Source: a virus (lineage: Duplodnaviria; Caudoviricetes). Taken from it: a DNA stretch of 64,000 nt. Below, piece by piece: positions 1 to 64,000 of this stretch; positions within the stretch are counted from its first letter, which is position 1, and each line of letters starts with the position of its first letter. The stretch lies in IMG/VR virus record IMGVR_UViG_3300023218_000040, positions 128,001 through 192,000 of that record. The stretch is one strand, 5' to 3'. The position numbers were made by a program, and so were the translations under genes. Below the pieces are notes generated by a model that saw nothing but the letters and a program-made list of their open reading frames with translations, did no database searches and was not told the DNA's origin.

Positions 1-453
1 GGAGGATGGTACGGCATAACAGCTTTTCTAATTCTGAGTAGAGACAAGCTACCGATTCAGAACATCCGGTCATATGATATTGATCCGTCGTGTGAAATCA
101 TAGCGGATAAAATCAACACCGCATGGGTATATGAGAAGTGGAAATTCAAAGCATTCACCGCTGATGTGAACCAGTTTAACTGGTACACGGAGTATGATTG
201 GATTCCAGATCTGGTTATCAACACTTCGGCTGAACACTTTGAGGAGGACGATTGGTATTACAGTCTGTTACCTCAGACATGTATTGCAGTTCAAGCTAAC
301 AATCAAGACAATGACTCACATACTAATCGAGTGGATACCTTGAAAGATATGGAGTCCAGGTTTCCCATGCGTGATGTTCTATACAACGGAGATCGGGTGT
401 ATGAGTATCCGGACAAAATGTATAGGAGATTCATGAGAATCGGTTTCAAATGA
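1..453 (+). CDS. Class I SAM-dependent methyltransferase-like protein, 5'-truncated by the window edge
   Basis: Frame 1 is open from base 1: GGWYGITAFL...RSYDIDPSCE...DLVINTSAEH; Gly-rich motif I, acidic YDID motif and NTSxEH motif. The track ORF 166..453 is only the C-terminal part. Confidence 0.55.
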   Translation, partial: GGWYGITAFLILSRDKLPIQNIRSYDIDPSCEIIADKINTAWVYEKWKFKAFTADVNQFNWYTEYDWIPDLVINTSAEHFEEDDWYYSLLPQTCIAVQANNQDNDSHTNRVDTLKDMESRFPMRDVLYNGDRVYEYPDKMYRRFMRIGFK

Positions 454-1067
454 TAGCCATCGACCTGTGTCAAACTGATGATCCGACAGCATGGAATATG
501 TTTCATGAGTTATGGATTGAAGCAAAAACAGGCTCAGATCGTAATGCCAGGAACTATGTGAACTTGAAAATTTTGGAGCACGATGCGTTCCATGTATTGA
601 TTGATGATAGGGCGATTGCTTTTGCTGGTGTATACAACGCTGGTATCTATCCGAACACAATAGCCCGTGTGCTGAACCGTGCATACTATGCTAGATCAGT
701 AAGACAATCAGGACTACCAACAAACAAGGACGGACGAAGAAAAGGAGGACTCCTATCTAAGTACGTTCTTCCAATGCAAGTGGAAGTCTGCCGACGAAAC
801 AGATCGGCTGCGTTCTTCTCAATCGAGTTCAATCGTCGCAGACGCACCATTCAGAATGTCACGTCCTGGATCAATGAGTACGACCGAACATATGAGGAGA
901 CATGGGAAGTTCTTTCGGACATGTATTTCACATGCCCAGAGTATGAAGATTGCATCAAGGATCCGACCTGTTGGCAAAATGTATCCGTGTTGAAGTTTCA
1001 AAGGGATTTCGAGTTCCCGTTACAGAGGAAAACTAGAGATGAGTGGAGACTATACTTTAGTAACTAA
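450..1067 (+). CDS. Hypothetical protein, possibly GNAT-like acyltransferase
   Basis: 205 aa; ATGA-coupled to upstream gene; IAFAGVY...ARVLNRAYY resembles GNAT-type beta-strand segments. Confidence 0.4.
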   Translation: MIAIDLCQTDDPTAWNMFHELWIEAKTGSDRNARNYVNLKILEHDAFHVLIDDRAIAFAGVYNAGIYPNTIARVLNRAYYARSVRQSGLPTNKDGRRKGGLLSKYVLPMQVEVCRRNRSAAFFSIEFNRRRRTIQNVTSWINEYDRTYEETWEVLSDMYFTCPEYEDCIKDPTCWQNVSVLKFQRDFEFPLQRKTRDEWRLYFSN

Positions 1068-1947
1068 GACCGCTCGTGCTATTGCTGACAGGGAATTCTT
1101 GGCATGGTACAACAGCGTTAATAACGTTTCATTGGCTGAAGCTAGAGCCATGTACATCCAGGATAACTTTCGTGACATGTACATTGACCGGTTCAGAAAT
1201 TGGGCAACTGGACATAGCACAAGTCCGATAATCGGTCTTGATGATTTTCCTAAAGTGGCCATCACGAATGCGATAACCCATTCCCTGGATTGCTTCGTAG
1301 CCAAGTGTCTCGGTCAAGGTCTAAATATTCGGGTCTTCCGTGGTGAATATCCGTACGTGAAAAGGCTTATGACGTTCCATGATAAGCCCCTGGTGTACTT
1401 GGATGATCAAGAAGTTCGTAGTTGTGATGCGGTGGTTCTATCGTATCCGTTTTCAGCCACCGGAGATAGACACTTCAGAACATTCGAACTGTTGAATGAA
1501 TGCTGTAAACTGAGAGTACCAGTATTCTTGGATTGTGCCTTTTGGCCTGCTTGTAGGGATGTACCTATTATCCTTGAGCACGAGTGCATCAGGCATGTAG
1601 CATTCAGCTTCAGTAAGTTGTTCCCGATGTCAGCGGTTAGGGTTGGCATCGAGTTCATGAGAGAGGACGTGCCACATCCAATGGATGTATTCAGCCTCGG
1701 TCACTACTACAACAGGCTGGGAGCGTATCTAGGTTATAAGTTGATGACACGTTTCTCACCCATGTATGTCACGAGTAGATATAGTGTAGCACAACATGCT
1801 ATTTGCAACGATTTAAAATTGATACCAAGCAAGACAGTAATCTTCGGATTGAGCCACGATTCAGTCTGGGATGAGTACTCACGTGAAGGTGTCATCAATA
1901 GACCATGCGTAACTAAAGGCATCGAGCGTTTGATGGGTGAAAAATGA
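1039..1947 (+). CDS. PLP-dependent aminotransferase-like protein (fold type I)
   Basis: LDCAF (PLP-binding Asp) and FSFSK (Schiff-base Lys) motifs followed by RVG. Confidence 0.6.
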   Translation: MSGDYTLVTKTARAIADREFLAWYNSVNNVSLAEARAMYIQDNFRDMYIDRFRNWATGHSTSPIIGLDDFPKVAITNAITHSLDCFVAKCLGQGLNIRVFRGEYPYVKRLMTFHDKPLVYLDDQEVRSCDAVVLSYPFSATGDRHFRTFELLNECCKLRVPVFLDCAFWPACRDVPIILEHECIRHVAFSFSKLFPMSAVRVGIEFMREDVPHPMDVFSLGHYYNRLGAYLGYKLMTRFSPMYVTSRYSVAQHAICNDLKLIPSKTVIFGLSHDSVWDEYSREGVINRPCVTKGIERLMGEK

Positions 1948-2690
1948 CAGACTTGACGCAACTTTTCCCTGGAAGAGACTTGAAGAGAGAGTGGAAAGAA
2001 CGATTTGGTTCCAAGGAGTTTGATGCCCCTGTTCGTGTGCTACCTTGGATTACGGTGGACACCGCTCGTTTGCAGGATTTCTATGAGAAGTGGAAGGGAC
2101 GTGATCATTCGGTATTCGAGGATGAGGTCATTGAGTATGCCTTTGGTGGAAGGTATTGCTCACCAGATGATTACTGGCCACTTGTTATTCATCACCCCAC
2201 AGACCTAGCGGTAGAGCTTCAGAGGCAACTGGATGAAGAACGTGGGGTGTCATGGTATGAACATCAGAAAGGACTATCTACCAAGAAGAGAATCAAGTCA
2301 CTCATTGATTTGAACAAGGACTATGATCCAATCATCGATGAGCGTAACTACACTAAGTTACCTGACCGATTGAATGAGACCTACATAGGTGAGTTGCTAG
2401 GACAGTTCAAAGCTACTCCGGTTAGGGCTAGGTTTGTCAAGCTTATGCCAGACCAAGAAGTAGGTGAGCATATCGATTATAGTCCGAAGTACGCATTGAA
2501 GGCACACATACCCGTATACACACATCCAGATGCAGTGCTTGGGTTTGAAGGACATGGCGACATACATTTGGTTCCAGGACATGCTTATGTGGTGAACACG
2601 GGTATTAAGCATTGGGCTAAGAACAACAGTAGAAAACAGCGAGTTCATTTAGTGGTCTCGCTTGACGGACAAGAGGACATAACATCATGA
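1944..2690 (+). CDS. Asp/Asn beta-hydroxylase-like 2OG-Fe(II) dioxygenase (paralog 1)
   Basis: RARFVKL..EHIDY (HxD), HIPV, NTGIKHWAKN...RVHLV. Confidence 0.75.
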   Translation: MTDLTQLFPGRDLKREWKERFGSKEFDAPVRVLPWITVDTARLQDFYEKWKGRDHSVFEDEVIEYAFGGRYCSPDDYWPLVIHHPTDLAVELQRQLDEERGVSWYEHQKGLSTKKRIKSLIDLNKDYDPIIDERNYTKLPDRLNETYIGELLGQFKATPVRARFVKLMPDQEVGEHIDYSPKYALKAHIPVYTHPDAVLGFEGHGDIHLVPGHAYVVNTGIKHWAKNNSRKQRVHLVVSLDGQEDITS

Positions 2691-3394
2691 GAAACGTGCT
2701 AGAAACAACGCAGGATCTTCCTCCTTTGGTAGAGAGACTGGATATCAAGGCTGATATCGGAAAGCTGTACGACCTTGCTAAGAAGGTCCACCTTGTGAAC
2801 TACAAGTACATACCAACGTTTCATTTTGAGAGCACACAGGAATCTCGAATCCATCTGTATGGTATTCGCAGCGGAATGCTGATCTCATCTCGTATGCAGG
2901 GCGGTGGGTATCAAGGATCCACCATGACTCTATCCGAAGAAGATGAGAAGCTGAGAATTAGAACCGAGTCCAGTCTAGAAGCGATTAAAGATTATCCAGA
3001 TCAGTACACAACAAGGACCAATATTTGCCTTGGATACGTGAATGATGTGATTGATTTCTTTCCAGAGTGCTGGAGAACTACGTTTTGGACTGAGACTCCT
3101 GTATACGGATACATTCCACATACCGACAACCCATCGGACAGTGCAGCCATCCATATCCCGTTGTACACCAATGCGTTTTGCTACATGGGCTATGAAACCC
3201 AACAGGTGTATCATCTACCAGCGGATGGTCATTGTTATTGGGTTAACACCCACATCCGCCACACTGCGTGGAATCATGGTAGCGAGCTACGCACACACCT
3301 ACGTATCAATCTACCTCGTGCTTGCTATGACAAGTACAAAAGCATGGAGAATGCGGTGATCAACTTCTCAGGCAAGTATCCAGATCCAGAATGA
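2687..3394 (+). CDS. Asp/Asn beta-hydroxylase-like 2OG-Fe(II) dioxygenase (paralog 2)
   Basis: PHTD, HIPLYTN, HLPADGHCYWVNT..HTAWNHG..RTHL. Confidence 0.75.
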   Translation: MRNVLETTQDLPPLVERLDIKADIGKLYDLAKKVHLVNYKYIPTFHFESTQESRIHLYGIRSGMLISSRMQGGGYQGSTMTLSEEDEKLRIRTESSLEAIKDYPDQYTTRTNICLGYVNDVIDFFPECWRTTFWTETPVYGYIPHTDNPSDSAAIHIPLYTNAFCYMGYETQQVYHLPADGHCYWVNTHIRHTAWNHGSELRTHLRINLPRACYDKYKSMENAVINFSGKYPDPE

Positions 3395-4023
3395 ATATTG
3401 TACGGACAAACATCAAAGTGGACATTGATACCCTTTATCGGGAGTATCAGATCATGTTGGAATCCCACACCGAGAGATACCTTGGTATTGACACTGAGGT
3501 TCCTTCTGGTGTTGACATCGATGATACCATCTCTAAGGAAAAGTATTGCTTTCGTGGAAGCTGGGCTCATGGTACAAGGTTTCACAGCACTAGAGAACTG
3601 ACCCAGGAAGAAGAAAGAGCAGTATCCAGCAACAGCGAAGAGGGGGCTAAGATTGATCATCTTTTTACTAGACGAAATGAGAAGTGTGTTGGGTACCTAA
3701 ATGATGTATTGGACTTTCTCTCTGATGCCTGGAGAGGAAGCTGGTGGACTCTTGATCCTGGGTTTTGTTACAAGCCACATAGTGATTCGCCATACGACTC
3801 CATGAGATGCCATATTGCGCTAACCACCAATCCATTCTGTCACATGGCATATGATGATGGCGAGTGTCATCACATCCCAGCAGATGGGCATATATACTTG
3901 TCTAGAACTGACATCAAGCATACCGCATGGAACATGGGTGAGTCTTCTAGAACACACATCATGATGAAAATGCCTCTACAATCTTGGAATCGATATGCCA
4001 ACCATTCATTATATTCCATTTAG
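3391..4023 (+). CDS. Asp/Asn beta-hydroxylase-like 2OG-Fe(II) dioxygenase (paralog 3)
   Basis: PHSD, HIALTTN, HIPADGH...HTAWNMG..RTHI. Confidence 0.75.
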   Translation: MNIVRTNIKVDIDTLYREYQIMLESHTERYLGIDTEVPSGVDIDDTISKEKYCFRGSWAHGTRFHSTRELTQEEERAVSSNSEEGAKIDHLFTRRNEKCVGYLNDVLDFLSDAWRGSWWTLDPGFCYKPHSDSPYDSMRCHIALTTNPFCHMAYDDGECHHIPADGHIYLSRTDIKHTAWNMGESSRTHIMMKMPLQSWNRYANHSLYSI

Positions 4024-4663
4024 GTTCCATCGAAGTGCCATTACTGTCGATCTGGAAAGATTGCAGGATTGGTATCTGAAGTATGCCTTTGCTAATCCTC
4101 CCCATAGATGGAACAGAGAAGAGGACGAGTACCAGACCCACGAGACGTTTGGAGAAGGTGCATATGGTTGGCAGTTGCACGAACCAAACTTGACTGGAGC
4201 GATTCCGATCAACGAGGAGGGTACTTCTGTTGATAGTCCCATCATGTCCAAGCGTGCCACATATCGGTTTGCGGATGGTGAGACTAGAAAGGTACGTAAT
4301 CAGGATTATACAATTCGTTCTGCTGGTCTTACTGGCTATTTGGCTGAGATACTTGATCACTTCCCGGAAGCATACCGCTGCGGTATGAAGGACATGTGTC
4401 CTGGCTTTGGGTATAAGGAGCACGTGGACCCTCCCCGTGGTAATCACTATCGAATTCATATTCCGTTGTACACGAATGAGGGTTGCAAACAAGAAGTATT
4501 GGGGGAGGAGCGTCACTTCGAGGCAGACGGTCATTTGTGGTTTATGAATACCGGAGTTTTGCATCGAGCATGGAACCACGGAACTACTCGTCGTCTCCAC
4601 ATCTATTGGCAGATGCCATTAGATACATTTTGGAAGTACCACGAGAAGAGTATGCAGCTATGA
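3995..4663 (+). CDS. Asp/Asn beta-hydroxylase-like 2OG-Fe(II) dioxygenase (paralog 4)
   Basis: EHVD, RIHIPLYTN, HFEADGH...HRAWNHG..RLHI. Confidence 0.75.
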   Translation: MPTIHYIPFRFHRSAITVDLERLQDWYLKYAFANPPHRWNREEDEYQTHETFGEGAYGWQLHEPNLTGAIPINEEGTSVDSPIMSKRATYRFADGETRKVRNQDYTIRSAGLTGYLAEILDHFPEAYRCGMKDMCPGFGYKEHVDPPRGNHYRIHIPLYTNEGCKQEVLGEERHFEADGHLWFMNTGVLHRAWNHGTTRRLHIYWQMPLDTFWKYHEKSMQL

Positions 4664-5310
4664 GTGGTTTGATTAAGACTAATGGGCACATTGATTTGGA
4701 TCGTCTTCGGAACTGGTACGAGGCGTTACAATACTATGAGTATCCAACTAGGAAGGATGACACAATCGACTACGCCAAAGACTACTTCGAGCCCGGAAGC
4801 AAGGGATACGGATGGGCGTTGCACGAGTTCGAGAAGCCGGATAACGTAGAACGAATTTGGTGGCGTAATCCAGATAGAAAAGATGATCCGATGATTCGCT
4901 CTAAGGGTCGGTTGTTTTTCAAAGATGGTAGCAAGGCATTCATTGGCAATGAGCACTTCACCAAACGTAGAGAAGTTTGCAATGGTTATATGGCCGACGT
5001 TCTAACTATTTTCCCAGAGGCATACCGTGGCGCTGTATGGGCGATGCATCCTGGGTTTAAGTTTGTTGAGCACATTGACTATCCACAAGAGCAAACATAT
5101 CGCTTCCATGTGGTTCTTTATACTAATCCAAATGCCATGTTCAAGCTAAGCGATGAGGTCGTGCACATGCCAGCGGACGGACATTTGTGGATGGTCAAAA
5201 CCGGTTCAGAAAAGCATACCGCTTGGAATTATGGAGAAACTGATCGAATTCACATTCATTGGCAGATGCCAATTGAGACTTGGGACAAGTATATCAGCGG
5301 ATTGACTTAA
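4660..5310 (+). CDS. Asp/Asn beta-hydroxylase-like 2OG-Fe(II) dioxygenase (paralog 5)
   Basis: Start placed at ATG 4660 (ATGA overlap with paralog 4 stop); EHID, RFHVVLYTN, HMPADGH...HTAWNYG..RIHI. Confidence 0.75.
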   Translation: MSGLIKTNGHIDLDRLRNWYEALQYYEYPTRKDDTIDYAKDYFEPGSKGYGWALHEFEKPDNVERIWWRNPDRKDDPMIRSKGRLFFKDGSKAFIGNEHFTKRREVCNGYMADVLTIFPEAYRGAVWAMHPGFKFVEHIDYPQEQTYRFHVVLYTNPNAMFKLSDEVVHMPADGHLWMVKTGSEKHTAWNYGETDRIHIHWQMPIETWDKYISGLT

Positions 5311-6106
5311 TCCCGTTTGCGATCTTCTTGGAAGTCTCTGGCCCAGGGTGTTGTAGATCTCTGGATACATCCACCTGAATGTCCGCTAGACTAGCTCTCA
5401 AGTAGTTATCGCTAAACGGAAAAAACTCTCGATACACTTCATCGTATGTCAGGCAGTGTGCATCGACCAGAGCCCATGCGTAGTCAGTTGAGTTTGATTT
5501 TAAGAACAGATCAACCATTGTGATATTCTTCAGTAGATTGTTTACATTGCTGGTGAAGTGAGACAGTTGCCCCTGAGCATCCATATGTGGAACGTACTTG
5601 TCTGATACTTTCACGGTCTGATCTTTCCAGTTTCTCAACCATTGGATTGGGTTACCTTCTTCGTCATAGATTTCCCGACGAGTGTGGTATGTCCAGTAGA
5701 TGAATACAAACGTTGGTTTGAAAAGAGGCACTGTACTCATGACTGTGCGTGCAATCAGATCGTTGCTGGCACCAGCAATTCCCATGTTGAATGGGACATG
5801 ACGTTCGTCATGTGCGAGATAGGGTATGGTATGCTCAACTGGTAGACCGTACCCCTGCATCACGGAGCATCCATAGTATGCCTCAGTGATTTTGTGCTTG
5901 GCTACCACGAATGGAGGAGCACGAAAGCCGTGGTGATTGAACCGATATCTGATGTCATCGGGGCCGTACGGAACTTCCTCTCCGGTTTCAATATTAAACT
6001 GATACTTCTCCTCACTGTCTCCCCTGAACCACTTCGACTCGTAGTTAGTGTATTCGGATAGATCAGGTAGCGTTGTCGGTGAGGTTATCTTGAACCCACG
6101 CATCAA
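5294..6106 (-). CDS. SGNH/GDSL-hydrolase-like protein
   Basis: YYGCSVMQG (block I Ser), NMGIAGASND (block II), C-terminal DLQHPG (DxxHP). Confidence 0.5.
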   Translation of the reverse strand: MMRGFKITSPTTLPDLSEYTNYESKWFRGDSEEKYQFNIETGEEVPYGPDDIRYRFNHHGFRAPPFVVAKHKITEAYYGCSVMQGYGLPVEHTIPYLAHDERHVPFNMGIAGASNDLIARTVMSTVPLFKPTFVFIYWTYHTRREIYDEEGNPIQWLRNWKDQTVKVSDKYVPHMDAQGQLSHFTSNVNNLLKNITMVDLFLKSNSTDYAWALVDAHCLTYDEVYREFFPFSDNYLRASLADIQVDVSRDLQHPGPETSKKIANGIKSIR

Positions 6107-6839
6107 ACTCTCCTAGATTAGTGATATACAAATTCTTATCAATCAGATTTCCCACCTTTTTGGGTAAACGATCACGGTCTCTTTCGTTCACATAGTTCTG
6201 CCAATCATCAAAGCCTAGCTCCGCACCAAGCATCTCGTATCGGTCCTTGTACTGAACCATATCCTCATACCATAGCAGATTATAGTCTACTCCAGGTATA
6301 TTCATTACACAACGTTTGGCTTCTTCGAGGGCACGAAAGTCGTACAGTATGATGTCACCAATTTCTTCAGTAAATTCACCGGGAGTGAATAGCTTCTCCT
6401 GTCCTTCCCTGCGAACCGTGAACCAGTTGGATATAATGGCAATTGCATAGGACAGTGCCCGTTCACGTTTATCTTTACGGTCAGTGATCACGAAGTGATA
6501 GTTATCGTAGAGGTACTGCAACCGGTCGTCATCACAATGCAGCCAGAAATAGGCTGGGAACTTGATGAAGTAAGTTTGGTCGTGATACTTCTTTAGTAAA
6601 TCCACCCGTCGATTGTATTCGAACTTCCGGTCGATTTCCATGTGCCATGCCTCGTGAGGAGACAGATGGCTGAGCCTAGTCGTTGCTACGGACCAACCGG
6701 TGTCATACACCCAATTGCGTAGCATGAAGTCTCCGAGGGCCGTGTGATAGCCGAGCTTACGATTTACGTACCGCCATAGGACAACCTGAAGCATGGTGCT
6801 CCCGGTTCTAGATCCAGAAAGGACGCAGTATCGCTTCAT
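6063..6839 (-). CDS. Sulfotransferase-like P-loop protein
   Basis: SGSRTGSTML PAPS-binding-loop-like motif, R-D...R-A-L-S, and LWYED; start chosen at ATG 6839. Confidence 0.5.
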   Translation of the reverse strand: MKRYCVLSGSRTGSTMLQVVLWRYVNRKLGYHTALGDFMLRNWVYDTGWSVATTRLSHLSPHEAWHMEIDRKFEYNRRVDLLKKYHDQTYFIKFPAYFWLHCDDDRLQYLYDNYHFVITDRKDKRERALSYAIAIISNWFTVRREGQEKLFTPGEFTEEIGDIILYDFRALEEAKRCVMNIPGVDYNLLWYEDMVQYKDRYEMLGAELGFDDWQNYVNERDRDRLPKKVGNLIDKNLYITNLGEFDAWVQDNLTDNAT

Positions 6840-6843
6840 GCAT

Positions 6844-9840
6844 TCACCGTATTTCCGACAGTGGGTGAGCATAATGTCGGTGTCTGCTCACCAAAAATCC
6901 AGTGCCCACTGCGGCATCAGCGAACGAAACGTTGTTAGTATTAATCAAGGAGTATTTATCATCCACTCCTGTATGAGTCTGCCTGATCTCATACATGCGG
7001 GCTTGATGTCTGAGCTTTTCGCCGTTGGTGAAGTATTCCTTCCAGTTGTGACTGACCTTGATGTGATTACCCGATTGCGGATCGTATGATGGGTCAAGCA
7101 TGATTCCCTGCTGGAAATTAATTAGGTCATCAAGTTTCCAAGACCAATTTACATGCTTGGACATATACTGGATCAGTCTTGAATAGAACACGTCCTTATG
7201 TCCACAAAGGCTGAGCCATAGCCAATCAGCGGGGTTCCTTCTTGTTGGTCCGAACCCGATTGCCTTTTGCATGAGATGATTTGATGGATGGTTTGGATAT
7301 GAATGTAATAGCTTTTTGAGCTTGTGTAGTCTACGACCAATAACACAGTCTTCTATCTCCATACATCCTGTGATCAGGTTTTCGTAGAACTTGCGATAGG
7401 ATACACCTTGCTCCCGGTTCAGGTATTCGGCAATGTATCTGGTGTAGTAGCCACAATGAAGAGCTTGAATAGCCCATGCGAATAGATAGCAATCAACCCA
7501 ATCGTCTTTCGACATGGTATCGGTTGCTATCACTACTTGGTTGGTTTCAATTTCTTCTGTATCTGTTCTTGGTAGTTCCAGGAACACGTTCTTGGTTACT
7601 GTCTTCAATCCATACCGGCTGACATGCTGGGCCATTGGGGCATTGGGCAATATGGAAAGCTCCCATACTCGGATATCCTCATGGTTGCCTGCTGCTATCA
7701 ATGAACAAATCCCATCGAGGAAGCTATCTTTAGTTTCCTCTGGAAGAGGCAGGATGAGTTCACTGTAGGTGTGGTATCCTTCTGCACGATATCTTTCTTG
7801 CAGTTCTCGGTATTTGTTCACACCGATGTTTTCCCTATCAACAGCTTCCAGTACACCTTCATCCATGCTTTGCATAGACAGCGTAGTTCCATAGATCATC
7901 CCCGCTTCCATGAGAGATTTGGTGATGTTGAATACCCGGTTGTTTGAGTTTTTTGCGAAGCTCCCTCGGATTTGCTTGGGGTATCCATACTCACTTTTGC
8001 TCCTGATCAAAGCGTTCGTGATTCCCTCATCAACTTTCAGCATACCAAAGTTGGCATCACAGATGTATACGTTATCGATCTGGTGTTCAGTGAAAAAGTC
8101 GAAGTCATGCCCGAGTCTCTTTAGGGAGAACTTCCTGACCTTATTCATCAATGATGATCCCCAATCGCAATTATGTGATTCTACTCCATGTACCGAATAA
8201 ACTGGTTGCTCTTCAGTTTCCAGATTAAACACATACCCGTCATAGTATTTCATTTTCACAGATTTCACTAATACTGTTTGATTTGGGTTATCAACAACAA
8301 ACTGGCCTGAAAATTCCACCCGATATGATGTGTTAACGCATACTTTCTTTCCTTGGATGTGTTCATCTAGTGATTTTCTTTGATATACACCAGCGTTCTT
8401 ACCAAACCTATTCAAGATTACTTGAAGTTGGAACGCTAAAGTTTTAGACACGGTGCTGGAAGCCCAACGCCCATTTGAATTTTCCTCGTTAATGTGAAAG
8501 GAGCCATCGCCTAAAAGATATCCTTCTATGAGTGGCTTTAGTAAAGAAGCGTCTAAATTCATCCAAAAATGGGGAATTCTCTTTGTTGTGGCCTTGTCAC
8601 CGAACATAGATTTGAATAAGTTTCCAAGAACACTGTTGCTTATAGATACTTGTGTAGCTGTGTTGGTATCTGATAAGTAAGCCTTTAAACCAAATATCGA
8701 ATACAGAGTGGATAATATCTCATTTTGAAGGTCTATTTGGTCTTTGTGAAATGTCCAATTTACAGTACACGAATTAGGTCTGTTTTTGTGAAAACAGACC
8801 GAGCCATCTGCTATGAATAGACCACAAAGCCTCATGAACTCTTTGGTAAGAGGTATGACCTTTGGTATTGGATTTTTACCCCCTGAATACCTAACCCATC
8901 CTATGTTCTCTTGAACATCCGGAAGAATATCTCCTACAGAAAGATGATCCTTCGGAATGGGGGATGGAGAAGATAGGACAAGTCTATCACCCACTCTTAT
9001 TTTAGAAGCATACTTCAATCCGTTCTCAGTGAACCACTCATGATCTGGTGTACAATGTATTTCTTGTCTACCTTGTACCTTAATAACAATCATATCACCA
9101 CGATATCGTCTTTTCATTTTTCTGGCTATTGGTTGCATTCCGTAAGAGGACCAAACATGAGAAACCGAATCAGACGATACAGCTTTTTCTATGGTCATTA
9201 CCCCATCATTCGTATAGACCCATGCATTATTGTCTAAACAAAACGAACATTGATATGGACATCCACGGTTGGTTTCCCAAGGAACCCAGAATTCTTGACC
9301 GGTCTCTTTTACTTCGGTTACGGCTGAATCCAGGAACTGATAAGGGCTATCTATTTCTATATCCTTTGGCAGCTTTTCTCCAAACAGAGATCTACTTGGT
9401 ACATGGAAATCGCTTGTGCTTGTTCCATGTAGTGGATACGCATCAGCCTCTGAAATATGAATCTTCAGAACATTAGCGAACGTTACCTCCCCCTCGCCGT
9501 GAACGATTATATCAACGTAAGGATGTTCCTTGAAGAAGTTTCCTGGTGTGTTGGGAACATGTGGACCACCTGCAACTACGTAAACCTGTGTATTCTTTTC
9601 TCGCAACAGTCGGGCGATCTTCATTTGCTTCTTGAAGTTCCAAACGTAGCAACTCAAAGCGAGAACATCGCAATCAATCTTAGCAACGATGTTCTCTGCT
9701 GTATCATCCAGAAATATGGGATCGCCCCACTCTAGTTGATTTGCTAAAGCGGGTTCGCACTCCTCGATGTAGCCCCTAAGCAATCCATGTATCAGAGGCA
9801 AGAACACCAAACGGTTCAAGCAGACGACTTGGACTTTCAT
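6844..9840 (-). CDS. Cobalamin (B12)-binding-domain radical SAM enzyme containing an intein
   Basis: N-terminal B12-binding domain (LSCYVWN...VAGGPH...IVHGEGE); ETNRGCPYQCSF-[intein]-CDWG; DANFG; SMQSMD; ELILPLPEET. Confidence 0.85.
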   Translation of the reverse strand: MKVQVVCLNRLVFLPLIHGLLRGYIEECEPALANQLEWGDPIFLDDTAENIVAKIDCDVLALSCYVWNFKKQMKIARLLREKNTQVYVVAGGPHVPNTPGNFFKEHPYVDIIVHGEGEVTFANVLKIHISEADAYPLHGTSTSDFHVPSRSLFGEKLPKDIEIDSPYQFLDSAVTEVKETGQEFWVPWETNRGCPYQCSFCLDNNAWVYTNDGVMTIEKAVSSDSVSHVWSSYGMQPIARKMKRRYRGDMIVIKVQGRQEIHCTPDHEWFTENGLKYASKIRVGDRLVLSSPSPIPKDHLSVGDILPDVQENIGWVRYSGGKNPIPKVIPLTKEFMRLCGLFIADGSVCFHKNRPNSCTVNWTFHKDQIDLQNEILSTLYSIFGLKAYLSDTNTATQVSISNSVLGNLFKSMFGDKATTKRIPHFWMNLDASLLKPLIEGYLLGDGSFHINEENSNGRWASSTVSKTLAFQLQVILNRFGKNAGVYQRKSLDEHIQGKKVCVNTSYRVEFSGQFVVDNPNQTVLVKSVKMKYYDGYVFNLETEEQPVYSVHGVESHNCDWGSSLMNKVRKFSLKRLGHDFDFFTEHQIDNVYICDANFGMLKVDEGITNALIRSKSEYGYPKQIRGSFAKNSNNRVFNITKSLMEAGMIYGTTLSMQSMDEGVLEAVDRENIGVNKYRELQERYRAEGYHTYSELILPLPEETKDSFLDGICSLIAAGNHEDIRVWELSILPNAPMAQHVSRYGLKTVTKNVFLELPRTDTEEIETNQVVIATDTMSKDDWVDCYLFAWAIQALHCGYYTRYIAEYLNREQGVSYRKFYENLITGCMEIEDCVIGRRLHKLKKLLHSYPNHPSNHLMQKAIGFGPTRRNPADWLWLSLCGHKDVFYSRLIQYMSKHVNWSWKLDDLINFQQGIMLDPSYDPQSGNHIKVSHNWKEYFTNGEKLRHQARMYEIRQTHTGVDDKYSLINTNNVSFADAAVGTGFLVSRHRHYAHPLSEIR
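8170..9240 (-). mobile_element. Intein (357 aa) with LAGLIDADG homing endonuclease, inside the CxxxCxxC motif
   Basis: Begins CLDNNAWV, block B TPDHEW, LCGLFIADG and LIEGYLLGDG motifs, ends VESHN before +1 Cys. Confidence 0.9.
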
Positions 9841-10589
9841 CTATGACTCTTCATTAACCCAAACGTTTCTAACACCCATGCACCCGGATCGAATTCCCAC
9901 TTCTCTATTCCGATACGATATTTGCTTGGGAACTTGTGATGATTATTGTGCCATCCCTCTCCTCCAGTGAAAAGGTTAGCAAACCAGTTGTTACGACTAG
10001 TCTTGTCCTTGGTTTCGTAGCTACGATACCCGTATGTATGGCTCACTGCGTTAATAAGTCCATACGCATGGAAGGCTATGGCACCAGGGATGCAGAATCC
10101 GAAAATCATAACCAGGGGATCAATCAGCCATAGCAATGCTGCCCACCCAATCAAGATGTGGAAGTAGTGCTTGTGTGCGATCATCACGTTCTTGTTCCTC
10201 AGCAAATCACGAATGAGTCTAGGCGGAATATGGAATGGCTTCCACAGGTGAAAGTATGTTCTCCAGAACCCTAGAACTATTGGTGAGTGAGGATCTTTGT
10301 CCGTGTCTACGTGAGCATGATGTAGACGATGGGATCCTGCCCATCCTAGTGGTGTGCCACCACAAGCGAGACAGCCGACATAGATCATAACTGTCTCAAA
10401 CCACTTATATGTCTCGAAACTCTTGTGCGACAGGTAGCGATGAAATCCCAGGCTAATCCCAATCGTGCCAATGAATAGCCAAACAAAATAGGATACAATC
10501 CATGCCCACCAGGGGCCATAGATGAATGCCGGAATCAACATCAGGTGGTTGAATCCGTGAATGAGTCGTAGTTTATTCGAAAAGTTCAT
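9837..10589 (-). CDS. Membrane acyl-lipid/acyl-CoA delta-9-type fatty acid desaturase
   Basis: Three His boxes HRYLSH, HRLHH, HNNHH; hydrophobic TM segments; start at ATG 10589 (ATGA overlap). Confidence 0.9.
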   Translation of the reverse strand: MNFSNKLRLIHGFNHLMLIPAFIYGPWWAWIVSYFVWLFIGTIGISLGFHRYLSHKSFETYKWFETVMIYVGCLACGGTPLGWAGSHRLHHAHVDTDKDPHSPIVLGFWRTYFHLWKPFHIPPRLIRDLLRNKNVMIAHKHYFHILIGWAALLWLIDPLVMIFGFCIPGAIAFHAYGLINAVSHTYGYRSYETKDKTSRNNWFANLFTGGEGWHNNHHKFPSKYRIGIEKWEFDPGAWVLETFGLMKSHR

Positions 10590-11245
10590 GACATTATTTG
10601 TTTGATAGCGTCGAAATGACAACCGACAAGAATTGATACTCGGGATTCATCCCCGATGACTCGAACACGATGTCGATAACCTGTGTTACAAAACCATACA
10701 TGACCAGGAAGCATAATGCGTTGTTCGATATCACTCTTCTTCTTGATTTCAAAGATTTGGTTTCCACTAATCATGATTTGCACCCGACATGCATAGCTTG
10801 TATTAGTATCTATGTGCCAGTCCAATTCTGCTCCGGGTGGCAGAATAGCAATCCTTGCACGGAAGTGTGGATTGACATACGGGGTGATAAAGGAACGAAA
10901 CTTCAGACCCTCTTTAGTGTAAGTATCGTACTCCCACTCATCAGGGACATCAATTGACGAGTTGCCGGTAACTTGCAGTAGATATTGCTTGTATTCAGTA
11001 GGAAAGTACGTCTTCAACTTGCAGGCTTGCGCAATCTCGTAGCGGTCGGAATTCTGAATGTCGTTGTAGTCCTTCGGCAATCCGTTCACAAGGAACATGA
11101 TTTCCTCATGAATAGTACGAACCACAGTTGGATCCACAGTTCCGAGTTTATAGAACAGCGGAAGTTTTTGACGATCAGGGCCATTCTCTCCACGAACACG
11201 GGCTTTGATTCGTTCTGGATCTTGTAAAGCGCATTTATCATTCAT
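10586..11245 (-). CDS. Asp/Asn beta-hydroxylase-like 2OG-Fe(II) dioxygenase (paralog 6)
   Basis: RARIAILPPG..WHIDTN, NTGYRHRV...RVSI. Confidence 0.75.
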   Translation of the reverse strand: MNDKCALQDPERIKARVRGENGPDRQKLPLFYKLGTVDPTVVRTIHEEIMFLVNGLPKDYNDIQNSDRYEIAQACKLKTYFPTEYKQYLLQVTGNSSIDVPDEWEYDTYTKEGLKFRSFITPYVNPHFRARIAILPPGAELDWHIDTNTSYACRVQIMISGNQIFEIKKKSDIEQRIMLPGHVWFCNTGYRHRVRVIGDESRVSILVGCHFDAIKQIMS

Positions 11246-11278
11246 GTTGATATTTAGATACTTTGGGGTTAGATTTCA

Positions 11279-12223
11279 ATGGTGGATATGAGCAAAGTAA
11301 TACGACTTGAACACCGGCATGAGGACGGCGCTAAGCACGTACTCATCGAGTGGAGTCTTGGTAACAAATGTAATTACGCTTGCTCGTATTGTCCTGCTCA
11401 TCTCCACGATGGGTCCATCGGTTGGCACCCCTATGAGAATCTAATTGGCTTCCTAGATACTGCCCACTCCCATTATTACGATAAGCTGGGCAAGAGTCTC
11501 ATGGTTCAATACACTGGAGGAGAACCAACAGTCTATCCCCAGTTCCGTGATATGGTCAAGCATGCACACGAAAAAGGCTATTTGCAAGGAATGATTTCCA
11601 ACGGATCTCGAACCATTAGGTTCTGGAAGAGTATTAGAGAGTTCTTTACAAAAATAAGCCTGACATTCCATCGTGAGTTTGCAGACCCAGAACACTATAT
11701 CAATGTAGTCCGCTGTGTATCAGAGACAACTCCTGTGCACTGCAATATTACGATGATTCCAAAGGAGTTCGACAACAACCTCAAGATGGCTGAGAGACTG
11801 TGGGAGATAGATAACGTGTCAGTTCTTCTCAAGCCGCTTCGTGAGGAGTTCAAGGGCGAACTCTACCCCTACACACCTGAGCAACTAGAAGTCATGGCAC
11901 GAGCCAGGGGAAAGGCTCCTGTGCACGTAAATTGGCCTCGCTTCGGCATGAAGGTAGTCTACGAGGACGGCACCAAAGAAAACTGCCGAGTTAACGAGAT
12001 GGTCATTCAGAAGCAGAACCGATGGAAGGGCTGGGAATGTGCTGCTGGAGTTGAACAGGTAGTCGTAACCGTAGAAGGTGATGTGTTCATTGGCAGATGT
12101 CGTGTCGGTGGATCAATCGGCAACCTCAATACCGGAGTGAATTTTCCTGACAAAAATGTAATCTGTACGAAAGATGAGTGTTGGTGTTTGACTGACATGT
12201 TGACTACGAAGGTAAGGCGATGA
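11279..12223 (+). CDS. Radical SAM protein with C-terminal twitch/SPASM-like Cys cluster
   Basis: CNYACSYC, TGGEPT, SNGSR; C-terminal CAAG...GDVF..RC...C..C.C. Confidence 0.85.
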   Translation: MVDMSKVIRLEHRHEDGAKHVLIEWSLGNKCNYACSYCPAHLHDGSIGWHPYENLIGFLDTAHSHYYDKLGKSLMVQYTGGEPTVYPQFRDMVKHAHEKGYLQGMISNGSRTIRFWKSIREFFTKISLTFHREFADPEHYINVVRCVSETTPVHCNITMIPKEFDNNLKMAERLWEIDNVSVLLKPLREEFKGELYPYTPEQLEVMARARGKAPVHVNWPRFGMKVVYEDGTKENCRVNEMVIQKQNRWKGWECAAGVEQVVVTVEGDVFIGRCRVGGSIGNLNTGVNFPDKNVICTKDECWCLTDMLTTKVRR

Positions 12224-13131
12224 TTTACATCAGGGTGTATGACGAGGATGGTGATTGGAATGTCGAAGATCCAATCAATTTGAAGGCTACGGGCAGAAAC
12301 CGGTTTGAGGGTTGGAAGTGTTCTGTGGGTCAAAGGAACCTGTATATCGATTGGGATGGTAACATTTTTCGTGGTACGTGTCGAGTAGGTGGCAAGGTTG
12401 GGAATGTATACGAGGAAGACTTTCCGATGCCCGATGGTTGGGTCACTTGTGATAAGAAAACCTGCAACTGCGTGACTGAAGTTCAGCTACCGAAGGCAAA
12501 GGATTTACAAGACCCAGAAAGAAACAGCATTATCCCCATGCAAGACTTCCCTGTCTATGTTCAGTGGGATGTAGGTCGTCGGTGCAATTTTGATTGCAGC
12601 TACTGTCCTTCCTTTGTCCACAACGATCACGAGGAACATCAGAATCTTGATATCCTAAAGGACGTAGTGGTTCGACTTCATGATTCTTTTCGTGAGCCAA
12701 TCACATTCAACTTCGCTGGTGGTGAACCAACCACTCATCCGGACTTTATCGAGTGGTGCGAGTTCATCAAGAAGCTAGGGCACACAATCAATGTTCAGAC
12801 GAATGGTGCTCAGGTTGCAAGCTACTGGAAGAAACTGGCTGAAGTTGTCAATCACATCTCGATATCAGTGCATTTGGAGTTTATGACAGAAAAAAGATTG
12901 ATGCAAACCATCAATGCCATCATGGAGACTTCTTGTCTAATAGAAGTGAAAATCATGGCACACCCTGACCATTGGGACAAAGCCATGCGTTTTAAGTCGC
13001 TGATGGAACAAATTCCGTTGAATAAGGGGGTGATGCTTCCGCTTCGAACGAGCCTTGGCCGCAACACAGAATTGATGGAATATACACCAGAGCAGATGAA
13101 GGAGATGGGAACGATAAATACTCCTGATTAG
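12220..13131 (+). CDS. Radical SAM protein with N-terminal twitch/SPASM-like Cys cluster
   Basis: N-terminal CSVG...DGNIF..TC...C..C.C, then CNFDCSYC, AGGEPT, QTNG. Confidence 0.85.
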   Translation: MIYIRVYDEDGDWNVEDPINLKATGRNRFEGWKCSVGQRNLYIDWDGNIFRGTCRVGGKVGNVYEEDFPMPDGWVTCDKKTCNCVTEVQLPKAKDLQDPERNSIIPMQDFPVYVQWDVGRRCNFDCSYCPSFVHNDHEEHQNLDILKDVVVRLHDSFREPITFNFAGGEPTTHPDFIEWCEFIKKLGHTINVQTNGAQVASYWKKLAEVVNHISISVHLEFMTEKRLMQTINAIMETSCLIEVKIMAHPDHWDKAMRFKSLMEQIPLNKGVMLPLRTSLGRNTELMEYTPEQMKEMGTINTPD

Positions 13132-13141
13132 GAGGTTTCCC

Positions 13142-13933
13142 ATGTCCGATATTGACCTACAATACACTTTGATGCTTGAAGGTAGATTAAATCTGATGCA
13201 TCTGCCACCAGGAGCAATCGCATGGCTGTGGGATCGCCCTAGCAAGCAGGTAGATGCCGCTGAATCTTTGGCTATTGCGGCACGAGCTTACGATAATCCG
13301 ATCACTGACGCTTCCCTACTTCGTACTGACCAGAATATCCTCATCTTGAAGTGTGAGGGTGGCGAGTGTTTCCGTATCTATCCTGATGGCGGATACAGCT
13401 ATGATAACACTCCAATGGACATGGGTGGCTGTTCGTCTGTGCTACGTGGTGACTGGTGTGGTTGTCCACACAAGGCTACTGAGACCAATCCACTTGCAGA
13501 TCGTGAACATGATAGCATGGAAGAGAAGATGGGTAACGATGAGCACCTGGATGATGAAGATCCAATGGCTGCACAGGATGTGATTCATAATATTACCAAC
13601 CTTGATGCTGAGCCATATATGGATGAGGACGTAGGTAATGAAGAACACCTGGATGACGAAGACCCAGAAGCCGGATGGTCACCACACAATATCACCAATC
13701 TGGCTGGTGAGCCAACCCGTGATGTAGATGAAGATCAGGGTGGAGATTGGGGTGGCCCAGGAACTGGTGATGGGATGGGAACTGGAACTCCGTATATCGG
13801 AGTAACCTTCATTCCGGATGAGGAGCTTGAGGCTGCTATGAACTATGAAGGCGATGATGAGTTCGCTAAGGAATGTGGTAATTATTCGGATGACGAGCTT
13901 GAGGAGCTAGCAAGGGTCACCGGGACGTATTAA
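13142..13933 (+). CDS. Acidic hypothetical protein with a duplicated ~33-aa motif
   Basis: AGGAGG RBS, TAAATA at 13115; GNxEHLDDEDP...HNITNL..EP twice (13532-13603, 13634-13702). Confidence 0.7.
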   Translation: MSDIDLQYTLMLEGRLNLMHLPPGAIAWLWDRPSKQVDAAESLAIAARAYDNPITDASLLRTDQNILILKCEGGECFRIYPDGGYSYDNTPMDMGGCSSVLRGDWCGCPHKATETNPLADREHDSMEEKMGNDEHLDDEDPMAAQDVIHNITNLDAEPYMDEDVGNEEHLDDEDPEAGWSPHNITNLAGEPTRDVDEDQGGDWGGPGTGDGMGTGTPYIGVTFIPDEELEAAMNYEGDDEFAKECGNYSDDELEELARVTGTY

Positions 13934-14568
13934 GTTACGTATTCGATTTTCACACCAACCTCGTCTAGCATTTCTTTAGAAATTTTGAAGTCTTCTTTCC
14001 ATCTATCAGGGATTGCAGTTTCTAGAATATAGACTGTTTCAATTTGAGATTGAATAATTGCCCTCGTACATCTTGTACACGGGTGTAAGGTGGTATAGAT
14101 ATCGCTACCAGTAACTTTAGCACCTATTTTTGCTGCGTTAAGTATGGCGTTCTCTTCTGCATGACTAGTATATTCGTACTTCAGTGGTCTAACATGTCTT
14201 TCTTCTATATCGTCATTGATACCACGAGGGAACCCATTATAACCGGTCGAAACGATAACTCGATCACGGACAATCAGAGCACCAACTTTTGTTGAACGAT
14301 CCTTAGATCTGCTAGAAGCTAGTATCGCCATATTCATGAAATATTGATGCCATGATAAATTGGCACTCGCCATTAGATAACGTGTGGCATGTATTGTGCT
14401 GTCATCAAGCAAACCTATACCTTGACTGCATTTATGACATAGAAGCCCACGAACTATTCCAGTAGAATGATTGTGATCTACACAAAGCGGATGTCCTCTA
14501 TTTTCCGTTGTACCACAAATAGCACATTTGTGACCCTGCTTTTCTAGTAATTCATCATATTGTTTCAT
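13930..14568 (-). CDS. Endonuclease VII-like His-Me finger fused in frame to dCMP deaminase
   Basis: CAIC...VDHNH.TG.VRGLLC..C then WHQYFM..A...RSKD..TKVGA...GYNG...HAEENAI...PC..C. Confidence 0.85.
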   Translation of the reverse strand: MKQYDELLEKQGHKCAICGTTENRGHPLCVDHNHSTGIVRGLLCHKCSQGIGLLDDSTIHATRYLMASANLSWHQYFMNMAILASSRSKDRSTKVGALIVRDRVIVSTGYNGFPRGINDDIEERHVRPLKYEYTSHAEENAILNAAKIGAKVTGSDIYTTLHPCTRCTRAIIQSQIETVYILETAIPDRWKEDFKISKEMLDEVGVKIEYVT

Positions 14569-14690
14569 GGTTAATCCGTAATAGTTTTCGAGTCGCCATT
14601 GCCTAATTTTGTCCGAATACTTTCCTGAATTTCGAACATGTCAATTCATACCTTTTGTTTGGTTTCCTAGTCATAAGCCGAAGATAGGGC

Positions 14691-14719
14691 TGGACAAACC
14701 ACTCGTCAAATGCTATACT
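14691..14719 (+). promoter_or_regulatory. Sigma70-type promoter upstream of Pnkp
   Basis: TGGACA-17 nt-TATACT with TG extension, GGAG RBS before ATG 14744. Confidence 0.6.
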
Positions 14720-14743
14720 TGCCTCACGAAATTGGAGAACCCC

Positions 14744-16042
14744 ATGAAGATCATTCCCATCGGACCATCGTTGGTTGTGCTGGTCGGCCCGTCTGGGTCG
14801 GGCAAGAGCACGTTTTGCGAGCGTCATTTTAACGCTCGTGAGGTCGTGTCGTCCGATGCCATCCGGGAGGAATTTACCGGGGATAAGCGCCGTCAGGACA
14901 AGAACGACGTAGTGTTCGCCGAATTCCATCGTCGAATCGCTGTTAAGATTCAGGCGGGTCAGCGGGTGGTGGCGGATGCCACGCATCTGCGGGACAAGGA
15001 CCGCCGTGCGACTGCCGAGGTTGGGCTGGTACTCAATGTTCCGGTGACTTACGTTGTGATCGACCGTCCTGTGGAACAGAAGCTCCACACGGGCGGGTGG
15101 CGACTGGATGTCCGGATGAAGGGAGGAATCGGTCTCATTGAGGCTCACAGCGAGACCTTCAAGGCCAATGAGAACAAGATTCTCGCTGGCGACAACATCA
15201 AGGGAGTACAGGTCGTGGATACCCGTATCGACAACTTCGAAGTTGCACAGCCGATGGCTCGTGACGGGGCGGTCACGGCTCTGGCTTCCCGTGGCTTCAA
15301 GAACGTGCGGGTGATCGGTGACGTTCACGGAAACGTGGAGGGTTTTGATCAGGCGACCGACGCTTCTTCGGACACGTTCTTCCTGTTCCTGGGTGACCTT
15401 CTGGACTACGATCCGAGGGGCATTCATGTAGTGTGTGAGGTTGTGTCCATGATGCGTCAGGGTCACGCCATCAACATTCGAGGTAACCACGAGAAGAAGA
15501 TCACCAATTGGGTAATCGGTGAGCGTGGCGACGGGTTCCGTGGTCGCATCTCGCATGGCAACGATGCCACCACGAATGTTGTCAAGGCGATGTCCCCGAG
15601 CCAGCGTGCCAAATGGGAAGCTGATTTCCTGGCTCTGGTGGAGATGTCTCCGGACTGGATCCAGCTTGGTGAGTGGCTGTTTACGCACGGTGCGGTGCAC
15701 CCGGATATGTGGGACAACTCCATGTTCCGGGCGCACAAGAACTCCAAGCTGGAGTCCTTCGCCATGTTTGGTGAGACGACTGGTGAGGTCGTGAATGGCT
15801 TTCCGGTGCGGAAGTACGATTGGGTTGACCTGATCCCGGCACAGCACCATGCTGTGGTGGGTCACGCAATCCTCTCGGTCGATGACCCGGTTATCAAGAC
15901 TGGAACGTTGGGTGGCGAGGCTGTATTCCTCGACACGGGTTCTTCCAAGGATCTCGATGGTGCCCCTGGCCATCTGTCCTGGATGGATTTCAGCATCAAC
16001 CACAACCAACTGGTTTTCCAGGGCTTCGGTCGTCAGCAGTGA
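14744..16042 (+). CDS. Polynucleotide kinase-phosphatase (AAA_33 kinase plus metallophosphoesterase)
   Basis: GPSGSGKST, SSDAIR, DAT; GDVHG, GDLLD, GNHE, HG, VVGH, LDTG; RBS supports start 14744. Confidence 0.9.
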   Translation: MKIIPIGPSLVVLVGPSGSGKSTFCERHFNAREVVSSDAIREEFTGDKRRQDKNDVVFAEFHRRIAVKIQAGQRVVADATHLRDKDRRATAEVGLVLNVPVTYVVIDRPVEQKLHTGGWRLDVRMKGGIGLIEAHSETFKANENKILAGDNIKGVQVVDTRIDNFEVAQPMARDGAVTALASRGFKNVRVIGDVHGNVEGFDQATDASSDTFFLFLGDLLDYDPRGIHVVCEVVSMMRQGHAINIRGNHEKKITNWVIGERGDGFRGRISHGNDATTNVVKAMSPSQRAKWEADFLALVEMSPDWIQLGEWLFTHGAVHPDMWDNSMFRAHKNSKLESFAMFGETTGEVVNGFPVRKYDWVDLIPAQHHAVVGHAILSVDDPVIKTGTLGGEAVFLDTGSSKDLDGAPGHLSWMDFSINHNQLVFQGFGRQQ

Positions 16043-16135
16043 TGCAATGCCGGGTGGGTGCTCCCACCCGGCGGTTGATTTCCTCTTTCCTTACCGTCAT
16101 ATTCATATAACGGTTCATGGAACCTAAATAAGTTC

Positions 16136-17620
16136 ATGAGGAAATCTAATATGTCTGTGATATCTCGGTTGCCTATTATAACAGCATGCACAGGAATCTT
16201 TTTGCTCATGCTATCTGCTTTACTTTTCATACATGAAAAGTATTCTACTCCTACTATTCCCATTATTCCTTCTTCTGTAAACCTGGAAACAGATATTGCT
16301 TCTGCTCTGGATGAAGTCATACAACATCTGGAGAAAGAATTCGTTAACGAGACTCCCCTGAAACGAGAAGAGATGCATCAAATTGCAGTAGATGCAATTT
16401 TGAAAAAGATAGGAGACCAACACGGTAAATTTCTTACTAACGATGAATATGGTCGGTTAAAGGATCGGATGACACCGACACATTATGGTGGATTAAACAT
16501 CCGAGTTGCAAAGCACCTAAGTGGTAATGATAAAGCTGAGATATTGATCCTTGAAATATTTGATGGTTCTCCGGTAGGTACATTCGGAGTGCGCCCTGGA
16601 GATACTATTAGTCATGTAAATGGGATTATGGTAACACCGGACAATTGGGAGGATATGGTCAAGAGTGTTCGTGGCCCAATTGGTTCAGATGTCCGTATCA
16701 CTGTGAAACGTGATAGTAGGGTGAAATTGGGAGAACTAACTTTTCAGCGAGTTCGTTCGAAGCTACAAACCATATTTGCTCATCATGAAAATTGCTACAT
16801 GCATTTGCGTATTAGTTTGTTTATTAATAGCCCAGAACAACAGGTATTTGATGCGGTTGAACCCATTCTAAAGGAATGTGATGGTGGTGTTCGTGGTATC
16901 GTTCTTGATGTCAGAAATAATCCTGGTGGATCGTTGCTCGGAGCCATCAAGTTAGTTGACATGTTTCTTGATCCGGATGATGTGGTTGTTAAGACCATAG
17001 GTCGTGCAGCAGAGAACAATATGACCTATAAAGCCGAACATGAAGCTGTGTTCCCAAAATCAATTCCAATGGTTGCTTTGATAAATGGACGTTCAGCATC
17101 AGCATCTGAAATTCTTGTTGGTGCGTTGAAGAAGTATAGAACGCTTTTTGCTGTGCTAGGCGAGAAATCATATGGAAAGGGATCTGTGCAAACTGTGTTT
17201 CCAGTGAATGGTGGCACGTCGGCGGTGAAGATAACGACCGCCATATATCTGGCCGGTGGTACCATCGAAATCGATGGAGTAGGCATCAAGCCAAACGTAG
17301 AAGTGAAACAGACAATCACTCCTGGTCAAACGGATATGCAGCGTGTAGTAAACACTACCTTGATTTTGAATTCCATGAACCCGGCAGTGGATCACCAACT
17401 GCGCATGGGATACCATTTTGTTGCTCATCTGGCAAATAACAAAGCAGTAGTTTCCATATCACCTGACCGTGGTGTTCTTCAGGCGTTGGAGTCCGTCGAG
17501 GCTCAAAAGCCTGTGGTAGTTACCGGATCGTTGTGCAGGGAAGCTGGCTTGAGGGGATGCCCCCGACCAAGAGAGGTCTTGCAGGTTCCCTCCTTCGGGA
17601 CACCAGGAAACCCTCCCTGA
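16136..17620 (+). CDS. S41 family carboxy-terminal processing protease (CtpA/Prc-like) with PDZ and N-terminal membrane anchor
   Basis: Hydrophobic N-terminus, GLNI..PDZ, LDVRNNPGG, SASASE (Ser), GKGSVQ (Lys), GIKPNV. Confidence 0.9.
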   Translation: MRKSNMSVISRLPIITACTGIFLLMLSALLFIHEKYSTPTIPIIPSSVNLETDIASALDEVIQHLEKEFVNETPLKREEMHQIAVDAILKKIGDQHGKFLTNDEYGRLKDRMTPTHYGGLNIRVAKHLSGNDKAEILILEIFDGSPVGTFGVRPGDTISHVNGIMVTPDNWEDMVKSVRGPIGSDVRITVKRDSRVKLGELTFQRVRSKLQTIFAHHENCYMHLRISLFINSPEQQVFDAVEPILKECDGGVRGIVLDVRNNPGGSLLGAIKLVDMFLDPDDVVVKTIGRAAENNMTYKAEHEAVFPKSIPMVALINGRSASASEILVGALKKYRTLFAVLGEKSYGKGSVQTVFPVNGGTSAVKITTAIYLAGGTIEIDGVGIKPNVEVKQTITPGQTDMQRVVNTTLILNSMNPAVDHQLRMGYHFVAHLANNKAVVSISPDRGVLQALESVEAQKPVVVTGSLCREAGLRGCPRPREVLQVPSFGTPGNPP

Positions 17621-17691
17621 GTGCGTAATGCAATGTCCTGCGTCGATAGAAACGGAAGCTATGGTTACATGTTTATGCGTGATGGACACTC

Positions 17692-17720
17692 TTGACTAAA
17701 AATGTCTGCGGGTTTATACT
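17692..17720 (+). promoter_or_regulatory. Sigma70-type promoter upstream of RNA ligase
   Basis: TTGACT-17 nt-TATACT. Confidence 0.65.
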
Positions 17721-17754
17721 ACCCTTCCGACATAGCTTCCGTCTGGAGAATTCA

Positions 17755-19020
17755 GTGCGTTACTACAAGTTCCCGGAGATCGAAACCATCGATGATGTGC
17801 TTCCGGCCATTAAGGACCGGGATGAATTTGTCGTGGCCGAGCGAGATTGGGGAACGGTGATCGACTACCAGATCACCCTGCCGGATTCGTTCCCGTGTCC
17901 GGTTCGGGAGGCGCATACCGCCAAGCAGCAATACAATTACATGGTGCGCCGTGAGTGCCGTGGCCTGAAGTTCGGCCTGAACGGCAAGCTGATCGCTCGT
18001 CCGTATCATAAGTTTTTCAATCTGGGCGAGCGTCCGGAGACCACCGACGACGAGCTTTCGTCTTTGGGTGCGTTCCATAAGAACTTCGTGATCATGCCGA
18101 AGCTGGATGGTTCAATGATCCATCCGATCACTTGGAATGACACCATGTACTTTTGCACCCGTATGGGTATCACCGATGTTGCGAATCAGGCATACGAGTT
18201 CGCTGGAAACAACGGGATGTACGAGCGCTTTTCCTATGATATGTGCCAGCGTGGACTGACCCCAATCTTCGAGTGGTGCTCTCGCAAGCAACGCATCGTG
18301 CTGGACTATCCGCAGGACTCGTTAATCTTGACTGCCATTCGTGTGAATCGCACGGGTGAGTACCTGACCCGTGGCAAGATGCAGGCTTTGGCTGTTCCGT
18401 ACGGGGTTCCGATGGTGGATCTGTACGACGGCTCATGGGACGGCATTGAGAAGTTTAGCAAACACGTTCGTGACATCGAAAACGCCGAGGGCTACGTCAT
18501 TCGCTGGGATGACGGCAACATGATCAAGATGAAGGGTGAGTGGTACGTGGCGATCCATCGTGCCAAGGATTCCATCATGCACGAGAAGCGCATCATAGCT
18601 TTGATCTTGAACGACAGTCTGGATGATGTGATGCCGCACCTGTTGCCGCAGGACTACGACCGTCTGGACCGGTACCGCAATGACTTCTGGCGTACCGTGG
18701 ACCATGTGGAGAAAACCCTGGACACCAAGGTTTCGATCTGTCGTTCGTTCACTGATGCCACTGGCATGGAAGAGAACGAGGCGAAGGGTTGGTTCGCACG
18801 TCAGGACGTGTCGCAGTACAAGGGGGTTCTGGCTCCGTGGAAGGGTCTTTTGTTCGCTACGTGGGACAAGAAGGATAAGACTCGGAACCTGTTCATCGAT
18901 TACCTGCGCAAGCGGTTCTCGTTGGATGTAGATAACTCTAAGGCCAATGGCTCGCAGGCTGTAGTGGATGAGCTTCGTGACGCTTTCATGCTTCCGGAAA
19001 AGAAGTGGGAGGATTACTGA
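17755..19020 (+). CDS. T4 Rnl1-like RNA ligase
   Basis: RECRG, KFFN.GE, KLDGSM (motif I), TPIFEW, EGYV, KMKGEWY; GGAG RBS before GTG 17755. Confidence 0.9.
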   Translation: MRYYKFPEIETIDDVLPAIKDRDEFVVAERDWGTVIDYQITLPDSFPCPVREAHTAKQQYNYMVRRECRGLKFGLNGKLIARPYHKFFNLGERPETTDDELSSLGAFHKNFVIMPKLDGSMIHPITWNDTMYFCTRMGITDVANQAYEFAGNNGMYERFSYDMCQRGLTPIFEWCSRKQRIVLDYPQDSLILTAIRVNRTGEYLTRGKMQALAVPYGVPMVDLYDGSWDGIEKFSKHVRDIENAEGYVIRWDDGNMIKMKGEWYVAIHRAKDSIMHEKRIIALILNDSLDDVMPHLLPQDYDRLDRYRNDFWRTVDHVEKTLDTKVSICRSFTDATGMEENEAKGWFARQDVSQYKGVLAPWKGLLFATWDKKDKTRNLFIDYLRKRFSLDVDNSKANGSQAVVDELRDAFMLPEKKWEDY

Positions 19021-19021
19021 A

Positions 19022-19273
19022 ATGGATCATTCTGAATTCAGAGAGAAGGTTGAATGTGGCCATTTGACGGTTGCTGGTGTGAGCCAGTACATCATGCTGA
19101 ACGTCGCAACGAGGAAGGAGCTTGACAAGCTTCGTGATGCTCGCATCTTCAGTGCCGTCGAGATCATCGAGGGTCGTTATCATGCCGAGCAGGTTCCAGT
19201 CGTCCGAGAAGTGGTCGAGGCGTGGAACAAGCGGCTGGGTTTTGAGTGCATCTACGAGGATTTTTTCCGATGA
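19022..19273 (+). CDS. Hypothetical protein
   Basis: ATG directly after ligase stop; coupled to next gene. Confidence 0.6.
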   Translation: MDHSEFREKVECGHLTVAGVSQYIMLNVATRKELDKLRDARIFSAVEIIEGRYHAEQVPVVREVVEAWNKRLGFECIYEDFFR

Positions 19274-19599
19274 GCCACATCATGGACAACAACGACCATG
19301 TGATCTTCCGTGAGAAGTGCCAGAAGATTCTGGACGTTCTAGGTACGCCCAGCAACATGGGTCGTAAGTACGAGGACGAGAAGGTCACCATATCTTCCGG
19401 ACAGTGGGCGCAAGGTCTAAGCTTGGAGGTCACGATCATGCCAAAGGCGCATCCCTACAACCTACACAACCCGTGCGTAATGGTTACCGAGAATGGTGAA
19501 TGCATTCGTCATCAAGGCGAGTGGACCTACATCGAGGAACACATCGGTGACGTATACGAGGAAGCTCAGCGAGAAGCTATCAGCTTGGGCCTGGGGTAA
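19270..19599 (+). CDS. Hypothetical protein
   Basis: ATGA overlap at 19270; phage-like codon use. Confidence 0.6.
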   Translation: MSHIMDNNDHVIFREKCQKILDVLGTPSNMGRKYEDEKVTISSGQWAQGLSLEVTIMPKAHPYNLHNPCVMVTENGECIRHQGEWTYIEEHIGDVYEEAQREAISLGLG

Positions 19600-19614
19600 C
19601 AACATCCGAGAACA

Positions 19615-19935
19615 ATGCTAAAAGAAGAATTGGGTCCATGCCCGCTGTGCGGAATGGAGATGATTAAAGGTCAATCAATAGACCGCCATCATCTAATTCC
19701 AAAATGTAAAAAGGGAACTGAGGCAGAGTTGTGTCACGTCGTGTGCCACAGGAAGATCCACTCGACCTTATCTGAGGCCGAGCTTGATCATCATTGGCAT
19801 ACCTGGAGTCGGTTAAAGCAGCATCCGGAAATTCATAAATATATTCGATGGGTCAAGAAAAAGTTTCAGAAGAACCCGGAATACACCGACGTACATCGAG
19901 ACACGAAAGACAGAAATAGGAGGCGTAGACGGTGA
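19615..19935 (+). CDS. Small HNH-family protein
   Basis: CPLC...HHLIPK...CHVVCHRKIH. Confidence 0.75.
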   Translation: MLKEELGPCPLCGMEMIKGQSIDRHHLIPKCKKGTEAELCHVVCHRKIHSTLSEAELDHHWHTWSRLKQHPEIHKYIRWVKKKFQKNPEYTDVHRDTKDRNRRRRR

Positions 19936-20120
19936 ACAGTGATGAAGGTCTTATTTACTGCATTGGATACTGCATTGGATTGATTATCCTCGCAGTGTCA
20001 ATCGGTAACTACCTAAGTTCTGCATCGATTGGATTCATGGTTTTGGGTGGTGGAATCATCACCCCACCCATACTGTTATCGATTTTGCGATATCTCAATC
20101 GGGAGCGGACTGTCGAATAA
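19932..20120 (+). CDS. Small membrane protein
   Basis: 62 aa, two hydrophobic segments. Confidence 0.55.
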   Translation: MNSDEGLIYCIGYCIGLIILAVSIGNYLSSASIGFMVLGGGIITPPILLSILRYLNRERTVE

Positions 20121-20418
20121 GCTTAGCTACGTGGCACATGAGAGCATCCTGAGCTTTTCTCAGTTCGCCCTTAGACCATTCGTCTGGTCCTTTCTGGAAT
20201 ACACCGAGGCGATACAGGAACATCTTCATAAGCCTTTCTGCTTCGTCGTCCCATAGGTTATTATCCTGTAGAAAAGAAACCGAGGCACCGACATCACGAC
20301 CAGGGATGCGTTCTATCTCGTCGTTTAGATCAGGACGAAATTTCTTGAGTGTGTTGTAGATGGCGCACTTGGTTTCATTCAGAATAAAGTGTGCCTCCAT
20401 CAGTTGTTGTATTCTCAT
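20095..20418 (-). CDS. Hypothetical protein (possible late/virion protein)
   Basis: Coupled by TAATG to upstream small ORF; MRIQQLME N-terminus. Confidence 0.6.
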   Translation of the reverse strand: MRIQQLMEAHFILNETKCAIYNTLKKFRPDLNDEIERIPGRDVGASVSFLQDNNLWDDEAERLMKMFLYRLGVFQKGPDEWSKGELRKAQDALMCHVAKLIRQSAPD

Positions 20419-20570
20419 TATGGTGTCATTGTGGTCGGGCGAACAACTGGGAAGTGTAACACCGTTGTTCCAGCAGGAACAACCATAGCGTTAACCCCTG
20501 GTAGACTGACAATAGTCCCGCCGTTAAATTGGGGCCATAACACTTCTTTCCAAAACTCTTCTTGTGCCAT
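20418..20570 (-). CDS. 50-aa hypothetical protein not in the ORF track
   Basis: MAQEEFWKEVLWPQFNGGTIVSLPGVNAMVVPAGTTVLHFPVVRPTTMTP; fills the gap between flanking minus-strand genes with TAATG coupling. Confidence 0.5.
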   Translation of the reverse strand: MAQEEFWKEVLWPQFNGGTIVSLPGVNAMVVPAGTTVLHFPVVRPTTMTP

Positions 20571-20582
20571 GTGTTGCTACTC

Positions 20583-21410
20583 TTACTGTGAGTCAAGGAC
20601 CACTGGCCAACCATGCCATGTAGTTCCACCGTCACGAGTCCAGAACTTCAAGATGTCAGTACCTGCTGCCGTTAGAGTAGGTGGAGTTCCACCAGCCCAT
20701 TGAACTTCGGATCCCCAAGTTAATGTTCCCTGACCACCATTGGTTATTTCAACGGTCATTTCTGAACCGAATCCGGTCTTCATAGAACCGAGGGAAATTT
20801 GTGCGGTAGCAGCAGCACCAAACGTAAAAAAATGAGCCATGCCATCTGCTGGATCAAGCGTAATGTTGCCGGTTACTGTTCCGCTGTCATTAGTTTCAAA
20901 TCCAAAAGCACCCTCTATATTAACGACACCCTCATCACCAGAAGTAACATCACCACCAGCTATTGTTACATCAGCACCATCACCAGAAGTCGATCCACCA
21001 ATACCTCCAATGAGGGTTATTGCACCACCGGTACCAGTTGTTCCACCAGTACCAGCATTAACAACAAAGTTACCACCAGTTCCATTACCGTCACCATCAC
21101 CAGTAGTAATTGTTATGTTGCCACCAAGAGCCGCAGCACCAATCCCCGAACTACCAGAAGTGATGTTGATAGACCCACCAACACCTACTCCGGAACCGCC
21201 ATCTCCTCCATCTCCAGCGGTGATATTAACGTCGGCACCGGGAGACGCACCATCGGATATGCCGGGTTGAATATTGATGGTACCTCCAGCAAATCCGGTG
21301 CCACCATCACCAGTTGTGATGGTAAGATTTCCACCGGCTGCGCTACTACCATCTTGCGTGGTAACGTCACTCGGTGTGCCAAGCAAGGTAAGTGAACCGT
21401 TTACATCCAT
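20583..21410 (-). CDS. Gly/Thr-rich virion structural (fibre/decoration-like) protein
   Basis: Repeated GGxIxIxxGxG units; C-terminal V.WAGGT.PT.T..G.DI..F.T.DGG.TW.G seen in phage fibre proteins; TAAATA upstream. Confidence 0.65.
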   Translation of the reverse strand: MDVNGSLTLLGTPSDVTTQDGSSAAGGNLTITTGDGGTGFAGGTINIQPGISDGASPGADVNITAGDGGDGGSGVGVGGSINITSGSSGIGAAALGGNITITTGDGDGNGTGGNFVVNAGTGGTTGTGGAITLIGGIGGSTSGDGADVTIAGGDVTSGDEGVVNIEGAFGFETNDSGTVTGNITLDPADGMAHFFTFGAAATAQISLGSMKTGFGSEMTVEITNGGQGTLTWGSEVQWAGGTPPTLTAAGTDILKFWTRDGGTTWHGWPVVLDSQ

Positions 21411-21454
21411 TGGTTAAATCCTCGAACGTGATGAACTTAAGTATTTATCAATCC

Positions 21455-21485
21455 TTGACTTATTCACTTATATGGGATATAAATA
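21455..21485 (+). promoter_or_regulatory. Composite sigma70/late promoter for tmRNA
   Basis: TTGACT-17 nt-TATAAA overlapping T4-late-like TATAAATA (21478-21485). Confidence 0.7.
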
Positions 21486-21490
21486 AAAGT

Positions 21491-21860
21491 ACAGTTGCTT
21501 GAGCGAACACTTGAAGCTCTACGGACGGCGGTTCGATTCCGCCCATCTCCACTAAACGATGGACATAGAGTAGCAGTGAGTGTACACCGGTACTCTATTT
21601 TCATTAGCGGCAGATAACGCACAACTGCCACATCTCTGGGGATGCCCTGGTTTTGACGTGGTGATGGATGGCTAGTAGTGAGACTGTCGGGTTAGACTAC
21701 CCCCGTAAAGGTTCACCCAAAGTATCTGCAAACGATGCTGTATATGACGAGGAGGTTCTTCCTCTCGCTGCATAAGCGGGAGCCAAGAATTCCTACTGCG
21801 GCTTAACAACCCGCAACGTCCGGGGTCTAACGAGCCTTGTTACCAAAATCCTAGAAAGGG
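21491..21860 (+). ncRNA. ssrA: Circularly permuted two-piece tmRNA
   Basis: Acceptor piece first (T-arm GGCGG-TTCGATT-CCGCC, CATCTCC-A ending 21551), intervening segment, then coding piece from GGGGATG (21638); stem GGGGAUG/CAUCUCC has G3.U70 and A73; tag ORF 21728-21775 ANDAVYDEEVLPLAA*; piece boundaries approximate. Confidence 0.92.
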
Positions 21861-21881
21861 GAGCCTGTGTGCTCCCCTTTT
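21855..21881 (+). terminator. Rho-independent terminator after tmRNA
   Basis: AAAGGGGAGC-ctgtgt-GCTCCCCTTTT. Confidence 0.8.
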
Positions 21882-21926
21882 GCTTTCCGTAATATTACTC
21901 GTCAATCATTTCACCAAGAAACTTTT

Positions 21927-22307
21927 ATGCATAGTGAGTTTCAGGGATATATACTTTATGAAAAAATTAACGAGGAGACTCTAATAATGGATACAAATAG
22001 CAAGATGAGCTATGCGACTGGTCGAAAGCTCAGAATTATTGAAGAAAACATTGGAGAGGATTGGCGAAATCTTCATCCGGGGAAGTCTATTGATGCTGTG
22101 TATAATATGATTACCGGAGACAGTCGTAAGAACTTGTTCTGCAAGATCGACCCGGATATAAAGTGCAAGCTGGATGAGATGGTGGATTTCCATGATACAA
22201 AGATGGCCGAGCTTGTTGAAAAGCTGATCGAAGAGGAATATGATAGGTTTGTTATGATGCGCAATGCCAAAGTGAACGAGATGGCATCGCAGTTTGCCAT
22301 TGGTTAA
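21927..22307 (+). CDS. Hypothetical protein
   Basis: Open frame; start uncertain (21867 or 21927). Confidence 0.5.
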   Translation: MHSEFQGYILYEKINEETLIMDTNSKMSYATGRKLRIIEENIGEDWRNLHPGKSIDAVYNMITGDSRKNLFCKIDPDIKCKLDEMVDFHDTKMAELVEKLIEEEYDRFVMMRNAKVNEMASQFAIG

Positions 22308-22321
22308 CATAGGAATCAACC

Positions 22322-22567
22322 ATGTACGACATTGAGCTTTGCCCCTTTTGCGGTTCAAAAGCGTACCCAGAATTTTGTCAAGACCTGATGTTCTCATTTG
22401 TGGTGGAATGTATCAACCACAAGTGTAAGGCCCACGGCCCACGAGTGCGGGTGCCGATGGAAAAACAAGGTAGAAAGCGATGGGAGGAGTTCGCTTCTCC
22501 GTATAGAGAAGAATCAGTCTTTCGTTGGAATGATCGTGTCTCTTGTGTAGCAAAGGCAGATTGTTGA
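22322..22567 (+). CDS. Lar-family restriction-alleviation-like zinc protein
   Basis: LCPFCG...VEC...C.AHGP...A...WN-like pattern. Confidence 0.6.
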   Translation: MYDIELCPFCGSKAYPEFCQDLMFSFVVECINHKCKAHGPRVRVPMEKQGRKRWEEFASPYREESVFRWNDRVSCVAKADC

Positions 22568-22598
22568 ACTTTAGCACACTGATACCTACATTCGAGTT

Positions 22599-22997
22599 AT
22601 GGAACAACTGGTGACAGTATTTGAAGTGGATAAGCCCACGTACAACAACGTGGTCTACCCCCGTAAAGTTATCATGGCGGCTATAGAACAGTTTCAGACT
22701 CGTCTCAAAGAAAATAACGATGCGATCCCTGGTGAATGCCAGATGGTTAATGTTGATGAAATGAACCCGGGGGCGATAATGAATATCAACCTAGGTAACG
22801 TGAGCCATGTCGTGAAATATATTTGGATGGATGGTAACAAGGTTGTAGCCAAGATCATGTTGGTAGGAAAATACGCCGAGCTGGCTAAAGCGGGCGTGAA
22901 GTTTTCAGTTATTCCAAGAGCGTTAGGTAGCCTATCACGTGATGATGTGTGTGATTCCTACTCTTTGATTACACTCGATCTTCACTACACGGAATGA
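22599..22997 (+). CDS. Degenerate T4 gp21-like prohead core protease paralog
   Basis: N.VVYP....GE....INLGNVSHVV...G.....K....PRALGS...ITLD aligns by eye to gp21; the GVSSRG Ser motif is replaced by VIPRA. Confidence 0.55.
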   Translation: MEQLVTVFEVDKPTYNNVVYPRKVIMAAIEQFQTRLKENNDAIPGECQMVNVDEMNPGAIMNINLGNVSHVVKYIWMDGNKVVAKIMLVGKYAELAKAGVKFSVIPRALGSLSRDDVCDSYSLITLDLHYTE

Positions 22998-23001
22998 AAG
23001 C

Positions 23002-25164
23002 ATGCACATCAAAGAAGATATCAAGTTGGACTACTCGGACGTTCTTATTTGTCCCAAAAGGTCAACTCTTGGTAGTCGTTCTGCCGTAGAACTAATCCGA
23101 ACCTACAAATTCCGTCACGGCAAGAAATATTGGAGTGGCGTGCCTATTATGGCAGCCAACATGGATGGCGTCGGTACTTTCTCCATGGCCAAGGTGCTTC
23201 AGAAGCATGGCATGATGACAGTCATTCGAAAGCACTACACGTTGAACGATTGGCAGAAGAATGCTAATGATTTGGATTGGAACTACATTGTGGCATGCAC
23301 GGGCAGCAATGCGATCTTTGATAACGATGCAACCGACTATAAACTCCTTCATCAAGTATGCGAGCGTTGGCCAGTACGGCATATATGCATCGATGTTGCG
23401 AACGGTTACCAGGAGAACTTTGTCGAATTCGTTGAGCAAGTTCGCAACGACTTCCCTGAACATACTCTGATTGCTGGAAATGTCTGCACGCCCGAAATCA
23501 CCGAGCAGTTGATCCTGAGCGGTGCCGACATTGTGAAGGTGGGTATTGGTCCAGGATGTCTTGCTGCTGGCAGTAGAATCCTCATGTCGAATGGGTTGTA
23601 CAAAAACATTGAGGATGTACAAGCGGGTGATCGGGTAATAGTACAAAGTGGTAATGCCGCTACAGTTAACCGGCAATTCTCTACCGGATATCGACAGGTC
23701 ACTTCAGTGACAAATGGTTCTTTTCATCGACCTTTGATTCTGACGCCAGATCATCGATGTTTCTTAGGAGACCTATCATCCACTTCGAAATCTACTGTTC
23801 AGTCTCGTGGCTATCGAAAGATCTTAGAAAAGCCCACCAGAACCGGAGAATCCAAACTGCGATGGATGCCCATCGAAGATGCGGAACATACTGTAGCATT
23901 GATGCCTAAAACAATCGAATTCGAATTGCCTGATTCTTTCGATGTAGACATTTCTGAACACTTTACTCGAAACCATGAGTATAAAACTTGTGTCGAGTCT
24001 AATTATGACTTCGGATATGTACTTGGTTTCTTTCTTGGTGACGGAAATGCCAATGTTCGCACAAATCATACTGTGGATGGTGATTCCACATCCGGACAAC
24101 TGCGTTGGTATCTGAATGCCAACGACACGGTGATGATTCAGAAGCTAGTGCAAGCAATCGGCAATGTAACCGGAAAGGAACCAGTATTGGAAACGAGTGG
24201 TTCGGTTACACATGTCGTTCTGTATTCCAAACAGTGGACTGAATTCTTTGCCACATTTGGGAAGCAAGAGAAAAAGCACATCCGAGAAGAATTCATGTGT
24301 CTGAACAAAGAATACAATACCGGTCTTCTGGATGGATTGGTTGATTCTGATGGATTCACCAGTAATGATGGTCGCATCGGATTTACTAACACATCAGAAT
24401 CATTGATTGAGTTGTTCGATGTGGTTTGCTATCTGGTGCATGGTAGCTTCCCGACATCTTCGTCTAAAGGAATCTGTCATTCTGCCCTTATACCGAATAC
24501 TACGAAAGAAGCCTTCGTTAGTCGATTGAATGTTTCCCATGAGGCCCGACTGTTAGATGATTACGGTGTTGTAAAAATTCTAAACCGTACCGAACATAAC
24601 ATTGAGGTTGAGGTTTTTGATTTGGAAATCGATGACCCATCACATAGTTTCATTGCTAACAATATGATTGTTCATAATTCGGTCTGTACGACTCGCATCG
24701 TGACTGGCGTTGGCTATCCGCAGCTATCTGCGGTAATCGAGTGCGCTGACATTGCTCACCAACACAAAGGCATGGTCATCGCTGATGGTGGATGCACTGT
24801 TCCTGGTGACGTTGCCAAGGCTTTTGGTGGCGGTGCTGATTTCGTGATGCTTGGTGGTATGCTCGCTTTCCATGACGAGTCTGAAGAAGTTGATGAGTCT
24901 GATGGTACGGTGAAGTTCTACGGAATGAGCAGCAACGATGCAATGGGTCGTCATGGTGCTCGAAAGGATGGATATCGTACAGCCGAAGGTAAGGCTGTAG
25001 AGATGGAGTCCCGTGGTCCTGTGAACAACACTGTCGAGGAAATCTTGGGCGGTCTCAAGTCTACCTGCACGTATGTTGGTGCGGAGTCACTGAAGGAGCT
25101 AAGTAAGCGTACCACATTCGTACGAGTCAACCGAACTCACAACAGAGTATTTGGAGACGGGTAA
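23002..25164 (+). CDS. guaC: GMP reductase with intein
   Basis: KLDYSDVLI.PKRSTL.SR, PIMAANMDGVG, CIDVANGY, KVGIGPG-[intein]-SVCTTR..TGVGYPQLSA, IADGGC, FYGMSS, AEGK. Confidence 0.93.
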   Translation: MHIKEDIKLDYSDVLICPKRSTLGSRSAVELIRTYKFRHGKKYWSGVPIMAANMDGVGTFSMAKVLQKHGMMTVIRKHYTLNDWQKNANDLDWNYIVACTGSNAIFDNDATDYKLLHQVCERWPVRHICIDVANGYQENFVEFVEQVRNDFPEHTLIAGNVCTPEITEQLILSGADIVKVGIGPGCLAAGSRILMSNGLYKNIEDVQAGDRVIVQSGNAATVNRQFSTGYRQVTSVTNGSFHRPLILTPDHRCFLGDLSSTSKSTVQSRGYRKILEKPTRTGESKLRWMPIEDAEHTVALMPKTIEFELPDSFDVDISEHFTRNHEYKTCVESNYDFGYVLGFFLGDGNANVRTNHTVDGDSTSGQLRWYLNANDTVMIQKLVQAIGNVTGKEPVLETSGSVTHVVLYSKQWTEFFATFGKQEKKHIREEFMCLNKEYNTGLLDGLVDSDGFTSNDGRIGFTNTSESLIELFDVVCYLVHGSFPTSSSKGICHSALIPNTTKEAFVSRLNVSHEARLLDDYGVVKILNRTEHNIEVEVFDLEIDDPSHSFIANNMIVHNSVCTTRIVTGVGYPQLSAVIECADIAHQHKGMVIADGGCTVPGDVAKAFGGGADFVMLGGMLAFHDESEEVDESDGTVKFYGMSSNDAMGRHGARKDGYRTAEGKAVEMESRGPVNNTVEEILGGLKSTCTYVGAESLKELSKRTTFVRVNRTHNRVFGDG
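23557..24678 (+). mobile_element. Intein (374 aa) with LAGLIDADG endonuclease in guaC
   Basis: CLAAGSRI start, LTPDHR block B, LGFFLGDG and LDGLVDSDG, VFDLEI..HSF.AN..IVHN before +1 Ser. Confidence 0.92.
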
Positions 25165-25171
25165 TGCCCGT

Positions 25172-25315
25172 TTGAAAGATGCTTGTCCCCTTTGTGGTAA
25201 TGAGAAAGATAAGCGGTCACGGCGCTGTAAAAAGTGTTTCATGACAAAAATCAAACCAAGAAGTGGAACAGGAAACGGATGGGTGTTGCATTCCACTGGT
25301 TACATTACTGCATGA
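25172..25315 (+). pseudogene. Truncated zinc-finger/HNH homing endonuclease-like remnant
   Basis: LKDACPLCGNEKDKRSRRCKKC...GWVLHSTGYITA*; resembles the N-terminus of phage HNH endonucleases but stops before any HNH core. Confidence 0.35.
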
Positions 25316-25374
25316 TATGGATAGCGAAACAGCTAAAGAACTAAGCAAACTAGGTCATTTGGAAAGATAGGGTT

Positions 25375-25590
25375 ATGTGTCCAATTTATGAATACCGGTG
25401 TACTGTCTGTGGCCATGAGCTAGAGGAGATACAGAAATTCAGTGATGATCCACTTGTGAAGTGCCCCAAGTGCAACAAGCCAAAGTTGGAAAAGCAGATC
25501 TCACTGAGTACCTTCCACCTGAAAGGTAGCGGTTGGTACAAGAAAAAGAACACCATTGAAATCAAGAAGCACGAATCGCTCAAAGATTGA
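25375..25590 (+). CDS. FmdB-family zinc-ribbon protein
   Basis: PIYEYRC..CG...E.IQ...D.PL..CP.C....L...IS...F.LKGSGWY. Confidence 0.85.
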   Translation: MCPIYEYRCTVCGHELEEIQKFSDDPLVKCPKCNKPKLEKQISLSTFHLKGSGWYKKKNTIEIKKHESLKD

Positions 25591-25644
25591 TTTCTGAATA
25601 TTCGGTGTATACATTCATAGTGGTCAATAACGAGGACCACTATC

Positions 25645-26154
25645 ATGCGTTGGTTTCATGTTGTAGCAAAAATTTGTAAGTCTCTAGGTCTCTACCATCT
25701 TATTCTGGATAGGGAGAATAATGAGCCATATCTTCACAGATACTACTTGTTGAATACCCGTTGGCTTGATCCAATTTTTCCCAAGCTGTCCTATCGACTA
25801 GTTCTTCACAACTGTGTGAAGTCTGATATTGATGGACTGCATGATCATCCGTGGGATTGGAAATCTATGATCCTGGAGGGTGGATATTGGGAGACCCTTC
25901 CGATAGTCAACAATGACTCGATGACTGAAGATATTAAACCCCAGAAGGTTCGAAGGATTTGGCGTGGTCCGGGTAATGGTTGGCGTTCGTGCAAATCTAC
26001 TGATTATCACCGATTAGAGCTTCCGCATGAAGGTGCTGAATGTTGGTCTCTGTTCCTGATGGGTCCACGGAAGAAGGATTGGGGCTTTCAGGACCGTAAT
26101 GGAAACTGGGTTCGGTGGGATGAATACATCAACAACCGAGAGAAGTATATCTGA
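25645..26154 (+). CDS. Cupin-like hypothetical protein
   Basis: YL.RYYL...LH......LHDHPW...S.IL.GGY.E...H.LEL...W.LF..G.R...WGF. Confidence 0.55.
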   Translation: MRWFHVVAKICKSLGLYHLILDRENNEPYLHRYYLLNTRWLDPIFPKLSYRLVLHNCVKSDIDGLHDHPWDWKSMILEGGYWETLPIVNNDSMTEDIKPQKVRRIWRGPGNGWRSCKSTDYHRLELPHEGAECWSLFLMGPRKKDWGFQDRNGNWVRWDEYINNREKYI

Positions 26155-26349
26155 CATCGTTCTACTAAAGTCCCAGAAAACTCCACATCATCCAGATGAG
26201 GATTTGAGAAAACCGATTAAATACCATCGGGAGCAACTGGATAGGGTATCAAAGAGTTTGGATTCGACAGTAGCATTGGCGACGTTAGCCGTAGGTTGGA
26301 GTATTCTGAGAATAAAAAGACTAAATTCTACAGTTTCCTGGGGAAAACC

Positions 26350-26378
26350 TAGACAATCGCCCAACGCTGTGTTATAGT
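26350..26378 (+). promoter_or_regulatory. Sigma70-type promoter of the ATPase/VWA pair
   Basis: TAGACA-17 nt-TATAGT with TG extension. Confidence 0.55.
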
Positions 26379-26430
26379 ATGCCTCACGCTGACAAAATGT
26401 TTCCCGTAACAGCACACGAGGGCAGAACCA

Positions 26431-27834
26431 ATGAATGATGACAATACACCGGAGGTCGGGACCGACGGTCTAAAGGCTGCGATGGACCATGCCGTCACCC
26501 CTTCCGGGCTACTGACTTGTCTGGAGCACCTTCTGAGTAGCCGAACCACTGACGGCGGATCCAAAGAGCAGGCAGCCGTGATGGTTTGGGGTGCCATGGG
26601 CATCGGCAAGACCGACGTGGTTCGCAGCGTCGGCAAGCTGTGGGGCATGCGAATCGTGGCTCTCCACCTTCCGCAGTTCGATCCCACCGACATCAAGGGC
26701 ATCCCCGTCAAGATGGAGGACGACAAGGTGGTTTGGGTTCCGTCGAGCTACCTCCCGCAGTTCGTCACCCGGCGCATCACCGAGTCGAAGACCGCTGAGA
26801 CCATCGATTTCCACTGGCCCGCCGCCGATGGAGTCATGGTGCACGTTCGCAAGGACGGCAAGACCGTGGGTCGCTTCAACGACCAGATGAACGGCGACCT
26901 GAACAAGCTCGAACTCAATGTCGAGATCAACGAGGGTGAAGTCACGGTCAGCGGTAAGGATCTTCAGGGTCTGGAGATCGAGGTCGTGGACAAGGCCATT
27001 ATCTTCCTGGACGAGTTGAGCGCTGCGGTGCCCGAGGTCCAGAACGCTGCCCTCCAGCTTGTGCTGGACCGCCGGGTGGGCGAGTACGACGTGCCGCCCT
27101 TCACGCCCATCGTCGCCGCCGGTAACCGGGAGTCGGACGCTGCGTTCGTAAGCCCGATGTCGGCTCCGCTGTGCAACCGCTTCGTCCACCTTCGCCTCGT
27201 GCCGAGCCTGGACGACTGGTTGGAGTGGGCGATGCTCAACCGGGTCCACCACGAAATCCTGGGCTACCTTCAGTGGAAGAAGAGCGGTCGCCTCTTTCAG
27301 TTCAACGCCGACTCGATGACCGAGGGTGACTGCGGATTCCCGACGCCCCGTTCGTGGTCGAAGCTCTCCGAGCAGATGCACGGCATCCACAGGTTGCCCA
27401 AGGCAGTGCAGGATTCCATCATCACCGGCTTCGTCGGAAAGGCTGTCGGTCACGAGTTCATCCAGTATCGTGAGGTCTGCGAGCTACTGCCGAGCACTGA
27501 CGATATTCTTCAGGGTAAGAACGTGGAAATCTCGGATGCTCTCGACGTGGGTGCGAAGTACGGTCTGGCGACGGCACTGTGCTACGCCATCAAGGAATAC
27601 TTTGACAAATACTACGACGAGAGCATCAGTGACGTAGAAAAGCAGCCTGATGAGTGGCGCACGGCGACCAAGGCGTTCTGTAACTTCATCGACCAGCACC
27701 TGGGTCGGGAGATGACGGTGCTCTGCGTGCACATCGTGTCGAAGCACCTGGGTATCTCCTTCACCACGTTCCGTGGCACGGAGTTCCAGGGCTTCGCCAA
27801 GAAGTACCGCACCATCCTCCGCAAGACCGTTTAA
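26431..27834 (+). CDS. MoxR/dynein-like AAA+ ATPase
   Basis: GAMGIGKT (Walker A), D.TDIKGIP, IIFLDE (Walker B), AAGNR, PLCNRF, FPTPRSW. Confidence 0.85.
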   Translation: MNDDNTPEVGTDGLKAAMDHAVTPSGLLTCLEHLLSSRTTDGGSKEQAAVMVWGAMGIGKTDVVRSVGKLWGMRIVALHLPQFDPTDIKGIPVKMEDDKVVWVPSSYLPQFVTRRITESKTAETIDFHWPAADGVMVHVRKDGKTVGRFNDQMNGDLNKLELNVEINEGEVTVSGKDLQGLEIEVVDKAIIFLDELSAAVPEVQNAALQLVLDRRVGEYDVPPFTPIVAAGNRESDAAFVSPMSAPLCNRFVHLRLVPSLDDWLEWAMLNRVHHEILGYLQWKKSGRLFQFNADSMTEGDCGFPTPRSWSKLSEQMHGIHRLPKAVQDSIITGFVGKAVGHEFIQYREVCELLPSTDDILQGKNVEISDALDVGAKYGLATALCYAIKEYFDKYYDESISDVEKQPDEWRTATKAFCNFIDQHLGREMTVLCVHIVSKHLGISFTTFRGTEFQGFAKKYRTILRKTV

Positions 27835-27848
27835 CGAGAGATCATCTC

Positions 27849-29324
27849 ATGGTATACCCAATGGCAATGTCTGGCAGTATCGTGGACTCTCGGGGCAACC
27901 CGTTCTTCGGAGCGGGTAGCCCCGGCACTCCCGATGATGTCCACAAGTTCCAGGCGAAGCTCGCCAACCGAATGGGTAAGGCGTATCGCAAGGACGACTT
28001 CAAGGATGAGGATGCCTACAACGAGATGATCGTGGCAAAGGCCAGGATGCTCAAGGATCTGCCTTTCTGGGGCATCCTGGCCTTGACGGTCAAGCTGGTG
28101 GAAGTGGATGAGATCCCAACACTGGCAACGGACGGCATTCACGTTTACTACAATGCCGAGTTCGTGAAGAAGCTCACCCGTGGCGAGCGTGTGTTCGCCA
28201 TGGCCCACGAGATCTATCACTGTCTGTACGAACATGCAGGCAAGAACACTCGTGCCATGTCATACATTGGCTTCAATCCCAGTGAGCGTGACCCGGCAAA
28301 AGTCGCTGACATTCGAGATAAACTGGCACTGTGGAACTACGCTGCGGACTTCATCGTGAATGATGGTCTGGTGGAGGCACGTGTCGGTGAGTTCATCAAA
28401 TCCATCGGAATCCTTCACGATGAGAAGTTTCGTGGATGGGCAGTGGAGGAGGTCTATGAACACCTTCAGCAGAACCCGAATGAGGTACCGAAGAACGCTC
28501 AGACGATGGACACACATATCGAAGTTGAGGTCGTGCCTGATGATGAGATGGGCGAAGGTGACGGTGAACAGCCGCAGCCGGGTGATGGCAATGGTCCCAT
28601 GAAGGTGCGAATCAAGCAGTCCGATTTCGAGAAGATGCAGAAAGACTGGCAAGACAACATGGTTTCGGCTGCGGCGGCTCAGAGGGAGCACGAGCAGCGC
28701 ACTCGTTCCGCCGGTTGCATCCCGACCGGAGTACAGAGGCTCATCGATCAGCTTTCCAAGCCGAAAGTGGACTGGAAGCGTGCGCTGCGCCGCTACGTGA
28801 TGGCGGTGACGCATCATCGCTACAGCTTCAGCCGTCCGAACAAGTCTCTGTTTAGTAACGGCTGGACTCTACCTGGGTTCCGTGATCGAGTGCATGAGCT
28901 TGATATCGTGGTCATGGTGGATACCAGTGGGTCCATCGGTCAGGAAGAATTGACAGCATTCGTGTCCGAACTTCAGGGTATCATGAATTCATGGAAGCGA
29001 TACAAGATTCACGCATGGTGCTTTGACGGCGCTGTCATCGAGGACAGCAAGGTCGAATTGGTCAAAGGCAGCCATGGTGCCTGGGACGACGTGAAGAAGT
29101 TCGCAGAGCGCATTGGTGGTGGCGGCGGTACTAACTTCGAAGTCAATTGGGATTATATGAAGGAGAACCGCATCAAGCCTCGGCTGGCTCTAATGCTCAC
29201 GGACGGCATGCCGTTCGGTAGCTGGGGTGACGTGAGCTACTGCCCGACTATGTACATGATTATCGGGAATCCCCGAGCCGAGGGTCCGAAGGGTGCAATC
29301 ACTATGCACTACGAGGATGCCTAA
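27849..29324 (+). CDS. Metallopeptidase-like (HExxH) plus VWA domain protein (DUF2201-like)
   Basis: TLATDG..YYN, AHEIYH, WNYAAD, VDTSGS MIDAS, GGGGTNF, LTDG. Confidence 0.85.
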   Translation: MVYPMAMSGSIVDSRGNPFFGAGSPGTPDDVHKFQAKLANRMGKAYRKDDFKDEDAYNEMIVAKARMLKDLPFWGILALTVKLVEVDEIPTLATDGIHVYYNAEFVKKLTRGERVFAMAHEIYHCLYEHAGKNTRAMSYIGFNPSERDPAKVADIRDKLALWNYAADFIVNDGLVEARVGEFIKSIGILHDEKFRGWAVEEVYEHLQQNPNEVPKNAQTMDTHIEVEVVPDDEMGEGDGEQPQPGDGNGPMKVRIKQSDFEKMQKDWQDNMVSAAAAQREHEQRTRSAGCIPTGVQRLIDQLSKPKVDWKRALRRYVMAVTHHRYSFSRPNKSLFSNGWTLPGFRDRVHELDIVVMVDTSGSIGQEELTAFVSELQGIMNSWKRYKIHAWCFDGAVIEDSKVELVKGSHGAWDDVKKFAERIGGGGGTNFEVNWDYMKENRIKPRLALMLTDGMPFGSWGDVSYCPTMYMIIGNPRAEGPKGAITMHYEDA

Positions 29325-30295
29325 TGTTTGCCAAAGGCGCATCTGCTATTACGCATGAGCTAGGCAAAGCCCGCATCACTGATCACGGACTGTACATGGA
29401 AGTACTGTTCCGTGATCGTGAGTTAATTGGTGACGTTATGGGGATAGGCGTCAGTACTGGTTTTCCCAAGCCAGTGAAGTTTGTAACCATCAAGAATTCC
29501 CCAACATCATACAGAATAGAATGGTGGACAAGAGGCAAGTGCCACAATCCCTTTGGCGGTCCATCTGTATACGTCCAATCACTAACGAATTTGAATGAGT
29601 ATTACACTCAGCCAAATGGGACATATGGGAGGGACAACGGCCCCTGTATAATCGAACATCAGTATGGTGTTTCATATCGAGAAGAATGGGCAAACAAGCA
29701 TGGCAAATTACATAGAGTTGGTGGTTCGTGCTATACCAATATTCGGTACGAAAAGGCGAACACCGAATTTGGTGAGTATCTGAAACATGTAGGTCATGAT
29801 CCGGAATTCATAATGTACATGCCGCCGATCACCAAGATTGATATCCTTCGTGATCAGACTTTCGAATGGAAACAGAATGGACAGTTCGTGGACAGCGATG
29901 ATCATTGGAGCCAACAAAGCGATCACAATGTTGCTGAAAGCATCCAAGTAACACCGGATCTTGATATTATTAAGACTTCAATAGTTGGCTCTCGTGAACT
30001 TCGTTGGTACAATTCCAATGGTGAACTAAATCGGTTGAACGGTCCTGCTGTGATCAAGTTCACTAATGTCAAGGAAGTATCTAAGAACGATAAATCCATG
30101 CCATGGCAATTCTCCGCCTGGAGAACCGAGTGGTTTATTAACGGAAAATTCATACCGTTTCTCAGAATAAACGATTGGGTGAAACGTAATGGGTTTCGAA
30201 TTAACAACCATCCATGTCATGACCGTAGAGCTTTCACTACGGATGAAGCTGAAGTTTGTTTCCTGGCTGATTTCGTGGGTGGTCATCCAAACTGA
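29324..30295 (+). CDS. Hypothetical protein with GxLHRxxGP-like repeats
   Basis: GRDNGPC, GKLHRVGG, GELNRLNGPA. Confidence 0.55.
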   Translation: MFAKGASAITHELGKARITDHGLYMEVLFRDRELIGDVMGIGVSTGFPKPVKFVTIKNSPTSYRIEWWTRGKCHNPFGGPSVYVQSLTNLNEYYTQPNGTYGRDNGPCIIEHQYGVSYREEWANKHGKLHRVGGSCYTNIRYEKANTEFGEYLKHVGHDPEFIMYMPPITKIDILRDQTFEWKQNGQFVDSDDHWSQQSDHNVAESIQVTPDLDIIKTSIVGSRELRWYNSNGELNRLNGPAVIKFTNVKEVSKNDKSMPWQFSAWRTEWFINGKFIPFLRINDWVKRNGFRINNHPCHDRRAFTTDEAEVCFLADFVGGHPN

Positions 30296-30918
30296 CTTTT
30301 CAGTTCTCTGGCAATCGCTGCGTTATTGAACGGCAACACACGCAGGGTTCGATTCAAATGCTTGCACACGATACCACGCTCGCCTGGATTTCTAATGCGT
30401 GGATATCTCTCTTCCGGATAGATCGCAGCATCTAGTACAGTACAAATGTACTGATATCCCCAATACAAAAATGATGGACATGTGCAGTGAAGTCTAATAT
30501 TCCCGACCCACAGCAATAAACGTGCTCTTTCATTGTAATCAAAATCGGGGTCAGAGCCGATATTATCCCATTCTTCAAACATGAAGCTGTTAATGTAGTT
30601 GATACGGTTCTTCTCGAACTCGGATGATGGTACCCGAAAGTTCATCGTGTTTCTTGGCTTGAAACCAATAAAGAATGCTCCCTGAAGTTCATCAGACCGA
30701 ATTTTCTGATTTAAGAATCCACCATCGATTTGCTGAGCCAACTGCTTGTACGTTGCTTCGTTGATCTGAGCAACTTCAGGCATAGACACCTGGACGTATG
30801 GAGAGAAATGCTCACATACATCACGCTCACTATTCCAATTAAGGGATCCCAGGCCATGTTCATGATCTTGGAATCCCCATTGGTATGTTGGCTCTTTCCT
30901 CAGTTCACCAAGGTTCAT
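30283..30918 (-). CDS. SWIM-like zinc-finger hypothetical protein
   Basis: CTCPSFLYWG ... CKH. Confidence 0.55.
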   Translation of the reverse strand: MNLGELRKEPTYQWGFQDHEHGLGSLNWNSERDVCEHFSPYVQVSMPEVAQINEATYKQLAQQIDGGFLNQKIRSDELQGAFFIGFKPRNTMNFRVPSSEFEKNRINYINSFMFEEWDNIGSDPDFDYNERARLLLWVGNIRLHCTCPSFLYWGYQYICTVLDAAIYPEERYPRIRNPGERGIVCKHLNRTLRVLPFNNAAIARELKSQFG

Positions 30919-30921
30919 ACT

Positions 30922-31449
30922 TTATACCGGCAGTCTGAAAGATTCCGCTCTACGTAGCCACCCCTTCAAGAACACTTTCTGGGATGGGTTGCCACTCACA
31001 ATGGCAAGATAGAACTTGATACGTTCTTCGACTAAAGCATTCTGTAGGTAGTTACCCATTTCAGCCTGTGCTTTTTCGCATGCACTGATAGTTTTGGGAC
31101 CAATTACGCCGTCTGGATGACCGGATGGGAAACCCGCTTGGTTCAAGATCTTCTGTAACATTTTGATAGCACGACGTGGCCCACTGTTTACACCAATATC
31201 AAATACCTTGATACCAGGGTTAGGCCAAGGTAGCTTATCAATCTTAGGACCGGTCAGGTACTTCTGACTGTAAATGGAACGAGCCTCTTCCTCAGTCATG
31301 TCACGCACTTCGTTAACCGAAACTGCGTATCCACGCCACTGAGAAAGAGTGTCCTGGGTGATACCGAAGTTCGTTGGACCGCCCCTATCGACCGAATTAT
31401 TAACAAAGCCCCCTTCATGTTCTAATATGATGTCTATTGGATTTTTCAT
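30922..31449 (-). CDS. Glycoside hydrolase family 108 lysozyme with peptidoglycan-binding domain
   Basis: HEGGFVN..DRGG.TNFGIT, FD.GVNSGP..A...LQ, DG.IGP.T, FL.GW..R. Confidence 0.9.
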   Translation of the reverse strand: MKNPIDIILEHEGGFVNNSVDRGGPTNFGITQDTLSQWRGYAVSVNEVRDMTEEEARSIYSQKYLTGPKIDKLPWPNPGIKVFDIGVNSGPRRAIKMLQKILNQAGFPSGHPDGVIGPKTISACEKAQAEMGNYLQNALVEERIKFYLAIVSGNPSQKVFLKGWLRRAESFRLPV

Positions 31450-31473
31450 GTAACCGCCCCTATATCAGTAAAT

Positions 31474-33378
31474 ATGATGAACTATCTACGTAGGAGTATT
31501 TATAGGATGGGTGGCAAGGCGTTTACATTGGAAGTTTTTTTGGAGAGAGCTAGAAAAATACATGGACTAACATATGATTACGGTTTGGTTAATTTTTCTT
31601 CCAGATTAGAAAAGGTATGCATTAAGTGTCCTATTCATGGAATTTTTGAACAAACTCCTGCAATGCACGTTCATTCTACTAAAGCAACTGGATGCCCAGA
31701 GTGTGGCAAAAATAGATTAAAGGAAGACAAGAAAGACTGGTGTTTGGATGAGATAAAAGAGTCTGCCAGATTAGTTCACGGTGACAAGTATGAATATCTT
31801 TCCATTATCAGGTCATCGCAGAAGCGTTTATTGATTAGATGCAAGAAACACGGAGAATTCGAGCAAACGGTACATTCTCACTTAAAGGGGCACGGTTGTT
31901 TCAAATGCAGTAGAGCTAAGGTATCTGAGAAGTTGAAGGATTCTTATTTAGATATCATTAAGAAAGCCAGACTTGTGCATGGAACAATATTTGATTACCT
32001 GTCTTACGATAGAACTACTGGAAAATTGCTTTTGGTTTGCAAGAAGCACGGTAAATTTCAGCAAAACAAAGGAGATCATCTGAACGGAGCAGGATGTCCG
32101 GAATGCGCCAAAATCAAAAAATCAAGCGCACATAAGAAATCATACGAAGAGCTAATTGAACGGTTTAATACCATTCATGATGGCAAATATGAGTATGGAT
32201 ATTTTGATGATGTATTATCCAAGGATGTAATCGATATCGTTTGTAAAACACACGGAACATTTCAACAAACCGTGAAATATCATTTACAAGGTCAAGGGTG
32301 TCCTAGGTGTGCTGGCAAGTACATGACCACGAATGATTTTATTGAAAAATCAAAACAGGTTCATGGAACAAAGTATGATTATTCTCTTGCGTCATACACT
32401 AAATCTACAGAAAGGGTAAAAATCATTTGTAAGAACCATGGAGAATTCTGGAGAACTCCGGGACAACACCTTTATAATAAAGCTGGTTGCCCAACCTGTA
32501 TGCGCAAAGGCGCAGAAAAGGAGATATCTCTGTTTTTAATGGAATACGGCATACAGTTCAAAAGGAATAGTAGAAAGATTGTACCTCCATATGAATTGGA
32601 CATTTATATACCGAAAAAGAAAATAGCCATAGAGTTTAATGGACTGTGGTGGCATACCGAGACTTTTGGTAAAAAATCCCGCACTTACCATTTGAACAAA
32701 ACTGAGTTATGCAGAAAAAAAGGCATCAGGTTGATTCATATATTTGAAGACGAATGGGTGTTCAAGAAGGAGATATGCAAAAGCAGATTATTAAACCTAT
32801 TAGGATTGTCGGTTCGTGGTGCTGGTGCGAGGAAACATGATATCAAGAGAATAGAATGGAAAGAAGCTAGCAAATTCCTGGAGGCGTATCATTTACAAAG
32901 TAAAGGGACCAGCGGCGGCATCAATTATGGTTCTTATTTGGATGGTCAACTAGTATCCGTCATGACCTTCGGAAAAAGACGATTAGCATTGGGAGTCTCC
33001 AAGGATACGACGGGTTCTTATGAGTTATTGCGCTTTGCTAGCAATGGGATTGTGTACCCTGGTATAGCATCCCGGTTATTATTCCGATTCATCACAGAAC
33101 ATGAAGTAACATCGATAGTCAGTTATTCCGACAACAGGTGGAGCGACGGAAATCTATATCAAAAATTGGGATTCATTTACTCACATGAATCACCACCTAG
33201 TTACTTCTATGTCAAACAACACGACCATGAACGGTTTCATCGTTTCAATTTCAGAAAGCAAATCGTGGTCGAAAAGTTAGGCGGGAACCCTGCGCTCACA
33301 GAATACCAAAATATGCTCAACTTTGGCTACGACAGAATATGGGACTGCGGAACTAAAGTCTGGGTATACACCCAATGA
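31474..33378 (+). CDS. Hef-like free-standing homing endonuclease (five zinc-ribbon repeats, PD-(D/E)xK domain, GNAT-like C-terminus)
   Basis: Five HG..YDY...C..HG.F.Q....H..G.GCP.C units; ELDIYIP..KIAIEFNG.WWH; ELLRF...ASRLL..SYSD.RWS.G.LY..LGF; AT-rich. Confidence 0.75.
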   Translation: MMNYLRRSIYRMGGKAFTLEVFLERARKIHGLTYDYGLVNFSSRLEKVCIKCPIHGIFEQTPAMHVHSTKATGCPECGKNRLKEDKKDWCLDEIKESARLVHGDKYEYLSIIRSSQKRLLIRCKKHGEFEQTVHSHLKGHGCFKCSRAKVSEKLKDSYLDIIKKARLVHGTIFDYLSYDRTTGKLLLVCKKHGKFQQNKGDHLNGAGCPECAKIKKSSAHKKSYEELIERFNTIHDGKYEYGYFDDVLSKDVIDIVCKTHGTFQQTVKYHLQGQGCPRCAGKYMTTNDFIEKSKQVHGTKYDYSLASYTKSTERVKIICKNHGEFWRTPGQHLYNKAGCPTCMRKGAEKEISLFLMEYGIQFKRNSRKIVPPYELDIYIPKKKIAIEFNGLWWHTETFGKKSRTYHLNKTELCRKKGIRLIHIFEDEWVFKKEICKSRLLNLLGLSVRGAGARKHDIKRIEWKEASKFLEAYHLQSKGTSGGINYGSYLDGQLVSVMTFGKRRLALGVSKDTTGSYELLRFASNGIVYPGIASRLLFRFITEHEVTSIVSYSDNRWSDGNLYQKLGFIYSHESPPSYFYVKQHDHERFHRFNFRKQIVVEKLGGNPALTEYQNMLNFGYDRIWDCGTKVWVYTQ

Positions 33379-33562
33379 AATTTCATTATGCGCTCTGATG
33401 CACGGCTTTTTCTTGGAGAAAAAGTATACTGCAATTTGTTTTCAGAAACCCTTGACCAAGGTATGCTAGTCGTCTACATTGAGCACTCAACCCAATATCG
33501 GGTTTCCGAGGGTAGCCAAGAAGGCTACAATTTAGTAACTGTTAACAGGAGTAATTCCAACA

Positions 33563-34282
33563 ATGCGTAAGACAATTATCGCAACAATCGCCACCTTGGC
33601 GCTGTCCGGTCCCGCTCTGGCAGCAAACGACGGCGTGATCGGTGGTGCCGTGGGCGGTGCCCAGGTTTCCAGCGGTGCATATGCCTCTTCTTCCGGCAAC
33701 GGCTCGGCTTCCACCGTGACCGGTGGCTCGCAGACTGCCATTCATGGCTTCAGCGGCTCATCTGGGGCCTCTTTCATCCGCCGGGAAGGTGAGGTCAATC
33801 TGGGTGGTGTCGCTGGTGCTCATGGCAATGCCTACTCGCACACCAAGACGACTGGTTCCGGTGTTGCCGGTTCCGGCACCAATGGCAAGAGCTTCGCCGT
33901 GACCGGTGGTAACGGCTACTTCGATACCCACGGTAAGAACCCCGAGGGTAAGGCTGATGGCTTCGCCAAGGCGTTCAACCGTAACGAGGCAGGGTCGGCC
34001 TCTGTGTATTACGGCAAGGCTGGCAAGTGGAACGAGTCGGGTACGACCAGCACGTTCCGTGCGTCTGCATCGGGTAACCGTGACGGGCACGGAACGTACC
34101 GTCACCCACACGTCGATACCGTCGCAACCGAGGCGCAGGCTACTTCCGATTCCTACGAGAACGGTGGTAGTTACCGCCACGGCTACTCCACCCGTTCGGG
34201 TGGTGCGGATACATACGGAGCTGCTGGTGCCAAGGCGACTGCGAAAGTCGGTAACAGGTACCGCCACAGCCTAAGCCGATGA
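33563..34282 (+). CDS. Secreted Gly/Ser/Ala-rich protein
   Basis: CAGGAG RBS; Sec signal peptide MRKTIIATIATLALSGPALA. Confidence 0.75.
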   Translation: MRKTIIATIATLALSGPALAANDGVIGGAVGGAQVSSGAYASSSGNGSASTVTGGSQTAIHGFSGSSGASFIRREGEVNLGGVAGAHGNAYSHTKTTGSGVAGSGTNGKSFAVTGGNGYFDTHGKNPEGKADGFAKAFNRNEAGSASVYYGKAGKWNESGTTSTFRASASGNRDGHGTYRHPHVDTVATEAQATSDSYENGGSYRHGYSTRSGGADTYGAAGAKATAKVGNRYRHSLSR

Positions 34283-34289
34283 GGATCGG

Positions 34290-34311
34290 CGGGGAGGGAT
34301 TTCCCTCCCCG
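34290..34311 (+). other. Strong intercistronic hairpin
   Basis: CGGGGAGGG-ATTT-CCCTCCCCG without a U tract. Confidence 0.6.
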
Positions 34312-34351
34312 ACTCTCTCTAACTAACACACTCAAAAGGAGTAACAAACCA

Positions 34352-34996
34352 ATGAACGCAACTTTCAAGACAACCGCCGCTCTCGTCCTGGGTCTGGCTC
34401 TGACCGGTCCCGTGATGGCCAATGGCGGTGCGACCGCAGTGGTCGGTGGTGTTGGCGCAACCTCGCACTCCACTCAGGGCAACAGCCAGGGTGTCAACAT
34501 CACCACCAACAACGAGGCTGCTGATCTGGGCGATGCGGTTCCTACCGCCGTCGCTCCCGCCCTGACCACGACTCTCTCCGAGACGTGCATGGGCTCCACC
34601 AGCGCTGGAGCGTCGGGTTCGGGCTTCGGTCTGAGCTTCGGCTCCACCTGGACCGATGACGAGTGCGTACGTCGCCTGAACGCTCGTGAAGTCCGTTCGA
34701 TGGGCTTCGCTCTGGCTGCCAAGGAACTAATGTGCGACAACGACGACGTTCGTGCGGCTTTCGAGCGTACTGCCAAGATGACTGGTAACGCTGATCTGCT
34801 GTGCCAGTCCACGGCTGACACGCAGGAGAAGACCGCTGGTAAGATCGACACCAATCGTTACGTCGAGACCGAGAACACCAGTCGCATCGGTGGCGAGCGC
34901 AGCACCTTCGTCGCCAATACCAGGGTCGAGACCACCCAGGTGGCCGAGGTCGAAGAGGCTCCAGTGGTTCGTCGGAATTCAGCCGACCTTAACTAA
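34352..34996 (+). CDS. Secreted protein with Cys-containing core
   Basis: AAGGAG RBS; signal peptide ...LTGPVMA; TCMGS..G..FG.T..D.EC.R...AR...LMC...LC. Confidence 0.75.
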   Translation: MNATFKTTAALVLGLALTGPVMANGGATAVVGGVGATSHSTQGNSQGVNITTNNEAADLGDAVPTAVAPALTTTLSETCMGSTSAGASGSGFGLSFGSTWTDDECVRRLNAREVRSMGFALAAKELMCDNDDVRAAFERTAKMTGNADLLCQSTADTQEKTAGKIDTNRYVETENTSRIGGERSTFVANTRVETTQVAEVEEAPVVRRNSADLN

Positions 34997-35034
34997 TCCA
35001 CGACGACTCTAGTTGCCTTCCGGCGACTATCTTT

Positions 35035-35073
35035 GGGGGGCTCTTGGCTTCGGCTTTGAGCCCCCTTGTTTTT
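35035..35073 (+). terminator. Rho-independent terminator after the secreted-protein pair
   Basis: GGGGGCTC...GAGCCCCC followed by TTGTTTTT; coordinates approximate. Confidence 0.65.
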
Positions 35074-35122
35074 CCTGGCAAACATGGTATGATACATACT
35101 ATGACTGGCTAGGAGAAATTCC

Positions 35123-36028
35123 ATGAAATTTGATCTTATCAGTGATTTCCATGTCGAGATGAATACTCGATACGATGAGTCCCGGTTCTGGACCGAGGGC
35201 GAGCCAGAGCTTTACGCCTGGAACAAGGACAGCAAATCCGACGTACTGGTAATCGCTGGTGACTCTGCCAACCACCACGAGGACGCTCTGGCTGTAGTCT
35301 TCGAGGCTGCGAAGCATTACAAGCACGTCGTGTGGACCGATGGCAACCACGAGCACTACAGCAACTACATGAACGGTTGGAACGTGATGCATGACATGGA
35401 ATACTTCAACACCATGTGCAATCACCGCAACAAGATTGCTGATAATATCACGTACCTGAACGGCGAGCAGACGTGGCAGAAGGACGGTACGCTGTTCATT
35501 GGTGCCAACGGTTGGTACGACTTCAGTTTCGCTTATGGAATCCCCGAGAAGCAGCAAATGCAAAACTGGCGACAAAGATCTAATGACTCAGCATGCATCA
35601 GGTTCGGTAAGAAAAACCGTCCTGAAAAGCTTGCAGAGCGCCAGTCAAGACAGCTAACTGAACTGGTCCAGGAGGCTCAGGACGACGACACCGTGCAGGA
35701 GATCGTGGTGGTGACCCATACCCTTCCGATTGGTACTGCCTTCGGTCAGTTCAACAACCCGGCGCACCCGTTCTTTCCATTGAACGGTGCATACGGTAAT
35801 GCTTTCATGCGCTACGTGTGGGCTGCTGATAAGAAGGGCAAGATCAAGACGTGGTGCTTCGGTCACACACATGATCGCCGTGACTTCTTCGAGGAGGGAA
35901 TCCACTTCGTGTGTAACCCACGTGGTTACAGGGGTGAGAATAAGATGTCTGGTGGGTTCGGAGGTATCCTCCAGGTGGACACCGAGGAAGTTGAGATCCA
36001 GTCCGCATTCGGTGAAGTCGAGGCTTGA
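35123..36028 (+). CDS. Calcineurin-like metallophosphoesterase
   Basis: SDFH, IAGD, GNHEHY, THT, FGHTH, NPRGY. Confidence 0.88.
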   Translation: MKFDLISDFHVEMNTRYDESRFWTEGEPELYAWNKDSKSDVLVIAGDSANHHEDALAVVFEAAKHYKHVVWTDGNHEHYSNYMNGWNVMHDMEYFNTMCNHRNKIADNITYLNGEQTWQKDGTLFIGANGWYDFSFAYGIPEKQQMQNWRQRSNDSACIRFGKKNRPEKLAERQSRQLTELVQEAQDDDTVQEIVVVTHTLPIGTAFGQFNNPAHPFFPLNGAYGNAFMRYVWAADKKGKIKTWCFGHTHDRRDFFEEGIHFVCNPRGYRGENKMSGGFGGILQVDTEEVEIQSAFGEVEA

Positions 36029-36084
36029 TTTTTCCTTGCGAATATGGGATAATGCTCTCATCGGTTAAAGATGGAGAGCATCCT

Positions 36085-36402
36085 ATGAGCAGACGTGCCA
36101 CAATCGTGAACGACATTGCCGAGTCCCTTCTGGTCCTTGGTCTGAGCGAGGTCCACGGCATCATGACCGGTACGAACCATGGATACCACTACGCCGACTT
36201 CGGCACTGCCCACACCTTGGACGGTCAGGTTCGATACTACGACGACAAATTCGTCTGCGTGCAGTGGAAGACTGCCTACCGTGCGATGCCTCAGTACGGC
36301 AATCGGGTGTTCTCTAGCGTGGAAGATGCGCTTAAGTTCATCGAGCTTGCCTTCGTGAAGCACGAGTACGAGGCTGCATTCGAGGTTCCGATCAAGCCAT
36401 GA
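36085..36402 (+). CDS. Hypothetical protein
   Basis: GGAG RBS before ATG 36085. Confidence 0.6.
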   Translation: MSRRATIVNDIAESLLVLGLSEVHGIMTGTNHGYHYADFGTAHTLDGQVRYYDDKFVCVQWKTAYRAMPQYGNRVFSSVEDALKFIELAFVKHEYEAAFEVPIKP

Positions 36403-36459
36403 TCTTCATTGAGGAAGTAATGAGTGATTGACTTTTCGTGAGGAAAATGCGATACTACC

Positions 36460-36978
36460 GTGGACACGAACTGGAGAGACTACATGACCGTTAGCGGCTC
36501 CCGATACGTCGAGATTGACGAGACCGAGATGCGTGATCTTTTGGAGTCCGAGATGGGCTTCACCCAGGTTCGCATCGACGGAACCTATGAGCTTGTCTTC
36601 GAGCGTCAGGTGGAGACCAAGGGCGGCAAGACCTTCCCCTATAAGGTCCGTGTTTATTCCAGCATCTTCGGTGGTGCCTCTCGTGGTTGCGGAGAGGATG
36701 CCATTCGGGTCGTCCTGGTGGACATGGAGACCGACCGCCCCATGAAGATCATGGGTGAAGGCAAGAAGGGCAAGGCCGGTCGTCGTATTTATCGCACCAA
36801 GTCCGCTCTCACCAATTTGCGTGATCGTTGCCGTGACTACTTCCGCCACGTCATGTTGAATTCCTGCCCGAAGTGTGGTAAGGTGATGGCAATTCGCAAG
36901 GGTAAGAATGGAGACTTCCTGGGATGCACTGGATACCCCGAGTGCAACGGGACCAAGCAATTAAAGAACGCAGCATAA
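36460..36978 (+). CDS. Hypothetical protein with C-terminal topoisomerase-type C4 zinc finger
   Basis: CPKCG..M..R.GKNG.FLGC..YPEC; TTGACT-17-GATACT promoter just upstream. Confidence 0.75.
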   Translation: MDTNWRDYMTVSGSRYVEIDETEMRDLLESEMGFTQVRIDGTYELVFERQVETKGGKTFPYKVRVYSSIFGGASRGCGEDAIRVVLVDMETDRPMKIMGEGKKGKAGRRIYRTKSALTNLRDRCRDYFRHVMLNSCPKCGKVMAIRKGKNGDFLGCTGYPECNGTKQLKNAA

Positions 36979-37036
36979 AAATCATAACGGATTGGATACA
37001 GGAGAATATCAACCTACTGGCCGATGGAGAAGCAGC

Positions 37037-37234
37037 ATGAACGATTACGATTTTCAGGAAGACCTTCAGTCCGTGCTTCAGGGAGACGACTACGACTGCC
37101 TGTTCGGTAGAGGCAAAAGCATCGAGTCGGTCGTGACCTACGATGACGCTGGAGTCTTGACGAGGGACAGAGGTCTGGTGGTTCGCATGGGAGATGGTTC
37201 CGTGTTCATGATTACCATCGTGCAGGTGAAGTAA
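37037..37234 (+). CDS. Hypothetical protein
   Basis: GGAG RBS, ATG 37037. Confidence 0.55.
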   Translation: MNDYDFQEDLQSVLQGDDYDCLFGRGKSIESVVTYDDAGVLTRDRGLVVRMGDGSVFMITIVQVK

Positions 37235-37238
37235 ACCC

Positions 37239-37535
37239 GTGGCTAAGCTTACCGTCCCAACTCGTGCTATCGGCTTCAAGAAGGGCAAGCCGGGTAAGCG
37301 GAAGATGCCCAAGACCGGCAAGTACCATCTTTTGAAGCATGGTAATGATCCGAACGGTGAAGGTTTTACGGTGTGCAATGCGATTGTCTGGGGCGAGGAC
37401 AGGTTCCAACCTGACGAGCATGGTTTTCGCATCAACGGAAAGAGAGAGGAATCGTACGAGATTGTTGACATTTCATCCATCACTACCGAGAAGCTTTGCA
37501 AGAAGTGCCTCGGTCCAATGAAAGCAGAGGACTAA
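37239..37535 (+). CDS. Hypothetical basic protein
   Basis: GTG start, two Cys groups (C..., C..C). Confidence 0.5.
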   Translation: MAKLTVPTRAIGFKKGKPGKRKMPKTGKYHLLKHGNDPNGEGFTVCNAIVWGEDRFQPDEHGFRINGKREESYEIVDISSITTEKLCKKCLGPMKAED

Positions 37536-37539
37536 ACAC

Positions 37540-37788
37540 ATGAAGACCTTGATTCGAATGATTCGTGCCAATCCCAAGTTGGCCATTGCGGCTGCGTCCG
37601 CTGACGTTCTCCTGGGTAGCATCGCTGCCATCGTGGTGTATCTGGTTCTCAACGCCACGATGGCTCCAGTTCATATCCTGGGGATCCTGGTGCTGGCTGG
37701 AGTGTTCATCATCGGTATCGTCATGGTCGCCGCCGTCAAGGCCATGAAGAAAGCCATGATCTATGTTCCTCCGGTCGAGTCAGATTAA
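37540..37788 (+). CDS. Two-TM membrane protein
   Basis: GAGGA RBS; two hydrophobic helices. Confidence 0.65.
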   Translation: MKTLIRMIRANPKLAIAAASADVLLGSIAAIVVYLVLNATMAPVHILGILVLAGVFIIGIVMVAAVKAMKKAMIYVPPVESD

Positions 37789-38045
37789 TGGAACCCGCAT
37801 CAGTACTCGATGAGCTACGCTCGCTGCATCCCGACACCTTTAAGGGGTGGGATGATTTCGAAGTAACCATGAGCGCACGGGACCGCAAGGGAAACAAATG
37901 CGTCCTGATTCTCCTCTATAACAAGGGGAAACAACACGTGGTCGATCTCCATGCTTCCTTCCTCATCACCGATGATGACCAGATCAGAATCGGTGGTGAG
38001 GAACTGGTGGCCGAGTTCAACGAGGCATACGTCGTCAAGAAGTAA
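37788..38045 (+). CDS. Hypothetical protein
   Basis: TAATG coupling. Confidence 0.6.
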   Translation: MEPASVLDELRSLHPDTFKGWDDFEVTMSARDRKGNKCVLILLYNKGKQHVVDLHASFLITDDDQIRIGGEELVAEFNEAYVVKK

Positions 38046-38053
38046 GTACGGTT

Positions 38054-38248
38054 ATGTCTAATCCAAGATTTGAATTCAAGACAGGACCGTATCTGTTTGG
38101 TGATGTCACTGCGACCCGACACGGAGCAATATGGCATATTGAGACCAAGCCTTCCTTGTGGTATCGAGTGTACTGTGTTAGTTTATTGACTTGTATGAAA
38201 ATGTACTCACCGTCGAGGGATATTAGTGGTAGCAATCAACCAGAATGA
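38054..38248 (+). CDS. Hypothetical protein
   Basis: Fits operon order. Confidence 0.4.
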   Translation: MSNPRFEFKTGPYLFGDVTATRHGAIWHIETKPSLWYRVYCVSLLTCMKMYSPSRDISGSNQPE

Positions 38249-38885
38249 TTTAGATCTGAACCAGATAAGCGATGCTGCTCTTCGTCTTGCGCTCGCCCGA
38301 GCGCTGGAGCGTAATGCGTTCATCGAGGGTTTGCTGGTTGACATCAATCGAGCAATCAGACATAGTGAGGAATGGGTTTTGCCCATTCAAGAAGAAACCT
38401 ACGTCATGATCGCCGTGAATGCTGGTGCCGAGTACGAGTCTGTAAGCGAGTATCGTCAGTATTATAGCTACGTCGAGGAAGATAAGCAGAAGCATGAGGA
38501 AGAGCGCATCGGATACAAGTATCCTCATGAGTGCCCGTTTTTCTCTGAGATGTTCCTGTACGATCTCTTTGGTAAGGATGAAGCTCGAACCATTCTTTCA
38601 CTGTTTAACAGCATTCGTCGCCTTTCATCGGAAGAGACTGGTGAGATTCATGACCGTGCAAACCGGCAGAATAGTTTGGTCATCCAAGCTCAAAATGTAT
38701 CGCACTACGAGAAGCAGATAGAGAAAGCGAAAAGATATCTCGATGCGTTCGATGACCCCAAGTCCTGGATCACTCCAAAAAAGACCAAGGAGGAGTACCA
38801 GAGTGACTTGGAAGAAGCACAGAAGAGGCTTATTCAAAGCGCTACAGACCTCGCACATTCGGTTCAGTGGCACTTCGAGAATTGA
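38226..38885 (+). CDS. Hypothetical helical protein
   Basis: 219 aa, coiled-coil-like C-terminus. Confidence 0.6.
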   Translation: MVAINQNDLDLNQISDAALRLALARALERNAFIEGLLVDINRAIRHSEEWVLPIQEETYVMIAVNAGAEYESVSEYRQYYSYVEEDKQKHEEERIGYKYPHECPFFSEMFLYDLFGKDEARTILSLFNSIRRLSSEETGEIHDRANRQNSLVIQAQNVSHYEKQIEKAKRYLDAFDDPKSWITPKKTKEEYQSDLEEAQKRLIQSATDLAHSVQWHFEN

Positions 38886-38966
38886 TATAACACAACGGTT
38901 CGCCCATATAGGCATTCTCGGTAAATATGATTATACCGAATGCCTAAATGGGAGGCTGTTGGAACA

Positions 38967-40235
38967 ATGTCACTAGCAACACAGCTAATAAAGAGAGTTC
39001 TTGAAGAAAAGAAGAAAACTGCTCAGGACGAAATGGGCGTACCGAAGTATGATAATTTTGACACTCCTGATAATCACGTCAAGGGCAAGCCTGGAACCAA
39101 GCCAGTATCAAATCCTGCCGCTGGTTTAGGAGATCGCAAGGACAAGAAGCCTACCGCCAATGTCGGTTCCGCCCATAAGGAGAAGGGACGTGACATGGAG
39201 GGCACCAAGACCAAGCCTAAGAAGGTAACCGAGCAGAGTGTTGGTAGACATCCTGCTATGAAGGCTCTTGGTATCAACATTAGCAATGGACTACTTCAGT
39301 TCCATCACCCAGGCAATCCAGATAAGATTTATACCATTGAGTATGGTCCTGAGTCTCATCAGTTTGTAGTTCGCACCATGGCACGCCATCAGGATGTCAG
39401 CACGGTGTTTGATATGCTTTTAGATTACGCAGAGAGTGGTGCTGGATACGATCCAAGGAACACTGCTATTGGTGAAAATAGGGGTAAAATGGCTGAAGCT
39501 CTTGGTGAGCCAGACGATGGTAAGTTCCTGATTGTTTGGAAAGGAGAGGTTATCGATTCGTTTGATGATAAGGATGAAGCCGAAGCTATGGTTAGCGAGT
39601 ACAACATGGCTTTTGGTGACGGCGCTCGTGTCGCACGCAATCGCAACTGGAAGTCATCTACAAAGATGGGTGAGGCTCCAGACCAAGATCCATATCCTTT
39701 CCACAAGGATCGTCAGCAGGCACAGATGGGACGCCAGACTATGGGTCCACAAGGAAGCACGAATGTGCGTAGTAATGTAGGTGCTGGAATAAAGTCACAA
39801 TTTGGCGGCGGTAACGTTGGCAGAACTACCATGGATCTACGCAACAGAGTGGGTGAGAGCGCACACAAAACCGCTGATGGCGAAATGGACAAAGGTGCAT
39901 ACAGCACTGCAAAGAATGACCCGGCTCGTACCGCCAAGACACGTACGAACCAAAATGATGAGCCCGTTAACAAGGGCAATCCAGGCACGCCCAAGAAGGG
40001 AGAGAAACGTGCCTCGCAGGGTGGGCACATGGACCCGAACCCGACTACCGTTAAAGACTTCAAAGGGGGTGAAAACGAGCATAAATCCATGAAAAAGATG
40101 CACGAGACTGTACAAAGTCTTGAAAGTCTGCTGGGTCGTAAGTTACACTTCGAGATGAAACTGAATCAGTACGTGGACAAATCCGATAAGAAGCGGTTTA
40201 ACAAGCATATGTCTGGTACAATGAAAGCTCGCTAA
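38967..40235 (+). CDS. Low-complexity charged late protein (possible internal head/core protein)
   Basis: TAAATA at 38922, GGAGG RBS before ATG 38967; K/E/G/Q-rich disordered segments. Confidence 0.6.
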   Translation: MSLATQLIKRVLEEKKKTAQDEMGVPKYDNFDTPDNHVKGKPGTKPVSNPAAGLGDRKDKKPTANVGSAHKEKGRDMEGTKTKPKKVTEQSVGRHPAMKALGINISNGLLQFHHPGNPDKIYTIEYGPESHQFVVRTMARHQDVSTVFDMLLDYAESGAGYDPRNTAIGENRGKMAEALGEPDDGKFLIVWKGEVIDSFDDKDEAEAMVSEYNMAFGDGARVARNRNWKSSTKMGEAPDQDPYPFHKDRQQAQMGRQTMGPQGSTNVRSNVGAGIKSQFGGGNVGRTTMDLRNRVGESAHKTADGEMDKGAYSTAKNDPARTAKTRTNQNDEPVNKGNPGTPKKGEKRASQGGHMDPNPTTVKDFKGGENEHKSMKKMHETVQSLESLLGRKLHFEMKLNQYVDKSDKKRFNKHMSGTMKAR

Positions 40236-40261
40236 AGACATCGCAACAGGTAAGTGATAAA

Positions 40262-42016
40262 ATGAAACTCCTGGAGTTCCTGGACATCATTCGGGAGGAT
40301 GACACCAGCGAACCCGGAAAGTTTGTTGGAGCCCGCCTTACCCGAGAATCTGAACGCAATCTCATGCACTGGATGCGTGAGACGGGCTTGCGTAAGCGTG
40401 TCCCACGTGCTCGTCTCCACATCACCGTCATTGGCGATAAGACTAGGAATTTCGATTGGACTCCCGCTGTATTTGATCCACCCCTAGAAGTCGATGCTTC
40501 TACGTATAAGCTTCAACGCTTCGGGGGTGAGAATGAGTGCGTCGTTCTGACGTTTTCCTGCCCTGAGCTAGAGAAACGTCATAACAAGGCACGTAAAGAA
40601 CATGGTATCCATTATGACCATGACCACTATCAGCCACACATTACTGTTAGTGTCGATCCCAAAGAACTGAATAACCTGGAGAGCCTCCTTCTTCCTACCT
40701 TCCCGCTGTATATCGACCGAGAATACGAGCAGCCTTGGGAACACAAATTCAATGAGAGTTCCGAGCGTCGTCGTAAAGAACGTACTAACGAAGATATTCT
40801 ATTCGAGCGCAACCTGCTGAATCCTGAAATGGCGATAGATGCTGCTGATCGTTTCTCTGACTCTTTTGCTCAGTTCGGTGTGCATGTCGCTGAATGGGCA
40901 AAGAGATCCATGCGAAAGTATGTCATCAACAATTTCCCTGCTAAGAAAATCATACAGTACGAGTTGATGGATATCATCCCTCCTGACGCAGACAAACAGA
41001 AGATTGTTCAGGGTGCTGCTGTCATTCAATATCCAAACGACCCTGAAACATTCGGTATCCTGAGTGGACGCACTCAAGAGCAAACTCTGTCATTGCCAAT
41101 CTGGGCTGCAAATGCTCTCCAACGGGGCGAAGAGATATACTTCCTGGACAGCAAAGCCATTTTTGGAAGGGGAGGACTGGATTATCAAACACGGATGGTT
41201 GCAGACTGGTTCAGAAATTTGTCACGTACTAATCCACAGTTGCTTGAGCCACATCGACTCAACAGAATGTCTTGGGCTCAAGCTCTTCAAGGTACCGAGA
41301 AATATCACGAAGAACTCAAACGTAGAAAAGAAGCAGACATTGAGGAAGAGGGAGACAAAGAACTGTACCTGGACCTCGGACAGAATGGTCAATGGTGGAA
41401 GCTAACGGGACCATCATGCCTTGACCGTGAAGGTAACTTGATGGGTCACTGTGTTGCAGATTACATCGATGATGTAGAAAGCGATGAAGCAATCATTCTG
41501 TCACTTCGTGACTCTAAAAACAATCCACATGTTACTGTGGAACTTCGTCCGTTTGAGATGAAGGATGCACAGGGTATTGCAATCGAACAAATCAAGGGTA
41601 AAGAAAACGAGCCCCCTGTGAAGAAGTATTGGCCGCAGGTTGAAGAATTACTCAAACACTTGAAGAGTGAGACCACCATCACGGCTGGTGATGGCATGGG
41701 AGAAGAAGACCTCTTAGCAATGGGTATCATCATTGTTCCATTTGATGACAACGCAATCATTCGAGTGTCAGCAACGGGAGATCCCGGTGACCCATTAGAT
41801 TGGAGTATTGAAATCAAGGGCGTGATTATCGACATGGGCAAGGAGATGGACTACGAGGAAGAAAGCACAGTGGAAGAATTCTCCAACGACAACAATTTGA
41901 ATCCTCAAGAACTCATCTACAACTTAGCCAAGACCGGTGAATATCGAATCGAGGGGTTTGATTCGGATCTCGTAGTCTATCCAACGTATTCATGGTCGAT
42001 GAAAAAGATTGGTTAA
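40262..42016 (+). CDS. Fusion of T4 gp57B/Acb1-like 2H phosphoesterase (anti-CBASS-like) with a PcfJ-like domain
   Basis: FVGARL...VPRARLHITV...VVL.F....L..RH..AR...DH..YQPHITVS...P...DREY.QP matches the recalled T4 57B pattern with two HxT motifs; LDREG..MGHCV..Y...ILSLRD..N.PHVTVE...IEQIKGK.N is PcfJ-like. Confidence 0.75.
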   Translation: MKLLEFLDIIREDDTSEPGKFVGARLTRESERNLMHWMRETGLRKRVPRARLHITVIGDKTRNFDWTPAVFDPPLEVDASTYKLQRFGGENECVVLTFSCPELEKRHNKARKEHGIHYDHDHYQPHITVSVDPKELNNLESLLLPTFPLYIDREYEQPWEHKFNESSERRRKERTNEDILFERNLLNPEMAIDAADRFSDSFAQFGVHVAEWAKRSMRKYVINNFPAKKIIQYELMDIIPPDADKQKIVQGAAVIQYPNDPETFGILSGRTQEQTLSLPIWAANALQRGEEIYFLDSKAIFGRGGLDYQTRMVADWFRNLSRTNPQLLEPHRLNRMSWAQALQGTEKYHEELKRRKEADIEEEGDKELYLDLGQNGQWWKLTGPSCLDREGNLMGHCVADYIDDVESDEAIILSLRDSKNNPHVTVELRPFEMKDAQGIAIEQIKGKENEPPVKKYWPQVEELLKHLKSETTITAGDGMGEEDLLAMGIIIVPFDDNAIIRVSATGDPGDPLDWSIEIKGVIIDMGKEMDYEEESTVEEFSNDNNLNPQELIYNLAKTGEYRIEGFDSDLVVYPTYSWSMKKIG

Positions 42017-42309
42017 GGTCCAGCGAATACGTCTGGTGAACCTTCAGCTACCGATGTGCATGCAGTGATAGCATCACCCACACGACCAGCACCCAGATTG
42101 TTCACAAATACTGTCGTGCTGCCAATAGCAATTGGAGCGGTGTGGGTAGGACATGGGACTGGTGGGAGCAAATGTGGAGTGTTGACATCGCTTTCACGGC
42201 TCCACGGAATTCCATTGACAAACACATCGGGTGATCCTTCTGCCCTAACCATAGGCGAGCAGTGCGGAACGTCATCGTCACCAATTCTAGTTGCTGCTGG
42301 CACGCTCAA
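42013..42309 (-). CDS. PAAR-repeat spike protein (T4 gp5.4-like)
   Basis: PAATRIGD...HC...GSPDVFVNG...R..D...H...H...GS.TVFVN...GRVGD...C...GSPDVF. Confidence 0.92.
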   Translation of the reverse strand: MSVPAATRIGDDDVPHCSPMVRAEGSPDVFVNGIPWSRESDVNTPHLLPPVPCPTHTAPIAIGSTTVFVNNLGAGRVGDAITACTSVAEGSPDVFAGP

Positions 42310-42493
42310 TTTCCATCAGTTGTTGTAGCTTATCATTGAAGGTAGCCATCTGTGCATGTTCTTCCTCCGTGTGAGGTTCAGACGGATACTCCGGAGCAAA
42401 CTTGATTACATGCTCAAAATCGTGAGGAATGTCGTCGTATTCCGAATACGTCTCTAATTCCCCATTTCTAAGAATCACAAATTCACCTTTCAT
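42287..42493 (-). CDS. Small conserved protein adjacent to PAAR
   Basis: MKGEFVILRNGELETY..YDDIP..F.HVIKF.P..P..PHT..EH; TAAATA 5 nt before ATG 42493. Confidence 0.7.
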   Translation of the reverse strand: MKGEFVILRNGELETYSEYDDIPHDFEHVIKFAPEYPSEPHTEEEHAQMATFNDKLQQLMEIERASSN

Positions 42494-42539
42494 ACTATTA
42501 TTTACTGGTGACCGATCCCACACTATTCCCAAATAGTTA

Positions 42540-42568
42540 TTGACGAATAATCCTGTCTCCTGTATACT
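42540..42568 (+). promoter_or_regulatory. Sigma70-type early promoter
   Basis: TTGACG-17 nt-TATACT. Confidence 0.65.
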
Positions 42569-42603
42569 TCTTTCATAAACTTCGGAGACCAATCACGAAC
42601 GCT

Positions 42604-42777
42604 ATGCAGATCGAAGACATTATCATCAAGGGCAAGTACAGCGTCGAGACCACAAACACCAACAACAATCCTCGTGAACTTCTTCGTCAGGCGGCTCTAT
42701 TGGAACTTGAGCGTGGTAACTTCAGTGCCGCCAAGGACATCACCAGCATCCCGAACAACCACTACACCCGCCAGTAA
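42604..42777 (+). CDS. 57-aa hypothetical protein not in the ORF track
   Basis: MQIEDIIIKGKYSVETTNTNNNPRELLRQAALLELERGNFSAAKDITSIPNNHYTRQ downstream of promoter; stop abuts next RBS. Confidence 0.6.
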   Translation: MQIEDIIIKGKYSVETTNTNNNPRELLRQAALLELERGNFSAAKDITSIPNNHYTRQ

Positions 42778-42788
42778 GGAGAACTATC

Positions 42789-43205
42789 ATGGGATACCAC
42801 TACGCAGAATACTCCTGCATCGGTCGGGGTCAGCACAACGGCGAGAACGTCACCTTGTGGCTCATCGGCACCAAGTGGCACGAAAGCGAGTCGCTGAACG
42901 AGGGTGTCGCTTACACCCGAGAGGACGAACACAACAAGATTCTGCGCTGGCAGTCCAACGATGCCGTCGTGCCCGCTGACATCATGGAGGTCGCCACCGG
43001 TCTCTTTGAAGAGAACTGGCCCTTCCGTGCAGAGATGAATGAGGCTCGTGATGCTCAGATGGCTGCTACCATTGCTGCCTACAAGCAGGGTCGTGCCAAC
43101 ATGACCTCCGATCAGCGTGCCGAGGAAGCCTTCGAGCGACTTGCAGCCTTTGGACCCGGAAAGGAAGTAGTGAACGTCATTACAGGTGAGCGCTTCAATA
43201 CTTGA
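42789..43205 (+). CDS. Hypothetical protein
   Basis: AAGGAG RBS. Confidence 0.7.
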   Translation: MGYHYAEYSCIGRGQHNGENVTLWLIGTKWHESESLNEGVAYTREDEHNKILRWQSNDAVVPADIMEVATGLFEENWPFRAEMNEARDAQMAATIAAYKQGRANMTSDQRAEEAFERLAAFGPGKEVVNVITGERFNT

Positions 43206-43254
43206 TTCTTCATGAAATTCGTGTAAGATATTTCATCAATCAAGGAAATCACTC

Positions 43255-43458
43255 ATGCGCTACGACACAGTAACCGTTTCCGCCCAGGTTCTTCAGGATC
43301 TCGTCTACAACGTCGAGCTTTTGACCGCTGGTCAAGGGCATACCACCATCGAGGCACAATGCCGTAAGCTCCAGGGTTACCTGGACGAGTCGGCTTCCGA
43401 GTACACCGGTCACATCAATCGTGGCAACGTCACGTTCGCAGCATTCGGAGGAAAGTAA
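43255..43458 (+). CDS. Hypothetical protein
   Basis: AAGGA RBS. Confidence 0.6.
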   Translation: MRYDTVTVSAQVLQDLVYNVELLTAGQGHTTIEAQCRKLQGYLDESASEYTGHINRGNVTFAAFGGK

Positions 43459-43653
43459 ATGAGCAACAGTGAATACATCCTTATCAACGCCGCTGGGGTA
43501 AATCGAGTCACCAAGAAGCGATTCAACGCCAAGAGCGCCCTGGACATGGTTCCTCTCACACAATGGAGTCAGATCATCAAAAGGTCCGCTGCGGTGGACA
43601 GAATGATCGACGCCTTGCGAAGAAAGGAACGAACCATCACCGGACTGAAATGA
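43459..43653 (+). CDS. Hypothetical protein
   Basis: GGAGG RBS, abuts previous stop. Confidence 0.6.
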   Translation: MSNSEYILINAAGVNRVTKKRFNAKSALDMVPLTQWSQIIKRSAAVDRMIDALRRKERTITGLK

Positions 43654-43680
43654 AAAAGGGGGCCAAATGGCCCCCTTTTT
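43653..43680. terminator. Bidirectional terminator between convergent genes
   Basis: AAAAAGGGGGCCA-AA-TGGCCCCCTTTTT. Confidence 0.85.
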
Positions 43681-43702
43681 CTGTTTGGATTAAGCGTCAA
43701 GC

Positions 43703-46700
43703 TTAATCTTGGTTCACACCCATGATGGAAACTTGACCAGCAGTTGCTACTGCGAAGTTGATGGTTACCTGAGTTGCGCTGTTGGCAATAATTGTGGCCG
43801 GGATAACAACTTCATCGTTGTCATCGTAAACCGTGATAACCGGATACTGCTGATTCAGGTTGTGTGTAACAACCCACTGCGTGGAAGAAGTGAAGGCTTC
43901 CGTATGGAAGATCTTCTTGGCTTCCCACGTCGATGCGGTTGCATCGAATACCAGAGCAAATCCAGCAGCCTCAGCCGTCGTGTCAACATCGTTGAGGTCA
44001 CCAAGAGTTGTGGCACCTTGAATTGCGCTAGCAAGCTGAGCAACTGTAACCTTCTTAACGTTGTTAGAGTCGTCAACGTCAGCGATTGCAATTTCATCAC
44101 CAGTTGCTGGAGCAACACCAAGAGCGGTTAGACTGTTGATGTTAACGTTGAAGGTGATAGTATCACTACCCGGGGTACCAACAGTGTCGATACCCGTTCC
44201 ACCAACGAGGGTTAGAGTATCAGAATTGGTGTCGGCAACAATGTCACCACCACTGTCTGGAGTGATAGTGGTGAACGCTAGGCTACTAGCAGTCTCCCAC
44301 GTTAGCACACCAGAACCATCAGTCCGTAGGAATTGACCAACATCACCGTCATCGGCAGGTAGCGTCAGAGTAAAGCTTGTGGTGATTGTAGCAGGAGCCT
44401 GTAGTCCGACGAATTCACCACCAGTATTATCCTCAAGACGAATGGCACCAGAAGAACCAGTAGTTGGTCCAATGATTCGGACAACACCGTTTTCACCAGT
44501 ACCGTCACCAGCACCAGGACGAAGCTCGATATCGCCACCACTTTCGTCACCACCACCAGCATCACCAGCAGTGATTACAACTGCACCACCATCACCATCA
44601 GTACCACCAGTACCGGCACTCAGATTGATAGCACCACCAGCACCAGTTGTGTTACCAGTTCCAGCAGTGAAGCTGATTGGAGCACCAGCAGTAGCAGCCG
44701 TATCGGCAGTACCCATCGAAGCCGTCCAGCCAGAAGAGGCTAGAGTCATGATGTCTGCTACAGCACCGTATCCGGCAGGAGAATCACCAACATCGAAGCG
44801 GATGATGTCTTCATCAGCATTTTCTTCGACCTGAATCTGAGTGTCACTATCAGCATCCGATAGCAGCACAGCAGAGTCTAGGCTAGACCAGGAGAGAACT
44901 CCAGCACCGTTGGAGACAAGAGCCTGAGTTCCGGTAGAGTCGGAATCAGGAAGCGTCCAGATTACGTTCGAAGTGATTGCATCAGGAGCCTTGAAACCAA
45001 CATAGTTGTTTCCGCTGGCTACTAGTTCGAAGAATCGGAGTTCAGTAGTATCACCAGAATCCGTTCCGATAGGAAGAAGGTTTACGGAACCTTTATTACT
45101 ACTAGCATTACCAGGAGTCAGGTTAATGTCACCACCGTCAGCCGCACCTGAAGAACCAGCAGTAAGATTAATGGAGCCACCTACTCCAGAGGAATTACCA
45201 CCAGAGATGTCTACATTACCACCAGCACCGGTGCTGGAAGAAAAACCACCAGCCAGGACAAGATCACCAGCGTCAGCACCGGTGATACCAGTTCCAGCAG
45301 TGATTACAACATCACCACCAACAGCACCACCATCGTTACCACCACCAGCACCAGCAGTCAGGTTGATAGCACCACCAACACCAGTACCATTACCATCACC
45401 AGCAGTAATGTCAATAGAACCAGCATTACCCTCAGCCGTCTTATTACCAGTAGAAATACTGATCGCACCGGTATCAACGCCAGCAAGACCATTGCTTGGG
45501 GTACTGATAGTGATTGTTCCAGCGGTACCGCTAGTAGCAGTATTGCTACCAGTAGAGATCGTTACTGAACCACTACTAGTATTACCATCACCACCAATAA
45601 CAGAAACATCACCACCATTTGCAGCGCTAGAATTACCACAACGCATAGTAACAAGACCACCATCACCACCAAGTAAACCACCAACACCACCTTGGACAGT
45701 AGTAGAGTGCCCGGCTAACGGAGTGCCGAGCATAGTAGTGTGACCAATCTGAATGGCAGTGTTGGAAATCGTTACGATGTCCTGACGAGCCACTCCGCCT
45801 GTGTCACCAACGTCGAAGCGGATGATGTCTTCATCAGCATTTTCTTCGACCTCAACCCTCGTGTCACCATCAGCATCAACCAACAATGTATTGTCAATTG
45901 ACAGTTCGGTAGAAACACCAGCAGCAACTTCGGCCAGAGTGAAGGTTTGGTTAGCTGTAGCCGAAACGTTGTACAACAGGAAGAGGTCACCCGTAGCAAC
46001 ATCTTCACCAGCCAATGCGTTTCCAACAATATCCAAACCAATTGTTGGGTTACCAGCAACACCGTCACCATTGGTGACAGTCAGACCATCTTCGTTACCA
46101 GGACCAGAAACGGCAATGGAACGATTGACATAAGTTCCAGCAGCAGTCTGAACCGCAATACCGTTACCACCAAGAGAGTTAACGATATCCAGGTCACTCA
46201 GGAAGTCGGAGACCAAACGCTTACGGGAACCATTGTCAACACCACTATCGACAACCGATACATCATGGAACGTAATTTCGTCAGTTGTGGTAATAGCAGT
46301 ATCTGTTAGGTCACCGGTATCGAGGAAGATTGTGGAACCAGACTGTGCAAGACCAGCACCAGCAGTAAAGGAACCAGCACCAGCGAACTGAACCCAATTG
46401 ATGTTATCGGTCTCAACCGTTAGTTGACCATCTCCAATGACCACCCATCCGCTATCAGCGTTGGTAGTACCTTCTTCAACGAACGTGAAGTTACCACCGG
46501 ATACCTCGTTGGATGGAGAACCGTCCTGGTCAGCAGCACGAGTAAGCTCAAGTGCAGTAGTACCATCAGATAGAACTGAAACAGTATAGATACCATTGTG
46601 AGTCGCATCAGCCTCGTTCTTGACAAGGATACGATCTCCAACAGCAAAACCGTTTGCGGCTGTGATATCCTCACCGTCAATGGTGACAACACCAACAGCG

Positions 46701-47260
46701 TCCATTGTCAGCGTAGCGCCAACGCCAGAACCATTCTGCGTATTAGCAGGTAGAGCAGCAGTGGTAGCTACACGAACCGATTCCTTCGGATCAAGACCAG
46801 CAGCCAGACTGTCAACGTAGGACTTCGAAACAGCAGCCGTTGCTCCAGATGGAATTGCTGGAAGACCCAGAAGTTCACCACCACCAGACAGAGTAATGTC
46901 TACTCCGGAAGCAGCCGTGATTCCAGTAGTGTCAAAGCAAATTACTTCAGCACCGCCAGCAGAAACACAGATTTGATCTGCGCCACCAGAATATACACCA
47001 CTATCAAGGTCACCCGTGAAAGTGACCGATGGAGCAACAGCAGTACCCGTCGGATGTACTATTGGGAGGGTGGAAGTTACAGCAGTCGTGCTAATAGAGA
47101 CTCGCTCTGTACCACCAGTAGAGATTCCGATGGTATCAGCAGCGCTACGATACAAACCAGTATCCGTATCACCGTTAAACGAAATTGATGGTGTAGCAGC
47201 CGTATTCAGTGCATCATCAAATATCGCTTGTCCTCGGGCGTCAATCAAACCTATACGCAT
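43703..47260 (-). CDS. Large Gly/Thr-rich virion structural (fibre/baseplate-associated-like) protein
   Basis: PSISF.GD.DTGLY repeats, KSYVD..A.GLD.KESVR.ATT, DR.LVK.......NGIY, DADxDT...EE..DEDIIRFD twice, many GGxIxIxAG units; TAAATA upstream. Confidence 0.75.
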   Translation of the reverse strand: MRIGLIDARGQAIFDDALNTAATPSISFNGDTDTGLYRSAADTIGISTGGTERVSISTTAVTSTLPIVHPTGTAVAPSVTFTGDLDSGVYSGGADQICVSAGGAEVICFDTTGITAASGVDITLSGGGELLGLPAIPSGATAAVSKSYVDSLAAGLDPKESVRVATTAALPANTQNGSGVGATLTMDAVGVVTIDGEDITAANGFAVGDRILVKNEADATHNGIYTVSVLSDGTTALELTRAADQDGSPSNEVSGGNFTFVEEGTTNADSGWVVIGDGQLTVETDNINWVQFAGAGSFTAGAGLAQSGSTIFLDTGDLTDTAITTTDEITFHDVSVVDSGVDNGSRKRLVSDFLSDLDIVNSLGGNGIAVQTAAGTYVNRSIAVSGPGNEDGLTVTNGDGVAGNPTIGLDIVGNALAGEDVATGDLFLLYNVSATANQTFTLAEVAAGVSTELSIDNTLLVDADGDTRVEVEENADEDIIRFDVGDTGGVARQDIVTISNTAIQIGHTTMLGTPLAGHSTTVQGGVGGLLGGDGGLVTMRCGNSSAANGGDVSVIGGDGNTSSGSVTISTGSNTATSGTAGTITISTPSNGLAGVDTGAISISTGNKTAEGNAGSIDITAGDGNGTGVGGAINLTAGAGGGNDGGAVGGDVVITAGTGITGADAGDLVLAGGFSSSTGAGGNVDISGGNSSGVGGSINLTAGSSGAADGGDINLTPGNASSNKGSVNLLPIGTDSGDTTELRFFELVASGNNYVGFKAPDAITSNVIWTLPDSDSTGTQALVSNGAGVLSWSSLDSAVLLSDADSDTQIQVEENADEDIIRFDVGDSPAGYGAVADIMTLASSGWTASMGTADTAATAGAPISFTAGTGNTTGAGGAINLSAGTGGTDGDGGAVVITAGDAGGGDESGGDIELRPGAGDGTGENGVVRIIGPTTGSSGAIRLEDNTGGEFVGLQAPATITTSFTLTLPADDGDVGQFLRTDGSGVLTWETASSLAFTTITPDSGGDIVADTNSDTLTLVGGTGIDTVGTPGSDTITFNVNINSLTALGVAPATGDEIAIADVDDSNNVKKVTVAQLASAIQGATTLGDLNDVDTTAEAAGFALVFDATASTWEAKKIFHTEAFTSSTQWVVTHNLNQQYPVITVYDDNDEVVIPATIIANSATQVTINFAVATAGQVSIMGVNQD
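44784..45852. repeat. 49-nt near-identical direct repeat inside the structural gene (44784-44832 and 45804-45852)
   Basis: TCACCAAC(A/G)TCGAAGCGGATGATGTCTTCATCAGCATTTTCTTCGACCT, period 1020 nt. Confidence 0.85.
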
Positions 47261-47566
47261 TGTAATTTTCCTCGGTTATTTTTTATTTTTATGGCTCTGT
47301 AGGATCTATTTGAAGCCACAATACTTGCCCTTTTATTTAGTCGTTAGCTTCATACATAAGCACTGGAACCCAAAATCGTTGACTAATACTATTTCATTAC
47401 GTAAACTCTATTAAACCACGTTGAAAGGATGTGAGAGGTTTGGGATTTTTGTGCTTCAGAAGAACTGTCAACACTTCTGATGTAGAATCTAGCACATGGG
47501 AAGCCAGTCAATGATGAGCACGGTGTTGCCACGGGGGAAAAGGAGGTCTACGATTACTTCGGGGGG

Positions 47567-47595
47567 TTGACTTCACTCCTGTCGAGTAGTACATT
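47567..47595 (+). promoter_or_regulatory. Sigma70-type promoter
   Basis: TTGACT-17 nt-TACATT immediately before ATG 47602. Confidence 0.5.
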
Positions 47596-47601
47596 TCAAT
47601 C

Positions 47602-48309
47602 ATGAAAAAGATCCAAGTGAAAAACGATGCGCTGAATGTTGGTCTACCAAAATGGCCAGCGTTGATTGTTGCTGGAGAAAAAGTCAGCGAGGATTTGGCT
47701 TCGGAGATCTTGATTCGCACAGACTCAAATCTTCCTGATTACGAGTACGTTCTAAATGACACCGACTACGCCAACCAAATCATGTCTCTGTTTGGTATGC
47801 CTTCACGTTTCCGTGGTGCCAAGCGTGATGATTTCATGGCTCATTACGACAAGGTCGATGCTATTCGTAAAAAGCTAGGTATACTCGGATTGGACTATCT
47901 AAAGAATAGCCGCATCGGATCTTCCTACATCGGTGGCCCGCATGGTTGGTGCGATTGGAGCGGAAACATCTTTTGCAACACGTACAATATCGGCAAGTGG
48001 CCAGAGGCCGATACCGTGGCGAATGAGTGGGCTAAAATTGCATCAGTATTCCCTACCCTCAAGCTTCGTTGCCAGCTTTTGGATGCTGAGCAATGCGAGG
48101 ACCATGGTGTACCCGCCGTAGAGTACATGGTTGCAAATGGAAAGGTGATCGTTGACAAGCCAAAGGGACAACTTCTTCCGGTTGTTAATGACATTACAGG
48201 CAATGTGATGGGTATATTCAATCCCAGTCGTGAGCGAGGCATTCCTATCAATACGCTTGAAAATAAGCTGAAGAGTCTCTACGGGAAGATTCCGCAGTAC
48301 AATGACTGA
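47602..48309 (+). CDS. Hypothetical protein
   Basis: 235 aa; contains GPHGWCDW.G motif. Confidence 0.7.
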   Translation: MKKIQVKNDALNVGLPKWPALIVAGEKVSEDLASEILIRTDSNLPDYEYVLNDTDYANQIMSLFGMPSRFRGAKRDDFMAHYDKVDAIRKKLGILGLDYLKNSRIGSSYIGGPHGWCDWSGNIFCNTYNIGKWPEADTVANEWAKIASVFPTLKLRCQLLDAEQCEDHGVPAVEYMVANGKVIVDKPKGQLLPVVNDITGNVMGIFNPSRERGIPINTLENKLKSLYGKIPQYND

Positions 48310-48472
48310 AGGACGAGGCTTTCCGGGCGGCACTCGGTAAAGCCCTATACCGGTCGTAAGAACAAGAAAGGAAGTTCTTGATGTGCGAAGCAACCTTCGG
48401 AAACCATACTGTAATCATGTAGCAAGGAGATCATTACACGAAAGGTTCCAGAAATGAGCGTAGTATGAAGAA

Positions 48473-49072
48473 ATGAATGACCGATTATTAAGTGAAGTCT
48501 TTTTCTCCGTGGATGGAGAATTCGATGGACCATTTCCACCGAACCATTCCATGTTGTCAATTGGCTCTGTAGCGTTCACGTTGTCTGATGGCGTCATCGG
48601 TGAGTTCAGCGTAAATATCAAACCACTTTCTGGAGCTACCATGGACCCCGTAGTCAAGCGGGAGTTCTGGGATAAGCATCCGGAAGCTTTGGCATCCACA
48701 CTGGTCGATCAGCAGTCCCCAAAAGTTGCAATGCAGCAATTCAGGAATTTCTATAACCAGTATGCCAAGCCACGGGAGGGAGTTTTTCTGGAGTATCCTG
48801 GAGCAATCGATTACTTCTGGTGTCATTGGTATTTTCTGAACTTCCTGGGTGAAGATCCCTTCGGACACTCGGGGCAGTTTGGAGTGAAAACATACGCCTC
48901 AGCAGCGCTCAAACGCCCCCTACGCCATTCCACCAAGCGGAACATGCCCAAGCGTTGGTTTGCCTCGAAGTTGCCTCACACACACGTAGCGCTTGATGAC
49001 GCAAGACAACAGGCCCATTTGGCCATTCGAATGATGTGTGATAATCTGGATATCGAGCTACCCCCTCTCTAA
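48473..49072 (+). CDS. DEDD-type 3'-5' exonuclease/exoribonuclease-like protein
   Basis: SVDGEFDGP...SMLSIG, DY, C-terminal HTH.ALDDA. Confidence 0.75.
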   Translation: MNDRLLSEVFFSVDGEFDGPFPPNHSMLSIGSVAFTLSDGVIGEFSVNIKPLSGATMDPVVKREFWDKHPEALASTLVDQQSPKVAMQQFRNFYNQYAKPREGVFLEYPGAIDYFWCHWYFLNFLGEDPFGHSGQFGVKTYASAALKRPLRHSTKRNMPKRWFASKLPHTHVALDDARQQAHLAIRMMCDNLDIELPPL

Positions 49073-49295
49073 ATATCGATATAAACAAGTATGCTGCCAG
49101 ATTGGAACTTAGAAATGGTTTACCCTCATTTGATTTTCTTTCTCTATTACTAGGATGGTTTATGATGGATAAGGAAGAAAGACATTCTTGAAGAAATTGA
49201 TAGACTAGAGAGGGAAGATCAGCCGACACTCAGGTAGAATCCGTTGACATATCGTCGGCACGGGGTTACAATAAAGAAAGCCGAGGGTATAACCA

Positions 49296-49940
49296 ATGGA
49301 TAATGCAGAGCTTCAATATGTAAACGGATTGGGAAGCAAGGAGACCGGATCGCATTTGGACAGGTTCCGTGTGCTCCGTTTGAACGCTGACTTCCGTCCG
49401 ATGTCTTATTATCCGCTGTCCACTTGGAACTGGCAGCAGGTAATGTTTTTGCTCGTCAAGGGCATGAACACTGGTACTCCTCGCATCAAGGTCGTGGAGG
49501 AGTACGATGATGTCTACGTCCGTGGTGCCCACAATAAGTTTCGGCTGCCGTCCGTCGTAGCTCACTTGGACTACGTTCCGCCGCCGACTAGAGTTCCGTA
49601 CACGAAGTTCAACATCTTCCTTCGTGACGACTTTACGTGCCAATATACTGGCGAGCGTTGCCGTCCGAGCGACCTGACGTTCGATCACGTGGTACCCCGT
49701 GCCAAGGGTGGACAGTCAACCTGGAACAACATCGTTGCGGCTCGACGTGATATCAACGAGCTAAAGGACCACATGTCGGCTGCGGAGTTTGCAAAGCGAC
49801 ATGGATACCATCTGATTCGTAAGCCATACGAACCATCGTACCATGAGCTTCAAAACAAGGGGCGCAAGTACCCACCGCAATACCTGCATGATTCCTGGGA
49901 AGATTATCTTTACTGGAGTTCTGAACTAGAACAGGGTTAA
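49296..49940 (+). CDS. HNH endonuclease (bacterial HNH_5/McrA-like family)
   Basis: VL.LNAD..P...W, LPSV, RD.FTCQY.G, LTFDHVVPR.KGG..TW.NIVA. Confidence 0.85.
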   Translation: MDNAELQYVNGLGSKETGSHLDRFRVLRLNADFRPMSYYPLSTWNWQQVMFLLVKGMNTGTPRIKVVEEYDDVYVRGAHNKFRLPSVVAHLDYVPPPTRVPYTKFNIFLRDDFTCQYTGERCRPSDLTFDHVVPRAKGGQSTWNNIVAARRDINELKDHMSAAEFAKRHGYHLIRKPYEPSYHELQNKGRKYPPQYLHDSWEDYLYWSSELEQG

Positions 49941-49961
49941 AGTGATTGAAGGTTAAAACCT

Positions 49962-50363
49962 ATGACACCGAGGTTCGCAAGAGATGTAAGGAGAGCACTA
50001 CCGAAACTCTTGGTGGTGCTTTTCTTTATTGGTATAGTCTCTTTGTTCTGGAAGATCGCTTACGGTGGCGGTCTAACTATTGGACCGCTTTTTCCGAAAG
50101 AAGAGCCTGTAGCTGAGGTTGTACCGGTAGAACCACAACTAGAATGGATGGTGGTCAATGCCAACAACACTTTGGTGTGGCCATTCAAGAGAGGAACTTG
50201 TCAGAAGAACAAGGCGCACTCTCAGTGGCACAAAGGAGAAGTGGTTTTGGTAATCAGTCGCCAGGATAACTACATCGAAGTCGAATCAGATAAAGACCGT
50301 GGCCCGCTGAGCCGTGGTTGTATCAACGAGAAGCTACTGGACCCTTACCATAATAAGGATTGA
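49962..50363 (+). CDS. Membrane-anchored protein with possible SH3-like domain
   Basis: N-terminal TM helix; GEVV.VI..QD.YIEV...G.I..K.L. Confidence 0.55.
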   Translation: MTPRFARDVRRALPKLLVVLFFIGIVSLFWKIAYGGGLTIGPLFPKEEPVAEVVPVEPQLEWMVVNANNTLVWPFKRGTCQKNKAHSQWHKGEVVLVISRQDNYIEVESDKDRGPLSRGCINEKLLDPYHNKD

Positions 50364-50515
50364 AATTTTCTCCATAAACATTTTAAAGTTTGGTACTGCC
50401 GGATCGGCAGGAAATAACGCCTTTGGAGAGGACATAAGACCAAAGAAATCTAATAATTTCGGAGGCATCCTCGTTGAATTAGGAAGCTCCGCCCTTTAAG
50501 GGCGGGGTAGATCAC
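50364..50515 (+). mobile_element. Orphan right end of an IS200/IS605 (TnpB) element: TnpB C-terminal remnant and omega-RNA-like scaffold
   Basis: Reads INILKFGTAGSAGNNAFGE...LVELGSSAL* (TnpB C-terminus-like); subterminal hairpin CTCCGCCCT-TTA-AGGGCGGGG (50487-50507) then TAGA-TCAC end; no tnpA/tnpB ORF or left end seen. Confidence 0.7.
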
Positions 50516-50742
50516 GACGGATTTGTTAGGCGCTCGTACAACTCAGGATCTATTTCTTTGACTTTATCCAAGAAGTTTATGAGTTCTCCAGCGCTGTAGA
50601 AAACTTCGGTTTTGTCTTGGGTACGGAAGGCCAACACGGTTTTCTTTCGAATACCACGAAAAGTCACAGGTTTTTGTCCGTTGAGTTCACGAATGTGATC
50701 AACGGTGTCTATTAAAGTATCGTTTGAATATTTGGTGCTCAT
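50512..50742 (-). CDS. Hypothetical protein
   Basis: GGAG upstream; its TGA stop is the complement of the element's TCA(C) end. Confidence 0.55.
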   Translation of the reverse strand: MSTKYSNDTLIDTVDHIRELNGQKPVTFRGIRKKTVLAFRTQDKTEVFYSAGELINFLDKVKEIDPELYERLTNPS

Positions 50743-50865
50743 GAGGATCTGTCTCTCCAGATTGTCACGCCCGCTAATTTAATACTGTTGCTTGTCTGTC
50801 AAATCTCTACGGATAGGACGACAGACTCATACTGGTCACGTTGACGTTTAGACCGCTGCTCGTTT

Positions 50866-50950
50866 TGGTGCCCCTGGAGGGAGTCGAACCCCCATGCCTT
50901 TCGGCGGCGGCTTTTGAGACCGCTGTGTCTGCCAATTCCACCACAAGGGC
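50866..50950 (-). tRNA. tRNA-Leu(CAA)
   Basis: GCCCTTG...GCGGT-CTCAAAA-GCCGC, long variable arm, GGTTCGACTCC, encoded CCA. Confidence 0.95.
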
Positions 50951-51072
50951 ATTCAATTAGATTGTCCTACACAATCGTCCTTTACAACCTCGGACCTTTT
51001 CAGGTATCCATACCATCTATCGGCTAAAGCTACGCTACCCATCGGATCTCTCCTATGGACGTAGCAATCGAT

Positions 51073-51158
51073 TGGTGCGGATGAAAGGACTCGAACCTTC
51101 ACGGGGTTTCCCCCACTAGCCCCTCAAGCTAGCGTGTCTACCATTTCACCACATCCGC
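51073..51158 (-). tRNA. tRNA-Leu(GAG)
   Basis: GCGGATG...CTAGC-TTGAGGG-GCTAG, long variable arm, GGTTCGAGTCC, encoded CCA; TAAATA 10 nt upstream. Confidence 0.95.
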
Positions 51159-51330
51159 ATGGTTTAGTATTTATCATAGTAGCATCATTAACTTCTAAAT
51201 TCAAGAGCCTGTTTCAGAATAGCAATAGACTTCTCGTATCTCCTGAGCAATTCTATCCGGTGCTCCCAGTCGCATGTTGTCTGTCATCTTTACCGTAAGT
51301 CTTCCCTAGTTTCTTCGAAGATGAGAATGG

Positions 51331-51681
51331 TTATGCCCTTGTTGATAGTGTTGATCTAGTTTCAGATGAAGCAGCATCGGTGTCGGCGTATGCATCAGCA
51401 GCACGTTGCTGCTCTGCGTTTACTTTCTGAGCACGTTGTTGCTGTTGACGACCCATCTGTGTTAACTGCTGATTACGCTGACGAAGCACACCAATCATCT
51501 GAGCACGACGATCTACAGGAAGAATTTGACTTAGAACTTGCATCATGCGATTGTTGAAATCGATATCTCCATTTACCAACTTCATCATTTGATCGTGCGT
51601 AGCCGTATCAAACGTCTCGCCTTGCTCTTTCAGCTTGCGCTTCTCGGGATAGCTGGTTTCGTAGATGACTTTCTTGCTCAT
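51331..51681 (-). CDS. Gln-rich coiled-coil hypothetical late protein
   Basis: TAAATA 5 nt before ATG; QQQQ-rich C-terminal half. Confidence 0.65.
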   Translation of the reverse strand: MSKKVIYETSYPEKRKLKEQGETFDTATHDQMMKLVNGDIDFNNRMMQVLSQILPVDRRAQMIGVLRQRNQQLTQMGRQQQQRAQKVNAEQQRAADAYADTDAASSETRSTLSTRA

Positions 51682-51689
51682 ACAAGTAT

Positions 51690-51863
51690 TTATTCGTCAG
51701 CTTCTACTTCCACCACGACGCCTGCCGGAAGATCCAAAACTTCCTGTAGAGTAGCGTCTATTAGCTGAAGGTGTTCAGCACTCAAAGTTCCTTCTACATC
51801 CTCATTATTTCTCACCAGACGACTAAACTTCACCGTCACTCTTTCTTCCACAATCTTTGCCAT
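51690..51863 (-). CDS. 57-aa hypothetical protein not in the ORF track
   Basis: GAGGA RBS; MAKIVEERVTVKFSRLVRNNEDVEGTLSAEHLQLIDATLQEVLDLPAGVVVEVEADE. Confidence 0.7.
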   Translation of the reverse strand: MAKIVEERVTVKFSRLVRNNEDVEGTLSAEHLQLIDATLQEVLDLPAGVVVEVEADE

Positions 51864-51891
51864 GATGATTCCTCATTAAACAACAAGAATT

Positions 51892-52411
51892 CCTAGTAGA
51901 AATTGCTTGACATTTGCTTTTTACGCTGTATAATGTGTACCGTTGAGTTAGAGAAAGCAAGAGGAATTCGTAATGAGCAACACCCTTACTCGCAACGATG
52001 TCCTTGACCTGATTGGTGACGGCACCTTCTTCAGTGTCGAGTTCACCAAGCGTCCGAAGCCCCTTGGCAAGCGTGCCCTTGCCCGAGGCGAGGTCCAGCC
52101 GACCGAGGGTGAGTACCGGGTCTATCCTACGTGTCGCACGGGCGTCAAGAAGTACGTTACAGGCGTCGGCAAGAAGTTCGATGATGGCGACAAGAACATC
52201 GTCACGGTGTTCGTGTTCAAGGAGGGCATCAAGGTCGATGACCGTACCGAGATGACCGCCGAGACCGGTGCCTACCGCTCCATCCCCTGCGAGAACGTGA
52301 AGGTTCTCAGGACGCACAGCAAGACCTTCGAGGTCGTGGACGGTTCCCTAGTAGAAATTGCTTGACATTTGCTTTTTACGCTGTATAATGTGTACCGTTG
52401 AGTTAGAGAAA
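51892..52411 (+). repeat. 65-bp perfect direct repeat carrying a sigma70 promoter (51892-51956 and 52347-52411)
   Basis: CCTAGTAGAAATTGC-TTGACA-16 nt-TATAAT-GTGTACCGTTGAGTTAGAGAAA, continuing with one mismatch into CAAGAGGAA RBS. Confidence 0.95.
51973..52365 (+). CDS. Hypothetical early protein
   Basis: GAGGA RBS; last codons (SLVEIA*) come from repeat copy 2. Confidence 0.75.
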   Translation: MSNTLTRNDVLDLIGDGTFFSVEFTKRPKPLGKRALARGEVQPTEGEYRVYPTCRTGVKKYVTGVGKKFDDGDKNIVTVFVFKEGIKVDDRTEMTAETGAYRSIPCENVKVLRTHSKTFEVVDGSLVEIA

Positions 52412-52427
52412 ACAAGAGGAAGATGAA

Positions 52428-52703
52428 ATGAACAAGTCCAAAGAGCTTTACATCGAGCCCGGTGCCAAGAATGGCTGGTTCGAGCCCAGACTGTCCAAGA
52501 AGGGGCAGTCCGGTATTGTCACGACCATCAGCTATCAGGGTCTCGTAGACATTTTGAAGGAGGCTGGTGTCATCGGTAGCGACCAAGAGGCAGAGCGCCT
52601 CCGCATCACCCAGCAGGGCATCGATGTGTTCCTGGATGGCCCTCCACGCACCGTGGGTGAAGCCATAACCCAGCGCACTCGTAATCGAGAGTTCCGGCGA
52701 TGA
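52428..52703 (+). CDS. Hypothetical early protein
   Basis: GAGGA RBS after repeat copy 2. Confidence 0.7.
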   Translation: MNKSKELYIEPGAKNGWFEPRLSKKGQSGIVTTISYQGLVDILKEAGVIGSDQEAERLRITQQGIDVFLDGPPRTVGEAITQRTRNREFRR

Positions 52704-52791
52704 GCGACAAGACCATCCTTCTGGAGCCGAACGAGCGAGATAACTGACTCTATCCTCGCAAAGATATTCGGCAGAATATGGACTAAATCTA

Positions 52792-52820
52792 TTGACTTCC
52801 AATTCAAGGAGTGATAAATA
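52792..52820 (+). promoter_or_regulatory. Promoter of the atypical tRNA(GUA)
   Basis: TTGACT-17 nt-TAAATA, 12 nt before the RNA 5' end. Confidence 0.65.
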
Positions 52821-52832
52821 TACAAAACACAT

Positions 52833-52921
52833 GGGTGTTTTTCCCCACTCTGGTCTGTAAAACCAGCGTCAAAAAACCGTGGGGTGGTAGACGGGAGGTT
52901 CGATTCCTTGAACACCCACCA
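52833..52921 (+). tRNA. Atypical D-armless tRNA-like RNA with GUA (Tyr) anticodon, 8/4 acceptor/T geometry
   Basis: GGGTGTTT/GAACACCC + A-CCA; anticodon arm CTGGT-CTGTAAA-ACCAG; variable stem CGTC/GACG; T loop TTCGATT; only 9 nt between acceptor and anticodon stems. Confidence 0.75.
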
Positions 52922-52924
52922 AAT

Positions 52925-52950
52925 AAAAAGGCTCCTTCGGGAGCCTTTTT
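52925..52950 (+). terminator. Rho-independent terminator
   Basis: AAAAAGGCTCC-TTCG-GGAGCCTTTTT. Confidence 0.9.
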
Positions 52951-53032
52951 CATTTGTGACACAGTTCACAGACATTTCCTGAAGAATAGTGTAGGATACA
53001 TCTATCGACCCAACAACCATGAGGAGATAGAG

Positions 53033-53260
53033 ATGTACAAGGACGCTTACGCAATTCTGGAGGAGGAGTCGCCGTGCGACACGTGCGAGAACTTCATGCA
53101 GTGCCGTTACGAGCCGCTCGCCTGCAAGGACTTCCTGGACTACACGAACGACGGCAAACTGGTCCGCTACGACGACGAGGGCAACGAGATCGAGGGCAAC
53201 AAGGAGCCGAAGCGACGCTACTACAAAGTGCTCTTCCCGAATGACCAGATCACCGCCTGA
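53033..53260 (+). CDS. Small Cys-containing hypothetical protein
   Basis: GAGGAG RBS; PCDTC....QC......C..F..Y. Confidence 0.65.
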   Translation: MYKDAYAILEEESPCDTCENFMQCRYEPLACKDFLDYTNDGKLVRYDDEGNEIEGNKEPKRRYYKVLFPNDQITA

Positions 53261-53266
53261 AAACAC

Positions 53267-53295
53267 TTGACAAACGGGATAGAGGAGAGTATAGT
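53267..53295 (+). promoter_or_regulatory. Sigma70-type promoter upstream of an ORF-free structured region
   Basis: TTGACA-17 nt-TATAGT. Confidence 0.7.
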
Positions 53296-53301
53296 ACACA
53301 C

Positions 53302-53936
53302 CATAGCAGAGAATACTATACAAAGAACCACGGATTCACAGGGATTAATAGGGTTGCGTTCGAATAATACACGCACCCGGCGACCTGGGGTAACGTCGCC
53401 ATTCAAAGACCCCCTTGACATTTGGGTGGCTCTACGGACCTACCCGGCGACCTGAGCACGTCGCCTGACGAATAAAAGGCTCCCCGAATTTTTGAATTCG
53501 GTGGCATCTTCGACTGAGACGGTACCGTGATACAGCACGGGGAAAGTGGAGAATAACTGTACGCCAACGTAGTCGAACCTCTGCCACCGACTTACAATCG
53601 GAGACGTACATCGTTTCCGGGCGACCTCGGCAAGTCGCCTGACGAAAAAACTGCCCTTTGAACACGGTCTTTTGTTTCTGGATTCGCCCATGGGATGACC
53701 GGGAAATCATAACCGGGTGTTAGCGAGCCTTGGGAAGAGACATCGAATGTAATGGAGTCCGACTAGCCATACAGTGTCGGTGACAGGCTGGAAAGACAGC
53801 GGTTTGAGACAAGTCGGGCCAAGAGCGGCCAACCTGACAGCCGGTGTGAGTCCGGGCAGCCCGACGACTTGAATTGCAGGGTGCCGCACCTGGGAACAGG
53901 TGGCCGCTGGAGGCTCGATCCCTCAACTCTGCTCCA
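53302..53936 (+). ncRNA. Candidate large structured ncRNA (~630 nt) ending in a tRNA-like domain with CCA
   Basis: No credible ORF; three GGCGAC/GTCGCC hairpins; nested stems 53498-53506/53582-53590 and 53509-53515/53571-53577; 3' stem GCAGGGT/ACTCTGC + T-CCA. Confidence 0.6.
53379..53646 (+). repeat. Three GGCGAC-N8-10-GTCGCC hairpin repeats (53379-53400, 53446-53465, 53620-53639); last two followed by TGACGAA
   Basis: Direct inspection. Confidence 0.85.
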
Positions 53937-53965
53937 ATCAACGCCAAATTCGGAGATAAGACCTA

Positions 53966-54295
53966 ATGGCAACAAAGACAACCAAACTGGCTGGACCCGA
54001 TAGCAAAGGCAACTACAAGGTGCTCTCGGTCACCAATCATCTCGGCGTGAAGCCCGGTGAGGTTTACACCGAACGCTATGTTCGAAACCACATCATGCAC
54101 TCCAACGGTCCCAACGTGACCATCGTCCAGCCGAAGTACGAGGGCATGGTCGAGAAGCAGCGGAAGTGCTTCACGGATAAGCCCGTCAACCATGACTTCT
54201 GGTCGAGCCCATTCGCTGAGGAAGTAGATGGCAGCCAAGAGAGTCTGGATGCAGCTTACGCAAAGTTCGCTGCTTTTCTGAAAGAAAATTCTTGA
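53966..54295 (+). CDS. Hypothetical protein
   Basis: GGAG RBS; C-ending codons like other early genes. Confidence 0.7.
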   Translation: MATKTTKLAGPDSKGNYKVLSVTNHLGVKPGEVYTERYVRNHIMHSNGPNVTIVQPKYEGMVEKQRKCFTDKPVNHDFWSSPFAEEVDGSQESLDAAYAKFAAFLKENS

Positions 54296-54326
54296 TAAAA
54301 AGAAGATATCTTGATAGGATGTCAGT

Positions 54327-54656
54327 ATGATTCTAGTATTCACCATCGCCAACGGACGGACTCGCATTATCACTGGTGTGACGAATTTCTATGCGTTTGG
54401 TGATACTTTCGTCTTCAACCGTGAGGGTCAGAAGCAGCCCGTCAATGTACCGAACAACTACAATTTCGGTCTTGCGCTGGATATTTCATTTTTACTGAAG
54501 CGGTACTCAGCGATCTACGCCATTTGTGGTTTGGACGATTGCAACAAGTTTGGTGTTGGGAATGGTTTGATCAAGTGGATCGCTTGGGGTGGTGAATTCA
54601 TCGCAGGCATGACCGAGGATGAGGCACACAAGTTCCTCAAGGAGAACCCGTTATGA
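54327..54656 (+). CDS. Hypothetical protein
   Basis: AGGA RBS. Confidence 0.55.
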   Translation: MILVFTIANGRTRIITGVTNFYAFGDTFVFNREGQKQPVNVPNNYNFGLALDISFLLKRYSAIYAICGLDDCNKFGVGNGLIKWIAWGGEFIAGMTEDEAHKFLKENPL

Positions 54657-54880
54657 ACGTGACAACGACCGCTGAGGAGACATTCACCCTTGAGGACAGC
54701 CAGGACATGGCGCTTATGGTCTACCGTCGATTCGGCTACGATCTGTGCGCCGCCACGGCTGCCTGGAGGCGCATGCTTCAGAACAATGCCACTCGTGGGG
54801 ATTATCTGGATCTCCTAATCGGTGCTGCGGCTCGTCAACCGGCAAATCGTGACATCGCTTCTATTCTCAGAAAGGATTAA
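54653..54880 (+). CDS. Hypothetical protein
   Basis: AAGGAG RBS, ATGA overlap. Confidence 0.65.
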   Translation: MNVTTTAEETFTLEDSQDMALMVYRRFGYDLCAATAAWRRMLQNNATRGDYLDLLIGAAARQPANRDIASILRKD

Positions 54881-56007
54881 ACCACAACCAGTCCGTGCGA
54901 GGGCAGTAGCTCTCGCAGGACGTAATGACGATAGTAGCTGGCTGCTTTCATGAATCGGTAGACCGGTAAGTTTAGAATATCGGAACTGGTCTTCATATTC
55001 TTGAAGTTGTTCCACTGCTTATGCCAGTGAACTGAATTATACTCTGGCATTCCATCCTGAAACCCAAATTCGAACCTACGTGCTGCTTTCTTCCAGGCTT
55101 CGGCTCTGGTTTTTTTGTTACCCACGGTAGCCAAGATCCTCTCGATGCGCTGCTTGTGTCCCAAGAACCGCATCTTGCTCTTGCGATCATAAACCTCGGG
55201 ATGAACATCTACATATTCAACTAGCTTGTCATAAACTGTCTCACACGCTTGCATGTATGTCTGTGGATTATTTCTCCAAATGCGTTCTGCATTCTTTGGA
55301 TATTCTGGAATATAGCTCCACTCCAAGAATGGGATATCGGGATACGTAGATACTCCACCGTGGCCTAGTGCTCCACTATAGATTTCACTGACACCACTAA
55401 TCACGGAACGAATATTAGACAGCAGACCACCTTGGTAGCCGTATTCGTTGAACCATTCTGAAATAGTACGACCCAAAGCCATACGTACTACTTCTTCTGA
55501 TTGTCTTAGCTTGAAGGAATCTCCACGAACACGATTTCGACGGGAAGACACTCCAGAGAATCTATAATGAGCGAAGGTATCCTGGAATGTATGAAGACTG
55601 ATGCCCATCAATTCTGCATGGTAGTCAGCTTGGCAGTTGATACTGTTTTGTATCATCTCTTGTGCGATAAGAGAATTCTTTCTACAGAGGAGACGTTCGG
55701 TCCACGCTTCGCCCTGATTACCTGGAATGAAATGAAATGGAACCCAGATGAAACGTTGGTCATCCTCATCTCTATTTCTTAGATTGCCAGGGTGATGAGC
55801 GGTCGGGATAGCGACTATTTTTCCGCCATCCTCGTGATCACCGATTTCACGAGCGGTATTATCATCAACGTACTGGGTCGAGTACGCTATGATGTGTGAA
55901 GTTTCAGCATTGATCCCAGCGATACGTGATAAACAATACGTACCGTAATAATGCATGTCTACCTGCATGGGCCTTTTTCTTGTTATTTGCCGTGGCTCTA
56001 TGGCCAC
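54877..56007 (-). CDS. DUF6765-like hypothetical protein (possible Zn phospholipase-C-like fold)
   Basis: DMHYYGTY..SR.AG......IAY..QYVD, TAHH, PFHF.PG, LH..QDTFAH, GH. Confidence 0.55.
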   Translation of the reverse strand: MAIEPRQITRKRPMQVDMHYYGTYCLSRIAGINAETSHIIAYSTQYVDDNTAREIGDHEDGGKIVAIPTAHHPGNLRNRDEDDQRFIWVPFHFIPGNQGEAWTERLLCRKNSLIAQEMIQNSINCQADYHAELMGISLHTFQDTFAHYRFSGVSSRRNRVRGDSFKLRQSEEVVRMALGRTISEWFNEYGYQGGLLSNIRSVISGVSEIYSGALGHGGVSTYPDIPFLEWSYIPEYPKNAERIWRNNPQTYMQACETVYDKLVEYVDVHPEVYDRKSKMRFLGHKQRIERILATVGNKKTRAEAWKKAARRFEFGFQDGMPEYNSVHWHKQWNNFKNMKTSSDILNLPVYRFMKAASYYRHYVLRELLPSHGLVVV

Positions 56008-56015
56008 ACAGGTAT

Positions 56016-56756
56016 TTAGTCTAAGAAGTTGCTGGAGAACTCCACTGCGTTTTCACTCTGGGCCTTGGTGTATTTGGTAAGTCCGGTCCAGTCGCCATCA
56101 AAGATCTCATCAGCCAATCCCCAATCCACTGTTTCCTTGGCAGTCAGAAATACATCGTCTTTTCGGCGCATCTGTTCCATGAGCATGTCAGCAATCCATT
56201 CTGATTTTTTCTTGGAGAACTTTCCACCTTGCTTCATGCGACGGACATAGATTTCCAACATCAGGCGGTTAGTATCTTTGTAGAACTCCATCCCGGACAT
56301 GACAGTACGCATGTTTCCTTCATCCCCATAGGTTCCCTCATGAAACATGAAGTGCGAATTGGGCATCATGACTCTCTTAGTCACAGCCTGGAAAATGATG
56401 GAAGACATCGACCGGGCGTGAGAATAGTTCAGGATCGTGGTATCATGAGGATAGGAGATGAGCATATCGAACATGGCCATGCCTTCGATCCAATCTCCAC
56501 CGTTGGTCTTCATGTGGATCACGACTGGACTTTGAGAGGTCTTCATACACAGATGCATATTCAAAACAAAGCGATTGGCCATCGTGAAATTGACACCGGG
56601 TTCAGCATCTCCATAAGCATCAGTTCCGGCCAGATTGTGATCACCGAACAGATAGATGTGGTTGTTTTGAATATCCAGATGATATTCTTGCATGCGATAA
56701 ACCGGATCTTCCGCCTTATTCAATTTCACCTTATCGGTATTGTCAAATTTAGCCAT
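56016..56756 (-). CDS. clpP: ClpP-like protease proteolytic subunit
   Basis: IH..T.GG....G.A.FD, ARSMSS (Ser), KR.MMPNS.FM.H (His), D.FL.A.E...WGL.D.I. Confidence 0.8.
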   Translation of the reverse strand: MAKFDNTDKVKLNKAEDPVYRMQEYHLDIQNNHIYLFGDHNLAGTDAYGDAEPGVNFTMANRFVLNMHLCMKTSQSPVVIHMKTNGGDWIEGMAMFDMLISYPHDTTILNYSHARSMSSIIFQAVTKRVMMPNSHFMFHEGTYGDEGNMRTVMSGMEFYKDTNRLMLEIYVRRMKQGGKFSKKKSEWIADMLMEQMRRKDDVFLTAKETVDWGLADEIFDGDWTGLTKYTKAQSENAVEFSSNFLD

Positions 56757-56835
56757 CGAAATGCCTCCTATGTGGTGTCTGAAATATATGGCTACCCGAT
56801 CCGGCTGTCAAACATCAAATTCCTCAAGAAAAAGC

Positions 56836-56864
56836 TTGACATTGGATCGTGAATTTGATAAGAT
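56836..56864 (+). promoter_or_regulatory. Sigma70-type promoter
   Basis: TTGACA-17 nt-TAAGAT. Confidence 0.6.
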
Positions 56865-56870
56865 ACTTGT

Positions 56871-57068
56871 GTTGTGGGAGGCGACTCCCTTGCGGATGCC
56901 CACACCAAAGGTTGGTAGAAGCCTGTTCCTTTCGCCTGGAACTAATAGCACGCTCATCCTTAATTGGATGTGAAGACCGGGATCTGGTGGGTATTAACCT
57001 CACCAGTCATGGGTAGGCTCCACCGGGTTGTGGCTGACCGTCGCATCGAGTGTTGACCAACCGGTTTC
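56871..57068 (+). ncRNA. Candidate ~190-nt hairpin-rich small RNA
   Basis: Consecutive hairpins GGGAG/CTCCC, AGG.T/AGCCT, GTTCC/GGAAC, CATCC/GGATG, CTGGTG/CACCAG, ACCGG.TTG/CAACCGGT; no ORF; boundaries approximate. Confidence 0.4.
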
Positions 57069-57070
57069 TC

Positions 57071-57099
57071 TTGACTTTCGAGTCGAGTCGATATAAATA
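57071..57099 (+). promoter_or_regulatory. Composite sigma70/late promoter for the tRNA cluster
   Basis: TTGACT-17 nt-TAAATA within TATAAATA. Confidence 0.7.
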
Positions 57100-57112
57100 T
57101 ACTGTACGCAAC

Positions 57113-57191
57113 GCTCCGTTGGACTAGTCTGGTTTAGGTCGTCACCCTCTCAAGGTGAAGGTCGTGGGTTCGAATCCCACACGGAGTGCCA
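57113..57191 (+). tRNA. tRNA-Glu(CTC)
   Basis: TCACC-CTCTCAA-GGTGA, GGTTCGAATCC, encoded CCA. Confidence 0.93.
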
Positions 57192-57193
57192 AT

Positions 57194-57270
57194 GCACCGT
57201 TCGTCTAGTGGCCTAGGATGCCTGCCTTTCAAGCAGGAAGACGCCGGTTCGAATCCGGCACGGTGTACCA
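57194..57270 (+). tRNA. tRNA-Glu(TTC)
   Basis: CCTGC-CTTTCAA-GCAGG, GGTTCGAATCC, encoded CCA. Confidence 0.93.
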
Positions 57271-57278
57271 AATTCTCT

Positions 57279-57358
57279 GCCCCTGTATCCCCTCGGGTTT
57301 CTACCCCGATGAAAGGGTAATTGGACACATGCGGGTTCGAATCCTGTCTGGGGCTCCA
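57279..57358 (+). tRNA. Atypical D-armless tRNA-like RNA with UCU (Arg) anticodon
   Basis: GCCCCTG/CTGGGGC + T-CCA; TCGGG-TTTCTAC-CCCGA; 7 nt (TATCCCC) in place of the D arm; 21-nt variable region with GGG and AATTGGA; GCGGG-TTCGAAT-CCTGT. Confidence 0.75.
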
Positions 57359-57465
57359 CGCCATTGATCCCACCAAAAGGATGGAAACATCCGAAATTGA
57401 CACTGGACAAACGACCGTTCTGTGTGATACTATATACTCCCTGATATTTTTGGAGAGCTAGAGTC

Positions 57466-58677
57466 ATGGCCACATTTTCAGTTCCAGTCGTCCGTATCGA
57501 CGCCATCGAGGACCATCCCAATGCCGACGCCTTGGAGATCGCCAAGGTGCGTGACTTCGATTGCATCACCCGCATCGGTGAGTACAAGGCTGGTGATATC
57601 GCTGTGTACATCCCCGAGGCTGCGGTCATGCCCGAGTGGCTGCTGAAGCGCATGGGTCTGTGGGATGAGGAGAAAGGCAAAGGCAAGCTGGCAGGCAAAG
57701 AAGGCAATCGTGTCAAGGCTGTCAAGCTGCGTGGCGTCGTGAGTCAGGGTCTGTTGTACCCGGTGTCTTGGGATGACCCAGATCTGTCTCAGGGAGAGAC
57801 TGTCGGTCTGCCTCGTGTCGATCTGAGCGACGGCGAAAGCTACCTGCTGTATGACTGGAACGACGTGGACATCGAGACCATCAAGTCTCGTTGCATCGAC
57901 GTGGACGTGGGAGACGTGCTTGGCATCACCAAGTGGGAGCCTCCCATTCCGACGCACATGGCTGGTGAGGTCTGCAACATCTTCGGCCACACTCTGAAGT
58001 TCGACATCGAGAACATCCAGAAGCACAACGAGGTTCTGGTTTCGGGCGAGGAGGTCGTGATCACCGAGAAGCTTCACGGCACCTGGACGTGCTTTGGCTT
58101 CGATCCGGACCTGGATCACGAGGAACTTCTTCACGGTGGCACCATCATCAACTCTAAGGGTCTGAGCGAGCAGGGTTTGGCATTCAAGTGGAACGACGCC
58201 AATGACAAGAACCTGTACGTTCGGATGTTCAAGCAGTACATGCTGGATACTGGTAGATGGAACAAGGTGATGGACATGGCCGTTCGTCGTGGCGAGCCCG
58301 TGTTCATCCTGGGTGAGACCTTCGGTCCTGGTGTACAAGATCTGCACTACGGTCTGAAGGAGAAGAGTTTTCTGGTGTTCGGCATCTACGTCGGCAAGCC
58401 GGGTCAGGGTCAATACCTCGATCACGTGGAGTTCAAGCAGACGTGCTCCTGGCTAGAGGTTTCCACGGTACCGGTCCTGTACCATGGTCCGTTCAGCATG
58501 GATACTGCCAAGAGCTTTCGTGACGGAAAGGATACCATCACCGGAGCCAACATTCGGGAGGGTATCGTGATTACTCCGGTTAAAGAACGAAACGATTTCG
58601 TGCTGGGTCGGGTGACTCTCAAGATGATCAGCCCGGACTACCTGCTGCGGAAGGGCAATGCCACGGAATTCAACTGA
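57466..58677 (+). CDS. RNA ligase, DRB0094 family (N-terminal OB-fold plus nucleotidyltransferase)
   Basis: I..I..HPNAD.LE.A, AVYIPE, R.KA.KLRG..SQG, K.EP, EKLHGT, GE..G..VQ, REG.V, K.IS..YL. Confidence 0.88.
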   Translation: MATFSVPVVRIDAIEDHPNADALEIAKVRDFDCITRIGEYKAGDIAVYIPEAAVMPEWLLKRMGLWDEEKGKGKLAGKEGNRVKAVKLRGVVSQGLLYPVSWDDPDLSQGETVGLPRVDLSDGESYLLYDWNDVDIETIKSRCIDVDVGDVLGITKWEPPIPTHMAGEVCNIFGHTLKFDIENIQKHNEVLVSGEEVVITEKLHGTWTCFGFDPDLDHEELLHGGTIINSKGLSEQGLAFKWNDANDKNLYVRMFKQYMLDTGRWNKVMDMAVRRGEPVFILGETFGPGVQDLHYGLKEKSFLVFGIYVGKPGQGQYLDHVEFKQTCSWLEVSTVPVLYHGPFSMDTAKSFRDGKDTITGANIREGIVITPVKERNDFVLGRVTLKMISPDYLLRKGNATEFN

Positions 58678-58833
58678 AATGTGATGTGGTCACGTACATG
58701 ATGGGGGTGTTCTGCGAACACCCCATCAGTTGAGGCAATGCTGGAGACACCGCATGATCGACCTACACACCGCTGCTATCGTTAACCTCAAGATGGTCGC
58801 TACCTGGGAGCCTCGTCCTCTCCCGGATGCGAA

Positions 58834-59016
58834 GTGAGCATCCTTATCCCGACCTTAGTGAGCCTGGGGTTCGGGATTTTCGGAATGATGCAACATCATC
58901 GAGGGGATTTCTACTGGTTTCAGTGTGGGTGGATGTGGGTAGGGATCATTTCCATCATCGGAGCCGTCACGGGACTCGGTGTGTTTTGTGTCACAAAACT
59001 GATCGGAATCTCTTGA
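58834..59016 (+). CDS. Small membrane protein
   Basis: Two hydrophobic segments. Confidence 0.45.
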   Translation: MSILIPTLVSLGFGIFGMMQHHRGDFYWFQCGWMWVGIISIIGAVTGLGVFCVTKLIGIS

Positions 59017-59382
59017 CGAGATTAGGGTACCTCTGTATACTACTTCCATCAGTTGAGGCAATCCCAGGAAATTCACATGACCGCATTCACGAAGTGGTTC
59101 GCAGAGAGGGTAAATCGGATAGCGTAATGCGAAACAGCACAAAACGGTTCATGGTCACTTTCACGGTCGAAGGTGTCCCCGGTGATCCCATCACCCAAAC
59201 CTTCATGGACTGGATAGGGACCACCCGCAAGGATTTGAAATCCCGTCTCACGAGGCAGTACGGTGGGAGAAAGGTGACAATCATCGAATTCAAACAAACC
59301 CCGTGATTTAGGCCACATTCCACGAGAAAGTTCTTGACGAATAAGTTGGAGTAGCGTATACTACTTCCATCAGTTGAGGCAA
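59013..59382 (+). repeat. Repeated early-promoter/leader motif TATACTACTTCCATCAGTTGAGGCAA (59036-59061, 59357-59382; partial at 58723-58738 and 60258-60269)
   Basis: Both full copies sit 17 nt after TTGACG with unrelated spacers. Confidence 0.85.
59127..59306 (+). CDS. Hypothetical protein
   Basis: TAATG-coupled to a 16-codon ORF (59077-59127) downstream of the promoter. Confidence 0.5.
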   Translation: MRNSTKRFMVTFTVEGVPGDPITQTFMDWIGTTRKDLKSRLTRQYGGRKVTIIEFKQTP

Positions 59383-59399
59383 CCACCCCGGAGAGACAC

Positions 59400-59702
59400 A
59401 TGGCCAAGACCACCCCCGAGTTCGACACCGCCTTGGAAACCTTCCTGACCCGCTGCCGGGAGATCGTGGAGGCGAACGACGGCAAGCTGGTGCCCCAGCC
59501 CGGTCGCCGCTACATCCGCATCGTCAAGAGGCAGCACGGTCAGGAGCACGGCAGCGCCTGGGCTTTCATCGACACTACCAACGGCGACGTGCTCAAGCCC
59601 GCCAGCTACAAGGCTCCCGCCAAGCATGCTCGTGGCAACATCTTCAACAACGACAACGGGCTCGGCTGCATGGGCAAGTACGGTGTGGCTTATCTGCGCT
59701 GA
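59400..59702 (+). CDS. Conserved phage hypothetical protein
   Basis: GGAG RBS; GRRYIRIV...SAWAFID...GDVLKPASYKAPAKHARGNI. Confidence 0.75.
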   Translation: MAKTTPEFDTALETFLTRCREIVEANDGKLVPQPGRRYIRIVKRQHGQEHGSAWAFIDTTNGDVLKPASYKAPAKHARGNIFNNDNGLGCMGKYGVAYLR

Positions 59703-59712
59703 GAAAAACATC

Positions 59713-60033
59713 ATGAAGCTCATCACCAAGGAAATCGAGAAGAAGCTGGAGAAGACCCCTATCGGAACGACCGATGGGATGGGCAAGGATGCACCGGTCA
59801 TCGTCAAGTTCTTCGATCTCTACGGCGTCAGCAAGTGGTTGATCGTGGAGGCCGAGAAGCAAGAGGACGGCGACTGGCTCCTCTATGGTGCTGCCGATAT
59901 CGGCCACGGCTACGAGTGGGGTTACACGATGCTTAGCGATCTTAAGAGCATCCGGAAATTCGGCAGGCCAGTTATCGAGCGTGAGTTGTACTGCCCGCCC
60001 AAGACTGTGAATGAGGAGTGGAAGGACGCATGA
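59713..60033 (+). CDS. DUF2958-like protein
   Basis: MKLITKEI...VKFF...W...E...G...G.EWGY..L..L...IER.LY. Confidence 0.7.
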   Translation: MKLITKEIEKKLEKTPIGTTDGMGKDAPVIVKFFDLYGVSKWLIVEAEKQEDGDWLLYGAADIGHGYEWGYTMLSDLKSIRKFGRPVIERELYCPPKTVNEEWKDA

Positions 60034-60212
60034 CCGTCTACAAGTTCAAGGCTCTCCATGTACCGACTGGAACCGTCCACGAAAAAATGGGTGAGTTCCA
60101 GTCGGCCCTGGCTTTCTATCAAGCTCTGGAGGAATACAATAGACTGGCGGCGCTCCAGTCCTGTCGCCGGGAAGATCGAAGACTGTGGGTTTACTATTCT
60201 GACGGAAACTGA
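60030..60212 (+). CDS. Hypothetical protein
   Basis: ATGA overlap, GAAGGA RBS. Confidence 0.55.
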   Translation: MTVYKFKALHVPTGTVHEKMGEFQSALAFYQALEEYNRLAALQSCRREDRRLWVYYSDGN

Positions 60213-60279
60213 TACGTAGATCACAGACTTTCTGTACGAACTAATATATAATATCTTCATCAATTGAGGAGATACCACG

Positions 60280-60561
60280 ATGGGCCGAGTCACCACCCCG
60301 AAGTACCGTGCCGAGTTCCGCACCAACGCCAAGACCTACTTGACCCCAGCGTGTTGGAACTGCCGCACCATGGGTCGCCCCACGGCTGAGAACGCCGAGA
60401 AGTATCGGCAGCGTCTCAACGCAAGCTTCCAGCCGGGTGGCGTCAACGGACCACGCTATCCCGGAGATGTGATCGTCCACGTCAACCGAGTTCTCATCGT
60501 GAATCAGTTCACCAATCAGGTCGTGGCCGAGGCCAACGCCCCCATGTTCGAGGTCGTCTGA
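60280..60561 (+). CDS. Hypothetical early protein
   Basis: GAGGAG RBS after partial leader motif. Confidence 0.7.
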   Translation: MGRVTTPKYRAEFRTNAKTYLTPACWNCRTMGRPTAENAEKYRQRLNASFQPGGVNGPRYPGDVIVHVNRVLIVNQFTNQVVAEANAPMFEVV

Positions 60562-60752
60562 GATGTTCAAGAACAACTATGAGCATCTTCAAAGATCAGT
60601 GGAAAGCACTCTCTGAATCTTCTTAATCTGTGAGTTGATCTTTCTATTCTCATTCAAATCATGATAATACTTACAAACTATGAACCATGCATCATTTTGT
60701 GTTCTTGACTAAAACTATAGGTCTGGTAGGCTAGTTCTAACGTTAATCAGAC

Positions 60753-61052
60753 TTGATGGGGGGCAAGATGACCAATCAACAGGATTATGAGTCCGGTGTC
60801 GCAAGAATCGTAAGTGCTCTGCGCCATCGCAGCACTCTGGATTTGATGGCATACCGTGAGTCGCTTCGGAATCGTAAACTCTCCCATCCTCGGATGTTGC
60901 GGGAGACCGACGAGAAGCTCATCGTGCCCACCACCAAAATCTGGGATCTGAGCTGCCCGAGTTTCTACGAAATCGTCGGCACTCACGAACAGGCAATCAA
61001 TCATCACATCGCCACGAACTACGTGCTTCGTGAGCGTAACGTCAACACCTGA
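60753..61052 (+). CDS. Hypothetical protein
   Basis: Start may be 60768. Confidence 0.55.
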   Translation: MMGGKMTNQQDYESGVARIVSALRHRSTLDLMAYRESLRNRKLSHPRMLRETDEKLIVPTTKIWDLSCPSFYEIVGTHEQAINHHIATNYVLRERNVNT

Positions 61053-61072
61053 GCACAAGGAAGATCATCACC

Positions 61073-61507
61073 ATGAAAGTTGTACAGAAAATGATTCTTC
61101 GAGTTCGTCTGGCCCTCAGCCCCAAGGCTCGCAAGCGATACAATGACCTTCAGGAGCAACTGGAGCGAGATCGTATTCTACTCAAAGCCACGAGAAACTG
61201 GGAGGAGAAGCAGCGAGTCATTGCCGAGGCCGGGGCGACCCATCTCGTGGAAGCGGGTGATGCACGCCTGATGGGTGACCGCATCCTCATGCACCGGGAG
61301 TGTCTTCCCCCAAATCCGAAACATGACTTTCTGGCGGATACGCTGAGCAGCATTCATGTTTCCGACCTGGAAATGACGGAGGAGGAAGCTGTCTGGTTGT
61401 TACGTCATCATTCCGAGGCCAGGAACAACCGCCGGATGAAAACTCTTCAGCCCTCCGATATGGTATCCAAGGATGCCGATCCGTGGATGAAGTTTCACCT
61501 TCGATGA
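61073..61507 (+). CDS. Hypothetical protein
   Basis: AAGGA RBS. Confidence 0.6.
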   Translation: MKVVQKMILRVRLALSPKARKRYNDLQEQLERDRILLKATRNWEEKQRVIAEAGATHLVEAGDARLMGDRILMHRECLPPNPKHDFLADTLSSIHVSDLEMTEEEAVWLLRHHSEARNNRRMKTLQPSDMVSKDADPWMKFHLR

Positions 61508-61770
61508 AATACCAAACGGCAAGCGGACTTCAACTGGAGGATGCCTACATCGTGGGCATCCTCCAGTATTCCTTTCGTGCTGGTGGAGAAGCAGCGAAAA
61601 TCATCAATGTAATGTATGCAACTCCTTTGAACATTAGCGGTCGTGCATGCTTCGTTGTTAGATTTGATGATGGTGCGGAAGAATACATTGCAGTAGAGGA
61701 TTACGCACACTATCGAATTATTTCCGAGGAGGATTACAAGCAGGGTCATCTACCTCCTGTAACTGAGTAA
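61504..61770 (+). CDS. Hypothetical protein
   Basis: ATGA overlap at 61504. Confidence 0.55.
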   Translation: MKYQTASGLQLEDAYIVGILQYSFRAGGEAAKIINVMYATPLNISGRACFVVRFDDGAEEYIAVEDYAHYRIISEEDYKQGHLPPVTE

Positions 61771-61797
61771 ATATTTCAATACCACGAGAGTTTGTAG

Positions 61798-62532
61798 ATG
61801 CCTAAAGAGAAGCCAGATTATGGCACCATTGCTGCCAAGACAGCGATGTCACGCCGAGCAGTGTCTGTTCCTACCAGAGAACTCATCTCTGGTGGTCGTA
61901 TTCCTCCGAATGCTACAGTCCTACATCACGGTCGTGGTCGTGCAGATGATGATGCACAAGCTCTAGCTTCTGCTGCCGCAGCATACGCCGAATACGATCC
62001 AAATTACGCCCCTGACCGTACAGTCTTCGATGATCGCTATGATGTGGTAATCAGCAACTATGTCCTTAACGTCCTTCCACCTGACATTCGCAAGAATGCC
62101 TGGGAAGATATCGCTCGTGCCACGGGTGGTACCGCCTACATCACAGTCCGCAGCACTGGAGACAAGAGCATCCGTGGTAAGAAGTACAAGGATGGCGTGA
62201 TCACTTCTTCTAAAACTTTTCAAAAGTCATACACTGCTGAAGCTCTAATACGTGAAGCCAAACGTTACTTCAATAGTGTTGAAGTGATCATGGGTAGAAA
62301 GGGAGGCATTTACTGGACAATCGCTGCATCAGGGTCTAAGTTAGCTGGTGACGGAGAGCCAAAACGACCGAAGGCAAAGCCTGCACCACGCAAGTCTGCA
62401 TCAAAAACTAAAAAGCATGCAGCACCAAAAGCGAATAGAGTAACACCAAGAAAGGCTGTACAGCCAGAGGTAGATAATGACTTCGAATCAGAAATCACCG
62501 ACATTAAGCGTCGTGCAGGAATCGATATCTGA
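61798..62532 (+). CDS. SAM-methyltransferase-like protein with basic tail
   Basis: VLHHGRGRA.D (degenerate motif I), YDP.Y, YDVV..NYVLNV, AYITVR; TAAATA at 61768. Confidence 0.6.
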   Translation: MPKEKPDYGTIAAKTAMSRRAVSVPTRELISGGRIPPNATVLHHGRGRADDDAQALASAAAAYAEYDPNYAPDRTVFDDRYDVVISNYVLNVLPPDIRKNAWEDIARATGGTAYITVRSTGDKSIRGKKYKDGVITSSKTFQKSYTAEALIREAKRYFNSVEVIMGRKGGIYWTIAASGSKLAGDGEPKRPKAKPAPRKSASKTKKHAAPKANRVTPRKAVQPEVDNDFESEITDIKRRAGIDI

Positions 62533-62932
62533 TGTTTTTCCGCTGGAAAAGAAACTACCACCAGTCACAGTTGCCGTGACCCCAGACAGGGTAGATGCCT
62601 TCGGGTACATTAGCACTGACCAGAATCCTCTCCACTTCGTTGAGTCTTTCGCAGCTAAAACCATGTTTGGCAAACGCATTGCTCATGGGATGCTGTCAGC
62701 TTCTTTCATCTCTGCAATTTTCGGTAACATCGAGGGTGCCGTGTATCTCAAGCAATCTCTGGAGTTCATGAAGCCGGTATACATTGGTGATATTATCACG
62801 GCAACCGCAATCGTTCAGGGATATGGAAAGAAGAAAGCCACCGTGGATTTCTTTACTGTATGCAAGAACAGCGATGGTGATGTTGTCATCAGGGGTGAAG
62901 CCCTCATTTGGTTTCCGTCCTTGACTTCTTAA
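62477..62932 (+). CDS. MaoC/PhaJ-family hot-dog dehydratase
   Basis: F..IS.DQNPLH...A....FG.RIAHGML, YLKQ.L.F.KPVYIGD, G.VVI.GEA. Confidence 0.85.
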   Translation: MTSNQKSPTLSVVQESISDVFPLEKKLPPVTVAVTPDRVDAFGYISTDQNPLHFVESFAAKTMFGKRIAHGMLSASFISAIFGNIEGAVYLKQSLEFMKPVYIGDIITATAIVQGYGKKKATVDFFTVCKNSDGDVVIRGEALIWFPSLTS

Positions 62933-62967
62933 TGTCCAGTTGCTATATATACATAGGAAGACTCTTG

Positions 62968-63042
62968 GGCCGGGTGGCAGAGTCTGGTTATGCGGTGGCC
63001 TGCAAAGCCATGTCAACGTCGGTTCAAATCCGACTCCGGCCT
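62968..63042 (+). tRNA. tRNA-Cys(GCA), CCA not encoded
   Basis: GGCCGGG/TCCGGCC, U73, GTGGC-CTGCAAA-GCCAT, GGTTCAAATCC. Confidence 0.92.
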
Positions 63043-63046
63043 CAAA

Positions 63047-63208
63047 ATGGAATTAGTACTAGTCCTCGCCTTTTTCATATTTGTCGTTGTTCTAACGACT
63101 CTGTCCAATCGTCCTCGAAGAACAGAATCCAATCCCATTTATCACAAGAAGTTCTGGCGTGAAGTTAGGGAGGATGACGATTACTACCCTGGACCTATAC
63201 CAATGTAA
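63047..63208 (+). CDS. Small membrane-anchored protein
   Basis: Hydrophobic N-terminus. Confidence 0.45.
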   Translation: MELVLVLAFFIFVVVLTTLSNRPRRTESNPIYHKKFWREVREDDDYYPGPIPM

Positions 63209-63224
63209 GACCTACATTGGTTGA

Positions 63225-63452
63225 ATGAAATCCTCATTCGAAATTACCTCCGAAGGAACCTTGCACGAGATCTTGTGTAATGGTAGAGTATCCTATCGAT
63301 TCCGTGGCGATGACGACGCTTACATGTTTATCATCACGAATAATGAGCCATCGGTCGATGGTACAGTCGTTGCTAAGTACAGAAAAGCCAAGATCCAGGT
63401 TATCATCGACTATGACGATCAACATGCAGACTACGAAGGAATCGAAACATGA
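63225..63452 (+). CDS. Hypothetical protein
   Basis: 75 aa, coupled to a short downstream hydrophobic ORF. Confidence 0.5.
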   Translation: MKSSFEITSEGTLHEILCNGRVSYRFRGDDDAYMFIITNNEPSVDGTVVAKYRKAKIQVIIDYDDQHADYEGIET

Positions 63453-63543
63453 ACATTCATCCTAGATTGGTAGCAGAACTCGCCCTACTAGTCGTGTGCA
63501 TTCTTCTATGGGCAGGGGTTACCACACTGTAAGTAGTCTATAA

Positions 63544-63634
63544 GGAAAGGCTACCGGATTGGCGACCGGCGCTGCCTCGAAAGCAGTTTGAGCCAGCAAT
63601 GGCTTTGTGGGTTCGAATCCCACCCCTTCCGCCA
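63544..63634 (+). tRNA. tRNA-Ser(CGA)
   Basis: GGAAAGG/CCCTTCC, G73, GCTGC-CTCGAAA-GCAGT, long variable arm, encoded CCA. Confidence 0.93.
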
Positions 63635-63720
63635 CTTCTTGACATTTACCCCGAGATCCCTAAATATAGTGTAAGACCAAGGGATAGACCTTTGGCAATC
63701 ACAACATTGGAGGATTTCCA

Positions 63721-64000
63721 ATGGCTACATTAATCTTAGCCCATTATTACGCTCCCATCGAAGTACAGCGTATCGCTGACCACACGGGCGATAGCCTGGA
63801 ACTAGCCCGAGTAGCACAAGAAGAGAAAGCAGACCGCATTGTGTTTGCTGGTGTTCGCTTCATGGCTGAAACAGCTAAGGTGCTCAACCCGGAATCCGAA
63901 GTCATCCTACCAGATTGGGGATCTACCTGTTCCTTGGTCGAACAGACCGATACCAACGATCTCCAGAGATGGAGGGATGAACATTCGGACCACACCCATG
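63721..64000 (+). CDS. nadA: Quinolinate synthase A, 3'-truncated by the window edge
   Basis: LILAHYY...EVQ.IAD..GDSL.LA......IVF.GV.FMAETAK.LNP...V..PD....CSL; GGAGG RBS; not in ORF track. Confidence 0.9.

Follow-up and report, generated by a model that had tools for sequence, protein, structure and literature searches.

The window that we analyzed, 64,000 nucleotides of IMG/VR virus record IMGVR_UViG_3300023218_000040 (positions 128,001 to 192,000 of a 204-kb record that is ~55% complete), comes from a metagenome-derived giant or jumbo T4-like phage, its phage nature being borne out by a T4-type gp23 match of 283 bits as well as by its status as a virus record. The original prediction had placed an island of about 15 tightly coupled enzymes at positions 1-13131; all 15 were found there, each of the 15 family assignments held when tested by HMM annotation and related means, and catalytic motifs were intact in the enzymes whose motifs were checked. 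The coupling was also real, with 20 of 27 plus-strand junctions overlapping and no gap above 35 nt in a run of 28 co-directional ORFs from a 3426-aa virion gene through hydroxylase 5, such that fibre genes and island lie on one uninterrupted 32-kb gene string. The proposed limits, on the other hand, did not stand, as the window edge cuts a block that begins ~10 kb further 5', with a cassette of four glycosyltransferase-like genes after the tail-fibre genes, and ends at a PNK/S41-peptidase block. The best explanation is that window positions 1-13,933 form the tailoring half, the variable one, of a single ~24-kb gene block occupying the interval from the tail-fibre genes to the PNK/S41-peptidase genes, with the syntenic last island gene (13142-13933, plus strand) encoding a protein of 263 aa, in which a conserved N-terminal domain (105 aa) is followed by an acidic, disordered tail. 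Because every match of the 204-kb record to PF05118 (6/6), PF04055 (2/2) and PF00487 (1/1) falls inside this block, the enzymes are clustered more than expected by chance. The island also adjoins an EndoVII-dCMP deaminase fusion, PNK and RNA ligases.

The first gene of the window, on the plus strand, encodes a class I SAM-dependent methyltransferase (209 aa; -176 to 453, starting 176 nt before the window), the AF2 model of which (pLDDT 75) shows the corresponding fold, with the best 50 Foldseek matches in the PDB all being methyltransferases (TM 0.5-0.6); orthologues were found in the related phage contigs L011, L013, L020 and L037, together with a weak match to a 'methyltransferase' of Pelagibacter phage Mosig. 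It is followed by a GNAT-like acyltransferase (450-1067, plus; 205 aa), as judged by Atlas feature scores of 0.93-0.95 and TM of 0.56-0.62 to GNAT clusters, with orthologues of 38-61% identity in L011, L013 and L020; at the equivalent position in L037, beside a PF05118 gene, lies a gene carrying PF00583, the product of which has no sequence match to the 205-aa protein. Next is a short PLP protein resembling class I/II aminotransferases (1039-1947, plus; 302 aa) with an SFSK lysine motif and an FLDCAF motif; PF00155 is present in about half of its homologues, those in L032 and L033 are likewise flanked by PF05118 and radical SAM genes, and the 'putative aminotransferase' of Mosig is 27% identical.

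Five 2OG/Fe(II) beta-hydroxylases of PF05118 are then encoded in tandem on the plus strand, namely hydroxylase 1 (1944-2690; 30 bits), 2 (2687-3394), 3 (3391-4023), 4 (3995-4663) and 5 (4660-5310, with the ATG at 4660 chosen from orthologue comparison), while hydroxylase 6 (10586-11245, minus) is the first gene of a minus-strand operon. All six exceed the Pfam cut-off and the HxD...H...R residues are invariant. The six dioxygenases originally predicted are thus present in the window, but the count was incomplete, since a seventh paralogue of AspH/Cpz10 type lies 103-717 nt upstream of it. Orthologues of hydroxylase 1 occur in all related loci (38-63% identity), and L037 has a 54% match to hydroxylase 2. 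Among solved structures, the nearest to the seven is Cpz10 (PDB 7V4F; profile E 4.8e-21 over ~110 residues), with free-proline hydroxylases, which like Cpz10 have small-molecule substrates, among the other closest ones; human AspH was absent from the matches of the hydroxylase profile to solved structures.

Downstream of hydroxylase 6 in the minus-strand operon is a membrane Delta9-type (DesA-like) fatty-acid desaturase (9837-10622; 261 aa; PF00487, 82 bits) with the His boxes HRYLSH, HRLHH and HNNHH and with transmembrane segments, which no other island protein has. In this conserved operon it is flanked by hydroxylase 6 and the B12 radical SAM gene, and tblastn against phage records recovered only Mosig and mislabelled bacterial DNA. 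The next gene encodes the precursor of a cobalamin-dependent radical SAM methylase (6844-9840; 998 aa, exteins totalling ~640 aa; PF02310), for which the top NCBIfam match, NF033712, reaches 258 bits vs. a family cut-off of 700. The family had been called correctly for this gene, but the intein that splits it was missed: a homing LAGLIDADG endonuclease intein (8167-9240, minus; residues 201-558, 358 aa) is inserted inside the CxxxCxxC motif, between CPYQCSF and the third cluster cysteine, with a GC of 0.38 vs. 0.45 in the exteins, and orthologues at 64-75% identity are free of it. We surmise that this C-methylase would be active only once the intein is spliced out. In 7/7 phage contigs its gene has PF05118 genes no more than one or two genes away. 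The operon also holds a Stf0-type sulfotransferase-like gene (6063-6839 within the frame 6063-6872, 269 aa, probable start Met12; GSRTGST loop; Atlas feature scores 0.94-0.96, TM 0.6-0.7; orthologues 54-75% identical) and an SGNH/DUF6071-like esterase or transferase (5294-6106; 270 aa) with GCS, GASND and DLQH blocks and an Atlas TM of 0.65-0.71 to GDSL and DUF6071 clusters. Two plus-strand radical SAM genes, A (11279-12223) and B (12220-13131), share a five-Cys twitch/SPASM-like domain that is C-terminal in A and N-terminal in B, the latter having orthologues in L011 and L037.

Upstream context, which the window edge had hidden from the original prediction, is what best constrains the product. 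The conserved upstream half comprises two GT8-like and two GT-A-like genes, a carbamoyltransferase, an AAA+ ATPase of the proteasomal/FtsH/CDC48 type and an N-terminal-twitch radical SAM enzyme, next to the tail-fibre genes. A 295-aa family has a GT-A/nucleotide-diphospho-sugar transferase fold (model pLDDT 90.7), an invariant VDGDN motif and SunS, PBCV-1 A64R and TarP as top Foldseek matches (VIA Z 9-10), and the profile of the GT8-like pair matches glycogenin (E 2.5e-5) and, weakly, Skp1 galactosyltransferase. The carbamoyltransferase is of NodU type, scoring best to NodU, and is accompanied by microprotein and SGNH partners.

The order of giant gene, fibre genes, glycosyltransferase cassette, AAA gene, tailoring genes and PNK/S41 is shared by four lineages (this phage, L011, L013 and L015 plus L037) and partially by L020, L034, L035 and Mosig, the last having adjacent Asp_Arg_Hydrox, FA_desaturase and short aminotransferase genes beside its tail-fibre genes, with a carbamoyltransferase and a methyltransferase also nearby. 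Across lineages, ~12 core families have preserved their gene order and overlapping start/stop junctions despite orthologue identities of just 40-70%. No clear orthologues were found in L011 or L013 for the PLP gene, the DUF6071 pair, radical SAM A or hydroxylases 3 and 4, the best matches there (28-36% identity) falling on the hydroxylase-5 orthologue. Rather than being scattered, the homologues are found together in several diverged phage contigs, with order and position retained. This synteny supports the earlier proposal of one pathway.

Taken together, the block probably builds and decorates one sugar-containing product. We tentatively favor, at somewhat short of an even chance, a pathway that assembles and decorates a glycoconjugate, most likely on the phage's own fibre proteins. 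Among the end products originally offered, i.e., virion proteins, envelope lipids or glycans, or a small molecule, the virion/glycoconjugate option gains most from the context. We postulate that soluble enzymes would act on one glycoconjugate in the cytoplasm during infection, with the hydroxylases making or editing hydroxyl sites, the transferases supplying sugars, and the remaining enzymes methylating, acylating, aminating, carbamoylating and sulfating the conjugate. The tailoring half would contribute C-H and heteroatom chemistry by way of up to seven beta-hydroxylases, the B12 C-methylase, the Delta9-type desaturase, two twitch radical SAM enzymes and the methyltransferase, GNAT, PLP, sulfotransferase and SGNH enzymes. 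The likeliest acceptor would be the fibre proteins encoded on the same gene string, and the rapid change in gene content between relatives is in keeping with a function at the phage-host recognition interface. In line with this, tail-collar or collagen-like proteins were the predicted targets of neighbourhoods of beta-hydroxylase, sulfotransferase and acetyltransferase genes (PMC2938197), and downstream of VrlC in cyano- and pelagimyophages lies a hypervariable cluster in which fibre genes occur along with glycosyltransferases and radical SAM cassettes (PMC7029224). Several features count against a fibre glycan: 1) it is not obvious what a Delta9-type membrane desaturase would do on a protein-linked glycan; 2) the closest solved hydroxylase relatives, by profile match, work on small molecules; 3) carbapenem-type clusters house the closest bacterial relatives (40-44% identity) of the B12 radical SAM enzyme; 4) the PLP protein does not belong to the DegT type of sugar aminotransferases; 5) genes for nucleotide-sugar synthesis were not seen in the block; and 6) no acceptor was identified, the adjacent fibre proteins having no collagen-like repeats and a search for a tail-collar or collagen-like substrate finding none.

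An unlikely but still serious candidate is remodelling of the host envelope, whereby the island would edit a membrane lipid or lipid-linked glycan (lipid A/LPS, aminolipid or glycolipid) during infection, with LpxO/OlsC-like hydroxylation, Delta9 desaturation and B12-dependent C-methylation on acyl chains and with sugar, sulfate and carbamoyl groups added to head groups; such editing could block superinfection or keep progeny from adsorbing to debris. PF05118 includes the lipid hydroxylases LpxO and OlsC, and NodU and Stf0, which the carbamoyltransferase and the sulfotransferase resemble, both act on glycolipids. The desaturase has the three canonical Delta9 His boxes and is the sole membrane protein of the island; in this phage, L011 and L013 its gene is coupled in translation with those of hydroxylase 6 and the B12 radical SAM enzyme, and in Mosig it adjoins the Asp_Arg_Hydrox gene. 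Cyanophage desaturases are proven Delta9 lipid desaturases (PMC5776448) and pelagimyophage hypervariable clusters are reported with LPS-type genes (PMC7029224), but our desaturase is distant from the characterised cyanophage vFADs, the hydroxylases are soluble and devoid of the membrane anchor of LpxO, no acyltransferase, flippase or lipid-carrier gene was recognised, and the gene string shared with fibre genes is left unexplained.

Rather improbable is that unrelated genes of host origin simply accumulate at the locus, as in a hyperplastic landing zone, with no common product, e.g., a desaturase for membrane fluidity and 2OG oxygenases tuning 2OG/succinate or repairing nucleic acids. The gene content does vary between relatives, the region is called hypervariable in the literature, where separate roles for 2OG oxygenases have been proposed (PMC3037559), and the GC of the island equals that of the genome (0.459 vs. 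0.466), with no sign of a single recent import; the conserved order and junctions of the core, the confinement of all PF05118 and radical SAM matches of the record to the block, and the recurrence of the B12 radical SAM-PF05118 and PLP-PF05118 adjacencies in distant contigs argue otherwise. Even more doubtful is a small diffusible metabolite, i.e., a free amino-acid-, nucleoside- or lipopeptide-like natural product acting on host or competitors. The nearest characterised homologues do come from natural-product pathways (Cpz10 of caprazamycin, the KedN5 family, ThnK/L/P-type genes of carbapenem-like clusters), in L032 the radical SAM/PF05118/PLP block has a Trp halogenase, a ketoacyl synthase and an AMP-binding enzyme as neighbours, and secondary-metabolite roles were proposed by Iyer et al. 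for cyanophage dioxygenase arrays (PMC2938197), yet scaffold-forming enzymes (NRPS, PKS, cyclase), exporters and immunity genes are all missing from this phage, L011 and L013, and no candidate for a precursor peptide turned up, the carbamoyltransferase-linked microprotein being the one small ORF that is conserved; four glycosyltransferase-like genes and the AAA+ ATPase are among the core members. Decoration of phage DNA bases or tRNA is highly improbable. Phage glycosyltransferases, carbamoyltransferases, PLP and radical SAM enzymes are reported in DNA hypermodification pathways (PMC8989533), and the nucleic-acid genes noted above adjoin the island, but ThyX is present, implying ordinary dTMP, and no ThyA-type hydroxymethylase was found and no 5-hmU kinase-like gene recognised, although in a record only ~55% complete such absences count for little. 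A Tet/JBP search matched nothing, and neither did its control.

Among known systems, virion glycosylation shares with the glycoconjugate pathway that we favor the placement of glycosyltransferase genes beside structural genes and a GT-A model resembling A64R. Virus-encoded glycosylation includes PBCV-1 A64R, acting on the capsid, and Mimivirus L230, which glucosylates hydroxylysine, and mycobacteriophage capsid and tail-tube glycosylation was reportedly described by Freeman in 2023; Skp1 is hydroxylated and then glycosylated in the cytoplasm. The same logic underlies the pairing of a 2OG hydroxylase with glycosyltransferases, and the GT8-like pair matches glycogenin, but those systems have no B12 or twitch radical SAM enzyme, carbamoyltransferase, sulfotransferase or desaturase. 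A 'hyperplastic region' of T4-like cyanomyophages is said to have been named by Millard in 2009, and we know of no published product or function for any hypervariable cluster of T4-like cyano- or pelagimyophages. The type of region is already in the literature (PMC2938197, PMC7029224, PMC3037559), including the hypervariable/host-recognition cluster of pelagimyophages of Zaragoza-Solas 2020 (PMC7029224), for which our comparator was Mosig (MT647606). As in that cluster, a T4-like phage (gp23) carries, after a VrlC-like giant gene and fibre genes, a block of glycosyltransferases, radical SAM cassettes, Asp/Asn beta-hydroxylases and a carbamoyltransferase, with content varying among relatives; in contrast, the genome here is far larger (a 360-kb contig is on record with the same B12 radical SAM protein), the seven hydroxylases are paralogous, the ThnK/KedN5-like B12 radical SAM gene has an intein, and sulfotransferase-like and SGNH-like genes sit in the operon of the desaturase. 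The cyanophage dioxygenase arrays of Iyer, Abhiman, de Souza and Aravind 2010 (PMC2938197) also have several tandem 2OG oxygenases, with co-occurring sulfotransferase, acetyltransferase and methyltransferase genes and fibre-type proteins nearby; the Syn9 array holds at least five unrelated dioxygenase families whereas all seven here belong to one PF05118/Cpz10-like family, and our block differs further in having no collagen-like or tail-collar substrate found and in adding radical SAM enzymes, a desaturase and glycosyltransferases. Cpz10 (PMC9814697) has the same small PF05118-type 2OG/Fe fold but acts on a nucleoside-antibiotic intermediate in Streptomyces, and no other caprazamycin pathway gene is present here. 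Finally, the class B radical SAM methylases ThnK, ThnL, ThnP and KedN5 share the B12-binding domain and radical SAM core of our enzyme, which differs in its NF033712 score far below cut-off, its unrelated phage context and an intein that interrupts the cluster motif.

Annotation of the tailoring-enzyme island (window 1-13,933), mapped from an ORF listing and family searches, bore out the enzymes listed in the original prediction, including five genes without a Pfam match, for which the assignment comes from structural models, Atlas features and motifs. The first gene, which begins 176 nt before the window (+), encodes a 209-aa protein whose AF2 model (pLDDT 75) had methyltransferases as all of its top 50 Foldseek matches (TM 0.5-0.6), and this model predicts a class I SAM methyltransferase fold. 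Also on the plus strand are a 205-aa GNAT-like acyltransferase (Atlas features 0.93-0.95 and TM 0.56-0.62 vs. GNAT acyltransferases) and a short PLP protein of 302 aa. The gene at the position matching the former in L037, a related contig, bears PF00583, and no sequence match was found between these two proteins. In the PLP protein, the lysine motif SFSK is retained together with the motif FLDCAF, and PF00155 is detected in about half of its homologues; the related-loci search returned no relatives of it. On the minus strand, the 270-aa product of 5294-6106 resembles SGNH/DUF6071 models (TM 0.65-0.71) and contains GCS, GASND and DLQH blocks, while the 269-aa product of 6063-6872 is sulfotransferase-like (Atlas features 0.94-0.96 and TM 0.6-0.7 vs. 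Stf0-type clusters), with a GSRTGST loop as a candidate PAPS-binding 5'-PSB loop; it had no Pfam match at E <= 0.01, whether to Stf0 (PF09037), PF13469 or any other family. Single-sequence phmmer searches of PDB with six unannotated proteins gave no match, nor did a search of PDB with the A2 profile.

PF05118 is an expanded family in the island. Hydroxylases 1 to 5 are in tandem on the plus strand (1944-2690, 2687-3394, 3391-4023, 3995-4663 and 4660-5310) and hydroxylase 6 is on the minus strand (10586-11245), with all six scoring 25.6-38.6 bits against a gathering cut-off of 22.6 bits. A seventh paralogue, 103-717 nt upstream of the window, is tied to this set by BLAST to its paralogues only. 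The residues H176, D178, H223 and R233, comprising the HxD/E...H iron triad and the basic 2OG-binding residue, are invariant in 7/7 paralogues. With an alignment of orthologues as query, a single IMG/VR locus was found. The archetype of PF05118, AspH, hydroxylates an Asp/Asn residue of proteins.

Hydroxylase 6 heads a minus-strand operon of five genes, followed by a PF00487 desaturase (9837-10622), a 998-aa B12-binding radical SAM protein (6844-9840), and the sulfotransferase-like and SGNH-like genes. The 998-aa protein harbors a PF02310 B12-binding domain (49.6 bits) and scores 257.7 bits against NF033712, the KedN5 subfamily with a curated cut-off of 700, so that by score it is a relative, and not a member, of that subfamily. 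Its gene is split by an intein of 358 aa, a feature missed in the original prediction, which starts at Cys201 and ends with His-Asn 557-558, followed by Cys559 (+1), and which carries Hint and LAGLIDADG domains (matches to PF14890, PF14528 and TIGR01445). The insertion point is exact as judged by intein-less orthologues (64-75% identical) and lies between CPYQCSF and the third Cys of CxxxCxxC, and in the sequence this motif (CPYQCSF|C) is rebuilt only by splicing. With the intein inside CxxxCxxC, the enzyme is therefore predicted to be unable to bind its cluster before splicing. Inteins of 131-367 aa occupy the same point in three other homologues, and the GC content of the intein is 0.38 vs. 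0.45 for the exteins. An intein positioned exactly in the cluster motif, and at the same point in four homologues, offers a clean case of splicing-dependent cluster binding. Elsewhere in the window, a 720-aa IMPDH/GMP-reductase-type gene (23002-25164, +) contains a second intein, with Hint, Intein_splicing and weak LAGLIDADG matches between two IMPDH segments. A 1059-aa open frame for ThyX (73,014-75,860, -, of the 204-kb record; loci L021-L023) may hold one or two more, as suggested by a Pfam match falling in three separated pieces, and the phage appears to be intein-rich.

The desaturase displays the His boxes HRYLSH, HRLHH and HNNHH, as in Delta9-type enzymes (PF00487, 81.7 bits), and its three hydrophobic segments make it the only island protein with transmembrane segments. 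Its score against the DesA equivalog NF049918 was 91 bits, below the 400-bit cut-off, and it spans 261 aa vs. 385 positions in the profile. Since its matches among phage records were limited to the cultured Pelagibacter phage Mosig (MT647606) and two records whose DNA is in fact of the Acinetobacter chromosome, no kinship with the characterised cyanophage vFADs is demonstrated. The record CAKLQH020000002.1 ('Acinetobacter phage MD-2021a', L019) contains trp, folC, accD, btuB and baeSR genes and, by this gene content, looks like bacterial chromosome rather than phage.

Beyond the operon, the plus-strand genes for radical SAM A (11279-12223) and radical SAM B (12220-13131) are paralogues, both with the CxxxCxxC core motif; neither had a Pfam SPASM match, and their matches to NF033640 and STM4011 fell below cut-offs. 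Both also contain a candidate twitch/SPASM-like auxiliary-cluster domain with five conserved Cys, located at the C-terminus of A and at the N-terminus of B. This amounts to a domain permutation between tandem paralogues, and the N-terminal placement is kept in the related contigs L011 and L037. The next gene (13142-13933, +), always found at the PNK-side end of the island, encodes a 263-aa protein with a conserved 105-aa N-terminal domain containing five Cys and a strongly acidic, repeat-bearing disordered tail, whose length ranged between 115 and 722 aa across 52 representative relatives. We considered this acidic protein as an acceptor and dropped it because its N-x-T sequons are not conserved in relatives. 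At the right-hand island boundary, window 13930-14568 (-) encodes an endonuclease VII domain (residues 2-59) fused to a dCMP/cytidine deaminase domain (72-182).

The window edge truncates the island, and same-strand genes continue upstream. From the far end, these comprise a 3426-aa ORF, five ORFs including a Peptidase_G2-like fibre end, and a Ser/Thr/Gly-rich protein of 316 aa; two paralogues of 280 and 318 aa with profile matches to glycogenin (GT8; E 2.5e-5); a 295-aa protein and its 227-aa paralogue; a radical SAM enzyme with an N-terminal twitch domain (NF033640, 298 bits, above cut-off); and then two DUF6071 proteins, a NodU-type carbamoyltransferase and an AAA+ ATPase of the proteasomal/FtsH type, all on the plus strand. 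The model of the 295-aa protein (pLDDT 90.7) has a GT-A/nucleotide-diphospho-sugar transferase fold, and its VDGDN motif is invariant. A string of 28 co-directional ORFs extends over 32 kb, beginning with the giant ORF and ending with hydroxylase 5; gaps are <=35 nt, and 20/27 junctions overlap. Neither collagen-like G-X-Y repeats nor known domains were found in the giant protein and the fibre-like proteins. The island within the window yielded no conserved small ORF in a search for RiPP precursor candidates. The sole conserved microprotein is basic and about 27-37 aa long, with a DPF[IV]Y C-terminus (followed by Asp in this phage); in three phages, its gene immediately precedes that of the carbamoyltransferase (123,279-123,386, +, of the 204-kb record; L011 14188-14301, -; L013 8337-8420, -). 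A 105-aa ORF of the contigs L015, L034 and L035 is absent from our phage.

We assign the source to a T4-like jumbo phage, because its record encodes a T4-type major capsid protein (gp23, PF07068, 283 bits), a T4-type RNA ligase and PNK; family searches recovered other phage functions as well. The record, an IMG/VR virus record of which the window covers bases 128,001-192,000, is 204,014 bp long with a completeness of 55% (CheckV), and a 360-kb contig has an entry for the same B12 radical SAM protein. T4-type sheaths belong to a family other than Phage_sheath_1, and the lack of a match in our Phage_sheath_1 search is thus uninformative. The phage collection held no near-identical DNA, and the stretch was present in four DNA runs, all of one study. 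Scans for sigma-70 promoters and terminators yielded counts at or below shuffle expectation, and the T4 late-type motifs (TATAAATA, CTAAATA) were without enrichment and not informative for the island. Other loci of the window include a 584-aa protein (40262-42016, +) with an Acb1 anti-CBASS phosphodiesterase domain (78 bits) and a PcfJ-like domain, and a MoxR-like AAA_5 ATPase followed by a DUF2201 metallopeptidase/VWA protein (26431-29324, +); the DUF2201 family is also present near the related island in L032.

That the island serves one pathway, as originally proposed, is supported by synteny. We judged this by examining the surroundings of B12 radical SAM orthologues and by searching these loci with every island protein (tblastn). 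Rather than being scattered, homologues co-occur in L011, L013 and L015+L037 in a common layout of fibre genes, GT cassette, AAA, tailoring genes, 263-aa gene, PNK and S41 peptidase. The five genes of the minus-strand operon recur in L011 and L013 in the same order with overlapping junctions, and L020 has a fibre end, GT8-like pair, GT-A, DUF6071, carbamoyltransferase, GT-A paralogue, methyltransferase, GNAT and hydroxylases in succession. In L015, L034 and L035, two PF05118 genes directly follow the B12 radical SAM gene; in Mosig, Asp_Arg_Hydrox, FA_desaturase and a short aminotransferase are mutually adjacent beside tail-fibre genes; and in the distant contigs L032 and L033, the short PLP protein has PF05118 genes on one side and an array of six to eight radical SAM genes on the other. 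All PF05118, PF04055 and PF00487 matches of the 204-kb record fall in the block. Gene content also varies: in L011/L013, no clear orthologues were seen for radical SAM A, hydroxylases 3 and 4, the PLP gene or the DUF6071 pair, tblastn giving nothing better than 28-36% matches that fell on the orthologue of hydroxylase 5. For hydroxylase 2, L037 provides a match at 54%.

As for what the island makes, we tentatively favor a pathway that builds and decorates a glycoconjugate with fibre proteins as acceptor. The four GT-like core genes, the position in the fibre gene string, the soluble enzymes and the unfoldase-type AAA+ would all point to a glycoconjugate on virion proteins, as would the published prediction that beta-hydroxylase, sulfotransferase and acetyltransferase neighbourhoods act on fibre-type proteins (PMC2938197). 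A more elaborate version, which we regard as somewhat less probable, is a dedicated virion-decoration pathway. Here, the fibre proteins would be edited by as many as seven site-specific hydroxylases together with radical SAM enzymes and a B12 methylase activated by splicing; glycosylation would come next, followed by carbamoylation, sulfation, methylation and acylation of the glycan. If true, the receptor-binding fibres would wear a chemical coat that evolves fast and has no described counterpart in any virus. A Delta9-type desaturase fixed in the conserved operon speaks instead for a host lipid or lipid-linked glycan as the target, as may analogies to LpxO/OlsC, NodU and Stf0. The closest solved relatives of the hydroxylases, Cpz10 of caprazamycin (the closest; profile match at E 4.8e-21) and proline hydroxylases, are small-molecule enzymes, which is consistent with a small molecule as product, as are the carbapenem-type clusters housing the nearest bacterial relatives of the B12 radical SAM enzyme and the halogenase, ketosynthase and adenylating enzyme added in L032. 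The island of this 173-kb ENA contig, with at least 8 tandem radical SAM genes beside the Trp halogenase, ketoacyl synthase and AMP-binding enzyme, adjoins thymidylate synthase and DHFR genes. Nucleic-acid modification is disfavored by the lack of a ThyA-type hydroxymethylase in the available record (55% complete), in which ThyX is present.

Decoration of the virion by the block would be a new layer in how host range is determined and in how recognition by hosts or grazers is evaded; remodeling of host lipids or LPS would represent a new kind of auxiliary metabolism. Because the 295-aa GT family has more than 7,900 metagenome relatives at >50% identity, we conclude that such blocks follow the fibre genes in thousands of aquatic T4-like phages. 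The minus-strand operon is a compact five-gene unit suited to expression and assay.

This type of region is known descriptively but is uncharacterised, and our literature search found no paper determining a product of such a cluster. In cyano- and pelagimyophages, radical SAM cassettes and glycosyltransferases accompany fibre genes in a hyperplastic or hypervariable cluster (PMC7029224), features of which are present here as T4-like gp23, the 3426-aa giant ORF (putatively VrlC-like) with the fibre end upstream, GT folds and variable content. Multi-copy 2OG oxygenases, Asn beta-hydroxylases and carbamoyltransferases have been reported in cyanomyophages (PMC3037559), and tandem dioxygenase arrays have also been described, with neighbourhoods of beta-hydroxylase, sulfotransferase and acetyltransferase genes predicted to modify fibre-type proteins (PMC2938197). 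What distinguishes the present island is the expansion of hydroxylases, the operon of desaturase and B12 radical SAM genes, and the intein in a radical SAM motif. As an example, it is useful for its wealth of oxygenases, in place of radical SAM enzymes, and for the conserved operon in which hydroxylases are linked to a B12 methylase and a membrane desaturase.

Follow-up and report, generated by a model that had tools for sequence, protein, structure and literature searches.

A complete, circularly permuted tmRNA gene of divergent beta type in a jumbo-phage contig

Organization of the tmRNA gene

The DNA analysed here (the window) is a stretch of 64,000 nucleotides that corresponds to bases 128001-192000 of a 204,014 bp IMG/VR virus record, for which CheckV gave a completeness of 55%. 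We found that the phage carries a complete, circularly permuted (two-piece) tmRNA gene, and its features are listed with neighbouring phage-like genes in Table 1. ARAGORN at default settings placed a permuted tmRNA ('tmRNA*') at 21462-21897. The Rfam model RF04321 (tmRNA_permuted) matched 21491-21775 with a score of 95.4 bits, where the gathering score is 47 (E-value of 3.2e-17 over the whole window), and the alignment spanned the full model, positions 1-213. These two matches, in a viral contig of jumbo-phage size, bear out the original prediction of a permuted tmRNA in a phage. The predicted order of the two halves was also recovered; the 3' strand CAUCUCC (21544-50) precedes the 5' strand GGGGAUG (21638-44), and ARAGORN labelled the gene 'Permuted'.

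Table 1. Features of the tmRNA locus and neighbouring phage-like genes, in window coordinates.
Feature	Position	Strand	Basis or remark
Polynucleotide kinase-phosphatase	14609-16042		Phage-like neighbour
T4 Rnl1-type RNA ligase	17692-19020		Phage-like neighbour
Tail-fibre-like gene	20583-21410	-	Phage-like neighbour of the tmRNA
-35-like box TTGACT	21455-21460	+	Direct reading; aligns with UUGA in the RF01850 5' flank
-10-like box TATAAATA, 17 nt after the -35 box	21478-21485	+	Recurring motif
Acceptor piece: 5' strands of the P2 helices, T arm, 3' acceptor strand, A73	21491-21551	+	RF04321 positions 1-63; ARAGORN
Intervening segment, 86 nt, two hairpins, no gene	21552-21637	+	Insertion in the RF04321 alignment
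Coding piece	21638-21886	+	RF04321 positions 87-213; RF01850 to 21881; ARAGORN 5' tRNA domain
PK1-position hairpin CGGG/CCCG, upstream of the tag	21688-21705	+	Four standard pairs, Rfam consensus structure; only this stem seen
Tag frame: resume codon GCA, 15 codons (ANDAVYDEEVLPLAA), stop UAA at 21773-75	21728-21775	+	Direct reading; Rfam consensus
Second tag-end hairpin UGCGG/CCGCA with GCG GCU UAA, out of frame	21797-21815	+	Viral and Gallionellaceae alignments
Conserved 3' domain: CCGGGG, then a short-stem hairpin with loop CCUUGUUACCAAAA	21820-21848	+	Fits the RF01850 consensus
Terminal hairpin and U-run, intrinsic-terminator-like	21854-21886	+	Terminal stem (last helix) of RF01850

The two strands named above form a seven-pair acceptor stem. 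The T stem is formed by GGCGG (21527-31) and CCGCC (21539-43), and both direct reading and RF04321 gave a canonical T loop, UUCGAUU. The P2 region is closed by the pairing of ACAGU (21491-95) with ACUGU (21683-87), and the P2 pairs were non-standard at three places in the Rfam alignment. The alanine identity elements are intact, with the G3(21640)-U70(21548) pair and A73 at 21551. G3-U70, A73 and a 5' acceptor strand starting at 21638 had all been predicted, and each was present on direct reading. A minimum-energy cofold of the whole molecule, an approach with little power for so large an RNA, joined the two pieces without the acceptor stem. The segment between the pieces, originally put at about 86 nt, measures exactly that. 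Two hairpins form in its predicted fold (-26.4 kcal/mol), and its sequence is not conserved among relatives; no protein gene was found within the 86 nt, as the overlapping listed ORFs all extend past its ends.

The position after A73 is occupied by CUA (21552-54) instead of CCA, a difference of one base, which agrees with the predicted absence of an encoded CCA. Among 58 related viral genes called as permuted tmRNAs by ARAGORN, 56 encode CCA, and the remaining two have CUA and CCC. Three of the 12 phage tRNA genes also have no encoded CCA, and no gene for a CCA-adding enzyme was found in the 204-kb record; a host enzyme would therefore be needed for both kinds of RNA. The CCA-less tRNA genes of phage T4 give transcripts whose 3' ends are trimmed by the host and completed by its CCA-adding enzyme. 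The present gene is similar in that a phage RNA would rely on the host for its CCA, whereas the CCA-less gene here is a tmRNA and is only one base off.

Besides GGGGAUG and the D-loop analogue CUGGUUUUGAC, the coding piece contains the 3' strands of P2 and the PK1 hairpin, and then the tag frame, 3' domain and terminal hairpin. Its D-loop analogue has the sequence UUUUGAC, while 65 of the 72 compared genes have UUCGAC. The Rfam alignment set the consensus UGCAAACGAU...GCUGCNUAA on 21727-21775, in the same frame as ANDAVYDEEVLPLAA; the region fits the consensus UGCaAACGAu...GCuGCcUAA, as do the U at -5 and the A at -4 before GCA. The tag originally read from GCA at 21728 to UAA at 21775 was thus upheld, with its frame backed by the alignment. 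The tag starts with ANDxxY, has an acidic middle and ends with LPLAA and the stop, and its UAA lies in the loop of a five-pair hairpin (CUCGC at 21764-68, GCGGG at 21776-80). A 31-aa tag offered by ARAGORN was rejected, as the program itself labelled it 'Tag not identified' and the Rfam consensus lies on the ANDAVYDEEVLPLAA frame. A metagenome scan with the tag in degenerate form gave 0 matches.

Some 31 nt past the tag stop, and in the +1 frame relative to the tag, lies the second tag-end hairpin. In the alignments it is homologous to the hairpin that ends the tags of viral and Gallionellaceae permuted tmRNAs, and the fallback tag of ARAGORN ends there. Judged from these alignments, the second hairpin is probably a relic, and the lineage probably gained an earlier in-frame LAA-stop.

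The 3' domain that follows is common to 19 viral (IMG/VR) contigs, and a looser form is present in a Gallionellaceae tmRNA. The terminal hairpin (21854-64/21871-81) has a folding energy of -18.4 kcal/mol, with UUUUGCUUU after it. With these elements, the RF01850-type 3' layout is complete: the stop hairpin is followed by CCGGGG, by a hairpin whose loop is of the CCUUGU type and by the terminal hairpin. We also observed that beta-type tmRNAs, this one included, conserve a loop, CCUUGUUAC (21835-21843 here), whose perfect reverse complement, GUAACAAGG, is found close to the 3' terminus of 16S rRNA; this rRNA sequence was confirmed at 1506-1514 of sequence L235, inside its 16S gene (19-1551). By a rough estimate, the chance of a 9-nt rRNA match for a loop of that size is about 0.1, and an alternative partner could be GUAA..AGG, just past the PK1 hairpin.

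Genomic setting and promoter

Since 204 kb represents about 55% of the genome, the phage is a jumbo phage of perhaps 370 kb in full. The tmRNA site lies approximately 149 kb into the contig with phage genes on both sides (the tail-fibre-like gene, the Rnl1-type ligase and others), and further phage-like genes around it encode an AAA ATPase and a DUF2201 protein. The base composition is even across the region. No integrase gene was found in the 204-kb record, and no SmpB gene was found in these 204 kb of an approximately 55%-complete genome. The nearest isolated phage was Sinorhizobium phage Phosso (469 kb), with 31-36% identity in tblastn searches with two different proteins; jumbo phages of Caulobacter, Agrobacterium and Salicola ranked lower in the two lists.

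Several other genes of the window are worth describing. An RNA-repair set is spread among the tmRNA and tRNA genes, and its members are the kinase-phosphatase and the Rnl1-type ligase of Table 1 and two more proteins, one with an RNA-ligase domain at its N terminus (40262-42016) and one that is another RNA ligase (57466-58677). At 16136-17620 (+), 4 kb upstream of the tmRNA, a gene encodes a 494-aa S41 peptidase of the C-terminal processing (Tsp/Prc) type with a PDZ domain and an N-terminal membrane anchor; its TIGR00225 score was 209 bits against a cutoff of 218.6, and its PHROG match was marginal. The Tsp protease of E. coli degrades ssrA-tagged periplasmic proteins. Downstream of the tmRNA, at 23002-25164 (+), a gene of the IMP dehydrogenase/GMP reductase family is split by an intein-like insert, for which the Hint, intein-splicing and LAGLIDADG matches were all below the Pfam cutoffs.

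The -35-like and -10-like boxes upstream of the tmRNA belong to a motif that recurs in the phage. The pattern TTGAC-N14-19-TATAAATA has five copies in the 204-kb record, all on the plus strand, against about 0.05 expected (the mean of forty first-order Markov simulations, in which the maximum was 1). The copies lie at record positions 149455, 185071, 196181, 196393 and 201636, the first two of which are window positions 21455 and 57071. The motif stands 5 nt before the tmRNA, 13 nt before a tRNA-Glu pair and 9 nt before tRNA-Arg/Thr, and its further sites are 81 nt before a tRNA-Ala pair and upstream of a small ORF, after which comes tRNA-Gly; four of the copies are located directly before stable RNA genes. 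As the motif is common to the tmRNA and the tRNA genes, the tmRNA seems to be transcribed from the same type of promoter as they are, and the shared motif suggests that both are expressed jointly. If transcription starts about 6 nt after the -10 box, the primary 5' end would be 21491. Separately, another RNA may be encoded in the 81 nt that separate the motif from the tRNA-Ala pair.

The original prediction had also credited the unit with its own promoter and terminator. A simple promoter/terminator scanner called neither signal at the tmRNA, and the promoter was missed because the -10 sequence TATAAA lacks a T that the scanner requires. In favour of the claim are the recurring motif class and the -18.4 kcal/mol hairpin with its U-run.

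Family assignment and relatives

To place the gene within the permuted tmRNAs, we compared the lineage-specific Rfam models. The beta model RF01850 gave 68.7 bits against a threshold of 84, in an end-to-end alignment from the promoter through the terminal hairpin; the cyanobacterial model RF01851 gave 44.3 bits against 70, over the tRNA-like domain only; and the alpha model RF01849 gave 29.4 bits against 50. As all three scores were below threshold, the gene is the most divergent among the beta-type phage genes compared. We assign it to a divergent beta type on sequence grounds, because downstream of the tag it is built like the beta model and the Gallionellaceae genes; it matches the general family and falls below the strict beta threshold.

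The check with two-piece models that had been proposed for the gene therefore had a divided outcome, positive for ARAGORN and RF04321 and below threshold for the beta, alpha and cyanobacterial models. The warning that searches can miss the gene held in part. ARAGORN finds it at default settings, so the gene is not really hidden; the three older lineage-specific models, however, leave it below threshold, and ARAGORN calls the wrong tag, which together mark an annotation gap.

Two-piece tmRNAs of betaproteobacteria were described by Sharkady and Williams (2004), as cited in PMC9004378. The present gene resembles the betaproteobacterial RF01850 type in its permuted order, T loop UUCGAUU, single hairpin or possible pseudoknot before the tag and tag starting with AND. 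The likeness continues after the tag, where a hairpin leads to CCGGGG, then to a second hairpin whose short stem bears a CCUUGU-type loop, and finally to the terminal hairpin. Unlike that type, the gene is phage-borne and does not encode CCA, and its tag has 15 residues instead of 10 and stops 33 nt before the ancestral stop hairpin. The bacterial (Gallionellaceae) beta-type genes scored 131-230 bits with RF01850, compared with 68.7 here. A 23-nt segment of the T arm and acceptor strand is identical to that of Gallionellaceae genomes, among the matches listed, but it is not lineage-specific, since the bacterial matches listed are mostly one-piece tmRNAs of Patescibacteria. The strict 3'-domain pattern was absent from 401 sampled genomes of the class that contains the Gallionellaceae.

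Two-piece tmRNAs of phages are frequent in IMG/VR and are already known from published work. The 23-nt segment is present in 68 IMG/VR contigs, and ARAGORN called a permuted tmRNA in 58 of them. Buchholz et al. (2022) reported 133 unique tmRNAs in isolated phages, 53 of which are two-piece (PMC9004378). Given this frequency and these publications, the gene is real but belongs to a known kind, to which it adds a divergent beta-type example.

Among the described cases, the gene is similar to those of Melnitz, the pelagimyophages and others (PMC9004378), in which a complete permuted ssrA gene with its own promoter lies in a large T4-like myophage genome that has no integrase. The gene of the Methylophilales phage Melnitz is of the alpha type and is accompanied by a glutamine riboswitch (PMC9004378), whereas the present gene is of the beta type, no riboswitch family was matched at it, and its carrier is a jumbo phage.

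Phosso (PV764938) also has a permuted tmRNA, which scored 113 bits with RF04321 and, as an alpha-type gene, 108 bits with RF01849. Its alpha T loop, encoded CCA, spacer of approximately 375 nt and tag ANDNVSTKVALAA are all unlike those of the present gene; its genomic location is not the same, and ARAGORN misses it. The Phosso gene spans 349596-350198 (1501-2103 of the extracted segment L073, minus strand), and its spacer contains putative ORFs of 51-57 codons on the tmRNA strand. A related phage, AP-J-162, has been reported with one tmRNA (PMC11242549).

Four of the contigs with the 3'-domain motif are of jumbo size (209-329 kb), and one of these is complete, with terminal repeats. All four pass RF04321, and three pass the beta threshold, while the complete one scored best as an alpha type. 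In the three beta-type contigs (G001, 221 kb; G003, 209 kb; G004, 219 kb), the 3'-domain motif and architecture are the same as here. Their genes differ in scoring 98-155 bits with the beta model and in encoding CCA, and their tags are short or of 28-29 residues and end in the conserved hairpin. None of these phages shares the Rnl1-type ligase or the S41 protease of the present phage (for the protease, no match in four tmRNA-bearing jumbo contigs). The complete 329-kb phage (G002; L220/L205) is an observation in its own right; its tmRNA, at 71 bits with the alpha model, carries the beta-group 3' motif CCGGGGU...CCUUGUUACCAAA and may be a mosaic.

A close relative of this RNA was found neither in isolated phages nor in IMG/VR nor in the metagenome collection. 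Blastn of the gene and megablast of the surrounding 15 kb against isolated phage genomes returned nothing, and a search of IMG/VR with the Rnl1 protein for related loci found no relatives. Pairwise identities among about 65 permuted tmRNAs in gapped alignments all fell between 0.67 and 0.82, a range that does not discriminate, and we therefore name no nearest relative. A metagenome scan with the 5' tRNA-like segment matched only unrelated 'mini' tmRNAs of 133 nt in standard order, in which a tRNA-like domain is joined to almost no message part. These lie on L231 (5861-5993), L232 (1479-1611) and, in two copies, L234 (5295-5427 and 7473-7605), pass RF00023 (67-73 bits) and have a T-arm/acceptor segment 97% identical to that of the phage over 30 nt.

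The permuted tmRNA had originally been put forward as a clue to the host. In favour of this, the gene is closest to the betaproteobacterial type; against it stand the score below threshold (68.7 versus 84 bits) and the counterexample of Melnitz, which has an alpha-type tmRNA although its OM43 host falls on the gammaproteobacterial tmRNA branch (PMC9004378). Because of this mismatch between tmRNA type and host branch, we regard the beta type as a suggestive host clue only. The occurrence of a beta type here and an alpha type in the distantly related Phosso, which has an alphaproteobacterial host, tentatively fits a tmRNA type that tracks the host.

Proposed function and alternative readings

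With a probability of roughly 0.8, we interpret the locus as a working permuted ssrA gene of a lytic jumbo phage that releases stalled ribosomes by means of host partners. On the model of established two-piece tmRNAs, a single precursor would run from about 21491 to the terminator near 21886. Host RNase P would cut just before G1 (21638), the 3' end of the first piece would be trimmed to A73 or C74, the host CCA-adding enzyme would complete the CCA, and the 86-nt spacer would be discarded. The resulting acceptor piece of 61 nt and coding piece of approximately 245 nt would be held together by the acceptor stem and the P2 helices. We infer that host alanyl-tRNA synthetase would charge the molecule through G3-U70 and A73, and that host SmpB and EF-Tu would deliver it to ribosomes stalled on broken mRNAs. 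Translation would resume at GCA (21728) and add ANDAVYDEEVLPLAA, whose -LAA end would mark the product for degradation, and the ribosome would be freed. The phage would gain by keeping ribosomes free during the shutdown of host RNA synthesis or the cutting of mRNA.

A broader version of this function is conceivable but rather doubtful. The tmRNA could belong to a phage 'translation repair' set on the tRNA-type promoter, acting with the kinase-phosphatase, the RNA ligases and the tRNAs. If so, the set would sustain translation when abortive-infection nucleases of the host cut tRNAs and mRNAs, and tagged products would be dealt with through the unusual 15-residue tag and the membrane-anchored Tsp-like protease encoded nearby.

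We consider it unlikely that the tmRNA instead alters or blocks host trans-translation, by competing for SmpB or by changing the fate of the product through a phage-specific tag. The 15-aa LPLAA tag does depart from the 10-aa ANDE(R/K/N)FA(L/M)AA of bacterial and many viral beta-type genes, yet it retains an ordinary N-terminal AND and C-terminal LAA, and every part for normal function is present. Having no SmpB in the 204 kb, the phage must draw on the host supply, although the remainder of the genome, of which the record covers approximately 55%, may hold one. The membrane-anchored Tsp/Prc-like protease gene 4 kb upstream would also suit an altered product fate, but it is unmatched in four other tmRNA-bearing jumbo-phage contigs. 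A tmRNA-like domain alone has been reported to inhibit tmRNA (DS6A, PMC4131195).

It is more improbable still that the gene is a decaying, non-functional copy of a captured host gene. Such decay would account for the sub-threshold scores with the three lineage-specific models, the loss of CCA, the rare substitution in the D-loop analogue and the leftover out-of-frame second tag end. However, the score with the general model RF04321 is twice its threshold, and the gene has kept its acceptor stem and T arm, its identity elements, its tag frame and its terminal hairpin intact. The D-loop variant UUUUGAC recurs in seven other viral contigs, in five of which ARAGORN calls a tmRNA, CCA-less genes occur among the phage's own tRNAs, and the promoter is of the phage type common to the tRNA genes.

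Finally, a fragment of host DNA or of an ssrA attachment site, left by a prophage border or a chimeric assembly, can practically be dismissed: tmRNA genes are common integration sites (PMC4383910) and such an origin may apply to many short IMG/VR contigs that carry ANDE(R/K)FALAA tags, but here both gene halves are complete, the site lies deep within a contig of phage genes with an even base composition, the score with the beta model is far from the range of the bacterial beta-type genes, and the record contains no integrase, which argues against an integration-site remnant.

Follow-up and report, generated by a model that had tools for sequence, protein, structure and literature searches.

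The segment 50371–50515, on the plus strand of the window (i.e., of the whole 64,000-nt stretch of giant-phage DNA analysed here), corresponds to the rightmost 145 nt of an IS605/IS1341-type tnpB element and comprises the 3′ tail of tnpB, an omegaRNA scaffold that is complete and a right end of the IS605/IS1341 type; the origin, the boundaries and the intact fold of this segment are documented by the data presented below. The best explanation of its presence is that of a remnant of such an element deprived of its left end and of almost the entire tnpB, and we consider this reading probable. The features of the segment and of its surroundings are the following:

49244–49272, plus: strong sigma-70-like promoter (11 of 12 in a consensus scan) of the operon of the HNH and 133-aa genes
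49962–50363, plus: 133-aa gene with a membrane anchor and an SH3-like part, resident and conserved in related phages
50360–50389, plus: weak sigma-70-like site (9 of 12), its −35 in the flank and its −10 in the tnpB tail, with a predicted start at stem 1
50371–50499, plus: remnant of the tnpB C-terminal reading frame (S-I-N-I-L-K-F-G...), the same tail being found in the tnpB-linked ends L164, L191 and L266
50396–50410, plus: omegaRNA stem 1, a 6-bp hairpin with the 3-nt loop GAU (50402–50404)
50420–50483, plus: RAGATH-18-like omegaRNA core, consisting of stems 2 and 3 and an apical hairpin
50420–50424 with 50479–50483, plus: stem 2, with two U.U positions
50428–50432 with 50468–50472, plus: stem 3
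50486–50508, plus: IS605/IS1341-type subterminal hairpin of the right end, corresponding to omegaRNA stem 4
50511–50515, plus: 3′ strand of the pseudoknot, AUC (50511–50513), and end motif TCAC (50512–50515)
50516–50535, plus: would-be guide, i.e., 20 nt of the flank on the right, running antisense to the final codons of the 76-aa gene
50512–50742, minus: 76-aa ORF, with its stop codon from the element end and a match to phrog_16235 (E 0.0015)

The identification relies on a covariance model (R1) trained on 40 tnpB-linked ends, none of which comes from this phage. All 117 model positions (1–117) are matched at 50385–50515 with a score of 72.9 bits and an E value of 3.6e-22, and this is the only real match in the window and in the 204-kb contig, since the next best (60131–60224 of the window, E 0.53) is attributable to chance. 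The training ends having been chosen by their terminal motif, the 3′ end is favored by construction; the 5′ two thirds match too. Furthermore, a pattern derived from the terminal 34 nt recovers at least 178 stretches (58 in genomes and more than 120 in metagenomes), mostly located at tnpB 3′ ends, so that, taken together with the R1 match, the right end cannot be regarded as a chance occurrence. The TnpB C-terminal tail and the IS605-type right end proposed in the original prediction are thus borne out, with the correction that the element had been made to start at 50364 whereas homology begins at ~50371. The similarity to TnpB 3′ ends that the same prediction expected from profile searches emerges with the covariance model and not with protein searches, including those with protein profiles, in which the 41-aa tail, too short when used alone, yields no match. 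Pairwise DNA alignment of the upstream part with archaeal ends likewise remains at background level, and it is only the covariance model that settled the identity of this part. The independent Rfam model RAGATH-18 (RF03064) gives a weak match at 50420–50485 (25.9 bits, E 0.12) that does not reach its gathering score of 44.9. No close donor element was found in the phages, plasmids, E. coli or viral contigs searched, and the apparent relative L186 turned out to be a chance match inside a sugar-dehydratase-like gene.

The segment displays the properties of an omegaRNA, in that it overlaps the coding 3′ tail of tnpB as well as the right end of the element, its stems 1–3 and right-end hairpin are paired and a pseudoknot can be formed. 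The tnpB frame, which begins just past the site of the last RuvC catalytic Asp motif (the motif itself is missing) and ends with the stop codon 50497–50499, has neither a start codon nor a ribosome site of its own. Stem 1 has a non-consensus sequence in which all six pairs are kept. Among the distinct ends of the tnpB set, 52 have a GAA/TTC pseudoknot and 11 a GAG/CTC one, with 96.7% of the cells paired; the pseudoknot of the window (GAT/ATC) represents a third, fully complementary solution, so that both stem 1 and the pseudoknot have been kept by compensatory changes (GAU:AUC in place of GAA:UUC). This complementarity indicates that the parent RNA was under selection for its fold and shows that the ancestor worked, a conclusion that does not extend to the present copy. 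The two U.U positions of stem 2, on the other hand, occur in none of 214 TCAC-type ends and are present in IS607 ends, one of which belongs to an element with intact tnpA and tnpB; they are therefore to be seen as natural variation and not as a sign of decay. An IS607-like lineage may be the source of the core, which would have been joined to an IS605-type end through an exchange of ends between the two families, a link that is to be taken as a lead, since the IS607 loci with a similar core were retrieved by means of the window's own motif.

The segment is an orphan, as originally predicted, and this is true not only of its vicinity but of the entire contig. Profile searches of the 204,014-nt contig detected neither TnpB (PF07282, PF01385, NF040570 and a custom HMM built from 72 TnpBs) nor a Y1 transposase (tnpA); this virus record is estimated to be 55% complete and the effector searches, including the recommended search of the genome for tnpB, cover that part. 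A left-end hairpin mirroring the right end, which full elements and miniatures of the same family do show, is found neither upstream nor elsewhere in the contig. The automatic left-end detector, which is conservative and missed some left ends visible by eye, recognised at least 12 miniatures with both ends 100–500 nt apart among the viral loci and none here. In the absence of a left end the segment is neither a transposon nor a PATE-type miniature and its transposition is impossible. Indeed, of the hallmarks of an IS605/IS1341 mobile element, a left end preceded by a TAM (target-adjacent motif) and a tnpB, optionally accompanied by a Y1 tnpA, between the two ends are lacking; a complete scaffold with no adjacent effector, the mark of a standalone omegaRNA, is present. 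The neighboring HNH gene (49296–49940) was considered as a possible effector or cargo of the element and discarded, the matches of its product with IscB and Cas9d models being limited to the HNH motif and far below cut-off, no left end being present upstream of it and its relatives having no adjoining scaffold.

The 20 nt described in the original prediction as a “self-targeting guide” are located at 50516–50535, directly after TCAC. The guide of an omegaRNA always equals the DNA flank and cleavage requires a TAM before the target. At this locus the guide is plain flank, preceded by the end motif of the element itself and not by a TAM, so that the self-targeting proposal is left without support. 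A second target of this guide with fewer than three mismatches, for which a search had been suggested, was found neither in the contig nor in the phage and plasmid collections. The occupied site shows the end motif, and in characterised elements this motif is distinct from the TAM (bioRxiv 10.1101/2023.03.14.532601). One TnpB with a TCAC TAM, AmaTnpB, is known (PMC10278001), which makes self-cutting by a foreign enzyme formally possible; nothing at this locus supports such cutting, and self-targeting by this guide is unlikely.

As to its setting, the segment lies between a plus-strand operon, in which the HNH endonuclease gene is followed by the 133-aa gene whose stop codon precedes the tnpB tail by 7 nt, and the convergent 76-aa ORF, which comes after a minus-strand tRNA cluster. 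The boundary of the element is at 50515 and, in agreement with what had been noticed at the outset, its end provides the stop codon of the gene 50512–50742: the TCA at 50512–50514 is the TGA stop on the minus strand, with the final C of TCAC as third position of the terminal Ser codon. This donation was rejected as a proof of co-option, since 28 of 236 ends (~12%), with or without tnpB, donate a stop to a convergent ORF of at least 70 codons, as compared to 5.6% for control stops.

Some other features of the window are of separate interest. Next to the tRNA cluster lies a 403-aa ORF (57466–58677 of the window), which we take to resemble RNA ligases having a tRNA-binding domain at the N-terminus. 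Promoter-like cassettes sharing a common short word are repeated before small genes at 59013–59065, at 59335–59382 and also near 58720, reminiscent of the early-promoter cassettes of large phages. Right behind a tRNA, a non-coding stretch of ~115 nt (50745–50862, minus strand) recurs at L313:1622–1745 and L310:2012–2140 (minus) and is strongly conserved in these three phages despite different neighboring genes; its inner stem varies, its 3′ hairpin shows covariation, it has no match in an Rfam search and it may be a structured RNA or ribozyme, not described so far, that belongs to the tRNA cluster.

The comparison of strains and of related phages bears on the history of the segment. Two near-identical strains (>99%) carry the same element, and among the three strains there are three polymorphisms in its 145 nt (2.1%), compared to 7 synonymous changes in the ~1,830 coding nt common to all three and to 0 in 165 nt of adjacent tRNA, counts that are too small to prove neutrality. 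Each of these polymorphisms, at 50455 (in the window), 50468 (in one strain) and 50494 (in the other), weakens a pair and none is compensated; with the 50455 allele of the window, the predicted fold departs from the consensus. Stem 1, pseudoknot and guide are identical in all three strains. More distant phages, whose HNH proteins are 83–87% identical, are syntenic around a variable slot (window 50364–50749) located between the 133-aa gene and a conserved non-coding landmark at ~50750. This slot is empty in L313 and occupied by a glutaredoxin gene in L310/L311, scaffold and 76-aa gene being both absent from it in these relatives, which indicates that the scaffold with its guide flank, ~385 nt in all, is foreign to the slot. 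An empty target allele, i.e., TAM followed by guide, was not seen in the related phages; the empty-site relatives that had been hoped for are thus missing from a thin sample, the members of which lack the whole 76-aa gene.

To account for these data by a left-end-less remnant, it can be envisaged that the stop codon of the 76-aa gene was the insertion site of the parent element. The left ends of loci of this family are preceded by TT-rich pentamers (e.g., TTTAT, TTTAA and TTGAA) that presumably represent the family TAM, and if the TAM was TTTAT or TTTAA, the 76-aa protein would have had the same last residue before the insertion as after it, a circumstance that would explain why the insertion did no harm. 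The phage could then have imported the gene and the element end as a single patch of ~385 nt or, by another route, could have gained gene and element in turn, with subsequent deletion of the remainder. The data are equally compatible with an alternative in which TTGAA at 50360–50364, whose resemblance to the family TAM is a weak lead, was the actual TAM and an internal deletion took out the rest. Persistence would be mostly passive, the segment being fixed because the last bases of the element serve the neighboring gene as stop codon, with drift now beginning. The upstream operon transcript would probably include the segment as a 3′ tail, with nothing to guide and nothing to cut. Some facts do not sit easily with a remnant: the break spares the whole scaffold with a margin of only ~25 nt, stem 1, pseudoknot and guide do not vary among the three strains, a promoter-like site is found at the 5′ end of the scaffold, the sequence searched amounts to 55% of the genome, and TnpB is encoded in 3 of the 5 near-complete virus records of the orphan check (including one orphan-less control phage).

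The original prediction had left the choice between a relic and a guide acting in trans. The latter would be a standalone omegaRNA arising by read-through or from the promoter at the junction; after trimming, it would associate with a TnpB or TldR of the host, or with one specified by the rest of the phage genome, and would direct it to a TAM followed by the 3′ end of the 76-aa gene in competing phages that carry this gene without the insert. The strong promoter of the upstream operon and the lack of a terminator-like plus-strand site before the scaffold make read-through plausible; a complete fold with a compensated pseudoknot is found in a probable transcript, and the 5′ leaders of omegaRNA precursors are known to be trimmed by TnpB (PMC10278001). 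The promoter-like site 50360–50389 would start the RNA at stem 1; however, such a site arises in 6% of local shuffles and is present in 6 of 42 tnpB-linked viral ends, and is therefore not enriched beyond what is expected of AT-rich DNA. Activity in trans has been reported for standalone omegaRNAs (PMC10691335) and for PATEs (bioRxiv 10.1101/2023.03.14.532601), and a TnpB domain is encoded elsewhere in 9 of the 29 virus records with orphan scaffolds. On the other hand, no TnpB partner is encoded in the 204 kb (55% of the genome), neither an empty allele nor another guide target was found, and the 50455 allele displaces the predicted fold. It is the lack of a partner in that 55%, the lack of an empty allele and the uncompensated polymorphisms that favor the relic, whereas a guide acting in trans appears unlikely.

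A local role, in which the right-end hairpin would end transcripts between the convergent operon and the tRNA cluster while read-through RNA would be antisense to the 76-aa gene, is suggested by the convergent layout of the genes, by the strong G+C hairpin right behind a stop codon and by the origin of the stop codon from the element. Nevertheless, the hairpin is not followed by a U-tract and is called by the terminator scan on neither strand, such a role would not require the 115 nt upstream, and related phages do without the element, so that co-option of this kind is improbable. Very improbable is a minimal guide-only parasite or weapon, in which a left-end-less omegaRNA expressed from the junction promoter would borrow a TnpB, cut the uninserted 76-aa gene of rivals and spread by homing. 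Finally, abortive homing would involve cleavage of an empty site by TnpB and a repair restricted to copying the right end, so that the start of the guide would be found a second time on the left side, as in the 13-nt duplication on both sides of the IS607 end of the orphan L192. This origin is scarcely credible here and largely refuted by the lack of such a duplication in the window (the longest match, 5 nt, is inside the element) and by a left flank that is the coding end of the conserved 133-aa gene.

Two sets of loci encountered in this survey deserve mention in their own right. At L192:3752–3920 (minus strand) an orphan IS607 right end, compared with L191 and 97% identical to a full element from the same sample, has one and the same 13-nt sequence, made of end core and guide start, on either side, and looks like the product of an abortive TnpB homing resolved by microhomology. 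The viral contigs L277, L291, L306, L203 and L207 contain gene-less omegaRNA units, some with a left end (miniatures of 170–190 nt) and some without, having a near-consensus sigma-70 promoter directly before the scaffold; this makes them stronger candidates than the segment studied here for standalone guides that are expressed.

As a remnant the segment has little import beyond annotation, where it explains a gap of 150 nt. More generally, TnpB guide scaffolds without an effector are often encountered in phage genomes (about one third of the sampled ends). Should the RNA be loaded in trans, a phage could keep a guide with neither a nuclease nor a mobilisable element, and a simple route to guide-only homing and to conflict between phages would be available. 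In addition, omegaRNA engineering gains a minor, naturally occurring example in the compensated pseudoknot variant.

In its general architecture the segment resembles the corresponding part of elements such as ISDra2, where the loop of stem 1 pairs with the last scaffold bases as a pseudoknot (PMC10097598), and ISGst2, whose end motif is TTCAC (bioRxiv 10.1101/2023.03.14.532601): the omegaRNA overlaps the tnpB 3′ end, a stem-1 pseudoknot and a subterminal hairpin are present, the end is TCAC and the guide is the flank. Unlike these elements, it has no left end, tnpB body or tnpA, its pseudoknot is GAU:AUC, its end is ATCAC and stem 2 contains two U.U positions. With the standalone omegaRNAs (Altae-Tran et al. 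2021, as summarised in PMC10691335) and the gene-less PATEs (bioRxiv 10.1101/2023.03.14.532601) it shares a guide scaffold without an adjoining effector or transposase gene; PATEs, however, have both ends and can be mobilised, whereas the segment is a single copy without a left end, and the published cases share their genome with a compatible effector, whereas none is found here in the 55% searched. The core motifs weakly match those of the RAGATH-18-derived reRNA of IS607 TnpB (PMC11061315; RF03064), and the most similar cores found are those of IS607 ends in viral contigs; unlike the IS607 reRNA, the segment scores below the Rfam gathering threshold and terminates with an IS605-type hairpin and TCAC instead of an IS607 end. 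Ends without a tnpB are no rarity: among 67 viral TCAC ends there are 25 of them (some are miniatures, others lack the left end), and the segment accordingly represents a leftover of a familiar, rather frequent type and not a new system.

Follow-up and report, generated by a model that had tools for sequence, protein, structure and literature searches.

A gene of 89 nt at positions 52833-52921 of the 64,000-nucleotide stretch of phage DNA analysed here (hereafter the window; features lie on the + strand unless noted) probably encodes a working phage tRNA-Tyr(GUA) whose core is not a cloverleaf. In place of a D hairpin, the strand that enters the anticodon stem appears to pair with a strand in the loop of the variable arm. 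The window comprises bases 128001-192000 of a 204-kb IMG/VR record with a CheckV completeness of 55%, and therefore belongs to a jumbo-phage fragment.

At its ends and at its anticodon the gene reads as an ordinary tRNA. The 8-nt acceptor strand GGGTGTTT (52833-52840) pairs with GAACACCC (52910-52917) through seven Watson-Crick pairs and one U-G pair, with A73 (52918) and an encoded CCA (52919-52921) completing the 3' end. The T arm (GAGG/TTCGATT/CCTT; 52895-52909) combines a 4-bp stem with a loop of the T-Psi-C type, and the anticodon arm (CTGGT/CTGTAAA/ACCAG; 52850-52866) has a 5-bp stem and a 7-nt loop with U33, the anticodon GUA (52857-52859) and a purine at position 37. The interval between the acceptor and anticodon stems holds 9 nt only, TT CCCCAC T (52841-52849): a UU linker (52841-52842) at the site of positions 8 and 9, the strand CCCCAC (52843-52848), and U52849, through which that strand runs into the anticodon stem. 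Because there are only nine nucleotides here, the local D hairpin that a cloverleaf forms between positions 9 and 26 is not possible. The perfect complement of CCCCAC is distant: GTGGGG (52879-52884) lies inside the variable-arm loop, enclosed by a stem of CGTC (52867-52870) and GACG (52890-52893). The A-rich linker AAAAAACC (52871-52878) precedes this strand within the loop, and a D-loop-like UGGUA with a conserved GG (52885-52889) follows it. A preliminary description of this DNA had listed the 8-bp acceptor stem, the 4-bp T stem, A73, CCA, a perfect Tyr anticodon arm, the 9-nt replacement of the D arm and the CCCCAC/GTGGGG complementarity followed by TGGTA; each of these features is present where it had been placed.

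Relatives of the gene, amounting to at least 82 distinct sequences from 102 viral, metagenome and cultured-phage loci, were gathered by pattern scans of viral, metagenome and genome collections and with a covariance model. A first exact-pattern search for relatives gave no match, neither of two neighbouring proteins led to related loci in synteny searches, and blastn searches with two other family subtypes against cultured phages returned no match. The viral contigs that carry family members range from 4 kb to 424 kb. Among bacterial genome contigs there was one copy, on a 19.6-kb contig of an alphaproteobacterial MAG, in a scan with the pattern of a rare TGGTA subtype that has little bearing on bacteria as a whole; in 150 further genomes from the same class as this MAG, a model search found no copy.

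All of these sequences follow one plan. The 5' half consists of an 8-bp acceptor strand, UU, six bases starting with CC, one base and the anticodon arm; the middle of one strand of a 3-6-bp variable stem, an A/U-rich linker (in every member, mostly of about 7 nt), six bases ending in GG, and YGG with 0-3 further bases; and the 3' half of the return strand of the variable stem, 1-2 bases, a 4-bp T stem with its loop, the acceptor 3' strand and A73. The search patterns fixed TT, CC, the anticodon loop (including GUA) and GGTTCGA, and thus imposed much of the T loop; these elements are therefore not countable as conserved. The UU linker was not a requirement when the first 10 relatives were gathered and is invariant in them, and the member on contig L018 has AT. 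Features that the patterns left free include A73 (80 of 82 sequences), G1-C72 (81 of 82) and an encoded CCA (61 of 82). The identity set of bacterial class II tRNA-Tyr comprises A73, G1-C72, the anticodon GUA and a long, stem-bearing variable arm. The family carries this set, with the stem in 81 of 82 sequences and GUA imposed by the search.

Folding of the single sequence (minimum free energy -27.7 kcal/mol, z = -0.43) does not recover a tRNA shape, and the structural case therefore rests on the relatives. When the first ten sequences were aligned with MAFFT, the 6-bp helix was 96.7% paired, with five of its six pairs changed on both sides; RNAalifold predicted this helix unprompted, and none of 500 shuffles reached the whole-structure measures. 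Across all 82 sequences the helix is 99.2% paired and occurs in 43 sequence types. It is perfect (6/6) in 78 of the 82, versus 12.4% in a cross-sequence control that set each 5' strand against the best window of other members' sequences. The variable stem occurs in 42 types and spans 3-6 bp in all members but one; its mean length of 4.43 bp, compared with 3.23 bp across sequences, was reached by none of 2000 permutations. The anticodon stem is 99.5% paired and covaries, as do all eight acceptor pairs, and compensatory changes occur in all five helices. Since the eighth acceptor pair covaries (GC in 49 sequences, UG in 17, AU in 9, UA in 6 and CG in 1), the 8/4 acceptor/T layout is real, and since both the 6-bp helix and the variable stem covary across relatives, the CCCCAC/GTGGGG pairing stands above chance. 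Covariation among homologs was one of the checks that the preliminary description had called for, and its outcome upholds both a D stem rebuilt by pairing with a strand of the variable-arm loop and the 8/4 layout.

The 6-bp helix has one strand inside the variable-stem hairpin and the other outside it. The fold would thus be an H-type pseudoknot if both helices form together, a coexistence that covariation alone cannot settle. The D-loop-like segment is similarly retained: in 73 of 82 sequences the helix is immediately followed by YGG, and GG lies no more than one base beyond it in 80 of 82, without having been imposed by the search patterns. This retention fits the D-loop role proposed for the GG at the outset and is suggestive of a D-loop GG that contacts the T loop. 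The role is suggestive at most, because two members, on contigs L018 and L132, have no GG after the helix, and one of them, with UGUGU in its place, has a normal T loop. In the other (L018:5751-5839, of the Tyr class), neither the GG segment (AAGUU) nor the T loop (AGCGUUA) is canonical, a double change that may represent paired loss of the elbow contact.

The gene is flanked by its own putative transcription signals. A phage tRNA promoter motif, TTGACT-N17-TAAATATAC, with TG one base ahead of the -10 element, lies at 52792-52823, 10 nt upstream of the gene. The motif occurs three times in the window (starting at 52792, 57071 and, with one mismatch, 62921), and zero matches were expected by chance (100 shuffles). 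The second copy stands 11 nt upstream of a tRNA-Glu gene and the mismatched copy 16 nt upstream of a tRNA-Cys gene. In a plain sigma-70 consensus scan, the promoter at 52792-52823 did not pass. An intrinsic terminator hairpin followed by a T run (52925-52950; -20 kcal/mol, z = -5.5) lies downstream, where terminator-type Rfam look-alikes also match. The recurrence of the motif before two ordinary tRNA units, together with this hairpin, agrees with the earlier proposal of a stand-alone unit with its own promoter and terminator. The window is contained in three sequencing runs, all of them DNA metagenomes.

ARAGORN found 12 tRNAs and a permuted tmRNA in the whole record, with no tRNA-Tyr among them. 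The tmRNA, of the circularly permuted phage type, lies at 21491-21775 (Rfam tmRNA_permuted, 95.4 bits). A near-consensus promoter, TTGACA-17-TATAGT (53267-53295), is found just downstream of the tRNA-Tyr unit and a small ORF (53033-53260), and a gene for a DUF6765 protein (54877-56007, minus strand; E = 3.9e-85) adjoins a Clp-protease-like gene (56016-56756) between two tRNA units. At 40262-42016, close to the tRNA region, is a counter-defence gene whose predicted product of 584 aa combines an Acb1 anti-CBASS domain at the N terminus (PF23474, E = 5.9e-22) with a PcfJ-like domain.

Genes of this kind are nearly invisible to standard tRNA finders. ARAGORN made no call on the rewired tRNA-Tyr gene, and under relaxed, intron or mitochondrial settings it returned either no call or an implausible mitochondrial one of 61-64 nt. 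The Rfam tRNA model (RF00005) did not match the gene at its gathering score (29 bits), nor up to E = 10, and the copy in Pseudomonas phage Rembedalsseter scored 26.3 bits against the same model, under that cut-off of 29. The sole signal from the tRNA clan was a weak match to tRNA-Sec (RF01852; 24.8 bits against a cut-off of 47), which arises because the gene has an 8-bp acceptor stem and a long variable region; a tRNA-Sec identity was rejected on this score and on the anticodon, which is GUA rather than UCA. ARAGORN recognises one of the 102 family loci, and GenBank records are blank or wrong for rewired tRNAs, as in Streptomyces phage Mildred21, where a rewired Arg tRNA is labelled tRNA-Phe. 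Scanners had been predicted to miss or misname such genes, and they do both, so that phage tRNA repertoires are undercounted.

The family is represented in cultured phages. The genome of Rembedalsseter (complete, 45 kb) carries an unannotated gene that is closely related to the window gene (77% identity), has its own TTGACA/TATACT promoter and is the sole tRNA-like gene of that genome. In Bacteroides phage crAss001, a variant with a 7/5 layout, a CATCA/TGATG helix, a D-loop-like UAAUGGA and a CTCC/GGAG variable stem fills the sole long unannotated gap in an array of 23 tRNAs without an annotated Tyr. Placement within tRNA arrays is the rule for the family (93 of 102 loci, where ARAGORN finds 1165 tRNAs). 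Arrays at 30 loci cover 14 or more isotypes; 3 of these loci include a canonical tRNA-Tyr and 23-29 include each other isotype, counts that are not independent insofar as the array loci may be close relatives; this near-absence of canonical Tyr from near-complete arrays indicates that the odd gene fills the Tyr slot. The share of Tyr among all array tRNAs, 1.1% compared with 2.4% in control phage arrays, gives only a weak, non-significant signal (Fisher p = 0.15), and the presence/absence comparison on near-complete arrays is the more informative of the two. The complete 364-kb phage G008 carries a canonical tRNA-Tyr together with the odd one, as do some other phages, and the odd gene is therefore not always the sole Tyr tRNA. 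ARAGORN also reports in G008 two tRNAs, one with the four-base anticodon tttc and the other with CUA (227532-227606 and 363408-363482), as well as a tmRNA, which may point to recoding.

From the sequence and the family comparison we infer the following course of expression, processing, charging and decoding, together with the stacking of helices and the contact between the GG and the T loop. Transcription would start at the phage's own tRNA-type promoter and end at the intrinsic terminator; RNase P would then remove a short 5' leader, and the 3' end would be trimmed to the encoded CCA. The 8-bp acceptor stem would stack on the 4-bp T stem, giving the 12 layers of a canonical 7 + 5 arrangement. 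The six bases after UU would pair with the six in the variable-arm loop, creating a substitute for the D stem that prolongs the anticodon stem; the variable stem, 3-6 bp long, would close around one strand of this helix, yielding the H-type pseudoknot. The GG after the helix would be placed to act as G18 and G19 at the elbow. A TyrRS/TrpRS-family gene was found in one of five large phage records, so that the host TyrRS would have to charge the tRNA, and a phage-encoded TyrRS as its general matching partner was rejected on the same count. The host enzyme would charge it by way of A73, G1-C72, the anticodon GUA and the variable stem that the gene has kept, and the product would read UAY codons.

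Alternatively, as the preliminary description had raised, the RNA could fold as described and never decode, serving instead as a decoy or inhibitor of a host factor that recognises tRNA-Tyr, such as a variable-arm nuclease, though we consider this unlikely. Septu PtuAB and retron-Eco7 both cleave tRNA-Tyr in its variable arm (positions 48/49) and so deplete it, and both systems are countered by phage tRNA-Tyr genes, which rescue infection; the tRNA-Tyr of T5 is reported to resist cleavage through its distinctive variable loop (PMC13096335, PMC11555353). Non-decoding mimicry would also be compatible with a rewired gene kept as the single tRNA-like gene of a 45-kb phage, with phages that have the rewired gene plus a canonical tRNA-Tyr, and with the Acb1 anti-CBASS domain in the window, which places counter-defence genes nearby. 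However, the published rescue required a translationally competent tRNA (PMC11555353). Moreover, the family keeps A73, G1-C72, an acceptor/T arm with all 12 layers and, in most members, CCA, a set larger than a decoy of a variable-arm nuclease would require. The decoy reading is further disfavoured by the make-up of near-complete phage tRNA sets, where the gene occupies the Tyr slot and replaces the canonical gene in 27 of 30 arrays.

A second gene in the window, a class I tRNA-Arg (UCU) at 57279-57358, is rewired as well. It comes third in a Glu-Glu-Arg operon. Its sequence UA U CCC C leads directly into the anticodon stem, and the stem is followed by UGAAA GGG UAAUUGGA, such that a 3-bp helix (CCC/GGG) encloses the anticodon arm and is followed by the D-loop-like UAAUUGGA. 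In 35 relatives of this class the helix is 98.1% paired, and all three of its pairs have changed on both sides. The Arg type represents this rewiring in an unknotted, class I form: the strand beside position 9 replaces D-stem positions 22-25 and enters the anticodon stem, while its partner and the D-loop-like segment come after the anticodon arm. Tyr and Arg types alike have a covarying helix with a strand 3' of the anticodon arm and a GG segment next to it, and they occur together in the present phage and on contig L018. The Arg type differs in having a 3-bp rather than a 6-bp helix, a 7/5 layout, no variable stem, a nested fold and a long UAAUUGGA segment. Its relatives carry five anticodons (ACG, UCU, UCG, CCU and GCG), every one of them Arg, which would fit decoding rather than mimicry of one target.

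Relatives of the Arg type are found in Streptomyces, Microbacterium, Rhizobium and Vibrio phages and are mostly unannotated. In Mildred21 (L133:2501-2576; MF155946 91367-91442), the gene recorded as "tRNA-Phe(gaa)" is a tRNA-Arg with a relocated D arm and a CUUCGAA anticodon loop (UCG), and it is unannotated in sister phages. Two loci (L074:7476-7565 and L042:3796-3885) hold an intermediate Arg(UCU) form with an 8-bp acceptor, a CCCC/GGGG helix whose linker is 13 nt long, a D-loop-like AAUUGGA and perhaps a short stem of CTC/GAG; its plan is Tyr-like and its identity Arg. A further viral element recurs at L088:4012-4089 and on contigs L095, L101, L104 and L111, with a D-loop-like GGTAGA ahead of CTGTAAA ACCAG, then GGTGGTATAAAT and a T arm, and it may represent another unusual tRNA type.

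The class I relatives also bear on whether the two helices of the Tyr type coexist. The 6-bp helix and the variable stem could be alternative pairings, each adopted in a state or at a step of its own, such as one during processing or charging and the other on the ribosome. Covariation shows that each helix forms at some time and nothing more, and the 3-5 nt that alone join the helix to the variable stem are tight. Nested energies are -26.0 kcal/mol with the helix only and -21.0 kcal/mol with the variable stem only, and each helix is therefore viable alone. We nevertheless regard this reading as quite improbable, as the segment from the anticodon stem to the 3' strand of the helix measures 11-12 nt in 53 of 82 sequences, as for one compact fold, and the linker and loop lengths are kept within a narrow range. 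The class I relatives, furthermore, make do with the helix alone, and the variable stem of the Tyr type is thus best seen as an added, co-existing element, as in class II identity.

That the gene is a decayed tRNA-Tyr pseudogene with chance complementarity is highly improbable: rejection by tRNA finders and an unremarkable single-sequence fold might suggest decay, but 82 distinct sequences with compensatory changes in five helices, a promoter and terminator of its own, and presence in cultured phages of unrelated hosts argue against it, and covariation effectively refutes it. A permuted or split gene that is reordered later was rejected, as the two acceptor strands follow the usual order and the gene spans just 89 nt.

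The proposed tRNA-Tyr shares much with known class II tRNA-Tyr (E. coli tyrT/tyrU and the tRNAs of T5 and T6): G1-C72, A73, the CUGUAAA loop, a variable arm with a stem, a TTCGA-type T loop and a seat in phage tRNA arrays. E. coli tRNA-Tyr likewise has UUCC after the acceptor stem, as in the rewired gene. Unlike these tRNAs, the rewired gene has no D hairpin and instead forms a 6-bp D-like helix with a variable-loop strand, its acceptor/T layout is 8/4 rather than 7/5, and its predicted fold is a pseudoknot rather than a cloverleaf.

Other unusual tRNAs resemble the rewired gene in part. Allo-tRNA and tRNA-Sec folds (8/4, 9/3, 8/5 and 9/4) have in common with it an 8-bp acceptor, a 4-bp T stem, 12 layers and a long variable arm. 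These tRNAs have a normal D arm and Ser or Sec identity. Membership of the allo-tRNAs was rejected for the present gene, which has the 8/4 layout with a covarying eighth pair but lacks the normal D arm. The tRNA-like structures of TYMV-type plant viruses and tmRNA are also tRNA-shaped RNAs with a pseudoknot. There, the knot either forms the acceptor arm or is located beyond the tRNA-like part, and none of these RNAs is known to serve as a codon-reading adaptor. The animal mitochondrial tRNA-Ser(AGY) likewise has no D hairpin and is yet a functional tRNA; there, the arm is simply lost and co-evolved mitochondrial factors are needed (PMC4013460, PMC9427863). The rewired gene, in contrast, rebuilds the helix from another strand and would have to use the machinery of its bacterial host.

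The tRNA-Tyr-cutting systems described above offer a tentative explanation for why the core was rewired. An L-shape with another strand topology could serve the bacterial ribosome and could have been selected as a cut-proof tRNA-Tyr, its variable arm, the site of cleavage, being buried or reshaped by the pseudoknot. This hypothesis, which we put forward as possible rather than probable, leaves the Arg class unexplained. If true, protection from nucleases by rewiring would constitute a new counter-defence, in which a target escapes by refolding.

Our search of largely open-access literature found no published description of rewired Tyr or Arg tRNAs, and a 2024 paper treated all known bacterial tRNAs as canonical cloverleaves. 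Phage tRNAs with a rebuilt D stem would be the first non-cloverleaf tRNAs to work with the bacterial translation machinery. Working tRNAs of this type would tell topology from shape in the tRNA core, and they would supply ready scaffolds for orthogonal tRNA design.
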